From positions 4,818,831 to 4,882,830 of the forward strand of contig CM082578.2 in assembly GCA_040954595.2 (NCBI GenBank): DNA of 64,000 nt, in the 5' to 3' direction. The DNA is from Balanoglossus misakiensis (lineage: Eukaryota > Animalia > Hemichordata). The notes under the pieces are model-generated. The model made no database searches and was not told the DNA's origin. It worked only from the letters and a program-made list of their open reading frames with translations. Made by a program: the position numbers and the translations under genes. This document shows positions 1-64,000 of the stretch, one piece after another (within the stretch, counting starts at the first letter, position 1; the number at the start of each line of letters is the position of its first letter).

Positions 1-1839
1 CACAAGACCCAATTTTGTATCCTATTGCTATTAAACCTTTTACATTACCAAATCATACTTTCAAAATGTAGAATACTAGAAACTCATGCCTATATCAAGT
101 ACAGTAATGGAAAAATGACAAAGAACAGAGAGAGAGAGAGCAAGTCAAACAATATGCAATGGTGGTTTACATGTACTTTTTATTGTCTTGTTTACTTTCT
201 GAACACAACTGTTTCACACAAGTTTTTCTGTAATTCAAATTTTCTTGTCTCTTGCAGCTCTCAATGTTTTTATTGTGTGAGCCCCCTGATTTAAAAGGGA
301 TGCAACAAAGAAATAAACAATAGCTGAAAATTGCTGTAATTCCTTTTATTTGTTTGCCATTTTACCTTTTATAAGTGGGTGCAGCTATGAGTTGTAAAGG
401 CTCAATGGCAAACACCTGAAGGCTGCTGTATCCAGTGCGATTACATGTTAGTGCTAGTTTTCACACAGTGCTTGTTACGCGCAATGCTTATTGTGCCTAT
501 AGGACCCAACAACCTTCAGGACAATATGTTGAACAAATGGCAGTGAGAATTCAGGACTGTAATAATCAATATAATGGGATTTATTAGAAAATATTTTATT
601 TCAATGGTACACTTGTATGAAGTTGTGTTGGCGTACTGAAATGTACACGTTGCAATTTCATTTGAACCTGCTGCCCCTCTCTCTCTCTCTCTCTCTCTGA
701 CACAATTACAAAAAAAATCCATCAGAATATTACATTTGTAATACAGATCATACAACTGAGGTAGGAATTGATCAATGTTCAATTTCAAGCCATGGGAGAA
801 GTTCTGTTCTTGAAATGACGATGAAATCAAACAATGTTGGTTCAAGTCAGTGAAAGGAAAGTCATCTTGTCCAAGGAAACTTCTCTGCATCTAAAGAGCA
901 CTGCCTTTTGAATTCATACATGTATCCTCTTCGTTCCTATAAACAGAAAGAGGACATCACACTTACCTTGTATTGATTTATCATAGCAACTAAGAAACAT
1001 TTAACTTACGCACAGAAACAAAGATGTGCTTCTTTCAAACACTGATTAGAGGATGAGCTCCAGAATGCGAAAACGTAATCAGGTAATTTCTTAATCACTT
1101 TGTGATATGCTTGTTGGGTGCCCTTTGACAGCCAGACAACAATGTAATAAGTCAATGATCTGGTCCCAACTGTATTATTAATACATAGCCATGGGTGGAG
1201 TGTGATGCAAAGGGCAATACAATGTACTGCCAATACTTCATACAGTTTCCTCACATGGCAGATAAATATTGTGCCCCAGCTGATACTAATTTCAGAGTAG
1301 ACTCACTGCAGATCATGTGACACTACAGAACAAGAACTTGTGAAATCTGCTAAGTAAATGTATCAATGTAACGCTCATAACACAATCAACAGTATTTGCG
1401 GTATGTTTATTCAAAAGTAATAAACATATGAACTTGGATTTTGACATGTGAGAATGATGAGTCAGTCTCATATTGTTATGCAAATTTGTGGGGGACCAGT
1501 GGAAACAATCAGGTCACTACCAGAGTTCTGGGATCAGTGAAAAATTAAACAAATGTGCAGGCCCTGAATACTAATACATTTGTAGTAAAACAAGTTCGAT
1601 TGAATGACATCCTTGTATGAAGTTAAAATAGACATGTTGATCTGTATCAAAATATGCCAATTATTTTTGTGTCAACCAACACAATGGTAACATTTATTGA
1701 CCAAGAAGATTTCCTGTTTTCATGGACTATACAATGTCATATACCGGCTGCCATCCAAAATGAGCATTTACATTCTATTCTGTCATCCATGGGGTCTACC
1801 GACTCTGCAGGGGAAGACTAAACTTTATCTTATGTTACC

Positions 1840-3080
1840 TTTCACATGTGCGTGGCTGTTTTACATGCATTCACAGATCTACATGTCGGTTGGCAGGTGT
1901 TCATCATAAGAAAGAAACTGTTATCTGCAAAATGAAAAATATGTGAAGTATTTTACAGTCAAACAACACAAAACTAAAAAAAATCTATGGACAGATGATC
2001 TCCTGTCATCATGAACAATACAAGATGCCATTCTGTTGTGTGTGAACATATGCACAACCCAAATCTTGGCTTTTAATGGCAGTACTGGATCAAATTGCAA
2101 AATAAACTGCTGTGCATATCTATGCCACATTGTCTATGTACCAAGTTTTAACGAAATTGTGGTCAAGTCATATTAGTGTAATTGTACCACATGCCCTGCT
2201 AATGCTGTTTGCAGATTTAAATGTTACCTTAAATCTGCTTGGCTGTTTTACAGGTATGCACAGATCTACGTGTCGGTTGGCAGTTGTTGATCATCAGAAA
2301 GAAACTGTTATCTGTAAAAATGAAAAATAAGTCAATAGGTATGTTTTAGTCAAATAAGACAACACTAAAATGTACTATGCGAGAATACAAGATGCCATTC
2401 TGTTGTGTGTGAACGTATGCACGACCCAAATCTTGGCTTTTAATGGCCGTACTGAATCAAATTGCAAAATAAATTGCTGTGCATATCTATGTCACGTTGT
2501 CTATGTATACCAAGTATTAACGAAATTCTGGTAAGTCATATTAGAATAATTGTACCACATGCCCTGCTAATGCTGTTTGCAGCTGTACATGTTACCTTCC
2601 AAAACTCCTTGGCTGCTTTACAGACAGCACAGATCTACATGTTGGTTGGCACATGTTGATCACCAACAGAAACTGTTATCTGCGAAAATAAGACATATGT
2701 TAAGTATTTTACAGTCAAACAACACAACTCTGAAATGTATCTATGGACGAATCTTGGCTCTTTGTGGCCGTATACTGGATCAAACTGCCAAATAAACTGC
2801 TCTGCATATGCATCCCTTATTGATATGATTTTTGGGTCAAGTCATAATAGAATTAATGTACCACATGCCCTGCTAATGCTGTTTGCAGCTTTCAATGTTA
2901 CCTTCGAATTCTGCTTCACTGACTTTCAGGTTGCACAGATCTACATGTCAGTTGGCAAATGTTGATCATCAGAAAGAAACTGTTATCTGCAAAACCTGGA
3001 AATTAGACCAATAAGTATTAGTGTGCCAAATAATACAATGGTAAAATTTAGCATACGATCTGCTGTCTTCATGGACTGTA
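1840..3080. repeat. Degenerate tandem repeat, about 4 copies of a 300-390 bp unit
   Basis: Motif cagatctacatgtcggttggca...catcagaaagaaactgttatctg recurs at about 1873, 2261, 2630 and 2936. gtaccacatgccctgctaatgctgtttgcag recurs three times. Confidence 0.8.
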
Positions 3081-3839
3081 CTGATGCTTGTGAATGTATG
3101 GGAATAACTTGACTTTTTTGATATTCAGATCTCCATTGTGGTTTATAGATGTATTGTACTTCAATAACTGATTAAAGACAATTAATTTGCATACTCACAA
3201 CACAGGAATCATGTTACCTGGTTACCAGTTTGACATCTGAACCGGAGGATAAATTTCATCCTGGAAATCTGAAACTAACAAGAAAAATTGTGTAAATAGA
3301 CAAATATAACAGACAGCTACAGACTGCAACTTGGCTGCCACCAAACCCCAACATCTGCAACAAATAATAAATAGTAAATATTAATACATTATCAAAGACT
3401 GGGTGGGTTTTATATCACATATGGTATACTTGCATTGTGGTGTGCCTTCCATATGTTGGCTAATTAGCTAGCTGATGCACATCATCCGTTGTAAAACTCA
3501 AGGATCTCATAAACTTACTAACTTAATAAGTAACCCAATAAAGTAGACTTATAAATAAAACATGAAACTATCTCCACTTCCATGGGAGAAACATTAACAA
3601 ATCTCTCTCAATGACATACTGCCATGAGGGACTAAAAACTTAATTATCAACAAATAATTACAGAAGTTATCCCCTTTCTACTTGACATGTACAGTAATTG
3701 CTATATGACACCCTTATCACTACTCTAAGCTCCCTTCTGGAAAATCATTACAATTTTTGCAGAGTTGTGGGTTAAAAGATAACTACACAGTTCATCCTAA
3801 ATCTGCATATATTTAATATTATTTTAATTATTAATATTA

Positions 3840-3970
3840 TCATCATTATCACCTTATTTTTGTTACAACATGATCATCTCATTTTTTTATTTATCATCAT
3901 CATCATCTCATTTTTTATTTATCAATATTATTATCATCATCACCTTACTTTTGTTATTACATCTTTTTCG

Positions 3971-4014
<44 letters not shown>

Positions 4015-4070
4015 TCATTTTTTATTTATCAATATTATCATCATCACCTTACTTTTGTTATTACATCTTT

Positions 4071-4149
<79 letters not shown>

Positions 4150-4200
4150 CTACCACCACCACCACCACCAATGTCAACCATCAATATCATCATCATAACA
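3840..4200. repeat. (CAT)n microsatellite array with a locally duplicated spacer
   Basis: Long catcatcat runs; the spacer ctcattttttatttatcaatatta...caccttacttttgttattacatcttttt occurs twice. Confidence 0.95.
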
Positions 4201-7200
4201 AGTAGTATCAACAATTAACATCAAAACTGCCATCACCATCACCAACATTACAGGAATTAAATTCAAAATATTAAATGACCCACGAAAATCAGGATCTTTC
4301 TGCCAATGACAATCTAAAAAGTCTATCGTCTCTCGATTATTAAGCTAACTCTATTATGCTCTTAAAAATTATATGTTTGTTATCATCAGTACATTTTATT
4401 AGGTCTAAGAATATTAAACTTTCAACAGATAATTATTAATATGCATAGCTGACATCATACACTCTGAATGTGCATTTACTAAATTATTTTCCAAATCAGA
4501 CAAGCTTTCCAATACAAATGAATGCTCACTGCATTGGTGAAAAGAGGGAAAGACAACGAGCTGTTGGTGAAATTGACTGGATGCTTTAAACACAATACAA
4601 TACAGGTACACATCTGAAATACAAATCTTATATAATGCAATGTTTATCAAACAATCTGAAATGAAATCATGCATCCAATACAAATGTGATCAAAAATGTA
4701 ACAAGTTTGATAAATCAGACACTTTTACTAATCACCACTCTGGGTGAGCGGTTACATCATGTTTGTGAGTGCAAGGTATACAGTTTGTCTTGTTTGTGAG
4801 TGCAAGGTATGTATAAATGACATCCCCAAATCTGACTGGCCAGGTCAGAATGGGGACACCCACATGGAAAAATACATTAAATACCACAGTCTATCCAACT
4901 GCAGTGTCATTGCATTACATACATGAGTTTTGAGACAATATCTCAACAAAACAACTTATAATATATTATACACATTACAGTTAGTGCATGTGTAATTTCG
5001 ATTAGTTCATGTACTGACTCTTAATCTTAAGTCTTGACGCCATAATGAATCATCACCAATCAAGCATACCACCTGTAATCAGATTTAAGTAAAAAGAAAT
5101 GTATGTATTCTGATTTAAATATGGTTATTACTTAGATGCTGAAATGGAACACAAAAATACCACAGTCTATCCAACTGCAGTGTCATTGCATATTATGTGT
5201 AAAAAGTAGCACATGCATGTGATATGCATGTACATATCAAGCAACATTAAAGTGATACAAGAACAAAAGGGAATCAATTGAGACGTTACGTCGTACATTC
5301 CTAGAAAAAAAAGAAAACTTTATTTAATTAACAGTAACAGTTATATCAATGATGTTTACATACACCAGTCATAAATGTTTTCACCAACAGCTCTATGTAC
5401 TAGGGTCATCAAATTCTAATTTGTACACAGAACCATCTGTCTCATAAAACTCACAGAATTCACAGTATACAATATCAACTATGCATAATATTTAGGCTAC
5501 CAATTCTGATGATTTTTTAAGATGAATATGACTGCCTGGTTTGATGAAAATACATCAGTGTGTTATATACTGATGGTTAAATTAAACCTTCACTAACAAA
5601 TTATTCTATTACTTCATATCACTATTACCACAAAATTATTCTGTTACCTAGAACCACTATGACAACGAAATGCCAAGGTTAACACCCATTATTCTGGATT
5701 AAATTAAGACCATTAAGAATCAAATAATCACCTACCACACCATTCAAACGATATTCATCACAACAGTTTTCATCATAAAGTATCCTGAAGATCCACAGAA
5801 ATCTGACAATACCACACTGACGTACACGATGTAGAAACTACAGTCATAAAGTACTAATCATCATCATCATCATCATCATCATTGTAATCTTTATTATTTA
5901 TTATTTTTGTAATATCATCATTGTCTGCTTATTGTTGTTATTTTTTGTTGGGGTATTCTTGTTTAATATCTATTTTGAAACTTTATCATACCTTATCCAA
6001 CAAACACTCAAAATTATAATTTTCAGCAGTAATATACATTATTACATTTGATACTATTATCCCTGTCTATTATTGAATTATTTCTGAATTATTTCTGTAT
6101 TTTTGATTAAAATATTGTGTCAAACTGCAGTTTTCAAACTACAAATATACACTCTTACCTTAAAAACCCAATCCACTGGTGTTCAGTGGATGTCACCCTT
6201 GGTTCTATGCATTGTACAGTTCTCTATACACATTTCATTCACAAATTGATTGCCCTTATATTAAATTTGTCTATCAATTGTTGTTGATTTTAAAACATAT
6301 ACTAATGCGACTGACGGTGTGATCAATACAGTACACTCACCCTCCTTACCATAAATTTGCATTTTTATCATCCTGAAGTACATGCAAACTGAATATAGCA
6401 GATGCTTACCGTGTTTTGCAGCAGGCTAGTGTTTTCAATTCTGCACCATCCTGCAATGTACATTTCACAGGTGCCAAACGAAAGAATAAAAAAAACATGG
6501 ATCAATAAGAATTATACTTCCCTTCTCAATGATCAGCAGTAGCACATCCATTTCTGTAATCTTCAACTCCCCCAAGACTTCTCAGATCATATGGAAAGAT
6601 CCTCCTGCAAGAAAGTAGAGAAAAATTTTCAGCACAAAATAAAAACATTGTGCTGGTAGGAGAAACTCACTCATAAAATATCTTTATCTTTAAATGTATA
6701 AAGTTACACGAAAAAATAGCCATAGTTACATGTACCATGGGAAGATGCAATCCAGCCATGCAATCACAGATTTTCAGTAGGCTATTTGACAGAAGTGCAC
6801 CTATATACGGTATGATCATACAAATACATAATTGCCCTTTATGTAAATTAGAGGTGACTGTTTGTTGACTGTCTGTCCAGTCTGAGAGGATGCAAACTGT
6901 GAGGGCGCTGTCAATACAAAATGAGGACAATTCTCCTTCTATAAAACAACTATGGCAGGTGCCCTGTCACCCTGGATACATTGTGTTCGAAATATCGACC
7001 TGAAACCACAGGGGCATGTGATGTAACGTGTGCGAATTTAGGTACTATGAACTTAGTCATCACTGTTTATTATCATGTATTCAGCCAAGCACAAAATGTC
7101 ATTTTTGAAAAAATAATGGTTATTTTATCATTAATATACATTTCAACAACTTTCTGTATGCCGTGAATGGTATTTGGAAAAGTGTGTATTTGCAATTACT

Positions 7201-8139
7201 GCCTGCATGTGTATATAACAACACCATGGGCGGACATTAAGCATGGATTCAAGAATCAACTCCACTGTACATCAATTAAAAAGAAGGCGCACAGTGCATA
7301 GCCAGCTTGTCGTCTCAACTACGTCATTAGGCAGTGCCACACCTTCGAACTTCCCAGGCCAATCAATGTACTATAATTTTTAGGGATGTCACTGACCCGA
7401 ATTTGCATACAGATCAGTTGGTTCTTGCAGGTCAGATGACAAAATACCAACTTTCCTAACTAATAACAACATCTGTTCATCATTAGAAAGAGACAGGTTT
7501 ATTTGACCCATTTTATCGCTATAGCGATTTTTATTTTAAAAATCTGGTTTCTCATGGATATTGCATGCTATCCTGATTCGGTTTCCGCCCTTAGTATACT
7601 ATTATATACACACAGTTATGACAGAAAGGGCGAAGTCAGTGGTTTTCCTTAGAAACAATTATTAAATGGCTAGTAGCTAAACTCACAGAATTAAACTGCA
7701 GGCAAAATGGGATTCAAAGCAATGAATGTAAACAAAACTGAGCAACACACAGCACTCCGTACTCAGCTATATTTTCTGTTGACTCCGGTCGAAGCACATG
7801 AACACAAAATTATGCAGTACTGTAAAGTCAGAAGTCATAAAGTTTTCTGACATACAGCCAAGACAGGTTTCAGTCTGAGTAGACTGTACTTACAAAGTTC
7901 TGTCTCAAAGTCACTCAAACAAAACAGACTGTGAATAGCCCCGAACAGCAGAATGTGGTCCTCAGCTCTGAAGTCGACGGTACAGGGTGCAGTGAAATAA
8001 TAGCAGCCCGACCACAATGGCTCATGGCAGCATGAAAATGTATGCATGTCCATCAAATAATTAATTCATTAACACCTGTTTCACCTGATCACAGTAAACA
8101 AAAGAAATCTCACTACAGCCAGTAGAGGTCACGAAAATG

Positions 8140-9460
8140 TCATGTTTGTAACCTGTGCGCAACCAAAAGCAGTTTTTGTCAAATTGACGGTCAAAAATTG
8201 CTTCACTTAATCGTTCAATGAACTTTCGCATATCTTTATATGGTCATCCCAGGTGTCCGAATATATCACTACCTCGTCAACATAGGCGTCGCATCCATCT
8301 AGTCCAGATGTGACATCATTCATCATGTGTTGAAATGTCGCTGGTGAGTTTTTCATTCCAAAGGGCATCACTTTGAGTTTGTACTGGAACAATCCATCTG
8401 GTGTAACAGCGGCGGATATTTCTCGGGCACGATCTGTCAGAGGGACTTGCCAGAAGCCCTTGAAGAGATCAAATTTTGTTCCATACTTGGCTTTCCCCAC
8501 TCGATCAACGAAGTCATCAATCTTGGCAATAGGAAAAGTGTCTGACTTTGTAAGTGCGTTGACCTTTCTATAATCCATATACATGCAGTAGCTTCCATCA
8601 GGATTGGGAACGAGGATGCACGGTGAACTCCAGTTACTTACATGTGTTTGACGAAGTCATTGTCAAACAAATATTCCACTTCCTCTTAGAGGTATTTAGC
8701 TTTGTTGGGATTCAGTCTATGTGGATGTTGTTTCACTGGCCGAGAATCGCCCACATCAACATCGTGATGAATGGTGTTTGTCCTTGATGGAATATCCAGA
8801 AACAAATGTCTGTATTCGTGAATCAGTTCTTTCACATCTTGTTGTTGAGACGACTGGAGGTGTGACAACTTGGAGTCCATATCTTGGAGAATATCAGAGT
8901 TTTGGAGTCTGGCTGTGCTCAGTCGGTCAAATAGAATGTTCAACTTAATTTCCCCTATCATTACAAATATTAGAACTGACTGCATTGACAGGTTGTGCAA
9001 CTGCGTTTTTAGTATTAGACCTACTTCTTTCTATGTAGGGTTGAATCATATTTACATGACACAACTGTTTTTGTTTACGCCTGTCGGGAGTTTCCACAAC
9101 ATAATTTAGATCAGTCAACTTCTTATCAATGGTGTAAGGACCAAAATAGCGGGCTTGGAGTGGCTTTCCAGGAACCGGAAGAAAAACTAGCACCTTTCTT
9201 TTGGCCAGGCTCAAACTTCTGTTTTGAAGTATTTTTATCATATTTTGCTTTCATAGACCTCTGTGATGACTTCATGCTTTCCTTAGCCAATTCACATGCC
9301 CTTGAAAGTCTGCTACGAAAATCAGATATATATATTCTAAGAGGTTCAAACTCTCACTTTCATCTGATAAGAACTTAAATGGTCCCTATACAGTATGCCC
9401 ATACACAAGCTCAAATGGGCTAAAACCCAAAGATTCTTGAACTGACTCTTGCACTGCAAC
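8140..9460 (-). mobile_element. Degenerate Ty3/Gypsy LTR-retrotransposon pol fragment, Gmr1-like order (integrase C-terminus followed by RT)
   Basis: Minus strand gives ESVQESLGFSPFELVYGHTV*GP (about 9450-9380) and LQARYFGPYTIDKKLTDLNYVVETPDRRKQKQLCHVNM (integrase GPY/F module). These are followed by HHDVDVGDSRPVKQHPHRLNP and RT motifs MDYRKVNALTKSDTFPI, KFDLFKGFWQVPL, VMPFGMKNSPATFQ and AYVDE (degraded YxDD). Stops and frameshifts are present. Confidence 0.9.
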
Positions 9461-9922
9461 ATGAAGTTGACATAGTAACAGGCTAACTAATACTAATACA
9501 TTGCAAAAATGTATGAGGTCGTGATCTCTTTACCTGCCTGGTATTGACTCTTTGATGGTGACTTGTCAAAGGGTTGGTTAAGTGATTAGTACTATGTTGT
9601 ATAAAGTTGAACACATACCTAGAATCAATTGTTATAGGAGCTTTAAATTTTGGGGTTAAATCTATTTTGTTTGATTTCCCATTCATATTTTCATCCATGT
9701 ATATCTTCTTATAATCTACAGTGTGACTATAGATGTAACAGGAGATTTGAATCTGGATTATGACAAATGTGCTGATGAAGACCTGATGAGGACACAGACT
9801 ATGAACCCAGTACAGATTTAACCATACAGTGAGTATTTGCATTTTAAGAAGTCTCATTTTTAAATTTCTGGCCTACCTTCCCATTTTTTTTATTTGACCT
9901 TAACTGAAAATTCATTTTACAG

Positions 9923-10540
9923 ACCCCGGAGAATGGACTTAGAGAACCTGGCATCTGATAACTCAGAGAATGAGGATGATCAGGAAAACACTGAAGATAT
10001 AAATGAACAAGACGAAATATTTCCTGGTATTGTGAGAGTCAAAATGGGCACAGATATTGACAGCCTCCTTCAGGAAAAGTTTTATCTCACAACACTGCAG
10101 CAGCTTCTCTTGTTAGCCAAAACAGTGAGACAGTCAACGTGCCGTGAAGCAAATTGCAATGAAACTCTGACAATTTCAACTCAGTCTGTTCGGTCAGCTC
10201 TGTATTTATCATGGGTACGTGTACATTTTAGAATATGTTAATGAGTGATATTGCTCAATACATGCCTTATGTTCCAAACTCACAAATTTGTAAAAAAAAA
10301 GGAACTGAACAGTAACAGTAACTTAATAGCCAGCTTTTGTGCATCCGTTAGTGTTAAACTGTGCATAGTTGTAGAAAGGAAGTCAATATAAATAAAACAT
10401 TTGATGTATATTTATTTTAGGTTTGCCCATCTGGCCACATAGCTTATAAGTGGTGTTCACAACCTCTGCTGAACAGAAGGCTACAAAGTGGAGATTTATT
10501 GACGTCTGCCGCTATACTCACGTCAGGCAACAACTACAGT
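9923..10540 (+). pseudogene. Two-exon truncated relic of a DNA-transposon-associated protein (CxxGH..WxSQP...G(N/D)LLxSAAILxSGN motif)
   Basis: Exon 9923-10214 (AG acceptor, GT donor) splices in frame to 10421: ...CREANC...ALYLSW|VCPSGHIAYKWCSQPLLNRRLQSGDLLTSAAILTSGNNY, then similarity is lost. Family assignment (Kolobok/Mutator-related) is from memory and uncertain. Confidence 0.5.
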
Positions 10541-10968
10541 TATTCGCATTCAGTTCCAAGTTGCTACTGCTAAAACAATACATAAACAACAAGGAGAAAC
10601 ATTACAACCAATTGTTGTGTCAATGGGTAAGAGAAAATGGTCACATGTTCATTATGTTGCAACAAAATGCAACAAAATTTACTTTCACTTTTGGACATTC
10701 TACAGAGTATACTGGGTGATTTTAACATTGATATCAATAGTCGGAGTCCACAATATACATTTAACCCACTCCAAAAATATATGTGACATCTTTTGATACC
10801 GTACAGTTGATAACACATCCAACAACAGATTATGGCAGTACCCGGTACAATTGATTTGATATTTTCTAATTTCACACAATATTTGAAACCACATTCACTG
10901 AGTGTCCTTGGTCAGATCATAAAGCAATTCGACTTGTAATGCAATGACAAATACAAATGTGTCACAAC

Positions 10969-11174
10969 CAGTGTTTCATCTACACGGGGGATAGGGGATT
11001 CACCCCGCCCCATAGACATGTTGGCACCCTCTAGCAATTTGTCCAGGGGGGGGGGGGGGGACCAGTGACCCTTAAAATGATGTCACACACATGGTGAAGA
11101 TATTACAGTCCCCCCTTGCCAGAGTGGAATTCCCCTCAAATATTCTGGCAAAGGGGGACATGAATGAAACTCTG
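10969..11174. mobile_element. hAT-like MITE with a 6-bp target-site duplication (TSD)
   Basis: Terminal inverted repeats (TIRs) CAGTGTTTCAT / ATGAAACTCTG, flanked by cacaac on both sides. Confidence 0.7.
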
Positions 11175-11322
11175 CACAACTCACACTGTTCCAAAATGAT
11201 GCCTCAATTTTGGCAGTTTCCAATCTGAAAGCTCGATTAGCTATCTATTTTCTTTGCAATTTATTCGACAAATAACGATTTGACTTGAAACACCATAAAA
11301 AAATTCCTACTCGGTCATTATT

Positions 11323-12245
11323 CAGAGTTTCCGGTTACGCAAAAATGTGCGTAATACACGCAATGGAAAATTTCTATACGCATATTGAACCGACAAGTGC
11401 GTCTGGCGTACGCAATGAAATTGACTCTGTTTTCGCCATTGAAAGTTCGAGCTAACAAAAGACTCATCAAACGACCGACAAACTAGACAGCACCTTGTGC
11501 ACGCTTACATGTTTTGAATAAAATTGCAACATTCCAAACCATTTGCGCAGACGCTTGACCATAATAAAATGTAACAATTTTCGTTTAGCGCGCGTTCTAA
11601 TCATCATGCCATGCGTCACGTACGTGAGCCTGCGTACCTGTAATATCGATCAACATGGCGGCAAAACAGTCAACTTTATTTTCATTTAAATTTACGTCGA
11701 AATCCTATACTGATAATGGAAAGAAAGCCACTGAAATCGATGATTCGGAACACCAAGAGTCAGTGGGGGATGCCCTACCAGTGAAAAAAATGCGAGAGAA
11801 TGCAAAGACTGGCCACACAGAATTCAAAGATCAGTGGCTCGCCGAGTATCCGTGGTTACGGCACGACGTCGACGAAAGCGGCGGAAAAAAAGACACTCGT
11901 GCTTTTCTGTAAGGATTGTGAAAAATATGGCAAAAAGAATGCTTTCACGTGTGGTTCTCGTGATCTTCAAAAATCGGCCGTCAAACGGCATATGCAAGGC
12001 ACTGATCATAGAGAAGCGACGTCATTTGTCTGTAAACGTAAAATCACGTCAAAAGCTGTTTGGTCTGTTTCGAATTCTTTTTGGTTACAATGTGTGCCAT
12101 TTGAAGTGTTTTGCGTTGTTTTGCAACAGTCTGCTAATGGATGTGATATGAATACATTGTACGCATTTAAATCACCTTCGTACGCATTTTTATTGACCTC
12201 TTGCGTATGGCATACGCTTGGGGAAAAAAACTACCGGAAACTCTG
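11323..12245 (+). mobile_element. Non-autonomous hAT element carrying a frameshifted ZNF862-type N-terminal TTF zinc finger
   Basis: TIRs CAGAGTTTCCGGT / ACCGGAAACTCTG; flanks attatt / attatg; subterminal tacgca repeats. Internal ORF from 11655 reads FKDQWLAEYPWLRH, then a frameshift in an A-run, then LFCKDC...NAFTCGS..LQKSAVKRH...DH. Confidence 0.8.
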
Positions 12246-12380
12246 ATTATGTAAAACAAACAAAATTGCTGATGTGGCTACAAGGTACAACTATTCCATA
12301 TCCAACCAACAGAGGGCGCTGTTTAATTATTTCATGTTCGTGAAATTGAGACTGAAAATAACTGTAGTGCCAGTTACAAA

Positions 12381-12660
12381 ATGGCGTCTAAACAGACAGA
12401 TAGGCCACACATTGTCGGCTACATCATTAACGTCTCTCCTACCAAAACCTCAGCCAATAACAACAGGTATTTCAATGGAACTATTCAGACAGACAGGGAG
12501 TCATATCAGAATCCCGTTTGTTCTTCTGTGGACAAACACGAAATCTTGAATTCAGGCATGAAATCATCAAGCCCAGTGAGGCTTGACATGGTGAGCTTTG
12601 CACCTGGGAGAGCAAATCCAGCCATCTCCGACATATACAACTGTTTTATACACGCTCACT
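12381..12660 (+). pseudogene. Fragment of a probable OB-fold (RPA/SSB-like) transposon-cargo protein, N-terminal part
   Basis: VGYIINVSPTKTSANNNRYFNGTIQTD...VC....K...SSPVRL pattern. A second OB-like exon remnant (VNITAKILQ...KKQTVLVADSSGAIL) lies at about 13738-13852 between AG and GT sites. Fold assignment is inference. Confidence 0.4.
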
Positions 12661-13089
12661 GATCACCGCTTTTTCTGGAGAACTCCCATTCTCCAGAAAA
12701 ACTACAGAAACAAGAATAACAGAAATTGCATTGGTGGCTGGTATGGCTCAGGGATTCAATCCGATTTATAAGTATTTCAAATGTACACCTGAACCCTCAT
12801 TAGCATACTCTAGGTTTTTCAAGGGTGAGAAAATCCAATGACCTGCCACCATGCCATCAACCCCTACAAGGCGAGCAGAGGTCCTACAAAAAATGGTCAA
12901 TTCACCGCAGACAGCAAGAATATTGCTGAGAAAGGGAATAATACAGCCCCTTGAAGCTCGAAAGACTCTAAGGATGGGAGAAGTTGTCATGGAAAACATC
13001 AAACAGTAGCTGCATGAATTAAAGCCCAGCGGAGGGAGCAATTTCGAAAAAACTTCACGCATACAAGGTACTGAAGTCCAGTTTATCAA

Positions 13090-13450
13090 GTGCACCCCTG
13101 ACAGCTAAAATTAGGCTTCGTGGTTTAATGAAGAAATACTTTGACATCAGTAGAGCTGGCATACCCCACCAAAAAAGGAGTACTGCATGGTGGAAAAGTG
13201 TTCCTAGACAAAAACACAGGGACAGATTAAGTGACAAAACACGTGAAGAGGTGAGAGAGTTTTTCCTCTTACCTGAGGTGAGTAGGGAATTGCCATAGAA
13301 GAAAGGGGCCTTGCTAAAGAAATACAAAACCATTGTTCAAATGAATATCATGGTGTTAACAATGCAAGAAGCATATTCCCAATTTAAAGCACGATATCCC
13401 GACAAGAATGTGGGTTTTACATCTTTAAAATATTAAAGCCACATAATGTC
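13090..13450 (+). mobile_element. Highly decayed DNA transposase fragment (Sola2-like)
   Basis: EEVREFFLLPEVSRELP*KK ... TMQEAYSQFKARYPDKNVGF.. LKPHNV, with stops and frameshifts. Confidence 0.35.
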
Positions 13451-13859
13451 ATCATAAAACTTATCAGTCTGAAAAATTATACGTCACTTAGTATATTTTG
13501 TGACATCTTGTAAACAATCTGACCATAAAATGTGGGTGGGGAACACTGACCCCGTGAATATGAACTGGCAGTCAAAATCAGAAAAGGCACTGGTTCATTT
13601 GACCCCTAACCACTGTTAAATACTTACTTTACTCATCATAGACTATTGAGAAGCTAAATACTTGAGAATTCATCATGCAATATTGTAAAGATACTTGATT
13701 CACACACCCCTTGTATTTTTTTCCAAATATATTCAGGTGAACATCACTGCCAAGATACTGCAATTCACTGATGGCTTGAAACAGCAGCAAGTGGGGGGTA
13801 AAATGTTGAAGAAACAGACAGTGTTGGTTGCTGATAGCTCTGGTGCTATATTGGTAAGC

Positions 13860-14694
13860 TCGAGGCGAAACCTGGCGAGACTTGGGCCGAAAAAACAAAC
13901 TCTTCCATCTTTGAATAAAGAAGTTGTCAGCAGACTGGTTATCCTTTTCAAAACGTCACATGCTCTCGCTAAACAAGTTTCCTTGGCTGTGTGACTTAGG
14001 CGAGGCTAAAGGTTTGAAAGTGGGGTCTATGTACAGGAATGATAAGAGAGCACAGGAATTTGTTTCTGCTATTGCTGATGCTGAACAAAACAAACTGGGT
14101 ACAATGATTAGGTGGTTGTCAATTATCTCAGATGGTGCCACTGATAGCTTGCACAGAGAGGCTAAAGTGTGCTATGTGAAGTCATGTCATTTGGGCGTAT
14201 CATCAACCAAATTTATTGGAATTAAAAATATTCCCAAAGCTGATGCAGTGATGGCATTTCTAGTGCTTTATCAACCTTATTATCAACCACACTTGGAGAT
14301 CATGATGAGGAATCCAAGTCTTGGAAAGATAAGGTCATAGGCTTCGGGTCAGACGGAGCAAGTGTAATGATTGGAAAGAAAGGTGGAGTGGTTAAGAAAT
14401 AAGAAATTCATACTTGGTGTCCACTGTTCTGCTCAACGGCTCGATTTGCCTTACAAAGATGTTAGTAAATCTATACCTTTGTACTCCAAAATGGATGGCC
14501 TGATGACCAACCTGTACTACTGCTACAGAAACAGTAGTTTGAACAGGAGCAATCCCATAGTGTCATTTAAAGCACTTGGAAAAAACCCATTGTTGCCAAC
14601 TCGAGTTTCAGGTACACATTGGCTACCTCATACAAAGAGTGCCTTACGGACCCTAATCGATGGATATGAACCAATTGTGACTCATCTTCAACAG
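13860..14694 (+). mobile_element. hAT (ZNF862-like) transposase pseudogene fragment
   Basis: YRNDKRAQEF, SIISDGATD, GFGSDGASVMIGKKGGV, GVHCSAQRLDL (CxxH region) and TRVSGTHWLPH, spread over several frames. Confidence 0.85.
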
Positions 14695-17600
14695 GTTAGT
14701 AAAATTTATATAGCAAAATAAATGTCTACAATCCATTGTTAATAAAAAATATCTAAATATAATTATAAATATCATAAAAATAAATATCATGGTTTTTGAT
14801 GACAATTTGAAATAGCCAATTTATGCAGTTGTTCAGTTGAAACTGAAGGTTAAAGGTCAAACTCTTTAATAACGAGCGATTTGATTAGCTAGTGGTTATG
14901 TGCCTGGACCAATCACAGAACACGTTATGTTATATGGCGACTTCAGTGAGTAAATATGTCATATTGCCGCTAGTGACAACGAGCCAATTATTACTTGTAC
15001 TGACAAATCACGGGTGAAATTGAGCGAATGTGCTGAAGTATGGAAGATTTCCGATGGGTTGGGGCAAAAAATTGCACTTCAGTTTAAGCCTGATCGAGAG
15101 CAAGAGGTTTATCACCTATGATGTTACCAGCGTTTTACAGACAAACGACATCTATCTCAAGCAGAGAAACGCAAAGAGAGTGGTAAGCTGCGGAAAACAA
15201 TTGTCGAACTTGTCGAGGAAACCAACGAAGACAAACTCCCAGGGTCTCTGCCTGTCAAGTGACGTTTAAGGTCACATTCGGGTGTGATGTCCAAGACCAA
15301 CCGCAGTGTCTTTTTAAAATATCCATTCTTTACATTGAATGAATGAGCAGCTACCAGAAATATTTCAGTATTAACTGGCAAGTAACATCCTCAGTCCTGG
15401 CCTATTCAATATGAAAAACTTGATGAAAGCAGTAGCTGACGCCATGTGGAAACTTTGCCACAAGGTGCTGCTGGCCACATAGAAAGTGAATGTCATTGAA
15501 TGATGGTGGTTCACTAGCTACTCCATTCAATTCCACATGGGAAAAAGGAAAATTTGCATGAAAGTACATTCAGTGGTAATACAGGTATGTGGGTAATACA
15601 GAACTATGGAAAAGCTGTTGTGATGTTTCACGGTTATCAGAATAGACCATCAACTAAAGATAGCACTCACTTATAAAAGATAGCAAAAATTACAGATGAC
15701 AGAAGCGCACTTCACAGGACACATGGTCAACCGTCGTACATGTAAATGAAAAGAAAGATGCATATTTATCAAATCAGAAGAATAAGCAATCAATCATCAA
15801 CAAGCCCAGCAGACAAAATGGTGTCAAAAACAAGTCATGTATGATCCTGAAGAAGATGCTGACAAGCTCATTGTCCAAAGAGTGATTGAAAGTTCATCCA
15901 CAGCTAAAACAGTGAATGTTGGCAATTACGCCAATCACTGATTTTTCTTTGCTACCCTGCACCCATTGACTTTTCCCATCAAATTTACATGTACTTCAAG
16001 TACAAAGCAAAATTAATTTTATCAAGTTATCAAAAGAACCACATGTACAATATTATATCCCCAACTGAAATAATTTTAAGCTTTAAAAACTAATTAACAG
16101 TTTCCTTAATATTTGACATGTGGTAACAATATTGTATAAGGTTTATATTAATAATCAGAGCAACCATGTAAAATATTAGACATCGAATACTGTTCCCCAA
16201 GCATAATACTAAATTTAAACTTCCAAATTACAAAAACGTCGTGTTTATTTCATGGCAACAAGCTATTTTCATAGGAATGTTAATAGCAGCCATATTGGGT
16301 TTATGCAAATTAGGCACATTTTCACAAGGTACGTGGACTCGGGTGCATGTTGTTTTACTTTTAATTTAGGTAACTGTCTGAAATCAGTTCTAAAGAAAAA
16401 ACTCTCTTACAATTGCGGTGGGTTAGGTGCCCAAATCGCGTAGATTGAATAGACTAAACGTTAAACGGTGGAAAGGTAAGACTTCTGTCATGACATTCTC
16501 ATTGTATCATGTACCGGGGGTATGGCTACATGTATATATGCTAAATGGGTGTTTGAAATGAAGCCAGTCCTCTTACTCCCAGTTGTAATACACGGGAAGC
16601 TACAAATGGGTTTTCTGTAACTACCGAGTCTGGATTTGTTGCAATCTGTCATGGATTTTCCATAGGGTACTTTTGGCAGAGTAAATCAGCCTGCACCAGT
16701 ATTGGGTGACGATTAAGTAATTCAAAGTCTACACCTTTTGACAATGACATCCTGTGTGAGCGTGTTTTGTCAAAATGAAAGATAGGCCCACAAGAAACTC
16801 ACTGTACAATTCAAGGCGACCAACGACATTCCATGCACAGTGTGTAGCTAACTCCAGCAGGAATCATCGATTCAAATGCGTACACGCATCCTTCTCGAAT
16901 ATTTGCGTCATGTCGCCCATAAATATGGCGTCATCGTTTTTGAGTGAAAATTCAGTCTAAACGTTCCACTCACTGCCTGCGATAGAACCACTGAGAGAAG
17001 AATCAAAATTCTCCTACCTCAGATGAAACTTGCATCCGGACTGCTGGCCAATACTTAGCACCAAATTTCATGAATAATATTTCCATTCTGAGGGCTAGGC
17101 GCTCCATTTAAAACACGATGGAAGTACACTTCTAATTATTAGGTCCGCCATTTTGGTCCATCATCACCACAATTATACATCGCCCTCAACGATACATGAA
17201 AGTCACCGTTTTGTTTCTACACATGTACAGCTCTCTGTGGACAGGATACTACTGCACACTGTCAGTACTGATTCCTTGCCAGTTTCAGACAGCGTATATT
17301 TTTTGATGCATACACTTGCACCGGTGGCACAAAATAGTTACAGGGGCGTAGGAAGCAATTCATGTTTGGAGAGAGGGGGGGGGGGGCAAAGTTAAGGAGA
17401 CCAACATTCTGGTGGTATTACGGTTGAAATCGACGATATTTTGCTGTGTGATGCACAAATGTCAGATATCACAGCTTGTTTGACAATAAAGAGAGCCTTA
17501 CGGACCGTAATCAATGGATATGAACCAATTGTGACTCATCTTCAATAGGTTAGTAAATTTATGTAGCAAAATAAATGTGTACAATCCATTGTTAATAAAA

Positions 17601-20348
17601 AATATCAAAATATAATTATAAATATCATAAAAATAAATATCATTGTTTTTGATGACAAGTTTTAAATTTGAAAAAGCCAATTTATGCAGTTGTTTAGTTG
17701 AAACTGAAGGTTAAAGGTCAAACTCTTTAATAACGAGCGATTTGATTAGCTAGTGGTTATGGGCCTGGACCAATCACAGAACATGTTATGTTATATGGCG
17801 ACTTCAGTGAGTAAATACTGCGTATGTCATATTGCCGCTAGTGACAACGAGCCAATTATTACTTGTACTGACAAATCATGGGCGAAATTGAGCGAATGTC
17901 CCGAAGTATGGAAGATTTCCGATGGGTTGGGGCAAAAACTTGCACTTCAGTTTAAGCCTGATCGAGAGCAAGAGGTTTATCACCTACGATGTTACCAGCG
18001 TTTTACAGACAAACGACATCTATCTCAAGCAGAGAAACGCAAAGAGAGCGATAAGCTGCAGAAAACAATTGTCGAACTTGTCGAGGAAACCAACGAAGAC
18101 GAACTCCAAGGGTCTCTGCCTGTCAAGTGACGTTTAAGGTCACATTCGGGTGTGATGTCCAAGACCAAACGCAGTGTCTTTTTAAAATATCCATTCTTTA
18201 CATTGAATGAATGAGCAGCTACCAGAAATATTTCAGTATTAACTGTCAAGCTACCCTCCTCAGTCCTGGCCTATTCAATATGAAAAACTTGATTAAAGCT
18301 GCTAATAAAACAGCATTTAATAGCTAATGTCATGTGGGAACTCCTGCCACAAGGGGCTGCTGGCCAAATAGAAAGTGACTGCCATCGATGGTGGTTCACT
18401 ACTGCATTGAATTCCACAAGGGAGAAGGGAAAAGTATATTTCAGTGGTATGTCGGTATACAGAACTATGGAAAAGCTGTTGTGATGTTTCACGGTTATCA
18501 GAATAGACCATCAACTAAAGATAGCACTCACTTATAAAAGATAGCAAAAATTACAGATGACAGAAGCGCACTTCACAGGACACATGGTCAACCGTCGTAC
18601 ATGTAAATGAAAAGAAAGATGCATATTTATCAAATCAGAAGAATAAGCAATCAATCATCAACAAGCCCAGCAGACAAAATGGTGTCAAAAACAAGTCATG
18701 TATGATCCTGAAGAAGATGCTGACAAGCTCATTGTCCAAAGAGTGATTGAAAGTTCATCCACAGCTAAAACAGTGAATGTTGGCAATTACGCCAATCACT
18801 GATTTTTCTTTGCTACCCTGCACCCATTGACTTTTCCCATCAAATTTACATGTACTTCAAGTACAAAGCAAAATTAATTTTATCAAGTTATCAAAAGAAC
18901 CACATGTACAATATTATATCCCCAACTGAAATAATTTTAAGCTTTAAAAACTAATTAACAGTTTCCTTAATATTTGACATGTGGTAACAATATTGTATAA
19001 GGTTTATATTAATAATCAGAGCAACCATGTAAAATATTAGACATCGAATACTGTTCCCCAAGCATAATACTAAATTTAAACTTCCAAATTACAAAAACGT
19101 CGTGTTTATTTCATGGCAACAAGCTATTTTCATAGGAATGTTAGCAGCCATATTGGGTTTATGCAAATTAGGCACATTTTCACAAGGTGGACTCGGGTGC
19201 ATGTTGTTTTACTTTTAATTTAGGTAACTGTCTGAAATCAGTTCTGAAGAAAAAACTCTCTTACTCTCTTGGTGGGTTAGGTGCCCAAATCGCGTAGATT
19301 GAATAGACTAAACGTTAAACGGTGGAAAGGTAAGACTTCTGTCATGACATTCTCATTGTATCATGTACCGGGGGTATGGCTACATGTATATATGCTAAAT
19401 GGGTGTTTGAAATGAAGCCAGTCCTCTTTCTCCCAGTTGTAATACACGGGAAGCTACAATGGGTTTTCTGTTACTACCGAGTCTGGATTTGTTGCAATCT
19501 GTCATGGATTTTCCATGGGGTACTTTTGGCAGAGTAAATCAGACTGCACCAGTGTTGGGTGACGATTAAGTAATTCAAACTCTACACCTTTTGACATTAT
19601 CGTTAGTGCTGCAATATCCTGTGTGCATACATGTGTGAGTCAGAGTGTTTGGTCAAATGAAAGATAGGCCCACAAGAAACTCACTGTAAAATTCAAGGCG
19701 ACCAACGACATTCCATGCACAGTGTGTACTACCATCTCCAGAGCTAACTCCAGCAGGAATCATCGATTCAAATGCGTACACGCACCCTTCTCGAATATTT
19801 GCGTCATGCCGCCCATAAATATGGCGTCATCGTTTTTGAGTGAAAATTCAGTCTAAACGTTCCACTCACTGCCTGCGATAGAACCACTGAGAGAAGAATC
19901 TAAATTCTCCTACCTCAGATGAAACTTGCATCCGGACTGCTGGCCAATACTTAGCACCAAATTTCATGAATAATATTTCCATTCTGAGGGCTAGGCGCTC
20001 CATTTAAAACACGATGGAAGTACACATCTAATATTAGGTCCGCCATGTTGGTCCATCATCACCACAGTTATACATCGCCCTCAACAATACACGAAAGTCA
20101 CCGTTTTGTTTCTACACAGCTCTATGCAGACAACCTTGCCAGTTTCAGACAGCGTATTTTTTTCGATGCATACACTTGCACCAGTGGCGCAAAATAGTTA
20201 CAGGGGCGTAGGAAGCAATTCATGTTTGGAGGGGGGGGGGGGGGGCAAAGTTAAGGTAACCAACATTCTGGTGGTATTACGGTTGAAATCGACGATATTT
20301 TGCTGCGTGATGCACAAATGTCAGATATCACAGCTTGTTTGACAATAA
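14634..20348. repeat. Direct tandem duplication of about 2.85 kb (14634-17487 and 17488-20348)
   Basis: Near-identical sequence at an offset of about 2854 bp; the junction gacaataaagagagccttacggacc joins the end of copy 1 to the start of copy 2. Confidence 0.95.
14890..16457 (+). mobile_element. Decayed Academ-like transposon (second copy at about 17751-19310)
   Basis: YHLRCYQRFT motif (intact in the copy at about 17980); PIN/XPG-like remnants VVMFHGY..RPSTKDSTH, LSNQKNKQSII and EEDADKLIV; ends in gaatagacta (TAG-type terminus). Confidence 0.45.
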
Positions 20349-20423
20349 CATACCGAACTTTATTCAGCAACTTCTGTGGTCGAACAACAAGTTTAACGTC
20401 TGTGGTAGCCACTGTCGCCAGAG

Positions 20424-21000
20424 CAGGGTCCCGTTAACTTTGTCCGCCAGTTGCCCCAAGTTTCTCAATGTACACTTTCATTGTTCTCACTTTCTCCCAT
20501 ACAAATCAAACTCATGCTGCACCTGCGATCAAATTACATGTACGTTCAAACTGTGTTATAGCCGCGATAAGCTGCGATTCTAACAATTTGAGATGTTCTC
20601 ACGCAGCTTTACTACATGGTAAACTGTTTTTAAACTATAAATAAGCAATCTGACGATGGTAGGTTGACAAATATATATGCTCCGGGACCCAGGCGATCAG
20701 TGTACTATACATAAAATAACCACATCACTAGCCCGGAGACCAGGGCGTCGATCTAGGCTACCACATCACAAACAATCGCCTCACACTACGACAGCATACA
20801 TGGCATAAGAAAACCGTACCGCGTAAGTAAAATACGTCGCCGTTCCCTACGTCTGATATTTAATAGTTCAGATTCGTAGTGCGTATGCTGGGGTGATGCT
20901 TTCCAACTAATGCACCCCATGTAACTTCACATTGGCGAATCAGATTACGAATATCGGATACTAGTGATAAAAGAACTAGGCTACGGTGCTTGTTTATTCT
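20424..21000. repeat. Interspersed repeat with a second copy at about 47436-47915
   Basis: ggtcccgt(t/a)aacttt...aagtttctcaatgtacac...ggctac(g/c)gtgcttgtttattct is shared between the two loci. Confidence 0.9.
20729..20760. mobile_element. 32-bp TAG...CTA micro-element with a 9-bp TSD
   Basis: TAGCC...GGCTA flanked by ccacatcac twice; the paralogous repeat at about 47668 shows the empty site. Confidence 0.8.
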
Positions 21001-21123
21001 CTTTATCTGTTAAAAACAGGATATGGCATTTGCAAGAGACTGACTGCGACACAGACTGTTGTTTGTCTGTTGTGTCCACAATTGGCCATAATTATATTGA
21101 CAACACAACACGCCGCGAGATAA

Positions 21124-21887
21124 GGCTGCATTCACAAACACCTCTGGAGGGGGGGGGGAGAATTGAGGGGGGGGGGGGTGAAAAAGTTGAGGGTATGTAA
21201 GGGGGGATTTGAAATAATTTGGTGACTGAAAGGGGGGACTTGAAAAATTCACTTTTGCCTCCCCAACTTTGGGGACTAAAAATTTATTTTGAGTCCACAA
21301 ATATGCAGTTTCGAGCCCTTCATATTACAATTTTTTTTCTAATGTGGGAGGGAGACACCTCCTCCCACACCCACTCCTTCATTCATCAACACCTTTCATT
21401 CATTGACTGGTTTATCTAGTGTACCAGGGCAGGGTACTTGCTCCCCCCCTATACCGATGCTAACTTTGAGCGGCAAAGGTTAAATTTGTCGTCCCCAACA
21501 TAGTTGAGTTAATTTGCTTTTGTGTTCATTAAAATGCAGTTTTGGGCTCTGTACATTTTGTATTTTATAAAATTTTATTACGTGGCAGGGGGACACCACC
21601 TCCCAAACCCACCACCTTCACTTCTCTGTTTACTACATGTTTATTTGCCAACACATAATAAAAGAATATAAACAAATGTTCGAATACTGATGAGAGAAGA
21701 CATCAGTTTCCAGTTTCAAAATCTTTTCATGGGAGCGGGGTTTTTCTTTTTTACAAGATATATATAAATTGATTCACCACCCCCACCTGATGAGGGAGGG
21801 GGGGGGGATTTCAAAATATTTGCAGTTCAGATGGGGGGATTTGAAAATATTTCGGTTATGAGGGGGGAGGTGTTTGTGAATGCAGCC
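21124..21887. mobile_element. PIF/Harbinger-type MITE
   Basis: TIRs GGCTGCATTCACAAACACC / GGTGTTTGTGAATGCAGCC with TAA on both flanks (3-bp TSD). The right portion is also present at about 59945-60263. Confidence 0.8.
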
Positions 21888-22040
21888 TAAGCGACAGTCA
21901 TATGGGTCAACTTCCTGTTGACAAAATCCGAATCCAGGCCGTTGATCTTTGGAACCAGGACCTTATCCGAGTCCTTGATCTTTGGATCCCCACGAAACAT
22001 TAACCTGAATCCAGTCTTCGCCGCCGCCCTGCGTAGGTAA

Positions 22041-22047
22041 TATAAAA
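22041..22047 (+). promoter_or_regulatory. Candidate TATA box of lectin gene A, followed by a putative non-coding exon ending at 22172
   Basis: TATAAAA, then a GTAAG donor at 22173 and an acceptor tttctcag at 22808 just before the ATG. The same arrangement is conserved upstream of gene C (TATAAAA at about 60417). Confidence 0.5.
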
Positions 22048-22333
22048 GGACCGACAAGGGACTCCGCATGTACTTGTAGGACAGACACGAGCGAGCGTGC
22101 TTCAATTATCTCACAAGGCGTTAAACGTTAGTTTGATTTTCATTCCGACTCTTAACACAGCATTGTGCATAGGTAAGCTAAAATCATGTCTCTTCCAAGT
22201 ACATTTTGTGATAGGGTATTACTTTATTTCCATTGTTTGCCCTTTTAGTAGAATTATTATCGGTGCCATTGTGCGGATTACAGAGTCCGGTATATGCTAT
22301 TGCGCAGACGAGAAAAATATGTACATGTACGTG

Positions 22334-22428
22334 TATTGTATTGTATTGTATTGTATTGTATTGTATTGTATTGTATTGTATTGTATTGTATTGTATTGTA
22401 TTGTATTACAGTATTGTATTGTATTGTA
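22334..22428. repeat. (TATTG)n microsatellite
   Basis: Pentanucleotide run; the equivalent run in the duplicate at 60714-60958 is much longer. Confidence 0.95.
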
Positions 22429-22824
22429 AAGATATGGAAAGGTTTGATTTTATTTTTAAAACTCAATGCGAAATTAACTGTACAAGGCATTATATGTATC
22501 GCATCACAATATCGACACGTGTTTTGAATTTCTCCCATAAGTTTTGTTTTTGTTATTTTGATTATTTGTTTTATTTGGGGGGATATCGGAGAAGTAGGCT
22601 TAGCTTCAATCAGTGCAAGTGGCATCCAACTTTCAGGATTGCAGTACCTCTGCCTCTGACTCGTTTGCTTTATCACCCCCCCCCCCTCCATTTTGGGGAG
22701 TGAGCTAGGAAGGTCCGCGGGTACGATTATTGTTAAATTCTCCAGTAAATATCAAAATGTCATACAAAAATTCATGAAGCTGTTTTGTTGGTTTTTACAT
22801 TTTCTCAGTCCAATCAACGACAAG

Positions 22825-25800
22825 ATGGTGGAAGCATGGGCCTCCGGCTTCGGTATTTTCCTTGGGCTTCTGGTTATTCTTTTGACTGGTATGACGTGCG
22901 ATGGCAAGCGTAGCCAGACAGGTAAGAATGAATCACAAGATATGTTATTTAGACTTTGGATTCTAATATAAAGGCGCAACAATAAAACATGACAGTTTGG
23001 TTTGTCAACGTTTGACAGTGTGTTTACAAGCAGAAGATATCTTATCTTCTCACAACCTTTCGCCAACATGTGAACTCTATCGATGTAACCTTAACCGTAC
23101 CCCCGCTTTGGCGGTAAATGGACCAATATAGTGACCGGGAGAAGTTGGTAGACAACGCAGTACGACTGCGCATAATCCATCCCGTCACAGTTATATCTGA
23201 CAGCTTGGCTAGCTGAGAGCACTACTCCACATTGCACGAACAAAAATAATCATTTTATTTTTAATCGTTAGAAAGTGTACTTAGCACATTTTGGCTATTG
23301 CGTTCAAAATAATAAATTCTTTGGCATCATTTACGGACTCCGTAGTGACGATAACGTACATCTGATGGTTTTAGTGAGAAATACTATTTTCATGGATGAA
23401 TTGCTAGCTACTTTCCAATTCCTCGCTATGTTTGTCAAGCCCAATCAACTTGGCAGACTGATCGCTTCTATAGTATTTTCATTCACTGTCTAATGGGATC
23501 TTAAAATATAGTTAGTCACTCATGTACTCCTGCAGAATGTTGCAACAGCATCTTTTTCATTCTTTGACTTTTGTGCGTGATTCAGGTTGCGAGCCCGGGT
23601 GGGACAGTTTTAAGGATAAATGTTACTACGCCTACAAGTTTTCGTTGTATACCTACGATGAAGCGAGGACGCTGTGTATTGCAATGGGAGGTGCACTGGC
23701 GAAGATAAACGACGTCGAAGAAGACTTCTATTTGAAAGGTTTGTGATCTGTCGGACGCATAACATTGATTCGGATGTTTATTTTCGTACAAAATTATTGA
23801 GCATGGACATTGTTTAAAGATGAGTTAATCAGAATGTGTTCTCCTCCAAAAGAGATTCGCCATCAAATGTTGACGCTTCTTCTCCAGTCAAGTAGTACAT
23901 GCAGATCTGGGTAGTCCATCTACTTGACAACGATACGATTTATTTAAAGGGACACAGTCTCTCTCTCGCAGCCCTATTTCAATTAATTATGTTTGATACA
24001 AAACACTGTGACAGTTTATGTTATTCTACATGTGGATATATTGTGAATGAACGTTCGACCACATACAACTTCCATCCCGTTTGTAGGATATGAGAGTAAA
24101 AACTCGCCCTAAATGAATAAATGGTAAAGAACGATTATTCATTTTGGTGAGTTTTTCACTCTCGTGTCTACAAGTGGGATGGAAGGTGTGTGTTGTCGAA
24201 TGCTGTTTCAATATATACATCCACATGTAGAATAATGTAAACATTGTCTTGTATCAAACATAATTAATGGAAAAGGGGCAGCGAGGTATCAAACATAATT
24301 GATGGTAAATAGAGAGACTTTTTAAGGAACAAATTAAGTTTACGAAGCCCAATCTCTTTTATTGTCACAGGGTATACAGAAGGCACAGTTAATATGTGGC
24401 TGGGTGCAAACGATCGCCAGAATGAGGAAATGTGGACATGGGAAGACGGTACCTCGGTGAGTCTTTGTGTGATTCTATTGCTTTTCTGTACGATATTCAC
24501 GATGACGTGGATGTGATTAGTTTGTGAGAAGCATCAAACCCTGGTCGATTTGACATTGCACACCAACCGTCAAAGACGGACAGCTAAACCAACCAACCAA
24601 CCAACCAACCATGTACCCAACCAACCAATCGGCCAAAAAACACCGAGTCTCGCATACGCATGCAAGTACTGCTGTATGCGGGTTCCAATGCATAAAGTCG
24701 TATATGTAGAGTAAAGCCGCAATTCCCTACCGCACAACCACAACATAACTCTCAATTCTTTGGCAGATGACGTACACTAATTGGAAAACCGGCCAGCCAG
24801 ACAACACCGACAATGTCGAACACTGCTTGCATTTCTACGATAAATGGCAAGCGAAATGGAACGATGCCAATTGCGATTTGCTCATGGGATTTATCTGCGA
24901 AAAAGAAACACGTAAGTATTTTTCTCACATCTACATGTATTCACAACACTGCAATTTTTTTACGATTCTAAGTTTATTTTGTCTTTTTATTTTATTCTTT
25001 TTTTTCTCACACTACTTACAATTACTTATTTTTTATGTCACGGTAAGCTTATAAACACCAATGAATTTTGAAAACAAGACTAAATGGTAAAAGTTTACAT
25101 CTAGCATTTTTCGATTTTTCATTCAGTTGGTATAAGATGTGGGATGAAATGGCCGAGTCAGCAACTGTCTTGTGCACCAAACGGATAGAACTTTAATTGG
25201 CAGCTATTGGGGTTTTAGGTTTGAAATAAATTGTTATACCAAACATTTCGGCGCACGACACGACGACTTACTGTGTGGTGCCGCGACCAGAATTTAGCGA
25301 ATTTCAATTTATGTAAGACCAAATTCAAAACAGAAAAATAGCGTCAAGGACACTGTGGTCCCATTTGAGGATTATGCGGAAACAGTGACACACCAGAATA
25401 AAAATTACAGGTGACATTGCAAGCAGATCTGCAAGCAGCAATATCGGGCCTAAGCCAACATAGCACATAGCAACATAGCAATAAGCATATCTGCTCTGGA
25501 TGCCAAGATATGATAAAGTAGGTCAAAGGTCACCTGAGGTCATGCAAAATTTGGGCAAGAAATTTTGACCCTATACTGGTCCAGGTTCAACAAAAACCAA
25601 ACCTATAGCCCTATTGGTTAGCCTGGAATTAGGTATGCACATAATTAATGAGATATGCAGGTGTCACAGGTGACCCCCAATTTTGGCTTTTCAATTTTAG
25701 TCCCAACCCTCCAAACGCCAAGTCTGTACCTGCTCTGGATGCCAATATATGATAAAGTAGGTCAAAGGTCACCTGAGGTCATGCAAAATTTGGGCAAGAA

Positions 25801-27935
25801 ATTTTGACCTTATACTGGTCTATGTTCAACAAAAACCAAACCTATAGCCCTATTGGTTAGCCTGGAATTAGGTATGCACATAATTAATGAGATATGCAGG
25901 TGTCACAGGTGACCCCCCAATTTTGGCTTTTCAATTTTAGTCCCAACCCTCCAAACGCCAAGTCTGTACCTGCTCTGGATGCCGAGATATAGGAAAGTAG
26001 GTCAAAGGTCACCTGAGGTCACCCAAAATTTGGGCAAGAAATTTTGACCCTATACTGGTCCATGTCCCATAAGAACGAAACCTCTAGCCCTATTAGTTAG
26101 CCCGGAATTAGGTATGCACATAATTAATGTGTTAAGCAGGTGTTACAGGTGAGCCCAAAATTTTGCCTTTTATTTTGGCCCCATTGTGCTCACTGACCAA
26201 TAGACAGTCACTGTACAGGACTATTGCACAGACCAGAATTCCACAATAAGACGTGGACATAGCTTAACCATAGAGGTATGAGTAAAGGTATAAATTTAAT
26301 AAAAAGACTAAAAAATTCATAAAAAATAAAACATCGATGATATTAACTTAACACTTACAGGTCGATGTGAGGTTGACATAAGGTACATGCATACCAATTT
26401 TTAAAGCAATCTGACGAGTAGTTGTTGACTTTCAGAGTTTTGATAAATTTCACATTTTCCCAGCTAATTTGCATATTTTTGGGCCTGGCAACTTCGTTTG
26501 GACAAACTCCCATCTACAGCCTAGCCTGCACCTACACACCAAATATTGAGGTGATACGCGCAGCGGTTTTCAAGTTTTTGATGTGGACGGACATACAGAC
26601 ATACATCCATCCATACATCCATACATACATCCATACGCAACCGATCCCATAAGGTCCCATGGTATATATGCCTATACCAATGGGACCTAAAAATGGAACC
26701 AAGCAAAATCTGCCTCCGACACATTGCACAAATGACAAAGTTCCGAAAAAATGCACCGGGTCACACCGGGTATAAACCCTCATTTCAGCTTCATTTACAA
26801 CGATTTTCTGCCAGCAGGTGATTCAGCATGCGCAGTCACCGCTGTTGGGTTAGAGAGTGGCGGCATACCGGACTCACAGATAACAGCCAGTAGCAACTAT
26901 GATAACATCCACATGTCCTATCAAGGGAGACTGAACTACGCTGGGTCCGGATCGCATGCTTGGTGCGCCTTGCAGAATATCGCCGGACAGTGGCTGCAAG
27001 TTGACCTTGGTTACGAGAGACTAGTAACAAAAGTGGCAACCCAGGTGAGTCAATTGTCATGACTGAACAGTGACGAACGTGGGAGCTGTCTGTCTGTCTG
27101 TCTGTCCACTCTCGGTTACTCAAACCCCTCTGCCCAACGGAAGAAGCAGAGGGCTCTGGGTAACCGAGACTATCTGTCCACCAATCTTTTATGGAGGACA
27201 CTTTCCTATAAAGAGTGGCAACAGGTAATGAGTGGCGCCTTCCCCACATTCGATGAATACCACGTTACGTACTGCCACAACACATTAAAGCCTTATTTGG
27301 TATTGTGGTATTATAGGGACGCGGTGACTGCTGTGACCAATGGGTGAAGACGTTTCATTTAAGATACTATGGGGACGGTGAATGGAAATATGTTACTGAC
27401 GAAAACCACTCACCTATGGTAAGTGTTCGCGTCGTCCGCTCCATTTTAAGTGATATTACTTCGGAAAACATGTCTTCAACTTTCGTGTCGTAAAACCCAT
27501 TTCACACATCAACAGAAATTACGTTATATCGAACTTACTGACAATTTCTAAACTGTACAAGATGAAAGTAAAATCTGCTCATCCATACATCATGTTTGTG
27601 CAGGCTTTTTTGTTTTCATGTGCTTTGTGTTTCTCTTCCTGATGAAGTTATGATGGACAGATGAACATACACTTGTATAATTATTTGCGTTGGCTTGTAA
27701 CACCTGGCACCGTGACAACAGCATTACTAGAAATGACGAACGGACAAAGTTGATAAATCTCTTAAATTGAGAGTTCTTTTTCACATTCCAGACATTCCAA
27801 GGGAATTCTGATGCGGACACGATCGTCTACCACGACTTGGTCGAAAACTCGTTCACCACTCAGTACGTCCGATTTTATCCCCTGACGTGGGAGGGCCACG
27901 TTGCAATGAGAGCGGAGATCTACGCATGTGAATAG
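22825..27935 (+). CDS. Secreted C-type lectin + F5/8 type C (discoidin) domain protein, gene A, about 318 aa
   Basis: Exons 22825-22921, 23586-23738, 24371-24456, 24767-24911, 26815-27044, 27317-27418 and 27792-27935, all GT-AG and phase-consistent (957 nt). Signal peptide; long-form CTLD (CEPGW..FKDKCY, WLGAND, QPD, WND, FICEK); FA58C (GLESGGIPDSQITASS, WLQVDLG, VATQGR, VRFYPLTW, MRAEIYAC*). AATAAA at about 28090. Confidence 0.92.
25335..26690 (-). mobile_element. Non-autonomous Helentron/HINE (DINE-1/Pearl-like) insertion in an intron of gene A
   Basis: Absent from the matching intron of gene C. Contains about three 239-240 bp tandem monomers (25491, 25730, 25970), a (CATA/CATC)n microsatellite and a terminal hairpin ggtcccatggtata..tataccaatgggacc next to an A-run. 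Confidence 0.7.
27110..27172. mobile_element. Mini hairpin element ending in CTA with a 9-bp TSD
   Basis: tctcggttac..ctctg / cagag..gtaaccgagacta, flanked by tctgtccac at 27101 and 27173. Confidence 0.7.
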
Positions 27936-28285
27936 AACCACGGGATGTTGGTCTTTACTCGACAAGAAATGATCTAAGTCTTTTCTGAATATTCAAATCA
28001 AGCGTGTTTAAAAATTTACAAATACTGTCCAGAACATTTTCCCTGGTCTTTCCTAAGTCCACGGGCCCAATTCTGCTATGATAAATATAAATAAACGCCT
28101 GGCAAATTTGATAGATAACATAGCGTGAGTGAAGTGCATACGTCGAGATTGGCGTGATGAGTAAGCAATGGCAAGCCAGGCATTTTTTTAAAAGTTTCCT
28201 TTGTTATATATCGGTTGCCTGTTGAAATAATTTGACTAGAGATCTTTATTGACTATTTCATGCCACTGAGCTGTAAAAATCTTGA

Positions 28286-28420
28286 CATACATACATACAT
28301 ACATACATACATACATACATACATACATACATACATACATACATACATACATACATACATACACACATACACACATACACACACACACACATACATACAT
28401 AAATACATACATGTACATAC
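28286..28420. repeat. (CATA)n/(CA)n microsatellite between the convergent 3' ends of gene A and the pentraxin
   Basis: Direct reading. Confidence 0.95.
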
Positions 28421-28617
28421 ATGACAGCGAGACACTTTCTTATACTGTATAATTTATTGTCATAGTATGCTCTTTTATCAGTTACCATTGCGAGTTGCGA
28501 TATATCCATTACATGTACGTGTTATTGTTAAATTTCACAATAAATTTGTCATAAACCCACCACCAATAGTTAGATTCTTTTAAAGCAACGGCGGTTCATC
28601 TTTGTCTTCACATTACT

Positions 28618-29920
28618 TTAATAATAACGGCATTGACTTGTTTGGTCAGCTGAAAGATAAACAAAATATGTAATTAGAGAAAAAAGTGAAGTTTCTAAGG
28701 TACATGCATTGGTTGCCCTACTACACTATGCTAAATGTGTCATTATCATAATACCTAGATTCGCGTGCTTCTGTAACTCTCTAAGAAAGAGCGCCCTCAC
28801 AACCGGGCATTTTTTACGTATCACGCCCCAGTCTCGGTTACCCAGACACTTCTGCTTCCCGGAGCGCGGGTATGTTTATGATGGAAGTGAAGCTAAAATC
28901 AATACACCTACTGGCACAAATGTACGTAAATTTTACAACAGACATGCGCATTAGCCCACTTCCGGAATGCCAAAAAATTAGCACTTTACGAAATGGCGGA
29001 TGGAGTTTATCTGCGATATAGGGATACTAAGTATATCTTGCTCGTACGGCCGGGCTCTTCCGCCGTACAACCTCGGTCCGCAAATCCCATACCTTGGGCG
29101 GGGGGGGGGGGGGGTAAAGATTACTGATAAGACCATTTGGAAGGTCTTTCCCGTGTGATTCGAATTCAAAGTGTCAAAAAGACTTTCCAAAGTGTTATAC
29201 AGTGTTATTTGACATATTCAAACCAAGATGATGGAAGGTAATCTCTTCTTGAAAAAGTGCTTATAACAAACTTACGGCAGTCATCATCGAGTGCGTTCAC
29301 ATCTCCGCCTACGGTCACAGAGCTACCGCTGTCCGTCCACGAAAACACATTTCCAACTTTCCGATCCCCATAACGACAGTTTTGACAGATAAGAAGTAAC
29401 GTGTCGAAGCCCATGTCATAGTCGAACAGTTGTAACCTGGTGAGTTTTCCGACAAATGCTTGGTATTTTTTCTGGGAGACGACACCCAAGACATCCTGGT
29501 CCTGCCCCAGGAAGAAGACGCCGCCGCCTGGAATCGTAGTTCCTGTCGCTAGCCCAGCGCCACTTCCGATACTTTCGCCATCAACAGAAATTCCAACTTT
29601 TCCCTCCTGACTCGACCAATAGGCACACACGTGATGCCAATTCGTGTCAGCCAGATTAGTCAGCTTCGAAAGTGCAGCGTAATTCATGACGTGCAGTCTC
29701 AAGCGAGTACCATAATCTTCTTGGCGCAACATCAGATCATTGCACCAGAGCTCTCCGCTGCCGCAGTAGGAGAATAAGGCAGCCTCTTCGGTCGACTGTT
29801 GGCCCGCCGACGCAGTTTTCTGCCATATACACACTGTCATCTCCGTCATGGTAGGAACGTCTACATTAACTCTAACATCTGATTCTGTTGAAGTAAACTC
29901 GAGTGTTTTGTCGGCAGCTA

Positions 29921-29967
<47 letters not shown>

Positions 29968-30610
29968 AGAGATTACTATATAATACTAAAAGTACATGTA
30001 TTTCAAATCTTCCTGTGCGATATTTGCCTTAATTACTGTTGATTTATTCTTCAAAAAGCACAAACACGTGGGCTGCATCTGAAAATCGTACAAAGACGAA
30101 TAGGTTCGTTGAATTATATCATAACACAGAAACACATTTAGACTATACATGTATTTAGAGTAGTTTTACAAACTTACTATTTACGTTTCCCGAAGCATAC
30201 CTCTTCATAATAGTAAGCTCGGATATCTCAGCGCAATCCAGTGTAAGCAACTGAAGAAGAAATAAATGTATATAGAATTTGTAAGATTGGGGCCGGTGTT
30301 TAATTCAATCCAATAATACTTTATTCAACAACTGAGCAAGTGAATTAGCTGAAGCTAATGTACGTGAAAGGTGGAAGTGAGCTTTTGGTGACCAATCCGA
30401 CTGTGGACAGGATACGAATAGGGACCGTAACAACACACACCTACGCACACTGTCACTTACACCATCTAACCAATTCAAACCAAACTAGTCTGAGGGAATA
30501 GGCTATATCCGAAACCCCAAAAAATTATCAAGTAGAAGTGACAATTCGAATCAACTTACCTGACAGACTGCAACTGCAATCAGGAACACAACTTTCAACC
30601 CAACAGCCAT
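28618..30610 (-). CDS. Secreted short pentraxin (CRP/SAP-like), about 265 aa
   Basis: Exons 30610-30560, 30250-30178, 29917-29276 and 28649-28618, GT-AG and phase-consistent (798 nt). Signal peptide MAVGLKVVFLIAVAVCQ; TVCIW, LFSY, WHHVCAYW (pentraxin signature), VDG and GGGVFFLGQDQD. AATAAA on the minus strand at about 28458. Confidence 0.9.
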
Positions 30611-32765
30611 CGTTCTTCGTTATCGCTGGACCGATGATCTCACGGGAAGAGCAACCAGAGAATGTCTGTGAATTGTCCGTCTACTGGTCTCCCTTTATGC
30701 ATTTTTTCCTTGCTGATTCAACAGAATTCTATTTTTTTTCTATTCCTAAATTTAGCACGGTATATCAACCACTGAGTTATGCAAATGGTATAGGACATAA
30801 AAAATGCGCATACTGCCACGTGATAGAAAGCTAGTGATCAGTTGCCATACAGAATCACACGCTTAAATGAATTGTCGTAAAATATATACATTATAGGCTT
30901 CAGCAAGTAGGTACTCGTGCAGATATTTAATCAAATGCATGTGAGATGAGATAGAAATTTCAGGATATTCATATAACATTCACGCCGCCCATGATTCTTC
31001 TTCCGAAATGCTAATTGTCTACAAAGTAAATGAATATTTCAAAGCGCCGTAACTTCTCTTGTTTTTTTTTCTTTCTCAAACTTTCTAAACTATGCTAGGG
31101 AGACCTAAGTCTGGCTTTGAATCCTACAGAACTGTAGCCCGTGTATAAACTTTTGGGCTGAATGTCATAAATAGTGTGATTTCCGTAACTATGTGCCGAA
31201 TAAGACAAATTTAGTCAATTTGAGATTCCGGAACCATCAGCCAACTCACGAAATATTCACACTGTCTATAGATCTTGCATATAAAAATAGATGTTGTAGA
31301 CAACAGCGAAGTGGCATGTTAAGCTAAAAGCCTTATTTTTAAATAAAGTGGGTTTCTATTTTTGAAATATACTAAATTTATCTATTTAAGTTAACTTTAG
31401 AACCTCGACAATAATCATAAATGTGTGACATCAGTAGATTAGCTGACACCATTTTTCGCCGGACATGAAAAAAAAGATAATTTTAGAAGTTTTCCTTTCA
31501 TTAAATATGACGAAAATGCGTTTTAGAACATGTTAAGCTAAAAGCCTTATTTTTAAACAAAGTGGGTTTCTATTTTCTAAATGTATTAAAATTATCCGTT
31601 CAGAACCAATTCAATCATGTATTACGACAGTGGATTTCGCTAACGATGTAGTCACACACCGCATTCGTCGGACATAAAAAAAGTCTACATACATACATAT
31701 CACCAGCACCGCGCACCTAGCCCCCAAAAATGACACAGTTTTCAAGGTCATGTCTGCGTAGGTAAGAGAAGCCACATCATCAGCACATGTTGACGGGGAA
31801 CGATAAACATCGAAAGTAACAAAGACGCGCCACACGTCACCCGATGTAGTGCGCAAACGTTGCACAGCGCCACCACAGTGTGCTTCGTTAACAAATGCGT
31901 GAACAAAAATGTATCACTACTACCAAATAGTACATTTACATTACAATGCCAATGTACATAACAATGCCTACAAATGACATATAGGACTTCTCTGTATGTT
32001 AATTTAGAGAAATATAACGCGATATACGGCATAATATCACACTTGTTGTACTAGGTGCGTACATGTACAACAAGAGGGGGACAATTAAAGATGGCCACTT
32101 TTTGCAATATTTGGTATTTAAACCGTCAGGACCCCACAACTAATTAAAATCCAATTTTGAAATTCTGCTATAAATGTGAGAGTGACCTTTAACTATCACC
32201 ACATTCCATGCTTTAGTCAGTAGTGTTCCACAAACTGTACAATTTCACTACAACTGAATTAAAATCAGCAGCAATTTCTGTTAAGTATCAGTACATCCAC
32301 TCTGAAACAATTTATCACCACAACCACATTTCGTGCAAGGGTTTTTTGGTCAACAGTAAAACATGCAACTGGTCGAGCAGACCTTCCCCTACTAAACTTA
32401 TTTTCATATATCTCTCGGAAAAAGGCGACGAACTTTGATCAGCGGTTTAATTGGCCACATTCACCACGCCTGCTGTGTGCTACCACAGTCCCTCAAGAAA
32501 GACGTGTGTGGAGGGACTGTGGTTCTACCCACATCAAATTGCGTTCCAATTCGTGAACTTACGGAAGATTCGAAGCAGGGAAGTCTGGGACTATGCTGTA
32601 GAATCACCGAAGAAAGTTCCTCATCGTTTTCCCATAGAGGGCGACACATCACAAGGTCAGCTGATAGCCTGAGAGAATAGCCGACCTGTAGAAGAGTGCG
32701 GTGACCGTTATACTTGTATATGAAGAAATGTCGTCAACTGAAACCCATTTTCCCACTTGCTATTG

Positions 32766-34338
32766 CTAGGCGCTCCATTTAAAACACGATGGAAGTACAC
32801 TTCTAATATTAGGTCCGCCATTTTGGTCCATCATCACCACAGTTATATACATGTAGTCTGGTCCCCTGCCCCAATCCCACCTTTAGCGTAGCGCAGCCAG
32901 CGGTGGGATTGGGGCAGGGGACCAGACTACACAGTTATACATCGCCCTCAACGATACATGAAAGTCACCGTTTTGTTTCTACACAGCTCTATGGACAGAC
33001 AACCTTGCCAGTTTCAGACAGCGTATTTTTTTCGATGCATACACTTGCACCAGTGGCGCAAAATAGTTACAAGGGCGTAGGAAGCAATTCATGTTTGGAG
33101 GGGGGGGGGCAAAGTTAAGGTAACCAACATTCTGGTGGGTTTATGCAAATTAGGCACATTTTCACAAGGTGGACTCGGGTGCATGTTTTTTTTTTTTTAG
33201 GTAACTGTCTGAAATCAGTTATGAAGAAAAAACTCTCTTACAATTTGTGGTGGGTTAGGTGCCCAAATCGCGTAGATTGAATAGACTAAACGTTAAACGG
33301 TGGAAATGTAAGACTTCATGACATTCTCATTGTATCCTGTATGGCTGTATGCATGAGTGTTTGAAATGAAGCCAGTCCTCTTTCTCCCAGTTGTAGTACA
33401 CGGGAAGCTACAAATGGGTTTGCTGTAACTACCGAGTCTGGATTTGTTGCAATCTGTCATCATGGATTTCCCATGGGGTACTTTTGACAGAGTAAATCAG
33501 CCTGCACCAGTATTGGGTGACAATTAAGTAATTCAAAGTCTACACCCTTTGACATTATCGTTAGTGCTGCAATATCCTGTGTGTGAGTCAAGAGTGTTTG
33601 GTCAAATGAAAGATAGGCCCACAAGAAACTCACTGTAAAATTCAAGGCGACCAACGACATTCCATGCACAGTGTGTACTACCATCTCCAGAGCTAACTCC
33701 AGCAGGAATCATCGATTCAAATGCGTACACGCACCCTTCTCGAATATTTGCGTCATGCCGCCCATAAATATGGCGTCATCGTTTTTGAGTGAAAATTCAG
33801 TCTAAACGTTCCACTCACTGCCTGCGATAGAACCACTGAGAGAAGAATCAAAATTCTCCTACCTCAGATGAAACTTGCATCCGGACTGCTGGCCAATACT
33901 TAGCACCAAATTTCATGAATAATATTTCCATTCTGAGGGCTAGGCGCTCCATTTAAAACACGATGGAAGTACACTTCTAATATTTAGGTCCGCCATGTTG
34001 GTCCATCATCACCTCATCACCACAGTTATACATCGCCCTCAACGATACATGAAAGTCACCGTTTTGTTTCTACACAGCTCTATGCAGACAACCTTGCCAG
34101 TTTCAGACAGCGTATTTTATCGATGCATACACTTGCACCAGTGGCGCAAAATAGTTACAGGGGCGTAGGAAGCAATTCATTTTTTTTTTGGGGGGGGGGG
34201 GCAAAATTAAGGAAACCAACATTCTGGTGGTATTACGGTTGAAATAGACGATATTTTGCTGCGTGATGCACAAATGTCAGATATCACAGCTTGTTTGACA
34301 ATAACATACCGAATTTATTCAGCAACTTCTGTGGTCGC
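32766..34338. repeat. Further copies of the repeat seen at about 16270-17488 and 19150-20382 (partial plus full, head-to-tail)
   Basis: ctaggcgctccatttaaaacacgatggaagtacac...caggggcgtaggaagcaattc recurs at about 17095, 19990, 32766 and 33940. Confidence 0.9.
32854..32929. mobile_element. Internally deleted TAGTCTG...CAGACTA mini-element of the same family as 46569-47095
   Basis: TIR tagtctggtcccctgccccaatcccacc / ggtgggattggggcaggggaccagacta; cacagttata is duplicated around it; other copies of the host repeat are empty. Confidence 0.8.
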
Positions 34339-37300
34339 AAGCCATGATGTTTGCGTGACACTGAATGTGTGCAGAGTTGGGTTCAAGTCGATCATACCCG
34401 GCCATTCATTAATGTATCTGAATGAGATCATACTGGTAATATACAATGATAGCCTCAACAGTGCCTGCTGGCAGCCTTTGTTTGACAGCTTTGTCACGTG
34501 AGTGCTGGTCAGGCCCAAACCAGTGTGGAGAGAGATCCCTGGTAATATTATATTTTTTCTATTTTCAGGCCTGGTCAAAAAATATTGTTCAGGGATAAGA
34601 AGTTTGGGATGGGTGGGCAGAAAAAAGCGGTCCAAAAGTACAACACAGCTGAGAGTGCGGCCAGCATGTCCAACTTCAGACCCTCAAAACGCAGTGCAAA
34701 ACCTAAGATGCGTCATTACTTCACCTGTGTGTGTGTGTGTGTGTGTGTTGTGATGAGGTACGCCTGCAAGTGTTTTTCAGAGAGCGCTGTTATCAGATGG
34801 TGGAGGGCAGTTGAGTGTTCGATCAGTTCTGTGGTGACAACTTCCCCATAGCAAAACAGAATCTGTTTTTAGACTAGGAGTCTCCCATGAGCAAAACAAC
34901 ATGTATACTCTGCCATGCAGTCAAGCGCCCTCTGTGGTGTTGCATAGCAAGGCAAGTGGGTTCAATCCAAATGTCAAGGTAGGCTCAGTTTGGAGTCACT
35001 TGAGGCTTTCAACATTGTTTCCACAATGCTCTGTACATATGTACTTTGGTCTTTATCCCAATGTTTTAGAAGACTGTGTTTTATTCATAACAGGGTGGCA
35101 GCAAAAAAGAGAGTTGGTAAAAGCAGACGATCAGAGTTAAAAGCGAGAAGATATTATGTCAAGGGCCGTCAGCTTTGTTGAACATTTCCAGTTTTTGTAA
35201 ACCTCAAGTTGTCACTGGTGTCTGCAAGTTTTATATCACATAAAAATTACTCCTGGTAAGGGCGGACGAACACTTGGCCAAGCGCCAACCCGAAATTTAC
35301 AGTGAATATTTCAGTTTAGGTGATATCCCATCATGAGCCGAGGCAGGATTTTGCAATGTAGATCTTGTAATTCAGGCTTGAATAAAATCTTTGCCACGTC
35401 TGGCAGATGTACAGAGTTAGAAGTATCGATGGGTGCCTTGAATTATTTTCAATCTTGTTAACTCCGTGCCAGCCAGCTTGTATGTACTCGTAGTTGTCAG
35501 GTATCACATTCTTCAGTATATGCCACTAAATCCGTGGAAGTCGTTAGCAGGTAGCTAATGCGATGGCTTTTATTCTGGATTAGGAAATGATAAGACAGGT
35601 GGAGGTAACACAGAAAAATAAACAAGCACAGAGACTGTTCAGCAATTACTGTATTGGGGAAAATGCAGATCAGAACTCCGCCATGTTTGCAGCCCCCTGT
35701 GGTGTGTGGCGATTTTGGATGCGACTTCATCGCTGACGCTTACTGTAGTAGTACGTAATATAAACTGTGGGTAAATGCAAAGTAAACATGGTTTATTTAT
35801 TTTATCGCCTACATGTGTATATGGTGTTCTAGACACGCAATTAATAACTGCCCTGGCTAACTGCCGGGACATTAATGCCGAAATTGTGCAATCTGTCCAG
35901 CTGTTTGAAACAGAACGTCCATACAGGTCTGATCATATAGCGTAACCGATAGTCCCATATGTCACTGTCAGCCATCAATTCCGAACACTCTGCAGCTTTG
36001 ACACATCTTAGTATTAGTGGTAGTAGCATGATTTTCTGCACACAATATTATTTTATGGGTTTTTATGATCTTTCATCACTGAGGCATGGCTTGCTTCAAT
36101 GGTTGTAACGGTGCTTTGCTTGTTGTAAATGGTCACCGACATGGTTAAAGCCCCAATAGCTGCCGATTCTCGAATTATTTTCATTATTTTACTTTCGAAC
36201 TTGTTGGTATACACAAACATATTATCAGCCTCTTATGGCTGTACATTTAAATTTTTTAAAATGTGATATAATAAACGGGCGACGCATACGTTTATTCAAC
36301 TGCCCATTGTAGTAATAAACCACTATCGTGGTATAACGCACATGGGTATCGCCGCCAAAAAGTGTCAATCGACTAAAGATAAGGAGAGAAACTGAAATAT
36401 ATTATCGATGAAAAATATAGTAAAGTTACAGTTTCTGGGCTTTAGGCGACAAAATACATATACAACAGGGCAGGTCACTGTGTGGAGTGACTGTGGGCAG
36501 GCCTAATACCCTGACAACATTCTATAAGTGATTTATTCCCAACTTCTTAATATAATGGAAACAGTTCACTTTGTGTTGAAAAGCGAGATCCTGCTGGTTC
36601 TATTTAATGTTTTGCAAGGCACAAGACAAATATCACAAAGGTTAGACGGAAATGGTGTTTGATGTTTCCTGGTGTTTAATGTTTAGCAGGGCTCAGAAAT
36701 TAATGTTTTAATAGGCACAGAATTTAATGTTTTACTAGGCAAATAATTCATTGTTGAGTGTAGGTTTTGGATGTGACTTGCTTGCTACATGAATCCTGGA
36801 AAAAATACAAGTCGATTTTCTGTTCTGGGTTTATGTTCTTTCGCTCTGAAAGTAATTGAAATAAAAATTAAATAAAGATTGAAATAATAATAAAAAATAA
36901 TCATAAAAATAATTCTAATAAAAGCTGTATATGCATTTCAAGATCCCCGGCCCATGTGCAAGAGGGGGTTACATTAAGCAATTATATTAGTTCATCACTG
37001 AATAAATGGTGAATATGAAAACAAATTGCGAAAATAAGGGGAAAATACACAGATCTGAAGTAAAAATATTAAAAGTTTTTGCACGTGTGCTTGTCTGTGT
37101 GGGTGTTCCAATATGACTTCTTTACATAGAGATCGCACCACTGTCTAATACCTTCAACATTGCATAACGAAGATAAAATCATCATAACGAATATCTGAGC
37201 TACCAAGTTGAAGGATGTTACAAAGGCTGTTTATGATGATTTTCAACTGGCAATCAGAAAGACGAGAAAAAAACACAATTTTTGGAGGTCCACGAAAACG

Positions 37301-38191
37301 CATCATGTTTAGTGGCTGTAAACTATACATTCTCCATACCCGGGCTCTCATATTTTTTTTTTTGGAGGGGGGGGGGGTGTTCTTTGATATTACCAGAGAA
37401 CTACAATTCCTGAATCCGCCTGCTTTGTATGTATACCTCCGTTGGGCCCATGAATAAAATGACAGGAAGGCTGAAACGATAATTTACATGGACACTGCAG
37501 GGGTGACATTACAAGGGCAGGTATCGCTTTAAACAAGTCATATTTATCAATTATAGAGTTATGGGCGATTTTGACAGCTTATAATAAACCCATGCAAGGA
37601 CTGGAGTAGTTTTCATTTCAACCCGGAGCGCCGAACAGAAAGGAAACTTTCTGATCAATCAGGTATGACGATTATTTCCATACAAGAATTCAGAATGTAA
37701 TGCTTAATGAAAGTATTTTTTTCGTATTTACTGTACATATTATATGGTTTTGTTTTTATAACTTGATTTAGTGTTTAAAACATGACGACATTAACTGTAA
37801 TTGTTTTTCTTGCAATCAATTTGTGGGATGTGCGGTTTTATTGTATAACAGACGCATTTTAGTTTGGATCATGATGACTACCGAACAGTTTCTGACAAAG
37901 AATGGGAGAGTGCCCCAGATATAATCTGTCAAGCTGACACGTCTATAGGCATGTCATCTTGTGCTTGGTGCGTAACATCTTTTCGGAGACGCATTTCACA
38001 TTTATTTATCGTTGTCTCTACCGTTTAACAATATGCGTGAACTTAAGGTGGTCCACTCATTAAAGTAAATGGAAGTCCTTAGATATTGTCTGTTGATGCT
38101 TTTATGTTGATGCATTTGAATGCTGAATGCTTTGAATGGAATCTCATCAGGTCTGACGTGAACCGCTGCAGGACACTAGGGGTTGATAAAA

Positions 38192-41100
38192 ATGAAAGTG
38201 TATCAGGCACTACTGGGATTGTTGGTTATGGAGGCATCATTGGCATTCTCAAAAGGTACTGTAACATAGTCAAAGACAAAATACCTTTATCCAGGAGATG
38301 AAAATGTGAAAATCTGGTTTGGATGGGCTGCTGGAGATTGTCTGATTGACCGTCTTTAACACTTCCTCATTAATGTTTACTTTGCTCATAGAAATTTTAC
38401 TGATTCGGAAAATTCATTGGGATCATGGAAAATAAGCAAGTTTGTTTAATTAATCTTTATTTCGAGTGTGTGCTCATACATAAAATACAATAAAGTTAAA
38501 ATATTTCTTTTTTAAACGTCAGACACAAAACAAAACAAAAAAGTTGAACATCGTTACAGAAATTTTTTTAACAAGACTAAATTAAAAACAGTCGGCAAAA
38601 GTTTTACGCTAAAAGTCTGTCCGTCTGTCTGTCTGTCCGCCCGTCTGTCTGTCCGTCCGTCTGTCTGTCTGCCTGCCTGCCTGCCTGTCTCTCTGTATGT
38701 CTGTCTGTCATATCTGAATGCTGCAATAACCACGAATATTGTTCTTTCACTGTACTTGTATGATAATCCAAACATACAGGGTAGTAGCTGAAGTAGTTTT
38801 TAATAGGCAACGCAGTTTTAATTTACAGTCACATAGACAACAAAGCAATCGCTACAACTTGCTACATTTTAAGCACGGTTACTAGAAGAGAAGCAAAGAC
38901 GCGTAAACAACCAGTATGTGGCCTGCTTGGTGAGATTAATGCATTTCCATTTTTTTCCACCAGGCTGTGCACCCCAATGGGACAACTTCGCGGACAAATG
39001 GTACTCTGCATTCCTCGAGAAAGTGTACACGTACGACGAGGCCAAGTCGATTTGTAGAGGCAAAGGTGGGGAGCTTGTCACTATCGATGACTCCCATAAA
39101 AACCTGTTTCTGAAAGGCAAGTAGGCTATCATTTATCAATCATTTGCCGAGGCACCTGATATGAATATCAAGTACTTGGCCACGCGACTGGGTCCCCTAA
39201 AAATAGGGCTAAAAAACTCGAAACAAACAATTATTAGTTCTTGATTATTTCATGCAATGTACTTGGTAATTAATCATGGTTAATGTCACAGGATGACCGC
39301 TTGCATCACATCACTTCTAATTATCATCTTTTGCATATCCCACGATTTCTTGTAAACCTCTCTCTTTGTCTTTGCTTGTCTTTTATTGTCTCTTTTAATC
39401 CCCCGACTTCTGACTTTCACGCTTTTGCCTTTATAACTACCGTCCGCTCTCCACTCACATTCATTCCACAATTTGCTGCCTCAATGTACGCCGCACTGCA
39501 CCCACCCACCCACGCCAGTTTTGTACAGACCTTTATATTATTTCGGTCTGGCTGCTTTTGCATTTGACTTTGTTGCATTTTTTTGTTGTTTCGGACATTT
39601 TTCGTTCTGGCCACTTTTACATTTTTTATTGTTTTGGACAATTTGGATTATTTCGACTTTTCATTTTGTTTGCCTTTCTTGTTTATTCGTATTTGAATAA
39701 AGTTAAGGGGAATTGCCGACCAGAACACACCTACCCCGGCCCGCTCGAGTAGCAGCGACATTGTGAAGCGCAGTCATATCAACAATGCCTCCCTCCATGA
39801 GGTCTTGGTTGCCATGACGCCGCTTGTGGGGCATCGGTGGTATACTCGGGTAGCACGCCACTGCCTCATGATGCTACTCTAAGTTAGAGAGTTTCATCAT
39901 GAGGTTGGACGGACTATGACATATTTGTACTTTTGGACAATTTATGCAGATTTTCGTAAAACAATCTTCGCTTGTTCGATCAAACAAAAATATGTGTTAT
40001 GCCCAGAAGAGAAAGCTAATTGCTTGACTAACTTTATTTAAAACCCATCAATATGGAACGTTTTGCAAATTTTGCCTGATATTACATTCAAACGAAAAAA
40101 GTAAAACTCATGTAAATATCCTTATTACCAAGGGTAATACCTCAAACAGTGGGGGATTCATGAACACCCAAGAATGTAATTGAAGAATGAATTAATTACA
40201 TGCTTGCAGCCGACAAATGTCTTATTGGTGAAGCTATGTTTAAAATCATGATGACTTAATTGAGGAAACCGAATTATATTATATCATGCTACCGTCCGCG
40301 ATTCTGATTGGACGAGAGCTGAATCCAGCCATGGTAAAATACTGTTTTACCATGGCTAGCAGTGGTAAAACGGGCCCCTGAACTAGCATACGGCAGCAAA
40401 ATGTGCGGTTAAACCACAGTCGCGCGTGTTTAAACCAAATAAATAAAACAAAAATAATGTTGAATGAACGGACGTTTTATTTTGGAACTGCTCTGTGGAA
40501 ATATTTGTCACTTTGCCACGCGCGATGCCCGTCTTGTCATTTTTTGTCGTCTGCTTCATGTTTAATGCTCGATCCCGGCTGGATCGCGGCCGCTCGTGTT
40601 TACATTCATCGTCGCCATGTTGGTTCACGATCGTAATTTCTCTTTCTGACGCCGTTTCGATGACACTGATATGCCACAAAAACAGTTGTTGATATAATAT
40701 AATAGCAATAACCCCCGCCTCAATCGGGTATACACTCGATTTGGGTACAATTCACTCCATATAGCACTTGCCTGACGGCTCGTGCTATATGTCTCGAATT
40801 GTACCAAAATCTCGTGTATACCCGCCTGCGGCGGGGGTTATTGCTTAAATAATATCCAAGACTGAAAGAAATACATTTAATATCGTTAAAAATCCACTGT
40901 ACAATTCCTTTCACAAATCCCCATCGGGGAGGCACTATAACATGATTGTTTACAAAATCCCTGTACAGTTGTATCTACATGTATTCTAAAGTCAAATGCA
41001 GTTAAACACTTTCTGGCTTTATCTGTGGGTGCGCATTTGGTTTTTGTCAAGTCGTCATGTCTGTGTTTATGTTAGTTTTATCTCAAACACCTTTTATTGT

Positions 41101-44024
41101 AAACTATTTTATCATTAATGCGTATATATACATCAAGTTTGAAAATTAATACTCCAAGCCAGGCAGTGTACATTTGCATAAGAGTCAACATCGAAACTCG
41201 ACTTCAAGACCCAATGAGCGATTTTCTGTGCTGTTGTTTTGGATAGATCATAGACCCATGGCGTTATTTTATTATAACATAATTAGGTTATACCATGATA
41301 TCCGGTAAACACGATTTGTGGATTGGTTTAAGTGACATCGAGAACGAAGCTGATTGGAGGTGGGAAGATGGCACTGAGGTTGGTGTTATACATTTCTTTG
41401 TCTATTGATAATATCGCATGCATGCAACGAAGCTTGTTCCAGTATTATTGATCAACAAGATTGGGTGTTCGATCGATGATTTGCTCTGCAATTACGCCTT
41501 CTTCGTGCATGATGGTGTTATTTGAAAGGATATCTGAATAGTCCAGTTTGCATGATGAGAACCACGCTTCTGATTGTCAAGAGCAATGACACGGGTGTTG
41601 CTAATAGTAGGAAAATAATTGGCATTAATTAGCAATGTCTGTTCCATTGTAACGGCCAATCAGTGAGTGTGTCACGTTAAGTAATTGACTTGAACGACGT
41701 CAGAGTCAAAACCATGTTGCCGTGACATCGCATTTTGAGTTCTATTGACATGCCAAATTTCGAAGATAGTAGGCTGCGTTTCCAGACCCTCTGTGTGCGA
41801 GTCTATCTGAAACACACTTGGGTCTGGATACTAGACTACAGGCGAGTTTTTTCATTCAACAGCTGTCATACAGAAACTGGGCCACATTAGAACCACAGCG
41901 TGCCGGCAGTTGGGACTGTGCTGTCATATCAGGAGTTAGTGACGGTTACTGGAAAACAAGTGACTGTGCAGAGAAACGAGGATTCATCTGTCAAAAATCT
42001 GGTGCGAATTTCTACATGAATTTATTCACTTTGGTCATTGGTTACACTTCTCACCCAATTACAAATCATTTTCTGAATTATTTCGCTGCAACATATCTGC
42101 TGGAAATGCTTATAGAAAGGGTAATATTATAATTTGTAGTAATCAGCTTTGTTATTGTTGAAAATCGACGTCAAGTCCCGACATTAAATATTTGTCAACA
42201 TAACATTTGCCTTTACTCATGTGCAGGCTTTGTTGGGGAGCTAAAATATAATTTTAGAAAATTAAGCTATCCAGAATAGAACAAGAAACTGGTGTTGATG
42301 CACGGGGAACATAGAAAAAATATCCGCAAATCAGTCGACTGCAACGTCCGTCGCCTGTTACTAAAATGTCTCGCCCATTTCAGGTCCATGTAAGTCCGGG
42401 CCTGTTGGTGTAGAGAATGGAGTTATACCAAATTCGCAGATGACGGCGAGCTCTAATTGGAATAGTAAGCACATGTCTCATCAAGGAAGGCTTAACTACC
42501 AAGGCCCATCTGGATATTCCCATTCGTGGTGTGTACTACACAACAACGCCGCACAGTGGTTGCAAATTGACCTTGGTGGGGATAGGAAGGTCACCAAGGT
42601 CGCCACACAAGTAAGTACACAACGCACAAAGAAAAAAATACTTTCCATAGTTGGTCAAAAAACCTAAGTGACTAAATAAAGGTCGCATGAAAAATAGCAG
42701 AACAAGAGCGCAACGCATCAAGGGTTTCAATTCAACCAAATGTTGCATGCATGTTTTACAGGTTACGAACATGCTGAGCTTATACATTATGACCGCACTT
42801 TGCTTCTTGTTAAATTTACTAGGGGCGAGGTGATTATTCTCAGTGGGTGACATCATTCAAACTCGGCTACCACAAGGAACACGGACAATGGACACATGTG
42901 ACTCGGGACGATGGCTCTGAAAAGGTATTAATGTAAAATTCGGCGGGTATAAGTCACGCAATTTTTTACAAAAACGAAAGCAAGTTGGCAGAATTTCCAA
43001 TATGGCGTTTACTGTAATTAGAATCATGGGAAAAAGAGCCAAGTCTTAACTTCCGCCCAACACGATGTGGTTGATACCATTTCCCGATAGCTCTTGATTG
43101 TTTATCAACTGCTGCAAAGTACAAACAATGGCCACAGGGATTTATTCAGGGATTTGATAATAGTCGGTCAGCTTTTTCTTCTTCTTCTGTCTTTCTCTTA
43201 CCCTAACGATTCTAACTTTTCTCTTACCGATACACTCAGGCTGCCCTACTCGTGCGATGCACCCTCTTTTGGTGTGTTCTTCCTACCACCTGACCTCCAG
43301 CTGACCTCCTACCTTGCCTTAAGACAAGGTAGGAGGTCAGGCGGTAGGAAGAGTTCACCAAAAGACGGCGCATTTTATCATGCATATAATTATACTGTGC
43401 CATTGTTAATACTGTGTACGAGCAGAGAAGCCTCAGAGTTCAGGTAAGAATCGTATCGGTAAGAGAAAGACAGAATAGCTGACAGACAACAAACTTATTC
43501 AGTTTCTATCATATAATTATTTCTAAACTTTCCCTTAATAAATCCCTGTGCAATGGCTATGCAAATATGCCCAGCCTAAGTGCAGTGACACTTATCGGAA
43601 AATGGTATCGTCCACATCATTTTTGATGGAAGTGAGACCTTGCGTTCGCCTCAACCCCCCCCCCCCCCCCCCTATGATTCAAATTACAGTAAACGCCATA
43701 TAGGAAATTCTGCAAACTTTCCCCCGTTTGTGTAAAAGAAATGGCACAACTTAATTAGCACTACGAAAAGTATATTTCGGAAAGAGTGACCTCAAAGCTA
43801 CCAATTATGTAGAAATCAGGTGGACCGGACTTCCCTTTGAATAGTCCTCACCCGTCGTCACCCTCTCTTTTATGTTTCAGATTTTCATTGCGAATTCTAA
43901 CAGGAACACAATCGTCTACCATGAATTGGGAGAGAAAGCATTCACTGCAGAATCTGTTCGGTTTTATCCAGTTACCTGGTATGGTGGTATCGCCATGAGA
44001 GTGGAAATCTATGCTTGCGAGTAG
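38192..44024 (+). CDS. Secreted C-type lectin + F5/8 type C domain protein, gene B (older paralogue), about 306 aa
   Basis: Exons 38192-38255, 38964-39116 (GC donor), 41287-41378, 41863-42001, 42384-42610, 42823-42924 and 43881-44024 (921 nt, phase-consistent, same intron positions as gene A). WIGLSD, EPQ, FICQK; GVENGVIPNSQMTASS, WLQIDLG, TQGRGD, MRVEIYACE*. Confidence 0.88.
40257..40848. mobile_element. Non-autonomous Crypton-like element with a long terminal hairpin
   Basis: Starts with ttaa..gattctgattgg; nested inverted repeat 40704-40846 (gcaataacccccgcc..gggtatacac..ggtacaattc..atatagcac and its complements) ending in ttaa. Family assignment is inference. Confidence 0.5.
42960..43740. 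mobile_element. Foldback/MITE with long imperfect inverted arms, hosting the element at 43133-43550
   Basis: gcagaatttccaatatggcgtttactgtaattagaatcat versus atgattcaaattacagtaaacgccatataggaaattctgc, plus inner arms. Confidence 0.7.
43133..43550. mobile_element. P-element-like MITE
   Basis: TIRs CACAGGGATTTATT / AATAAATCCCTGTG, 7-bp TSD caatggc, and internal inverted repeats. Confidence 0.7.
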
Positions 44025-44582
44025 GCATGCGCAGGATTCAATGCCATAGAGTTAGCATAACTGATTTCATTTTGTTGTTTATTTTCTGGCCGTCTTTGCC
44101 GATACTAACGAGTAACCTAAACTTGATCAGCCAATGATGTTTTTGAGACGGTCTACTTGATCTTAATTTTTTGGCTGTCACTTTTCTTTTGTCTTTAATT
44201 AAAATATCAATTCATGCACTGTGTTCTAGGTGTCCGTCAATTTTACTTGGACTTGCAGTTGATGAGAAAGTGTGCTGATGGAAACGTTAACGCGTGGACT
44301 GTTTGCAAATCGCTACACGTACAACGGGTTCACTATTTTCAGCAAGTATGCGTAGTCATAACATTCCAAAATACATTCTGATACTGCTCTCGGTGTTGTC
44401 GTTTTCGTTTTTTAAGTAAAATGTGGGGATTTGTGCAGAGAATGTGAAATGTGTTTTTCAAAAGTGGACCATTTCAAAATTATATCAACGAGAGAACAAG
44501 CCATACATGGTGTTTCAGACTTCAGTGAGTGAGTGAGTGAGTGAATATTATCTGATAAGAAATATCCCACTGCAAAAAAATC

Positions 44583-44631
44583 TGCGTTGGCAGGGAATCG
44601 AACCGGGGACAACCACTACACCACCAACGGC
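44583..44631 (-). pseudogene. tRNA-Gly(TCC)-derived pseudogene lacking the anticodon arm
   Basis: Minus strand reads CGTTGGTGGTGTAGTGGT joined to TGTCCCCGGTTCGATTCCCTGCCAACGCA, followed by a T-run. This matches the 5' and 3' parts of the metazoan tRNA-Gly-TCC consensus. Confidence 0.7.
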
Positions 44632-44698
44632 AGTTGGGAGAGATGTAGTCTGCACGCCAATTATTGCCCAACATACATGTTTATTGCAAAAAAATACA

Positions 44699-44740
44699 TG
44701 CGTTGGCCGGGAATCGAACCGGGACAATTGCTTGTTTGGA
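44699..44740 (-). pseudogene. 3' half of a tRNA-Gly(TCC)-derived sequence
   Basis: Minus strand reads TCC..CAAGCAATTGTCCCGGTTCGATTCCCGGCCAACGCA followed by a T-run. Confidence 0.65.
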
Positions 44741-45069
44741 TTTTGCCATGTGTCCCAATATAATGACGAAATAAATACTTCGTGGTGTCATAACAAACAT
44801 ATCTCGTGCAGGATAAAAGGATGATTTTCGGCCCTTTTATACCCCTCACCGGGATTTAACCGTAATACGATCTCATGTGCATTTTGGAGAATCTCTTCTC
44901 TCTAATCTTAACGCCGAAAAGCTATACATGTATACCAATATGGAATATACTCGAAAAGTAGGAACAAAATGTACCCCTTCTGTCAGTCATACAATCGAAT
45001 ATGTTGTGTTGTTTTACATGCAAGTGGTGAGGCGACAAAATACACACATCAGAGTGATACCTAGCTCTG

Positions 45070-45750
45070 GGGAAGTGTTAAATTGCGGGTTGCGGGTTGC
45101 GGGCTGCCGGTTGCGGGTCGCCGATTGCGGGTCGTAAAATATGGTTGTGTTTTGATAATGAAAGAGTAATAATATTATATGTCAACAGAAACGATCAAAT
45201 GATTGCCTCCCAGAAGTTCAATTTACGCGATTTGCGCCACAACTCCGGCAGCGGACTTTGACCCTCACACTCACTACTGTGTGCGCGGCCTCATTAGCAT
45301 AAATTAATCGGCCATAATCCCAGTCACTTCCAGTGGTAGTACTCGCTGAAATACGTAAACACTGAGTCCAGTGAGTTTTTCACGAAAGGAGTTTTGGGAC
45401 CAGAAATAATCAGAGTTCAGGCTTGTATAGGTCGTTTTATTGAATTACGCTCACTTTGCTTTCTGTTGCCGTTCAAATGTCTCTACACAAGTCGGGTCGT
45501 TGCAACTACACAATATAGAATGGGGTTGGCCCGCAGCTAGCTGTCCGTGGGAGTAATCAGCCCCTGCATGGAAACCATGTCGATCCGAACATATCAGCAT
45601 TATATCAGATCATTTCACAACCACAACGTGACACAGAGATGCATTCGATCATCGCTGCGATTTTTATTCTGATTTTATTTTTATTCATTGTCAACCCGCA
45701 GCCCGCAGCCCGCAACCCGCAGCCCGCAACCCGCACATTAATCACTTTCC
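45070..45750. mobile_element. MITE with 7-bp subterminal repeats and an 8-10 bp TSD (Merlin/Mutator-like)
   Basis: GGGAAGTGTTAA..(TGCGGGT)n and (CCCGCAR)n..TTAATCACTTTCC; ctagctctgg occurs at both ends. Confidence 0.7.
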
Positions 45751-46568
45751 TAGCTCTGGACTTATGCGCTGTTTGGGTCTACGCTGCTCTCCGTCCCCAC
45801 AGCTATGGAGCCATGCGTAGGAAACACCGTTGGGTGCGGAGCAAAATGATCCGCACCGATTTTCAAACAATAAACTACATGAACATGTACATAATGTTGT
45901 CAGAAATAAAGATCGAACGAAAATTTCACAAATGGGAACCTACTTGACGTGTTTGTCGCCGAATCGTAAACGTCGTTAACGCAGCGCCGTAAAACTGGTG
46001 ACCCTCCCATACAAACACGCCGAGTAAAACACGTGTCGATCACATGACTTAAATGAAGGTGAACGTCCATGTTTGCATGCTTCCACCTACATGGCAGGAG
46101 TATTTTCCACCCACGTGGTACATGTAGGTCATCATCAAACCATGCTCTGAAATTTTCATCGATGATTACTTTCCCCAGCCATCAACTCAAATTAGTTTAC
46201 TTACCTATATCAAGTTGTAATCCAGTTACTTTAACCAAACATTCCATAATTTCTATCGGAGCATGCCAGACACTCCTGTCACAGTAAGGTAATGATACAA
46301 AGGCAAACTGTTATATTTACTTTCCTGAGTTAATTTTCACGAAGTGTAGTAAAATATCTAATTATATGTGCCTCCCACACCAAAACACCGTACTTTCTCC
46401 GTATGTACACTGTAGCTGCACATGCGCTCTCGGTGGATGAGAGATGACCTTGGGTCATGTCATCAACACGCGACCTTACGTGAGCTGCCATGCCTCCCCA
46501 GGGATAAGCCTCACCACTGCCCAGTAGCTGGGCAGGAACTCTTCGACTCGCGCACTTACCCTATCTTC

Positions 46569-47095
46569 TAGTCTGCTTCCCTGCCCCAATCCCACCGCTG
46601 GCTGCGCTACGCTAAAGGGAAAGGGGTCAGGTACACAGGTAGCTGTGATATTTCTATGTCGGAGAATTATAGTGAGGTCATTGGTTATCCCGCAGAACGA
46701 GACTTCGTGCTCGTTCTGCGGGATAACCAATGACCTCACTATAATTCTCCGACATAGAAATATCACAGCTACCTGTGGTCAGGTACGGCCCGATTTCACT
46801 CCCAGAAACCTGGGTGTGAAACAAGATGGATGCCTCCAATGTCCGTATGCCAGTCAAGATTCATCCAGGCAGTTTATTTTGTTTCGTTTGTTGTAAAGTT
46901 GGAAATCGAATGATAAACATTCATGGAGGTGAAGGAGAGAACGGGAAATGAGTATCTTACAACAACTTATCAATTTAACAACTTAATTTTCGTATGTATT
47001 GACCAATGAGAGCCATGTTTACAATAGGCCGTGCCTGACCCTTTCCCTTTAGCGTAGCGCAGCCAGCGGTGGGATTGGGGCAGGGAACCAGACTA
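46569..47095. mobile_element. TAGTCTG...CAGACTA MITE with TIRs of about 60 bp
   Basis: tagtctgcttccctgccccaatcccaccgctggctgcgctacgctaaagggaaagggg and its reverse complement at 47034-47095. Confidence 0.85.
46634..46777. mobile_element. 144-bp perfect-palindrome P-like MITE nested in the previous element
   Basis: 68-bp perfect arms (46634-46701 and 46710-46777), CACAGG termini, 8-bp TSD gtcaggta. Confidence 0.85.
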
Positions 47096-48359
47096 TAATA
47101 GGTTCCCGCCCGTAGGCACGCATGTCAACGCATGTACATTCCCAAAAAGTTATATTAGAAACAATGAGACAGGCCTACAAGAGAAAAAAAGTAATGTCTA
47201 TTTCTACTTTTCAAAAGAAAACATACCCAGTATGCATAGTGATCGGACACATTCAAAACGAATGCGTTTCACTCAAAAAGTGAGGTGTTAATTTTGGCCT
47301 CGATTACGCGCCATAGATGTGTGCCCAGCGAGAGGTTCGCTACACAACACCAGACGGTGCTTCTCCCTTGCCAAACGGTTGAGGGCGCGTCAGTGAAGAG
47401 CTTGCTGTAGCGAACCTTGGGCTGTGAGAGAGTCTAGGTCCCGTAAACTTTAAGTTTCTCAATGTACACATTGATTGTTCTCACTTTCTCTCCTCCCATA
47501 CAAATCAAACTCATGCTGCTATCAAATTACGTTCAATCTGTGTTATAGCTGCGATTCTAACAAAGATGTTCTCACGCAGCTACTATAAATAAGCAATCTG
47601 ACGATGGTAGATTGACAAATATCTATGCTCAGGGACCCAGGCGATCAGTGTACTATACATAAAACAACCACATCACAAACAATCGCCTCACACTACGACA
47701 GCATACATGGCATAAGGTAAACCGTACCAGTCTGGTACCGCGTAAGTAAAAGACGTCGCCGTTCCCTACATCTGATATGAGTTCAGATTCGTAGTGCGTA
47801 TGCTGGGGTGATGCTTTCCAACTAATGCACCCCATGTAACTTCACATTAGCGAATCAGATTACGAATATCGGATACTAGTGATAAAAGAACTAGGCTACC
47901 GTGCTTGTTTATTCTGAGGCAATGAATATGCTTTCGTCTTTCCTCTTGTAGATACTGTCTACTCTTCTTGTCGCTTTGGAAGTAGGGTGATTGCTTCAGA
48001 GTGATTTTAGGGTCGTTCACAAAAAGCGGTGTCTTTGGCTTTGGTGGAGAAAAAACACCATCCAGATAATTATATAGTGAGGAATGTTTCCGATTGGCTT
48101 TGCCATGTGTTGCCCAGTTGGTTAGTTGGTGTCCATCTTCGAAGTCATCTCCCAAGTCCTTCTCTGTCTTGGTTGGTTTGGATGAGCTGCTGGAGGCATC
48201 GTTCTTGTGAACCCTCTGCCTAGCTATGCTTGGCTGTTGAAACCAGCCATCATCACTAACGCCCATCCTGAATCTTGATCAATTATGGGGCCTGGTTCGC
48301 CATCATCATCATCATCAGAGCTAATCAAAATGATATCATTACCAGATGACTCGGGAGTC

Positions 48360-48780
48360 AATTAATCCCCTTTACCTTAGATTTATAGTTTATTAATCAT
48401 CTGCCTCTTATCCCAACATATTGCTTGTCCAGCATTTGTTAATCTTCAATCCACTAATCCCATTTACCTTAGATTTATAGTCAATTATCTACCTCTTATC
48501 CCTTCACCTTATCCTGCTCAACATGTTTATCTCCCAATCCACTAATGCCCTTCTTTACCTAAGATTTATAATTTAATGTCAGTTATTTATCTCTAAATCC
48601 TACATATTGTCTTGTGCTGCATCTGTTAATCTTCCCGTCTAGTAATCCCCTTTTACCTTAGTTTTACAATTTGTCAATTTTCCCTTCACCTTGTCTTGTT
48701 CGGTGTCTATTTATCTTCAAATCCATCAATCCCCTTAAACCCTTCCCCTTAGATTTATAGTTTATTAATACTTTAATCCC
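48360..48780. repeat. Degenerate tandem repeat of about 90 bp just downstream of the P450 stop codon
   Basis: taatccc..tttacc(t)tagatttata recurs at about 48363, 48456, 48543, 48643 and 48728. Confidence 0.6.
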
Positions 48781-48857
48781 TACAATACTGGTTTCAATAT
48801 AACCAAAACCTTTCTTTTGTTTTAAGGCCTCCTTGTCCGTGGTCAAAGTTTGGCTTC

Positions 48858-51800
48858 TTATGCACGGCAGGTAATTGCCACTTCATACGGTTGTGGAGTC
48901 AGGGTTAAACCCAAGTGCCCTTCCTCACTCAATTTCTCAGTCCCCTCAGGCAAAGAGAACTTGAGCTGTTGTAGCATCGATGTGAAGAATAGGAAAAGCT
49001 CTTGCTTGGCTAAATTTGCACCCATGCAGACGCGATTGCCTTGGAGGAAAAAAAGATAAATAAATGAATAAGTGGATGAATCATTGTAAAAGTAATATGA
49101 CAAAATGCATAGTTTATTCATGACTTTGCATTTGAAATACACAGAGAAAAACTGTATGTGTCAAAATCCAGAATTCAGTTTTAGGGTATATCAGAAATAA
49201 TGGTCATTGGATCAAGCAGAATGCCACTATTCGTTAAAGTCAAAGTATAAGAAGAGCATCTCTAAAAGCGTAACAATCCTTAAGATAGTCAAACGTTGCA
49301 AGTTGAACATGTTTTAGTAAAACAACTGCAAACTATGCTATGCTTATGAGAAACACTCACAACATTTATGCCTACCTGCTGAGAATGGTAGAATACGGTC
49401 AACGTCCTTCAGTGCCTTGGAGTCCTCATCATAGAATCTTTCAGGAGAGAATTTATCGGGCTCAGGGAATGTTTTCGGGTCGTTATGAATTGACCTGCAT
49501 CATCAAAATGAAAATAATAATTATAATATTTTTGGTCTGGATCAAGCACGCTGATTGGCTGTGGCCGAGGTGTATATCCTTAACTAGAAGACCTGGAGTC
49601 TGAAATTGATAACATACAAGAGAACTCGCCTGAAAAGAACACACTTTTATGAATTCTACTGGTGTTGGCATAAAATCGTGCAAATATGCTATTATCACCT
49701 GAGAAGTCTCATATCCGCAACCAAATACCCTCGCTTGCCGTTTATACTCTATTTTGCCTTGACATAAGGTATACCCCAGAGGAAATACATGCCTTGTATG
49801 TAGATTAATTTGTAGAATTTCAAGAAAAATGAAAGTACACTTGGTTTACCCACCACAAATTCATGTGGACGGTGGTGCCCTTTGGTATGTTGTAACCATT
49901 CAGAGTTGTGTCAGTTGTTGTACAGTGTGGGGTTGTGGTTGGTGCAACACTGCCCAGCCTCTGCACTTCATTGATGGTAGCTAGAGTGTAGGGCATTTTG
50001 TCTCGGTCCTCCAGCCGTGGATGTCTGTTACATCCAATGATCTGTGTATGCAGAGAAAGACACAATCAAATAGATCTTCAAGCCTAAAGTTGCCTCATCT
50101 CTCAGGTAAGACACAATAGTGCTAATATTGTGCCTCAAATATTCCTGCGTAAATTCATGACACTAGAATGGCACTCCCTGTTTTATGCAAACCTTAACAT
50201 TCACTATAGTTGTCAAAATTCGCCTTGTAAATTATACACGAACAACAAGATCTAAAAGGGCAGATTGTAATTCAGCCAAGAGTTATCCAATCTGTATGTA
50301 CAGTGTGTTAGTCAACAAACTAATGGCTAGAAAGGCCAGGCCTAGGGTAAGCACACACAGTCAATGGATAGAATGTTAAGTACCTCTTTGATTTCATGGT
50401 AGACCTTGTCTTGAACTTCTGGGTGATTCACCATGAAGAGTATGGCCCATTCAAGCGTGGTGGAAATTGAACTTGTGCCCTGTGAAAACAAGTTCATTAT
50501 AGTGAACTGCAGCTGTGAGTCAGAAAAAATGTCGTTTTTACCATTTTGCTTCTTCTGCTCAACAAGATATGCATCAACCAAGTCACGGGTGCTATCTTTA
50601 TTCAGCGCTGCTCGATGCTCTTCGATTTGCTCACGACAGAATCGTTTGACTTCCTCAGCAGAATGTATGAATCCACCAGATTTGTTGTCGAATAACTTGC
50701 GAAGTGGTTGGGGAATATTTTCGAGTGATGCCACCTCTTGATAATGTTTGTACCATTTCGTCAAACTGTCGAGTATATCGTCGAACTTGGAGTCACCATT
50801 CTTCTTCTGCTCAACCAAGTATGCATCTATGAAATCACGGATGTTGTCTTCGTCAAATGTTGCACGATGTTCTTCAATTTGCTCACGACAGAATCGTTTG
50901 ACTTCCTCAGCAGAATGGATGAATCCACCAGATTTGTTGTCGAATAACTTGCGAAGTGGTTGGGGAATATTTTCGAGAGATGCCACCTCTTGAAAATGTT
51001 TGTACCATTTCGTCAAACTGTCTAGTATATCGTCGAACTTGGAGTCACTATTCTTCTTCTGCTCAACCAAGTATGCATCTATGAAATCACGGATTTTGTC
51101 TTCGTCAAATGTTGCACGATGTTCTTCAATTTGCTCACGACAGAACCGTTTGACTTCTTCGGCAGAATGGATGAATCCACCAGATTTGTTGTCGAATAAC
51201 TTGCGAAGTGGTTGGGGAATATTTTCGAGAGATGCCACCTCTTGAAAATGTTTGTACCATTTCGTCAAACTGTCGAGTATATCGTCGAACTTGGAGTCAC
51301 CATTCTTCTTCTGCTCAACCAAGTATGCATCTATGAAATCACGGATGTTGTCTTCATCAAATGTTGCTTTATGCTCTGCGATTTGCTCACGACAGAACCG
51401 TTTGACTTCCTCGGCAGAATGTACGAATCCACCAGATTTGTTGTCAAATAACTTGCGAAGTGGTTGGGGAATATTTTCGAGAGATGCCACCTCTTGAAAA
51501 TGTTTGTACCATTTCGTCAAACTGTCGAGTATATCGTCGAACTTGGAGTCACCATTCTTCTTCTGCTCAACCAAGTGTGCATCTATGAAATCACGGATGT
51601 TGTCTTCATCAAATGTTGCTTTATGCTCTGCGATTTGCTCACGACAGAACCGTTTGACTTCCTCGGCAGAATGTACGAATCCACCAGATTTGTTGTCAAA
51701 TAACTTGCGAAGTGGTTGGGGAATATTTTCGAGAGATGCCACCTCTTGAAAATGTTTGTACCATTTCGTCAAACTGTCGAGTATATCGTCGAACTTGGAG

Positions 51801-54169
51801 TCACCATTCTTCTTCTGCTCAACCAAGTATGCATCTATGAAATCACGGATGTTGTCTTCGTCAAATGTTGCGCGATGTTCTTCAATTTGCTCACGACAGA
51901 ACCGTTTGACTTCTTCGGCAGAAAGGACGAATCCATCAGATTTGTTGTCGAATAACTTGCGAAGTGGTTGGGGAATATTTTCGAGAGATGCCACCTCTTG
52001 AAAATGTTTGTACCATTTCGTCAGGCTGTCGAGTATATCGTCGAACTTGGAGTCACCATTCTTCTTCTGCTCAACCAAGTATGCATCTATGAAATCACGG
52101 ATGTTGTCTTCGTCAAATGTTGCACGATGTTCTTCAATTTGCTCACGACAGAACCGTTTGACTTCTTCGGCAGAAAGGACGAATCCATCAGATTTGTTGT
52201 CGAATAACTTGCGAAGTGGTTGGGGAATATTTTCGAGAGATGCCACCTCTTGAAAATGTTTGTACCATTTCGTCAAACTGTCGAGTATATCGTCGAACTT
52301 GGAGTCACCATTCTTCTTCTGCTCAACCAAGTATGCATCTATGAAATCACGGATGTTGTCTTCGTCAAATGTTGCACGATGTTCTTCAATTTGCTCACGA
52401 CAGAACCGTTTGACTTCTTCGGCAGAAAGGACGAATCCATCAGATTTGTTGTCGAATAACTTGCGAAGTGGTTGGGGAATATTTTCGAGAGATGCCACCT
52501 CTTGAAAATGTTTGTACCATTTCGTCAGGCTGTCGAGTATATCGTCGAACTTGGAGTCACCATTCTTCTTCTGCTCAACCAAGTATGCATCTATGAAATC
52601 ACGGATGTTGTCTTCGTCAAATGTTGCGCGATGTTCTTCAATTTGCTCACGACAGAACCGTTTGACTTCTTCGGCGGAATGGACGAATCCATTAGATTTG
52701 TTGTCGAATAACTTGCGAAGTGGTTGGGGAATATTTTCGAGAGATGCCACCTCTTGGAAATGTTTGTACCATTTCGTCAGGCTGTCGAGTATATCGTCGA
52801 ACTTGGAGTCACCATCCCTCTTCTGCTCAACCAAGTATGCATCTATGAAATCACGCACTTGGTCCTTATCCTGGGTTGCTCGATGCTCTTTGATTTTCTC
52901 AGAACAGAACCGTTTGACTTCGTCGGCAGAACTGCTGAATTCACCAGATTTCTTTTCCAATAACTGACGAAGAGGTTCGGGAAAATTTTCAAGATTGGCC
53001 ACCTCTTGATAGTGCTTGTACCACTGAGTCAAGCTTTGGAATACCTCGTCGAACTGCACATCGCTTTGGCCAAACCTCTTACCGAAGACTAAGGCGCAGA
53101 TAACGTTTGCTACGCTTCTGGCAAAGTGCTTCTGAAGATTCGCCTGTTTTCCATCATGCTCCTAAGAAACAAATGTATCGGATAAATTAAGCAAACATTT
53201 CATGTAAAGGGTGCACTTGCAGGTCTGGTGTAAACAAACATTTCATCAATCACATGATGTGACAACAAGTAAAGTGTATGCTGTAAGGATCACCCTCTGC
53301 AATTTGTCTGCCAATACCTTCAGTGTGTCGACCAACGCTGCCGCTTCTTCGGTAATGCTACCTTCCATGCTGGACTTTCCAAATCCCAGTTCCCTCAGGG
53401 TGACGTGTGCAAATTTTCGCTGATGTTGCCATTCTTTGGTATACTGGCTGTCACCAATGCCTACAGAAGGAACCATGGATACATGAATTGCATTTGCCTG
53501 GAATCGTCACTTGGAACTCTTTTATCACGATCTCTTTTGCTCCCACCTGTTTTAATTGCATCTGACGCTGTTCCCTTCTGCAATGGGAAACTGATATTTT
53601 GAATTGCGAGAACCGTTAGCAATTTTTAGAACGACGTAAGCCTATTTTGAATCATGTCCACCCAAACAAGATGGAACATGCTAGTTTAGCTTTTGAGCTT
53701 TCAAAATGACTACTACTTCACCCGGACAAAGAGCTCTTGGAGAACGTCTATACTACCAGACAATTGACCTATATAGGAAAATTGTCTTTCCTAAAAATTC
53801 CCCCAGATATTTACCTTCATACTGTGGGTTGAACACCCCAATGTGCCAAGATTTTGGACGATCAGCAAAATCTTTCCCCTTCTTCACCAACGCCTCTTTG
53901 ATGGTGTCCAGGCCATTGACGACCACGACAGGCTGTCCGTTCAGCTTCAAACTAAACACTTCACCATACTTTTCCTTGATCTTCAACCAATCCTTGAAGG
54001 GAGCCTTGCGTGAAGATACCAGGGCACTGCCGATGACCGGCAGCCCCCACGGACCCGGAGGAAAATTCTTGCACGGGGCCCGGTAGTGTTTGGCGGTGAT
54101 CCAAATTATCAGAGCGGTCAACAGCGCTTGAAGGAAGAAAAGTGGATCGGTTGGTATTACAGCGTACAT
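48858..54169 (-). CDS. Cytochrome P450 (clan 2, CYP2-like) with a 10x tandem F-G-H-helix expansion, about 1254 aa
   Basis: Exons 54169-53815, 53460-53318, 53161-50384, 50041-49854, 49494-49376 and 49039-48858, all GT-AG and phase-consistent (3765 nt). N-terminal membrane anchor, PPGPWGLPVIG, FADRP, WQHQR (WxxxR), GFGK, VANVIC..VFGKRF, EVQR (ExxR), PERF, and FSAGNRVCMG (haem Cys). Confidence 0.93.
50536..53055 (-). repeat. Coding tandem repeat, 10 x 252 bp (84 aa), inside P450 exon 3
   Basis: The junction ttggagtcac occurs at 50787, 51039, 51291, 51543, 51795, 52047, 52299, 52551 and 52803 (exact 252-bp period); there are no stops or frameshifts. Confidence 0.97.
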
Positions 54170-55494
54170 GTTGTATGAAACCTTCGCACACTAACAATGC
54201 GCAGTCTGATCAATGAGCATATATCTTTCTCTCAGCCCTACGCCAGTCAGGAGTGAAACGCATCCTCAGTTGGGAACGTATATAATTACTAGAGCAACCG
54301 CATCAGTATCAGTCCGCAAGGAACGACCATTTTACCGAGTGGGAGTAGTGATACGGTTTATGCCTTAAAACATAGTCCACCAGTCCTCTAATCGTATTGC
54401 GTATACATTCAAAACAGAACTAAAATTCCCTGGGAACAGGAAGAAAATTGCTAAATCAAAATAATCTCAACCAAAGAGAGTACGATTCCAACATTTGCTG
54501 ATCTCAGACAACTTATACCAATATGCTGTACGCTTTCACGTCGCATGCGTCCCAGTTTGCGTTTACATGTGTTCTAATAAACCCATTTGTTCAAAAATAA
54601 ACGTGAGCAATCATTGATCATTTTTATAATATTTGATCTCGATAACATACTTTTCGTTAAGCACACGAAGTGTCTTTAGTTTGTTTTCTGGTCCAGTAAA
54701 ACCCAACCAATCAACCAATGCTATGTTTCGATCAAGCATGTTGGTCTTTCTGAGTTTTCATGTTTATTACTAAGAATTGCTAATAATATTGAGGATAAAT
54801 TATACAGGAAACTGGTGTTCAACTTGTACATTTTAGTATTAGAACTATGTATTTAATGAATAAACGTGTCCCGTAACGCGTCCCTCGATATCAAAACATG
54901 TAGTGAAAACATGTCAAGTCTATACATGTGTGACAAGCCACGTCGCGCAAAAACGAAACAAGTAGTCCGGCCTCCTGCAAGCGCCACTTGGGTGATCCAA
55001 AAATAAATTAATCCGCAGTCCGCTCTAAGCTTCACCATTTAGTAATTGCCAATTTTACACTTTCATCTCTCGGGAACAACGGTTGGTGAGATCCTGCGAA
55101 TTAGACGACAAAAATATCAAGCGGTTACATGTATATTTTTGGTAAAATGCAGTTCTTTCAGTATACTGTTCTTTTTATACTTATATTTGTGTTTATTTCA
55201 AGAAGGCATGTGCAGAGGACAGTGCAGGTATCCCATGAATATGTATAATTTAAGAGTTAGTAACCGGCACACTATATGATTTGCATCTTTTAAATATAGA
55301 AATATGCCCCATTTCCATACGTTGTATTTATTTTTGGGTCAAATAAAACATGTATCGTGGTATCACATTTTTTTAAGAGTTCCATTAGCTTTATCTTTTT
55401 TCTATGTTTTCACCATCCTTGTTTTGTGTATCTACCGCATTTTCTTGTTCAAATTCCTGGTACGTGATGAAATGCCCAGCATTTACGAAGAACA

Positions 55495-55790
55495 CAACAC
55501 AACACAGCGCAACACAACACAACACAACACAACACAACACAACACAACACAACACAACACAACACAACACAACACAACACAACACAACACAACACAACAC
55601 AACACAACTCAACTCAACACAACACAACAAAACACAACACAACACAACACAACACAACACAACTCAACACAACACAACACAACACAACACAACACAACAC
55701 AACACAACTCAACTCAACTCAACTCAACACAACACAACACAACACAACACAACACAACACAACACAACACAACACAACACAACACAACAC
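55495..55790. repeat. (CAACA)n microsatellite
   Basis: Direct reading. Confidence 0.95.
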
Positions 55791-57593
55791 AAAATTTGAC
55801 ATCGATTATAAGCCTCGGGTGAGCGTCTGGCCTGGGCTTTGCTCTGACCTCGTTATCCGTGTACTGGACGGGGACAAAGACCGGCAGCGAGAAATACCGG
55901 AGCCTTTGATAAGAGTTTTGACATTTGACCTACAAATGACACAGGACAATGCATTTTGTCAGAGGACAACGGTTCAATGTTTGACAAAACCAAAGCCTTG
56001 ATTTGAATTTTGGTATGTGTGCTGGTTAATGTTCTGCAAATTAAATCAATCTTACACATGTATATGAGTGTAATTCAAAGCAAATAATATTATAATTTGC
56101 CAATATCTGAAATTCGGAGTGGTGCCTTTTCCTCCGCCAAATTGACTCCGTGTTAAATTCTGAGTGCACGTCGCCTTTATAATAAATTTAACATTTTGGT
56201 GAGAGCGTCGTGTCGATGAATACCACCCTTCAAATTCTTCATTTTATTAAAGAATTTGTTTCGATCCAAAGGATGGATCTTGTTTGAAGAGATCAGAGGA
56301 TTGCAGAGGATGATACTGTGGTTTGTTTTATACCGAAACTGGGATAAATATTGTAAATCTGCAGCCAGATTGTCGTGTCCTGTAACTAAGCATATTTGTA
56401 AAACTATGACTATGAGTCTATTCACATCATTCCACTACTGCACTGCATATCACATGCCCCACTACACAGAGAAAAAGAAAACACTTTTTGAAATCTTTTC
56501 AATGTTTTTTTTTTCACCGTAGTAGGAGAGGGACGGTGGTGTGCCTATTCCCGAGACCTACTTACAGTCGACTCTACAACAGACAGACAGGCAGACAGAC
56601 AGGCAGACACACATACACACACATATGAACACACTGATCCCCTGGGTCGGCAATGGACACGTACAGTCAATTATCCAATACCGCGTGCCGACGTTCAGCC
56701 ATTGCGGCAAATAGCCAGATCGAGTGTCCAGTTTTCACTTAACAACCAGCGTACCCAGCACGCCACTTAACCATTTATTTGTCAGAGTTGAGATGTTCAT
56801 GGGTTTCATCTTACAAACCAACGGACTATTTGATTACACAGTCTCTCTTATTTCACCATGTCAACCGACCACGCGAATGGAATGGAGAGACACACTTTGA
56901 CCTTAAACATAACTTGCCTTTTGACCTGCTGAGTGATAGCGCTAGGGCTGCCGTGGTTACTAGTATTAAAGACTCTATCGGCGGTCCCTTTCGCGCTCTA
57001 TCCTGTTGGAAGCGTGGTCTACATGCCAGTACATTGCTGTTCCGCCACAGCAGTTCATATCTTGCGCAGTATTGGCCCTTTCTCATACGGTTTTCAGGTT
57101 TTTTTCTCATGATACTGCTGCCCCTGATATTTGACTTCGGTGCCATGAAATTAAAAAAACTGGCTCGTACTTACAATTATTATAAGTAGCTTTTAACACC
57201 TTACAACGAACACAAAGATCTTGCATGAATATGCTAAGAACTTTTTTCTTTCATTCATATTCATATTTTTCCCACCACCTATAGTCTTTGTTTACTGCTA
57301 GGCAGTCCGTTTGATTTTTCCTCCCACACTAGGGAGTCCTCTTTGTCTTTATTCAGACCACACTCAGACCATCACCGCTGAGTAAGTTTCTTTTGTCTTG
57401 TCTCTCTACATTTATTTTTATCATTCCGTTTTACAAGTTGTCATTTTACTCAAGTCTAATTTTTTGTCCGCATGTCCAACTGCAGTTCCGACTGTTTTTA
57501 ATTTTGTCTTCGTTTCAGACTTTATTTATACAATACTCAATGAGATTTTGACAATACAGCTCATTTTTATTTTCCACCTACATTTTGCTATTT

Positions 57594-57662
57594 TTAGATC
57601 CCTGAAGAAGATCCTCAGTGAAGGATCGAAACGTTGGTAGAACAAGTTTTTAACAATAAAAC
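57594..57662 (+). ncRNA. Vestigial minimal hammerhead-ribozyme motif of a Penelope-like element end
   Basis: CTGAAGA-A-[GATCCT cagtga AGGATC]-GAAACGTT-GG followed by AATAAA; stem I pairing is poor. Confidence 0.45.
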
Positions 57663-60600
57663 TTTTTATGAAACCCGACGCTTGTCTCCTCATCGAACTA
57701 GCTTTTTTGTTGAAGTAAATTCGACTACAGGGTAAATGCACTCGGATTGAATGTAATTCAAACTTTCACTTCCTTATTCAACTTGATATGATACCCCGAG
57801 TCTCGTGAAAACCGCCATTAATACCCAATTTCCCCTAAAGTATATTTCAGCTGTAAGAGAGAGAGAGAGAGAGACAGAGAGAGAGACAGAGACAGAGAGA
57901 CATAGACAGAGAGACAGACAGACATACTCGGGAAGCAGACATCAGATAGACAGACAGAGACGGAGGTCCGTGGTCCGCTGTCGAAACATGCCTTTGGGGT
58001 TTGTTGGTACATGTCACCAATCTTTGACATTTAATTACTGTCTGCTGACCAGCAACAGTCCACAAAGACAGTCTATTGATTCTTGATCCCGCCATACTTC
58101 CGGGTACATATCGCCAGGTACTGCCACGGGTGAACATACCACACTATCTTCCGTGGGAACGGATAGGTGCGGGAGGCAGGGGGGGGGGCGTGCGTTGCCA
58201 CGATGCGCATTGGTCCTGAGCACGGCCAAAACAGATAGACAAGACTATTGTGTTGTTTGTGTTCAGTGTGGCATTGTTGTGTGAGGAAGAACGGGAATAT
58301 GTTAAATATACTACAACCGTTATAGTACTGAGCTTGTTTCCGTGAAGAGAAATTTTAGTAATACATGTATTGTATATCAAAACACAATTCTCGGCCAAAA
58401 AGTAACCAAAATAATGTAAAAAGTGGCCCACTGTGCCTCAGTCTTTAAATATTTGGACGAATGGGATTTTTTCCTCGATGATCAGACCACAGTCACGATC
58501 ATCTGATGCCGGGGAAACCACCAGATGCGCTCCGCCAGGTGAATCATCGATTCCCGTTCTGTGTCCGGCGGTCACGTCACACAGGTACAATGCTTACGTA
58601 ACGTACTTCCTGCATGGAGTAGGTTGAGTGCGATAGTACCTGACGTCACATTCAAGACAGACATGCAAATATCGTTTAGTTCCTTCTCTCTGCTCAATCG
58701 TGCATGCCAGAACAAAACCATAGATGACCTAGATCTGTGAACACAGAAATAGGTTGTTGGCAAGGAAATCGCTTTTAAGTCTATGGCGTTTTGATCTGAA
58801 AAAAAAATGAAAAAGGGAATGATCTGTGACTTACCCCGTACGAGCGCTCTAATTCGTGCGAGTGGTAGAAAAAGCCACTTCTCAATATTAGACTGAATTC
58901 CATGAAATTACAGACATTACAATCTCTTGGAAACAAAACACACACGCACACGAAAGTGGAATTTCTCACGGGTTTTGCAAACACATTCTGCCTGTTCGTA
59001 GACTTACCAGGAAAAGCAGACATGCTATGTTCATGGCATTCTAATCCATGCGGATTGCCATTTAAACTACCACACCCCTTCAAATCTCAGTGCAATTGTG
59101 CCATAGTTTTATTTCCTTGTAACAAACTGAGAAAGCGGAAGATTCCAGTTCGATATTTCTGTTCCTGGCAAAATACTTTCCCCGTTACGGAACAAAGACA
59201 TTGAAACAATTCACAATTTTAACGTAATTCGGTCAGAACAGACTCGTCAAATATAATCAGCCCCATTTCCCCCCTTCTTGACGGTATAAGATCATTACAA
59301 GATAGTCGTATTTAAAAAGAAGATGCCAGTTATTTTATATACATCCCAGTGTCAATGCTAAAATTCGTCATCATGATGACAATATATCATCTGTGAATGA
59401 ATGAATTAGGCCTAATGACTGACTGACTGACTGACTGACCGTATGGATGGATGGATGAATGAACGAACGAAAGAACGAACGAACGGATAGATGGATGGAT
59501 GAATGAATGAATGAATGGATGAATGAATTGTGATAGCAGTATGAATTTATCGAATTCTGCATTTCATACAACTACATTCAACTCTTAAAAATCGGTTGTC
59601 TTTGAACTCCTACAGGTGTGCAAGTTCGTGACCTTAGTTCTGCCCTGCCCTGCCCTGTCACGTGACCCTACCAGGAAGTAACCAGCCAAATATTAGGTCC
59701 GCAAGGAGAGAGGAAGACGAAGTGGTTTGTCGTCGAGCTGTGTCTCCCAGAGCCGTCACATTGCATTTATATTGGGCCAGTATGTTTATCTTGGATACAG
59801 GCAAGCTTCGGTCGTAGACAGGAGGAATATCATCGTCAAATATTTGCCAGTTCCTTCGAGTCTTCAACTTCAGCGAGTCGGTGCTGGACTCATAGCGTTC
59901 ACCGGCTCCTGTTATTACGCTCGGCACACACAGCATTGGGACATTTACACATGTTTATTTGCCAACACATAATAAATTTTTGTAAAGAATAAAAACAATG
60001 TTCAGTTAATACTGATGAGGGAAGACATCAGTTTCCAGTTTCAAAATCTTTTCATGGGAGCGGTGTTTTTCTTTTTTACAAGATATATATAAATTGAATC
60101 ACCACCCCCACCTGATGAGGGGGGGGGGGGGAATTTCAAAATCTTTTCAGTTCAGAAGGGGGGATTTGAAAATATTTCGGTTATGTACGGAGGGGGGGGC
60201 AAAAAATTGAATTCTCCCGCACCCCACTCCCCACCCTCTCCAGAGGTGTTTGTGAATGCAGCCTAAGCGACAGTCATATGGGTCAACCTCCTGTTGACAA
60301 AATCCGAGTCCAGGCCGTTGATCTTTGGATCGAGGACCTTATCCGAGTCCTTGATCTTTGGATCCCCAGGAAACATTAACCGGAATCCAGTCTTCGCCGC
60401 CCCCCTGCGTGGGTAATATAAAAGGACCGACAAGGGACTGCGCATGTACTGTACTTGTAGGACAGACACGAGCGAGCGTGCTTCAATTCTCTCACAAGGC
60501 GTTAAACGTTAGTTTGATTTTCATTCCGACTCTTAACACAGCATTGTGCATAGGTAAGCTAAAATCATGTCTCTTCCAAGTACATTTTGTGATATTTGTT

Positions 60601-60713
60601 ACTTTATTTCCGTTGTTTGCCCTTTTAGTAGAATTATTATCGGTGCCATTGTGCGGATTACAGAGTCCGGTATATGCTATTGCGCAGACGAGAAAAATAT
60701 GTACATGTACGTG

Positions 60714-60958
60714 TATTGTATTGTATTGTAAAGTTGTATTGTATTGTAAAGTTGTATTGTATTGTAAAGTTGTATTGTATTGTATTGTATTGTATTGTAT
60801 TGTATTGTATTGTATTGTATTGTATTGTATTGTATTGTATTGTATTGTATTGTATTGTATTGTATTGTATTGTATTGTATTGTATTGTATTGTATTGTAT
60901 TGTATTGTATTGTATTGTATTGTATTGTATTGTATTGTATTGTATTGTATTGTATTGT
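60714..60958. repeat. (TATTG)n microsatellite
   Basis: Direct reading. Confidence 0.95.
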
Positions 60959-61143
60959 AAGCGAGAAGTAAGCTTAGCTCCAATCAGTGCAAGTGGCATC
61001 CAACTTTCAGGATTGCAGTACCTCTGCCTCATGTAATAGTTTGACTCGTTTGCTTCAGTAAATATCAAAATGTCATACGAAAATTCGTATTCATGCAGCT
61101 GTTTTGTTGGTTTTTACATTTTCTCAGTCCAATCAACGACAAG

Positions 61144-64000
61144 ATGGTGGAAGCATGGGCCTCCGGCTTCGGTATTTTCCTTGGGCTTCTGGTTATTCTT
61201 TTGACTGGTATGACGTGCGATGGCAAGCGTAGCCAGACAGGTAAGAATGAATCACAAGATATGTTATTTAGACTTTGGATTCTAATATAAAGGCGCAACA
61301 ATAAACATGACAGTTTGGTTTGTCAATATTTGACAGTGTGTTTACAAGCAGAAGATATCTTATCTTCTCACAACCTTTCGCCAAAATGTGAACTCTATCG
61401 ATGTAACCGAACCGTAACCCCGCTTTGGCGGTAAATGGACCAATGTAGTGACCGGGAGAAGTTGGTAGACAACGCAGTACGACTGCGCATAATCCATCCC
61501 GTCTTTAACACAGACGCAACAGTTATATCTGACAGCTTGGCTAGCTGAGAGCACTACTCCACATTGCACGAACAAAAATAATAATTTTAATCGTTAGAAA
61601 GTGTACTTAGCACATTTTGGCTATTGCGTTCAAAATAATAAATTCTTTGGCATCATTTACGGACTCCGTAGTGACGATAACGTACATCTGATGGTTTTAG
61701 TGAGAAATACTATTTTCATGGATGAATTGCTAGCTACTTTCCAATTCCTCGCTAAGTTTGTCAAGCCCAATCAAATTGGCAGACTGATCGCTTCTATAGT
61801 ATTTTCATTCATTGTCTAATGGGATCTTAAAATATAGTTGGTCACTTACTGTATGTACTACTGCAGAATGTTGCAACAGCATTTTTTTCATTCTTTGACT
61901 TTTGTGCGTGATTCAGGTTGCGAGCCCGGGTGGGACAGTTTTAAGGACAAATGCTACTACGCGTACAAGTTTCCATTGTATACCTACGATGAAGCAAGGA
62001 CGCTGTGCACTGCATTGGGAGGTGCACTGGCAAAGATAAACGACGTCGAAGAAGACTTGTATTTGAAAGGTTTGTGATCTGTCGGACGCATAACATTGAT
62101 TCGGATGTTTATTTTCGTACAAAGGCAAAGTATTGAGCATGGACATTGTTTAAAGATGAGTTAATCAGAATGTGTTCTCCTCCAAAAGAGATTCGCCATC
62201 AAATGTTGACGCTTCTTCTCCAGTCAAGTAGTACATGCAGATCTGGGTAGTCCATCTACTTGACAACGATACCATTTATTTAAAGGGACAAAGTCTCTCT
62301 CTCGCTGCCCTTTTCCATTAATTATGTTTGATACAAGACACTGTTTATGTCAATGTACATGTGGATATATAATGAATCAACGTTCGACCACATACAACTT
62401 CCATCCCGTTTGTAGGATATGAGAGTAAAAATCTCGCCAAAATGAATAAATGGTGTACACCGATTATTCATTTTGGCGAGTTTTTCACTCTCGTGTCTAC
62501 AAGTGGGATGGAAGGTGTGTGTTGTCGAATGCTGTTTCAATATATATATCCACATGTAGAATAATGTAAACATTGTCTTGTATCAAACATAATTAATGGA
62601 AAAGGGGCAGCGAGGTATCAAACATAATTGATGGAAAAAGGGCAACGAGAGAGAGGCTCTTTAAGGAAAAAAATTAATTAAGTTTACGAAGCCCAATCTC
62701 TTTTATTGTCACAGGGTATACAGAAGGCACAGTTAATCTGTGGCTGGGTGCAAACGATCGCCAGAATGAGGAAATGTGGAGATGGGAAGACGGTACCTCG
62801 GTGAGTCTTTGTGTGATTCTATTGCCATGGCTGTACGATATTCACGATGACGTGGATGTGATTAGTTTGTGAGAAGCATCAAACCCTGGTCGATTTGACA
62901 TTGCACACCAACCGTCAAAGACGGACAGCTAAACCAACCAACCAACCAACCAACCATGTACCCAACCAACCAATCGGCCAAAGAACACCGAGTCTCGCAT
63001 ACGCATGCAAGTACTGCTGTATGCGGGTTCCAATGCATAAAGTCGTATATGTAGAGTAAAGCCGCAATTCTCTACCGCACACCCACAACATAACTCTCAA
63101 TTCTTTGGCAGATGACGTACACTAATTGGAAAACCGGCCAGCCAGACAACACCGACAATGTCGAACACTGCTTGCATTTCTACGATAAATGGCAAGCGAA
63201 ATGGAACGATAACAATTGCGATTTTCTCATGGGATTTATCTGCGAAAAAGAAACACGTAAGTATTTTTCTCACATCTATTCACAACACTGCAATATTTTT
63301 TACGAGTATAAGTTTATTTGGTCTTTATATTTTATTCTTTTGTTTCCCACACTACTTAAAATTACTTATTTTTACGTCAAGGTAAGCCTATAAACACCAA
63401 TGAATTTTGAAAACAAGACTAAATGGTAAAAAGTTTACATCTAGCATTTTTCGATTTTTCATTCAGTTGGTATAAGATGTGTGATGAAATGGCCGAGTCA
63501 GCATCTGTCTTGTGCACCAAACGGATAGAACTTTAATTGGCAGCTATTGGGGTTTTAAGCTTGAAATTAATTGTTATACCAAACATTTCGGCGCATGACA
63601 CGACGACTTACTGTGTGGTGCCGCGACCAGAATTTAGCGAATTTCAATTTATGTAAGACCAAATTCAATACAGGAAAAATGGAACCAAGCAAAATCTGCC
63701 TCCGACACATTGCAGCGCACAAATGACAAAGTTCCGAAAAAATGCACCGGTCACACCGGGTATAAACCCTCATTTCAGCTTCATTTACAACGATTTTCTG
63801 CCAGCAGGTGATTCGGCATGCGCAGTCACCGCTGTTGGGTTAGAGAGTGGCGGCATACCGGACTCACAGATAACAGCCAGTAGCAACCATAATCACATCC
63901 ACATGTCCCATCAAGGGAGACTGAACTACGCTGGGCCCGGATCGCATGCTTGGTGTGTCTTGCAGAATATCGCCGGAGAGTGGCTGCAAGTTGACCTTGG
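61144..64000 (+). CDS. C-type lectin + F5/8 type C protein, gene C (recent duplicate of gene A; runs off the window end)
   Basis: Exons 61144-61240, 61917-62069, 62715-62800, 63112-63256 and 63805->64000; splice sites and frame are intact; QPD and WND are retained. Confidence 0.9.

What the first reader, a model, noticed from the sequence alone, without database searches (positions are those of the whole stretch)
48858..54169. Giant P450 with ten in-frame copies of its F-G-H helical lid
Seen: the spliced CDS is 1254 aa. Removing nine of the ten 84-aa units leaves 498 aa, a normal P450 length, so this is a clean internal amplification. The unit runs from just after FGKRF to just before the I-helix and contains FP..L, F..E.I.EH and RDFIDAYL. 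Established: these are the CYP2-clan F helix, F/G loop, G helix and H helix, which form the substrate-access lid and contact the membrane. The membrane anchor, WxxxR, ExxR, PERF and haem Cys motifs and all splice sites are intact. Inference: the core could fold with the F helix of unit 1 and the G/H helices of unit 10, extruding about 750 aa of amphipathic helical repeats as a new domain (a lipid or ligand sponge, a membrane-shaping or oligomerisation module, or swappable lids). I know of no described P450 with this architecture, but I could not search.
Basis: partly seen in the sequence, partly recalled or inferred. Interest (0 to 1): 0.93.

Follow-up and report, generated by a model that had tools for sequence, protein, structure and literature searches.

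The report
P450 with ten spare lids
A marine animal gene, likely from an acorn worm, encodes a cytochrome P450 in which the three-helix lid over the active site is repeated ten times in frame; the copies show purifying selection and the oxygen-activating motif is altered, so it is likely a working but unusual haem protein and not a sequencing error.

Summary
Observation confirmed: six GT-AG exons give a 1254-aa P450 with ten in-frame 84-aa F-G-H units in one 2778-nt exon. Not an assembly slip: no two units are identical, and short-read contigs pile 5-8x single-copy depth on one unit. One run holds a spliced contig (last unit joined to exons 4-6) and a closed 252-nt loop, so RNA likely carries at least two units; ten is unproven. 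Units 2-9 show omega about 0.25 (p about 0.002); unit 1 versus 10 dS 0.7, so a multi-unit state is old. Best reading: an ER-anchored, non-canonical CYP2-clan protein that uses one late-type lid and carries interchangeable spares. No like array in 264 homologues, ten paper searches or earlier scan notes; the widest protein search never ran.

The parts
53815..54169 (-). Exon 1: start codon, hydrophobic anchor (54142-54092), PPGPWGLP hinge (54061-54038), N-terminal P450 region
   Evidence: (PF00067 E 1.4e-13)
53318..53460 (-). Exon 2: C-helix WxxxR (53431-53417)
50384..53161 (-). Exon 3 (2778 nt): E helix, ten F-G-H units, I and J helices
53060..53086 (-). E-F loop FGKRFGQSD; the Tyr held by 90% of 145 relatives is Gln
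   Evidence: motif RFDYKD in PMC4241269 passages
52811..53062 (-). Unit 1, most derived copy, likely a decaying spacer
50795..52810 (-). Units 2-9, near-identical middle type (93-99.6% DNA), closest to the ancestral lid, omega about 0.25; subgroups 3/4/5, 6/7, 8/9
50543..50794 (-). Unit 10: F and G helices of the middle type, own G-H loop and H helix
50465..50482 (-). I-helix motif QGTSSI in place of [AG]G-x-[DE]T[TS]
49854..50041 (-). Exon 4: K-helix EVQR (49969-49958); both splice joints seen in run X3
49376..49494 (-). Exon 5: PERF (49445-49434), start of haem loop
48858..49039 (-). Exon 6: haem cysteine (FSAGNRVCMGA; Ala where 137 of 145 relatives have Glu), stop codon
48389..48857 (-). 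3' untranslated region; spliced contig reaches 48405, AATAAA at 48394

Best explanation
This is an intact CYP2-clan P450 gene with ten tandem copies of the F-G-H lid in one exon, likely translated as a 146-kDa ER-anchored haem protein that likely docks one late-type lid (units 2-10) on its core and carries the rest as interchangeable, water-facing spares. Shown: reading frame, splice sites, array, synonymous excess, polar F'-G' stretch, altered I-helix motif. Inferred history: one old duplication gave a first and a last copy (dS 0.5-0.7); unequal crossing-over between them made a chimeric middle unit (start like unit 10, end like unit 1), and further unequal crossing-over multiplied it. Inferred structure: unit 1 became a spacer looped out at the E-F junction, where the conserved Tyr is also lost; because any later unit can fill the lid site when the protein folds or opens, a bad change in any of them spoils part of the protein pool and is purged. 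Inferred chemistry: with Gln at the Ala position over the haem and Ser-Ser for the Glu-Thr proton relay, it is probably a poor or non-standard monooxygenase that takes a more polar substrate from the cytosol side.
For: Open frame and 5 of 5 GT-AG introns. Run X3 has contig joints 50384>50041 and 49852>49492 at the predicted introns, absent from X1 and X2, plus a 282-nt closed loop equal to one unit across a unit-unit junction. Summed contig depth on one unit 5.3-8.0x single copy at 7 of 8 listed sites, 11.5x at one (rough). Variants among units 2-9: 15 of 25 synonymous against 19-28% expected, p 7e-6 to 8e-4; codon model omega 0.25, LRT 9.7 against omega 1. In unit positions 163-216 the middle type differs from unit 10 at 8 of 10 synonymous sites yet is the most ancestral in protein, which copying from unit 10 cannot explain. 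Units form one clade (100/98), unit 1 on a 0.45 branch. X1 shows one flat contig over each unique exon, so no paralogue of 90% identity or more is seen that could donate the variants. [quoted passage not shown]
Against: No protein evidence. All three runs are one sample and one study, possibly the source of the window, and X3 is labelled 'DNA?'; its RNA nature is my inference from the joints. The loop proves two units in RNA, not ten. Variants private to units 2-9 are only 6 synonymous of 12 (p 0.015-0.09 by transition bias), and recombination among units breaks the tree that the codon test assumes. A weak in-frame donor (unit position 250) and acceptor (position 220) exist in most units and could shorten the array to two units. 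The three-unit fold failed (pLDDT 42), so nothing shows how units pack. The core departs at 13 of 87 conserved columns against 5-10 in five relatives, which also fits early decay. Which lid the core uses rests on rates of change alone.
Confidence: 0.5

Rival explanations
1. Tolerated expansion: one lid (unit 10) does the work, the extra units are passengers kept in frame only because the haem domain lies downstream, and they look conserved because unequal crossing-over keeps copying them from the working unit.
For: Positions 1-160 of the middle units nearly equal unit 10; 13 of 25 variants among units 2-9 are shared with unit 1 or 10, and the 12 private ones give only a weak synonymous excess; found in one genome only; contigs hold a unit variant that the window lacks, so the array is still in flux.
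Against: The middle G-H/H segment is far from unit 10 at synonymous sites (8 of 10) but closest to relatives in protein; units 4 and 7 differ with dS 0.15 and dN 0.03 (p 0.013), units 2 and 9 with 0.21 and 0.015.
Confidence: 0.25
2. New domain: the core folds with fixed parts and the extruded units form a helical repeat domain with its own job, such as binding partners, ligands or membranes.
For: Purifying selection on middle units; long stem branch 0.71 before the units split, in which F'-G' became polar, as if the unit adapted to life outside the membrane; F-G regions mediate P450 dimers (PMC5276844 passages).
Against: Middle units keep the ancestral core-facing sequence better than the end units, which a repurposed domain need not do; polar F'-G' argues against a lipid or membrane role; no confident multi-unit fold.
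Confidence: 0.15
3. The array is mostly spliced out, or the gene is a young pseudogene whose array grew after function was lost.
For: Weak in-frame donor/acceptor pair in most units; altered I-helix and 13 of 87 conserved columns changed.
Against: No such joint in X3; the loop contig runs through both candidate sites; no pair restores a clean one-unit protein; frame open although a neutral unit at 0.25-0.35 changes per site stays open only 8-16% of the time, indels aside; omega under 1.
Confidence: 0.07
4. Assembly artefact that multiplied one or two units.
For: No read or contig spans the array; units 3/4/5 and 6/7 differ by only 1-3 nt, so the exact count could be off.
Against: 0 of 45 pairs identical, nested subgroups, synonymous bias; single contigs at 5.3x and summed depth near 8x single copy.
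Confidence: 0.03

Closest known systems
Hemichordate CYP2U1-like P450s (Ptychodera flava P0001 first copy; Saccoglossus kowalevskii P0003-P0005; Glandiceps talaboti P0009)
   Same: Nearest relatives: 62% over exon 1, 63% over the C-terminal part, 42-51% over the unit with the Ptychodera copy; core groups with them at SH-aLRT 99 in a quick tree.
   Different: One F-G-H unit, about 495 aa, canonical [AG]G-x-E-T motif; P0001 is three P450s run together with I helices between, not an array.
Insect CYP4G decarbonylases
   Same: A natural P450 group with a long insertion in the lid region and unusual chemistry (+44 residues between G and H, bioRxiv 10.1101/2025.11.13.688110 passages; 'between F and G' in PMC4654499 passage).
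   Different: Other clan; insertion is 44 aa of non-repeated loop, here 756 aa of whole structural units.
Sciurus carolinensis CYP2J5 gene model P0129 (MBZ3886630.1)
   Same: The only one of 264 fetched proteins with a directly tandem lid repeat.
   Different: One exact 59-aa G-H copy without the F helix, in a single-member cluster; probably an exon duplication or model error.
P450s with a non-canonical I helix (CYP255 peroxygenases; CYP20)
   Same: Acid-alcohol pair replaced or motif degenerate while the haem cysteine is kept (PMC11842817 and PMC8110760 passages).
   Different: CYP255 has Gln-Glu at the pair; here the pair is Ser-Ser and the Gln lies three residues earlier. No repeats reported in the passages seen.

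Membership tests
Cytochrome P450 superfamily | Haem loop FxxGxRxCxG | tested here: met
   FSAGNRVCMG, aa 1192-1201
Cytochrome P450 superfamily | K-helix ExxR and meander PERF | tested here: met
   EVQR aa 1117, PERF aa 1172
Cytochrome P450 superfamily | Match to Pfam PF00067 along the whole fold in order | tested here: met
   Exons 1-4 and 6 match in order; exon 5 not scanned alone
Cytochrome P450 superfamily | Thiolate-bound haem, 450-nm CO spectrum | not testable with these tools
   needs protein
Canonical P450 monooxygenase | I-helix [AG]G-x-[DE]T[TS] with acid-alcohol pair | tested here: not met
   QGTSSI; Q 0 of 145, S 3 of 145, S 15 of 145 relatives; motif from PMC8110760 passages
Canonical P450 monooxygenase | About 500 aa, one F-G-H lid | tested here: not met
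   1254 aa, ten units
Microsomal CYP2 clan | N-terminal anchor and proline hinge | tested here: met
   aa 10-26 hydrophobic by inspection, PPGPWGLP aa 37-44; no topology predictor run
Microsomal CYP2 clan | Groups with clan-2 proteins | tested here: met
   Nearest named hits are CYP2-type; quick tree of 22 rows places the core among hemichordate CYP2U1-like proteins; no other clans were in the tree
Microsomal CYP2 clan | Hydrophobic F'-G' membrane contact | tested here: not met
   more polar than 144 of 144 relatives; membrane role from PMC5276844 passages
Microsomal CYP2 clan | E-F loop motif R-F-x-Y-x-D | tested here: not met
   RFGQSD, Tyr lost; motif in PMC4241269 passages
CYP4G | +44-residue non-repeated G-H insertion, insect clan 4 | tested here: not met
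CYP255-type peroxygenase | Gln-Glu at the acid-alcohol positions | tested here: not met
   Ser-Ser

The most novel reading that the evidence does not exclude
A P450-derived protein in which the lid has become a repeat domain: eight or more fold-competent, water-soluble lids that swap on one haem core, or dock onto other P450 cores in trans, paired with a rewired active site that runs non-monooxygenase chemistry or senses a ligand; a natural proof that the F-G-H block is a detachable module.
Probability: 0.3. Interest if true: 0.9.

Novelty: new variant of a known kind. Interest (0 to 1): 0.72.

Why it matters
The P450 fold is treated as a fixed 500-residue unit whose F-G lid sets substrate access and membrane contact. 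A natural gene that has carried extra whole lids for a long time, under selection, would show that this block is modular and can be looped out, give a ready system to test lid exchange and P450 folding, and suggest lid-swap designs for enzyme engineering. The altered I helix adds a possible new chemistry in a little-studied animal group. If the extra units are passengers it is still a striking case of tolerance, but of one species only.

Tried and rejected
No whole genome is held, so paralogues could not be listed. No RNA holder listed. X3 contigs do not cover exons 1-2 or unit types 6-9, and the loop contig has lower depth (5.8) than the 3' contig (17.8); contigs drop variants and depth cannot rank parts of a gene, so neither is used. 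Three-unit fold with window rows only: pLDDT 42, no verdict. Three copies of one unit in the complex tool: no answer, alignment not used, no evidence either way. Whole-exon alignment with full-length relatives was scattered and not used for folding. The full-length spliced protein was not folded. The 1.84-billion representative search never ran (queue full, 10 tries), so the homologue census rests on three word-index searches capped at 2000 aa and 7995 candidates; unannotated genomes are not covered. Atlas: only plain P450 clusters, recognition low; two-unit query unanswered. Self-BLAST printed nothing even for a known multi-copy protein and was discarded; the HMM census replaced it. The many non-P450 Pfam hits on exon 3 are sums of weak repeats with zero passing stretches. 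17 of 18 multi-hit homologues have 78-661 residues between hits, 11 with an I-helix motif in a gap, and read as merged gene models. A link to acorn-worm bromophenol chemistry (recalled) found no support in two searches and one paper's passages. 'Internal duplication' passages in PMC8670302 and PMC10785452 concern gene copies. Earlier scan notes: one unrelated note on a MITE in a P450 exon, nothing by sequence or place. PMC2490781 was not held.
Full report
1. Observation. The gene lies on the minus strand in six exons, 54169-48858, all five introns GT-AG, giving 1254 aa without an internal stop, 146 kDa, pI 5.5. Exon 3 (2778 nt) holds ten 252-nt units without indels. With one unit the protein is 498 aa. 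The unit matches Pfam p450 positions about 166-252, aligns to the G and H helices and the run-up to the I helix of CYP2B6, and folds, given 47 relatives, as F/F', G', G and H helices at pLDDT 89 with CYP2 structures as best though weak matches. Helix names are from recalled P450 anatomy and these matches.

2. Organism and family. Nearest relatives are hemichordate CYP2U1-like proteins, best Ptychodera flava at 62% over exon 1; the core sits beside that copy in a quick tree. An acorn worm is therefore likely. No genome was held; the window has no other P450 piece.

3. Is the array real? 0 of 45 unit pairs are identical and they fall into nested groups. In run X1 unique flanks lie at depth about 60, one repeat contig at 317, and summed depth on a single unit is 5.3-8.0x at 7 of 8 listed sites and 11.5x at one; eight middle units are expected. 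The tool warns that summed depth is no copy number, and allele shares fit the window only loosely (0.8x for a variant carried by three window units). A variant at unit position 201 is in the contigs but in no window unit, so another haplotype probably differs. No contig spans the array; ten exactly is not proven. The three runs are one sample.

4. Transcription. Run X3, labelled 'DNA?', has a 1257-nt contig that runs from inside unit 10 through exons 4, 5 and 6 to 48405, with two listed joints exactly at GT-AG introns that X1 and X2 lack; I read it as RNA. A second contig of 282 nt equals unit 4 with identical first and last 30 nt, a closed loop across a unit-unit junction. It starts at the same unit position as the spliced contig. 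So transcripts likely hold at least two tandem units; the number is open. A crude scan found a weak in-frame donor (position 250, 7 of 9 consensus) and acceptor (position 220, 10 of 17 pyrimidines against 11-16 in the real acceptors) in most units, which could cut the array to two units, and a donor/acceptor pair that would remove helix H; none restores a clean one-unit enzyme, and no such joint was seen.

5. History. The middle type equals unit 10 over positions 1-160, equals unit 1 over 217-252, and is a third type over 163-216: the pattern of unequal crossing-over between an old first and last copy, then amplification. Unit 1 versus unit 10: dS 0.70, dN 0.25, omega 0.35, p 0.002. All six units tested form one clade against 11 hemichordate lids (100/98), so the duplication arose in this lineage. 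A neutral unit at 0.25-0.35 changes per site keeps an open frame in 8-16% of simulations.

6. Selection on the spare units. Among units 2-9, 15 of 25 variant alleles are synonymous against 19-28% expected (p 7e-6 to 8e-4); codon-model omega is 0.25 (LRT 9.7, p 0.002) and 0.35 for all ten. Against this: the 12 variants not shared with an end unit give 6 synonymous, p 0.015-0.09, and recombination violates the tree. The strongest point is the G-H/H segment, far from unit 10 at 8 of 10 synonymous sites yet the most ancestral in protein. No close paralogue that could act as donor is visible in X1.

7. Which lid is used? Middle units match five hemichordate relatives at 17 sites where unit 1 matches at 3 (p 0.003); in the G-H half they beat unit 10 by 7 to 1 (p 0.07). 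Branches: unit 1 0.45, unit 10 0.11, middle about 0. The E-F loop has lost its conserved Tyr (motif in PMC4241269, passages). It is inference from rates; the three-unit fold failed.

8. Surface and active site. The F'-G' stretch, which binds membranes in microsomal P450s (PMC5276844, passages), has GRAVY -0.9 to -1.2, below 144 of 144 relatives (mean +0.42, lowest -0.52; one of 145 rows dropped as too short); some Saccoglossus proteins are already mildly polar. The 145 rows were those of 440-530 aa among 224 proteins then fetched, plus the first Ptychodera copy. The I-helix motif reads QGTSSI, the residue after the haem-loop Gly is Ala (0 of 145), and 13 of 87 conserved columns differ against 5-10 in relatives. 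The acid-alcohol pair delivers protons for oxygen activation (PMC9260165, passages), and natural P450s that change it can be peroxygenases (PMC11842817, passages); I-helix variation is also common enough in invertebrates (PMC8110760, passages). Haem ligation looks intact; ordinary monooxygenase activity is doubtful.

9. Comparison. Of 264 fetched proteins 251 had a lid match and 18 had more than one; only a squirrel gene model has a directly tandem copy, one exact 59-aa G-H repeat in a one-member cluster. CYP4G has a 44-residue lid-region insertion (passages). Paper searches for repeated or long P450 lids and hemichordate P450s listed nothing of this kind; I saw listings and abstract starts only, the library lacks most subscription papers, and no supplements were read, where genome papers might list the gene. 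The widest protein search did not run.

10. Verdict. A real and apparently undescribed architecture: new variant of a known kind. Probability that the gene is translated with several units about 0.85; that the spare units are interchangeable lids 0.5, passengers 0.25, a new domain 0.15. Interest 0.72: very surprising to a P450 specialist and easy to test, but one gene, one sample, no protein data.

Noticed in passing
window 50698-50668: The spliced contig starts at the same unit position as the loop and has one difference from the window; if it is at unit position 119, the RNA carries a combination (A119 with A127) that no window unit has, i.e. a recombinant allele. Inferred.
   Followed up: partly
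window 52955 and 52963: X1 contig differs from unit 1 at two places (Glu to Asp, and a silent change), probably the other allele.
   Followed up: partly
window 29205-29972 (-): Open frame with a pentraxin domain (PF00354, E 1.4e-18).
   Followed up: no
window 41773-42132 (+): Exon-sized C-type lectin piece (PF00059, E 1.4e-5).
   Followed up: no
window 8207-8656 (-): Reverse transcriptase fragment (PF00078, E 1.3e-21), likely a decayed retroelement.
   Followed up: no
window 11785-14721 (+): C17orf113-type zinc finger (PF25431, E 4.6e-10) followed by broken frames that look like a DNA transposon relic by eye; no Pfam hit for those.
   Followed up: no
window 25491-26171: 240-bp tandem repeat, 2.8 copies, 93% alike; stops in all six frames.
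   Followed up: partly
window 22046-22751 and 60355-61113: Two copies of one interspersed element with a TGTAT microsatellite.
   Followed up: no
protein P0001 (Ptychodera flava, 1556 aa): Gene model that merges three neighbouring P450s and an unrelated insert; shows a tandem cluster of one-lid relatives.
   Followed up: yes

Follow-up and report, generated by a model that had tools for sequence, protein, structure and literature searches.

Non-canonical I-helices are fairly common among cytochromes P450, and nearly always it is the acid or the threonine that is altered, the small residue over the haem being left in place. The acid-alcohol pair of this helix is by definition Asp/Glu-Thr/Ser (PMC11842817, excerpt). 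At the Thr site, allene oxide, prostacyclin and thromboxane synthases have Asn, Asn and Ile, respectively, and the Ala four residues earlier is kept (PMC13049297, excerpt). The Phe of the Cys pocket is absent from CYP8 and CYP74 (PMC11900375, excerpt), and the haem-binding loop of CYP74 carries a nine-residue insertion (PMC10813956, excerpt). PtmB and the TDKP dimerases, which are bacterial radical-coupling P450s, keep a Ser, have Val in place of the acid and are active (PMC11573659, excerpt), while in the CYP255 peroxygenases (SyoA, GcoA) a Gln-Glu replaces the acid-alcohol pair and supplies an acid-base Glu (PMC11842817, excerpt).

The gene described here has a Gln at the first position of A-G-x-E-T. 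In the literature searched, which took in few subscription journals, Gln at this site was not reported for any natural P450, and the likeness is limited to an engineered mutant of BM3 (CYP102A1), A264Q (motif numbering from PMC11900375, excerpt). According to the same excerpt, A264Q without substrate is closed and low-spin, its water displaced and the Gln not bound to iron, A264E hydroxylates at a reduced rate, and neither A264K nor A264H is active, both being locked. Improved, active BM3 variants carry E267V. A264Q differs from the present gene in that it was made in the laboratory, in a soluble bacterial fusion, with Glu267 and Thr268 kept. The original paper on this mutant is said to have had the Gln ligate the iron and be displaced by substrate, contrary to the later review. 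In the CYP4 family a long polar residue presumably occupies the same position. CYP4 enzymes have a covalent Glu-haem link (PMC11900375, excerpt), but they belong to a different clan and have Glu where our gene has Gln, so the ester link is not expected in the latter.

Gene structure and integrity

The window, by which we mean the whole stretch of 64,000 nucleotides of Balanoglossus misakiensis DNA that was analysed, carries a P450 gene of six exons on the minus strand. All junctions are GT-AG, and the 3765 nt of coding sequence, without stop or frameshift, encode 1254 aa:

53815..54169, minus strand: exon 1, from the start codon through the membrane anchor, PPGP hinge and A-B helices into the B-C loop; GT donor
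53318..53460, minus strand: exon 2, C helix (WxxxR and basic reductase-face residues kept) and D helix; AG/GT; aligns to CYP2D6/2C5
50384..53161, minus strand: exon 3, 2778 nt open from end to end, coding for the E helix, ten F-G-H units and helices I and J
49854..50041, minus strand: exon 4, K helix ExxR (49969-49958), SRS5 with the propionate-binding His kept
49376..49494, minus strand: exon 5, PERF, meander with D1185 (49406-49404), Cys-pocket F1192 (49385-49383) kept
48858..49039, minus strand: exon 6, N1196, haem ligand C1199 (49028-49026), A1202, L helix, stop

The hallmarks of the P450 superfamily are all present (FxxGxRxCxG with the Cys ligand, ExxR, PERF and WxxxR), and five of the six exons match Pfam PF00067; for exon 1 the E value is 1.4e-13, and this exon also matches Ptychodera P0001 at 62%. 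Every haem-binding residue equals the homologue consensus, and W129, R133, ExxR, H1131, F1192, R1197, C1199 and G1201 all match it (among the matches listed, W and R of WxxxR are found in 176 and 185 of 189 homologues, respectively). The minus-strand open frame 50342-53161 terminates in the I-helix motif peptide discussed below. No second P450 was found in the 64-kb window by tblastn.

Read contigs were available from three public runs of one sample, possibly the window's own source, and do not represent independent individuals. In each of the three runs contigs span the motif, no difference being listed, and the four amino acid changes in question require at least six base substitutions (two for Ala>Gln, two or three for Glu/Asp>Ser, one for Thr>Ser and one for Asp>Asn); a sequencing slip is therefore rejected. 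A frameshift or wrong register was ruled out by the gap-free alignment of the I-helix. A 1257-nt contig of one of the runs, X3, carries the motif, leaves out introns 3 and 4 at their exact boundaries (CT..AC ends), joining the 3' end of exon 3 to exon 4, and has pieces that jump intron 5 too, which indicates that the motif exon is spliced. X3, in which the introns have no long cover, is labelled 'DNA?', so that its RNA origin is read solely from these exact intron-skipping joints, and its cover excludes exons 1-2 and most of the repeat array.

Several other features of the region were noted. Intron 4 contains a high-copy repeat (49600-49750) with a summed contig depth in the thousands. C-type lectin and F5/8 (discoidin) exons (Pfam) lie at 41773-44021 on the plus strand, with similar lectin/discoidin exons near 24749-27059 and 63094-63998 on the same strand; as look-alikes of this kind are found in at least three places in the window, the P450 sits within a tandem lectin cluster, on the opposite strand. 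By eye, a 255-codon open frame at 29208-29972 (minus strand) is pentraxin/laminin-G-like, and broken frames at 8210-9250 (minus) and 13915-14718 (plus) resemble reverse transcriptase/integrase and a hAT-type transposase.

Placement among CYP2-clan P450s

Homologues were drawn from a set of 372 proteins, pooled from three overlapping searches: one gave 118, and from the other two the best 150 out of 1916 and the best 120 out of 2787 were taken. The nearest relatives among the matches listed are acorn-worm CYP2U1-like proteins, with 44-55% identity over the one-unit core. These uncharacterised hemichordate clan-2 P450s (Ptychodera flava P0001, Glandiceps talaboti P0122 and Saccoglossus kowalevskii P0003-P0008) have the anchor, C helix, ExxR, PERF and haem loop in common with our gene; the literature searched, with few subscription journals covered, contained no paper on this acorn-worm subfamily. 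Best matches, tree placement, and the anchor with its PPGP hinge all assign the gene to the microsomal CYP2 clan. In a quick tree, built on 32 selected rows that are clan-2-like throughout and offer no other clan, it is sister to three P0001 domains (SH-aLRT 98), on an end branch of 0.51 against 0.10-0.27 in these three.

The I-helix motif and its rarity

The features of the I-helix that concern us here are these:

50447..50494, minus strand: motif NLFSQGTSSISTTLEW of the I-helix (aa 1056-1071); no acidic residue in SRS4
50492..50494, minus strand: N1056, second I-helix acid lost
50480..50482, minus strand: Q1060 (CAG), position of CYP2B Ala298 and BM3 Ala264, predicted over the haem iron
50468..50473, minus strand: S1063 (AGT)-S1064 (TCA), acid gone, alcohol retained as Ser

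The CYP2B numbering (A298/E301/T302) follows from an offset that we take to be 19. The substitutions A>Q, E/D>S and T>S listed in the initial annotation are borne out by a gap-free alignment to CYP2B6, CYP2C8 and CYP2B4 (Ala>Gln at Q1060, Glu>Ser at S1063, Thr>Ser at S1064). That annotation had named an E/D-T pair aligned elsewhere as what would overturn it; none occurs in the I-helix, the nearest acids being D1047 and E1070. Its description of the acid-alcohol pair as lacking is right for the acid and too broad for the alcohol, since S1064 is retained and Ser belongs to the pair as defined above.

An HMM of the I-helix retrieved 430 domains from 364 of the 372 proteins, domains that are not fully independent owing to fused gene models and duplicated exons. 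Among these listed matches the Ala site is occupied by A (394), G (17), T (13), S (3), P (2) or V (1) and never by Gln, small A or G thus accounting for 411/430; position 4, Ser in our gene, is D/E in 407 and lacks the acid in 23; and position 5 is T in 386 and S in 33, so that the Ser of the gene falls within the T/S alternatives. Absence of the acid together with Ser at the Thr site is seen in 3/430 of the listed domains. It is therefore the Gln that is rare, acid loss being uncommon and the alcohol not lost at all. The acid is present in each of the 17 hemichordate domains, whose residue at the Gln site is A in 15, G in one and V in one, and no orthologue with the full motif exists among the 430 listed domains, these 17 included. 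The second acid is also unusual in its absence: the N1056 column is D/E in 171 of 190 homologues and N in 9, and both I-helix acids are missing from just one of the 190 (again among the matches listed). A word-based homologue search with the last unit and the I-helix gave 124 candidates, none at E<=0.001.

Two apparent exceptions were discarded: a Gln in P0229 (residues 212-249, 1 of 313 BLAST rows) is a misplaced upstream segment, superseded by the HMM count, and a His at the Gln site of P0111 in a global alignment lies in a gapped, aberrant stretch. P0123, P0163, P0178 and P0130 are clan-2-like P450s in which two or three tandem domains have no I-helix acid, and as such represent putative small acid-less subfamilies elsewhere. 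The database models P0154 and P0221 have the I-helix segment in two to four tandem copies, perhaps duplicated or mutually exclusive exons fused by gene prediction.

When the gene is compared with 16 clade sequences, 5 of the 8 clade-conserved columns in the central I-helix are changed, as against 17/146 across the protein (hypergeometric p 5e-4, rising to p 0.03 once every 17-residue window is taken into account). Relatives have 0-3 changes of 8-10 in the same segment, and overall departures to which that of our gene is in some cases comparable (P0274 19/161, P0001c 16/124, P0122 14/154). The distal face has been rebuilt beyond chance expectation. This bears on the idea that the gene is a relaxed duplicate which has lost catalysis, its I-helix drifting and the motif having no function of its own. 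The long end branch, the absence of the motif from every homologue among the matches listed and the single-sample data would all suit such an origin, which nevertheless seems very doubtful to us: the changes are concentrated in the I-helix with the haem ligands untouched, the 3765 nt remain free of stops and frameshifts, and the repeats described next are constrained.

The ten-copy lid

Exon 3 owes its length to an amplified segment:

50534..53053, minus strand: ten in-frame 252-nt (84-aa) F-G-H lid repeats, within exon 3

The amplification adds 756 aa, and removal of nine units leaves 498 aa, the ordinary microsomal length; none of the 16 aligned clade sequences has a lid array, unlike our gene. 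Of 252 bases, unit 1 differs from the inner units at 49-54 and unit 10 at 34-43, and with dS of 0.3-0.6 between end and inner units the array is old. Among the inner units there are 14.5 synonymous and 10.5 non-synonymous changes (dN/dS 0.18, p about 1e-5, the figure that argues against drift). In 11 chosen pairs, which are not independent and in which gene conversion is likely, dN/dS ranges from 0.10 to 0.66, with 10 at p<0.05 and units 1 and 6 at p=0.24. The array is thus translated and under purifying selection, which makes it likely that the protein is made and needed and says nothing on selection at the motif.

An assembly artefact can be dismissed as the source of the array, since units differ at up to 66/252 bases with synonymous change above expectation. 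The array is not an intron either: one X3 contig reads through the best cryptic acceptor (50513) into unit 10, and another, of 282 nt, crosses a unit junction with zero mismatches. That acceptor, a fair one on the minus strand before the I-helix, and a donor-like site at 53082 (minus) before unit 1 have the array between them. An isoform using both would be without the whole F-G-H lid; the sole X3 contig there is unspliced at the acceptor. As units 1 and 10 retain the original joins, the extra units might conceivably loop out where E meets F or H meets I, leaving one complete core.

The initial annotation had also raised the possibility of a lipid-binding protein. This is disfavoured by the F-F' segment of the lid, whose hydropathy of -0.66 is the most polar of 16 rows, the four nearest domains scoring +0.94 to +1.22. 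SRS5 is polar too, though not uniquely (P0001b and P0122 score lower).

The proximal face

The C-helix basic residues and the membrane anchor are retained, but two other basic residues of the reductase face are lost. D1185 stands where 171 of 188 homologues have K/R and none an acid, N1196 where 149 of 190 have K/R and 41 a non-basic residue, and both sites are non-basic in 4/188 (all among the matches listed). A1202, directly after CxG, replaces a residue that among the listed matches is E in 179 of 189 homologues and A in none. D1185 was equated with CYP2D6 K429 by counting 14 residues back from the Cys, a register that relies on counting because exon 5 had no CYP2 structure match. Over the eight positions of a CYP2D6-reductase model (PMC7794467), a list chosen after the two sites had been noticed, the charges sum to +3, a lower value than in any of the 182 homologues scored among the matches listed (+4 to +8). 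With the D1185 and N1196 sites left out, the proximal charge is +5, the same as in the clade, where seven relatives have +4 to +5. K433 of CYP2B4 lies at the cytochrome b5 interface (PMC4330534, excerpt); residues of the CYP2B4 reductase site were not found in the literature searched.

The loss of two proximal basic residues appears to point away from ordinary reductase-driven hydroxylation, and the lowered net charge fits a presumably weakened electron supply. Together with the rest of the gene this brings up a serious rival to catalysis, namely a pseudoenzyme in which Gln1060 permanently caps or ligates the iron and the protein is a membrane-anchored binder, sensor or scaffold with the ten-copy polar lid as its working part. 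Four separate features jointly lean this way, with the haem ligands staying in place (the distal cap, the loss of both I-helix acids, the lowest proximal charge of 183 scored and an old, selected lid array), and BM3 mutants with K or H at the Gln site are inactive. We nonetheless think a wholly non-catalytic protein rather unlikely, given that the Ser hydroxyl, the Gly, the Cys-pocket Phe and the C-helix basic residues are all retained. Moreover, the Gln of BM3 A264Q does not coordinate iron according to the review (PMC11900375, excerpt). The first description of A264Q reportedly differs from the review on iron coordination. In its boldest form, which we regard as improbable, the protein would be a natural cysteine-haem-glutamine P450 that has left reductase-driven hydroxylation to become a glutamine-gated haem sensor or binder, its ten-copy lid serving as a multivalent binding array.

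A lowered proximal charge would also suit an enzyme driven by peroxide, whether a hydroperoxide isomerase or lyase or an H2O2-dependent peroxygenase or peroxidase, in which Gln1060 would hydrogen-bond the peroxide as does the Asn of allene oxide and prostacyclin synthases. A likeness to CYP74, CYP8A1 and CYP5A1 had been proposed for the gene on these lines, and the shared features are a non-canonical I-helix and, for CYP74 and CYP8A1, an amide near the haem. Homolysis requires no fixed residue, the fungal 8R/9R-AOS retaining Thr (PMC13049297, excerpt), and the acid-less PtmB uses H2O2 with help from its substrate (PMC11573659, excerpt). The details, however, run against the comparison. The amide lies four residues ahead of the AOS/PGIS Asn site, where the AOS, PGIS and TXS motifs quoted keep Ala (PMC13049297, excerpt); in our gene that Ala is replaced and the Thr position, Asn in CYP74 and CYP8A1, is Ser1064. 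CYP5A1, which retains Ala and the acid and has a non-polar residue at the Thr site, presents the opposite pattern. F1192 is kept where CYP8 and CYP74 have lost the Cys-pocket Phe, and the nine-residue insertion of CYP74 is missing from a loop of standard F-x6-C spacing. CYP255 resembles the gene in having a Gln in the I-helix groove, but its Glu/Asp acid-base residue has no counterpart in Ser-Ser, and a polar lid is ill-suited to fatty-acid chains. The likeness to the three peroxide-rearranging families is thus not supported, and we give peroxide-driven chemistry of any kind only a slim chance.

A possible role for the glutamine

The reading we favour, with somewhat less than even confidence, is that of an intact CYP2-clan P450 which would act as a slow, specialised oxidase dependent on O2 and reductase, with a polar substrate displacing a Gln cap. 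It is preferred because the Ser, the Cys-pocket Phe, the anchor and the C-helix basic residues are kept, and because each single change has an active precedent. The PtmB/TDKP dimerases share with the gene the lost acid and Ser as the alcohol, and theirs is a substrate-assisted chemistry; they differ in being soluble and bacterial, their acid site is Val, an alanine (Ala250) precedes Ser254 by four residues, and the sequence match is weak (E 0.34). PtmB cannot separate the oxidase from the peroxide reading, since it also runs on H2O2. Insect and plant precedents, CYP307, CYP719 and CYP121, are not counted as evidence here.

At rest, Gln1060 would fill the space over the iron, the sixth-ligand water being displaced and the haem low-spin and closed, as in BM3 A264Q. 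The right substrate might then push Gln1060 aside, allowing reduction and O2 binding, and Ser1064 could steady the iron-hydroperoxo intermediate. With both I-helix acids gone, protons would have to arrive via OH or NH groups of the substrate and ordered water. Such an arrangement would be better suited to radical coupling or to oxidation of phenols or indoles than to bare C-H hydroxylation. Enteropneusts accumulate halogenated aromatics (PMC6315191), and these are our guess at a candidate substrate class.

Several considerations count against this oxidase reading. The K and H locks of BM3 show that a distal cap can, by analogy, kill catalysis; the 756-aa lid amplification may hinder substrate gating; the lowered proximal charge has been discussed; and the motif is shared by 0/430 homologous domains among the matches listed. 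The suggestion in the initial annotation that the protein is not a monooxygenase survives in part: the rebuilt distal face, the lost proximal basic residues and the seriousness of the non-catalytic alternative speak for it, and the likeness to peroxide isomerases does not.

Significance

Judged from its sequence, the gene is a genuine CYP2-clan P450 variant, and a rare one, and the glutamine over the haem is the point worth following. The weight of the finding is that of one gene in one sample. If the variant is natural, expressed and selected, it would show the use of a Gln-capped thiolate haem, and would show whether an animal CYP2 can become gated or non-catalytic.
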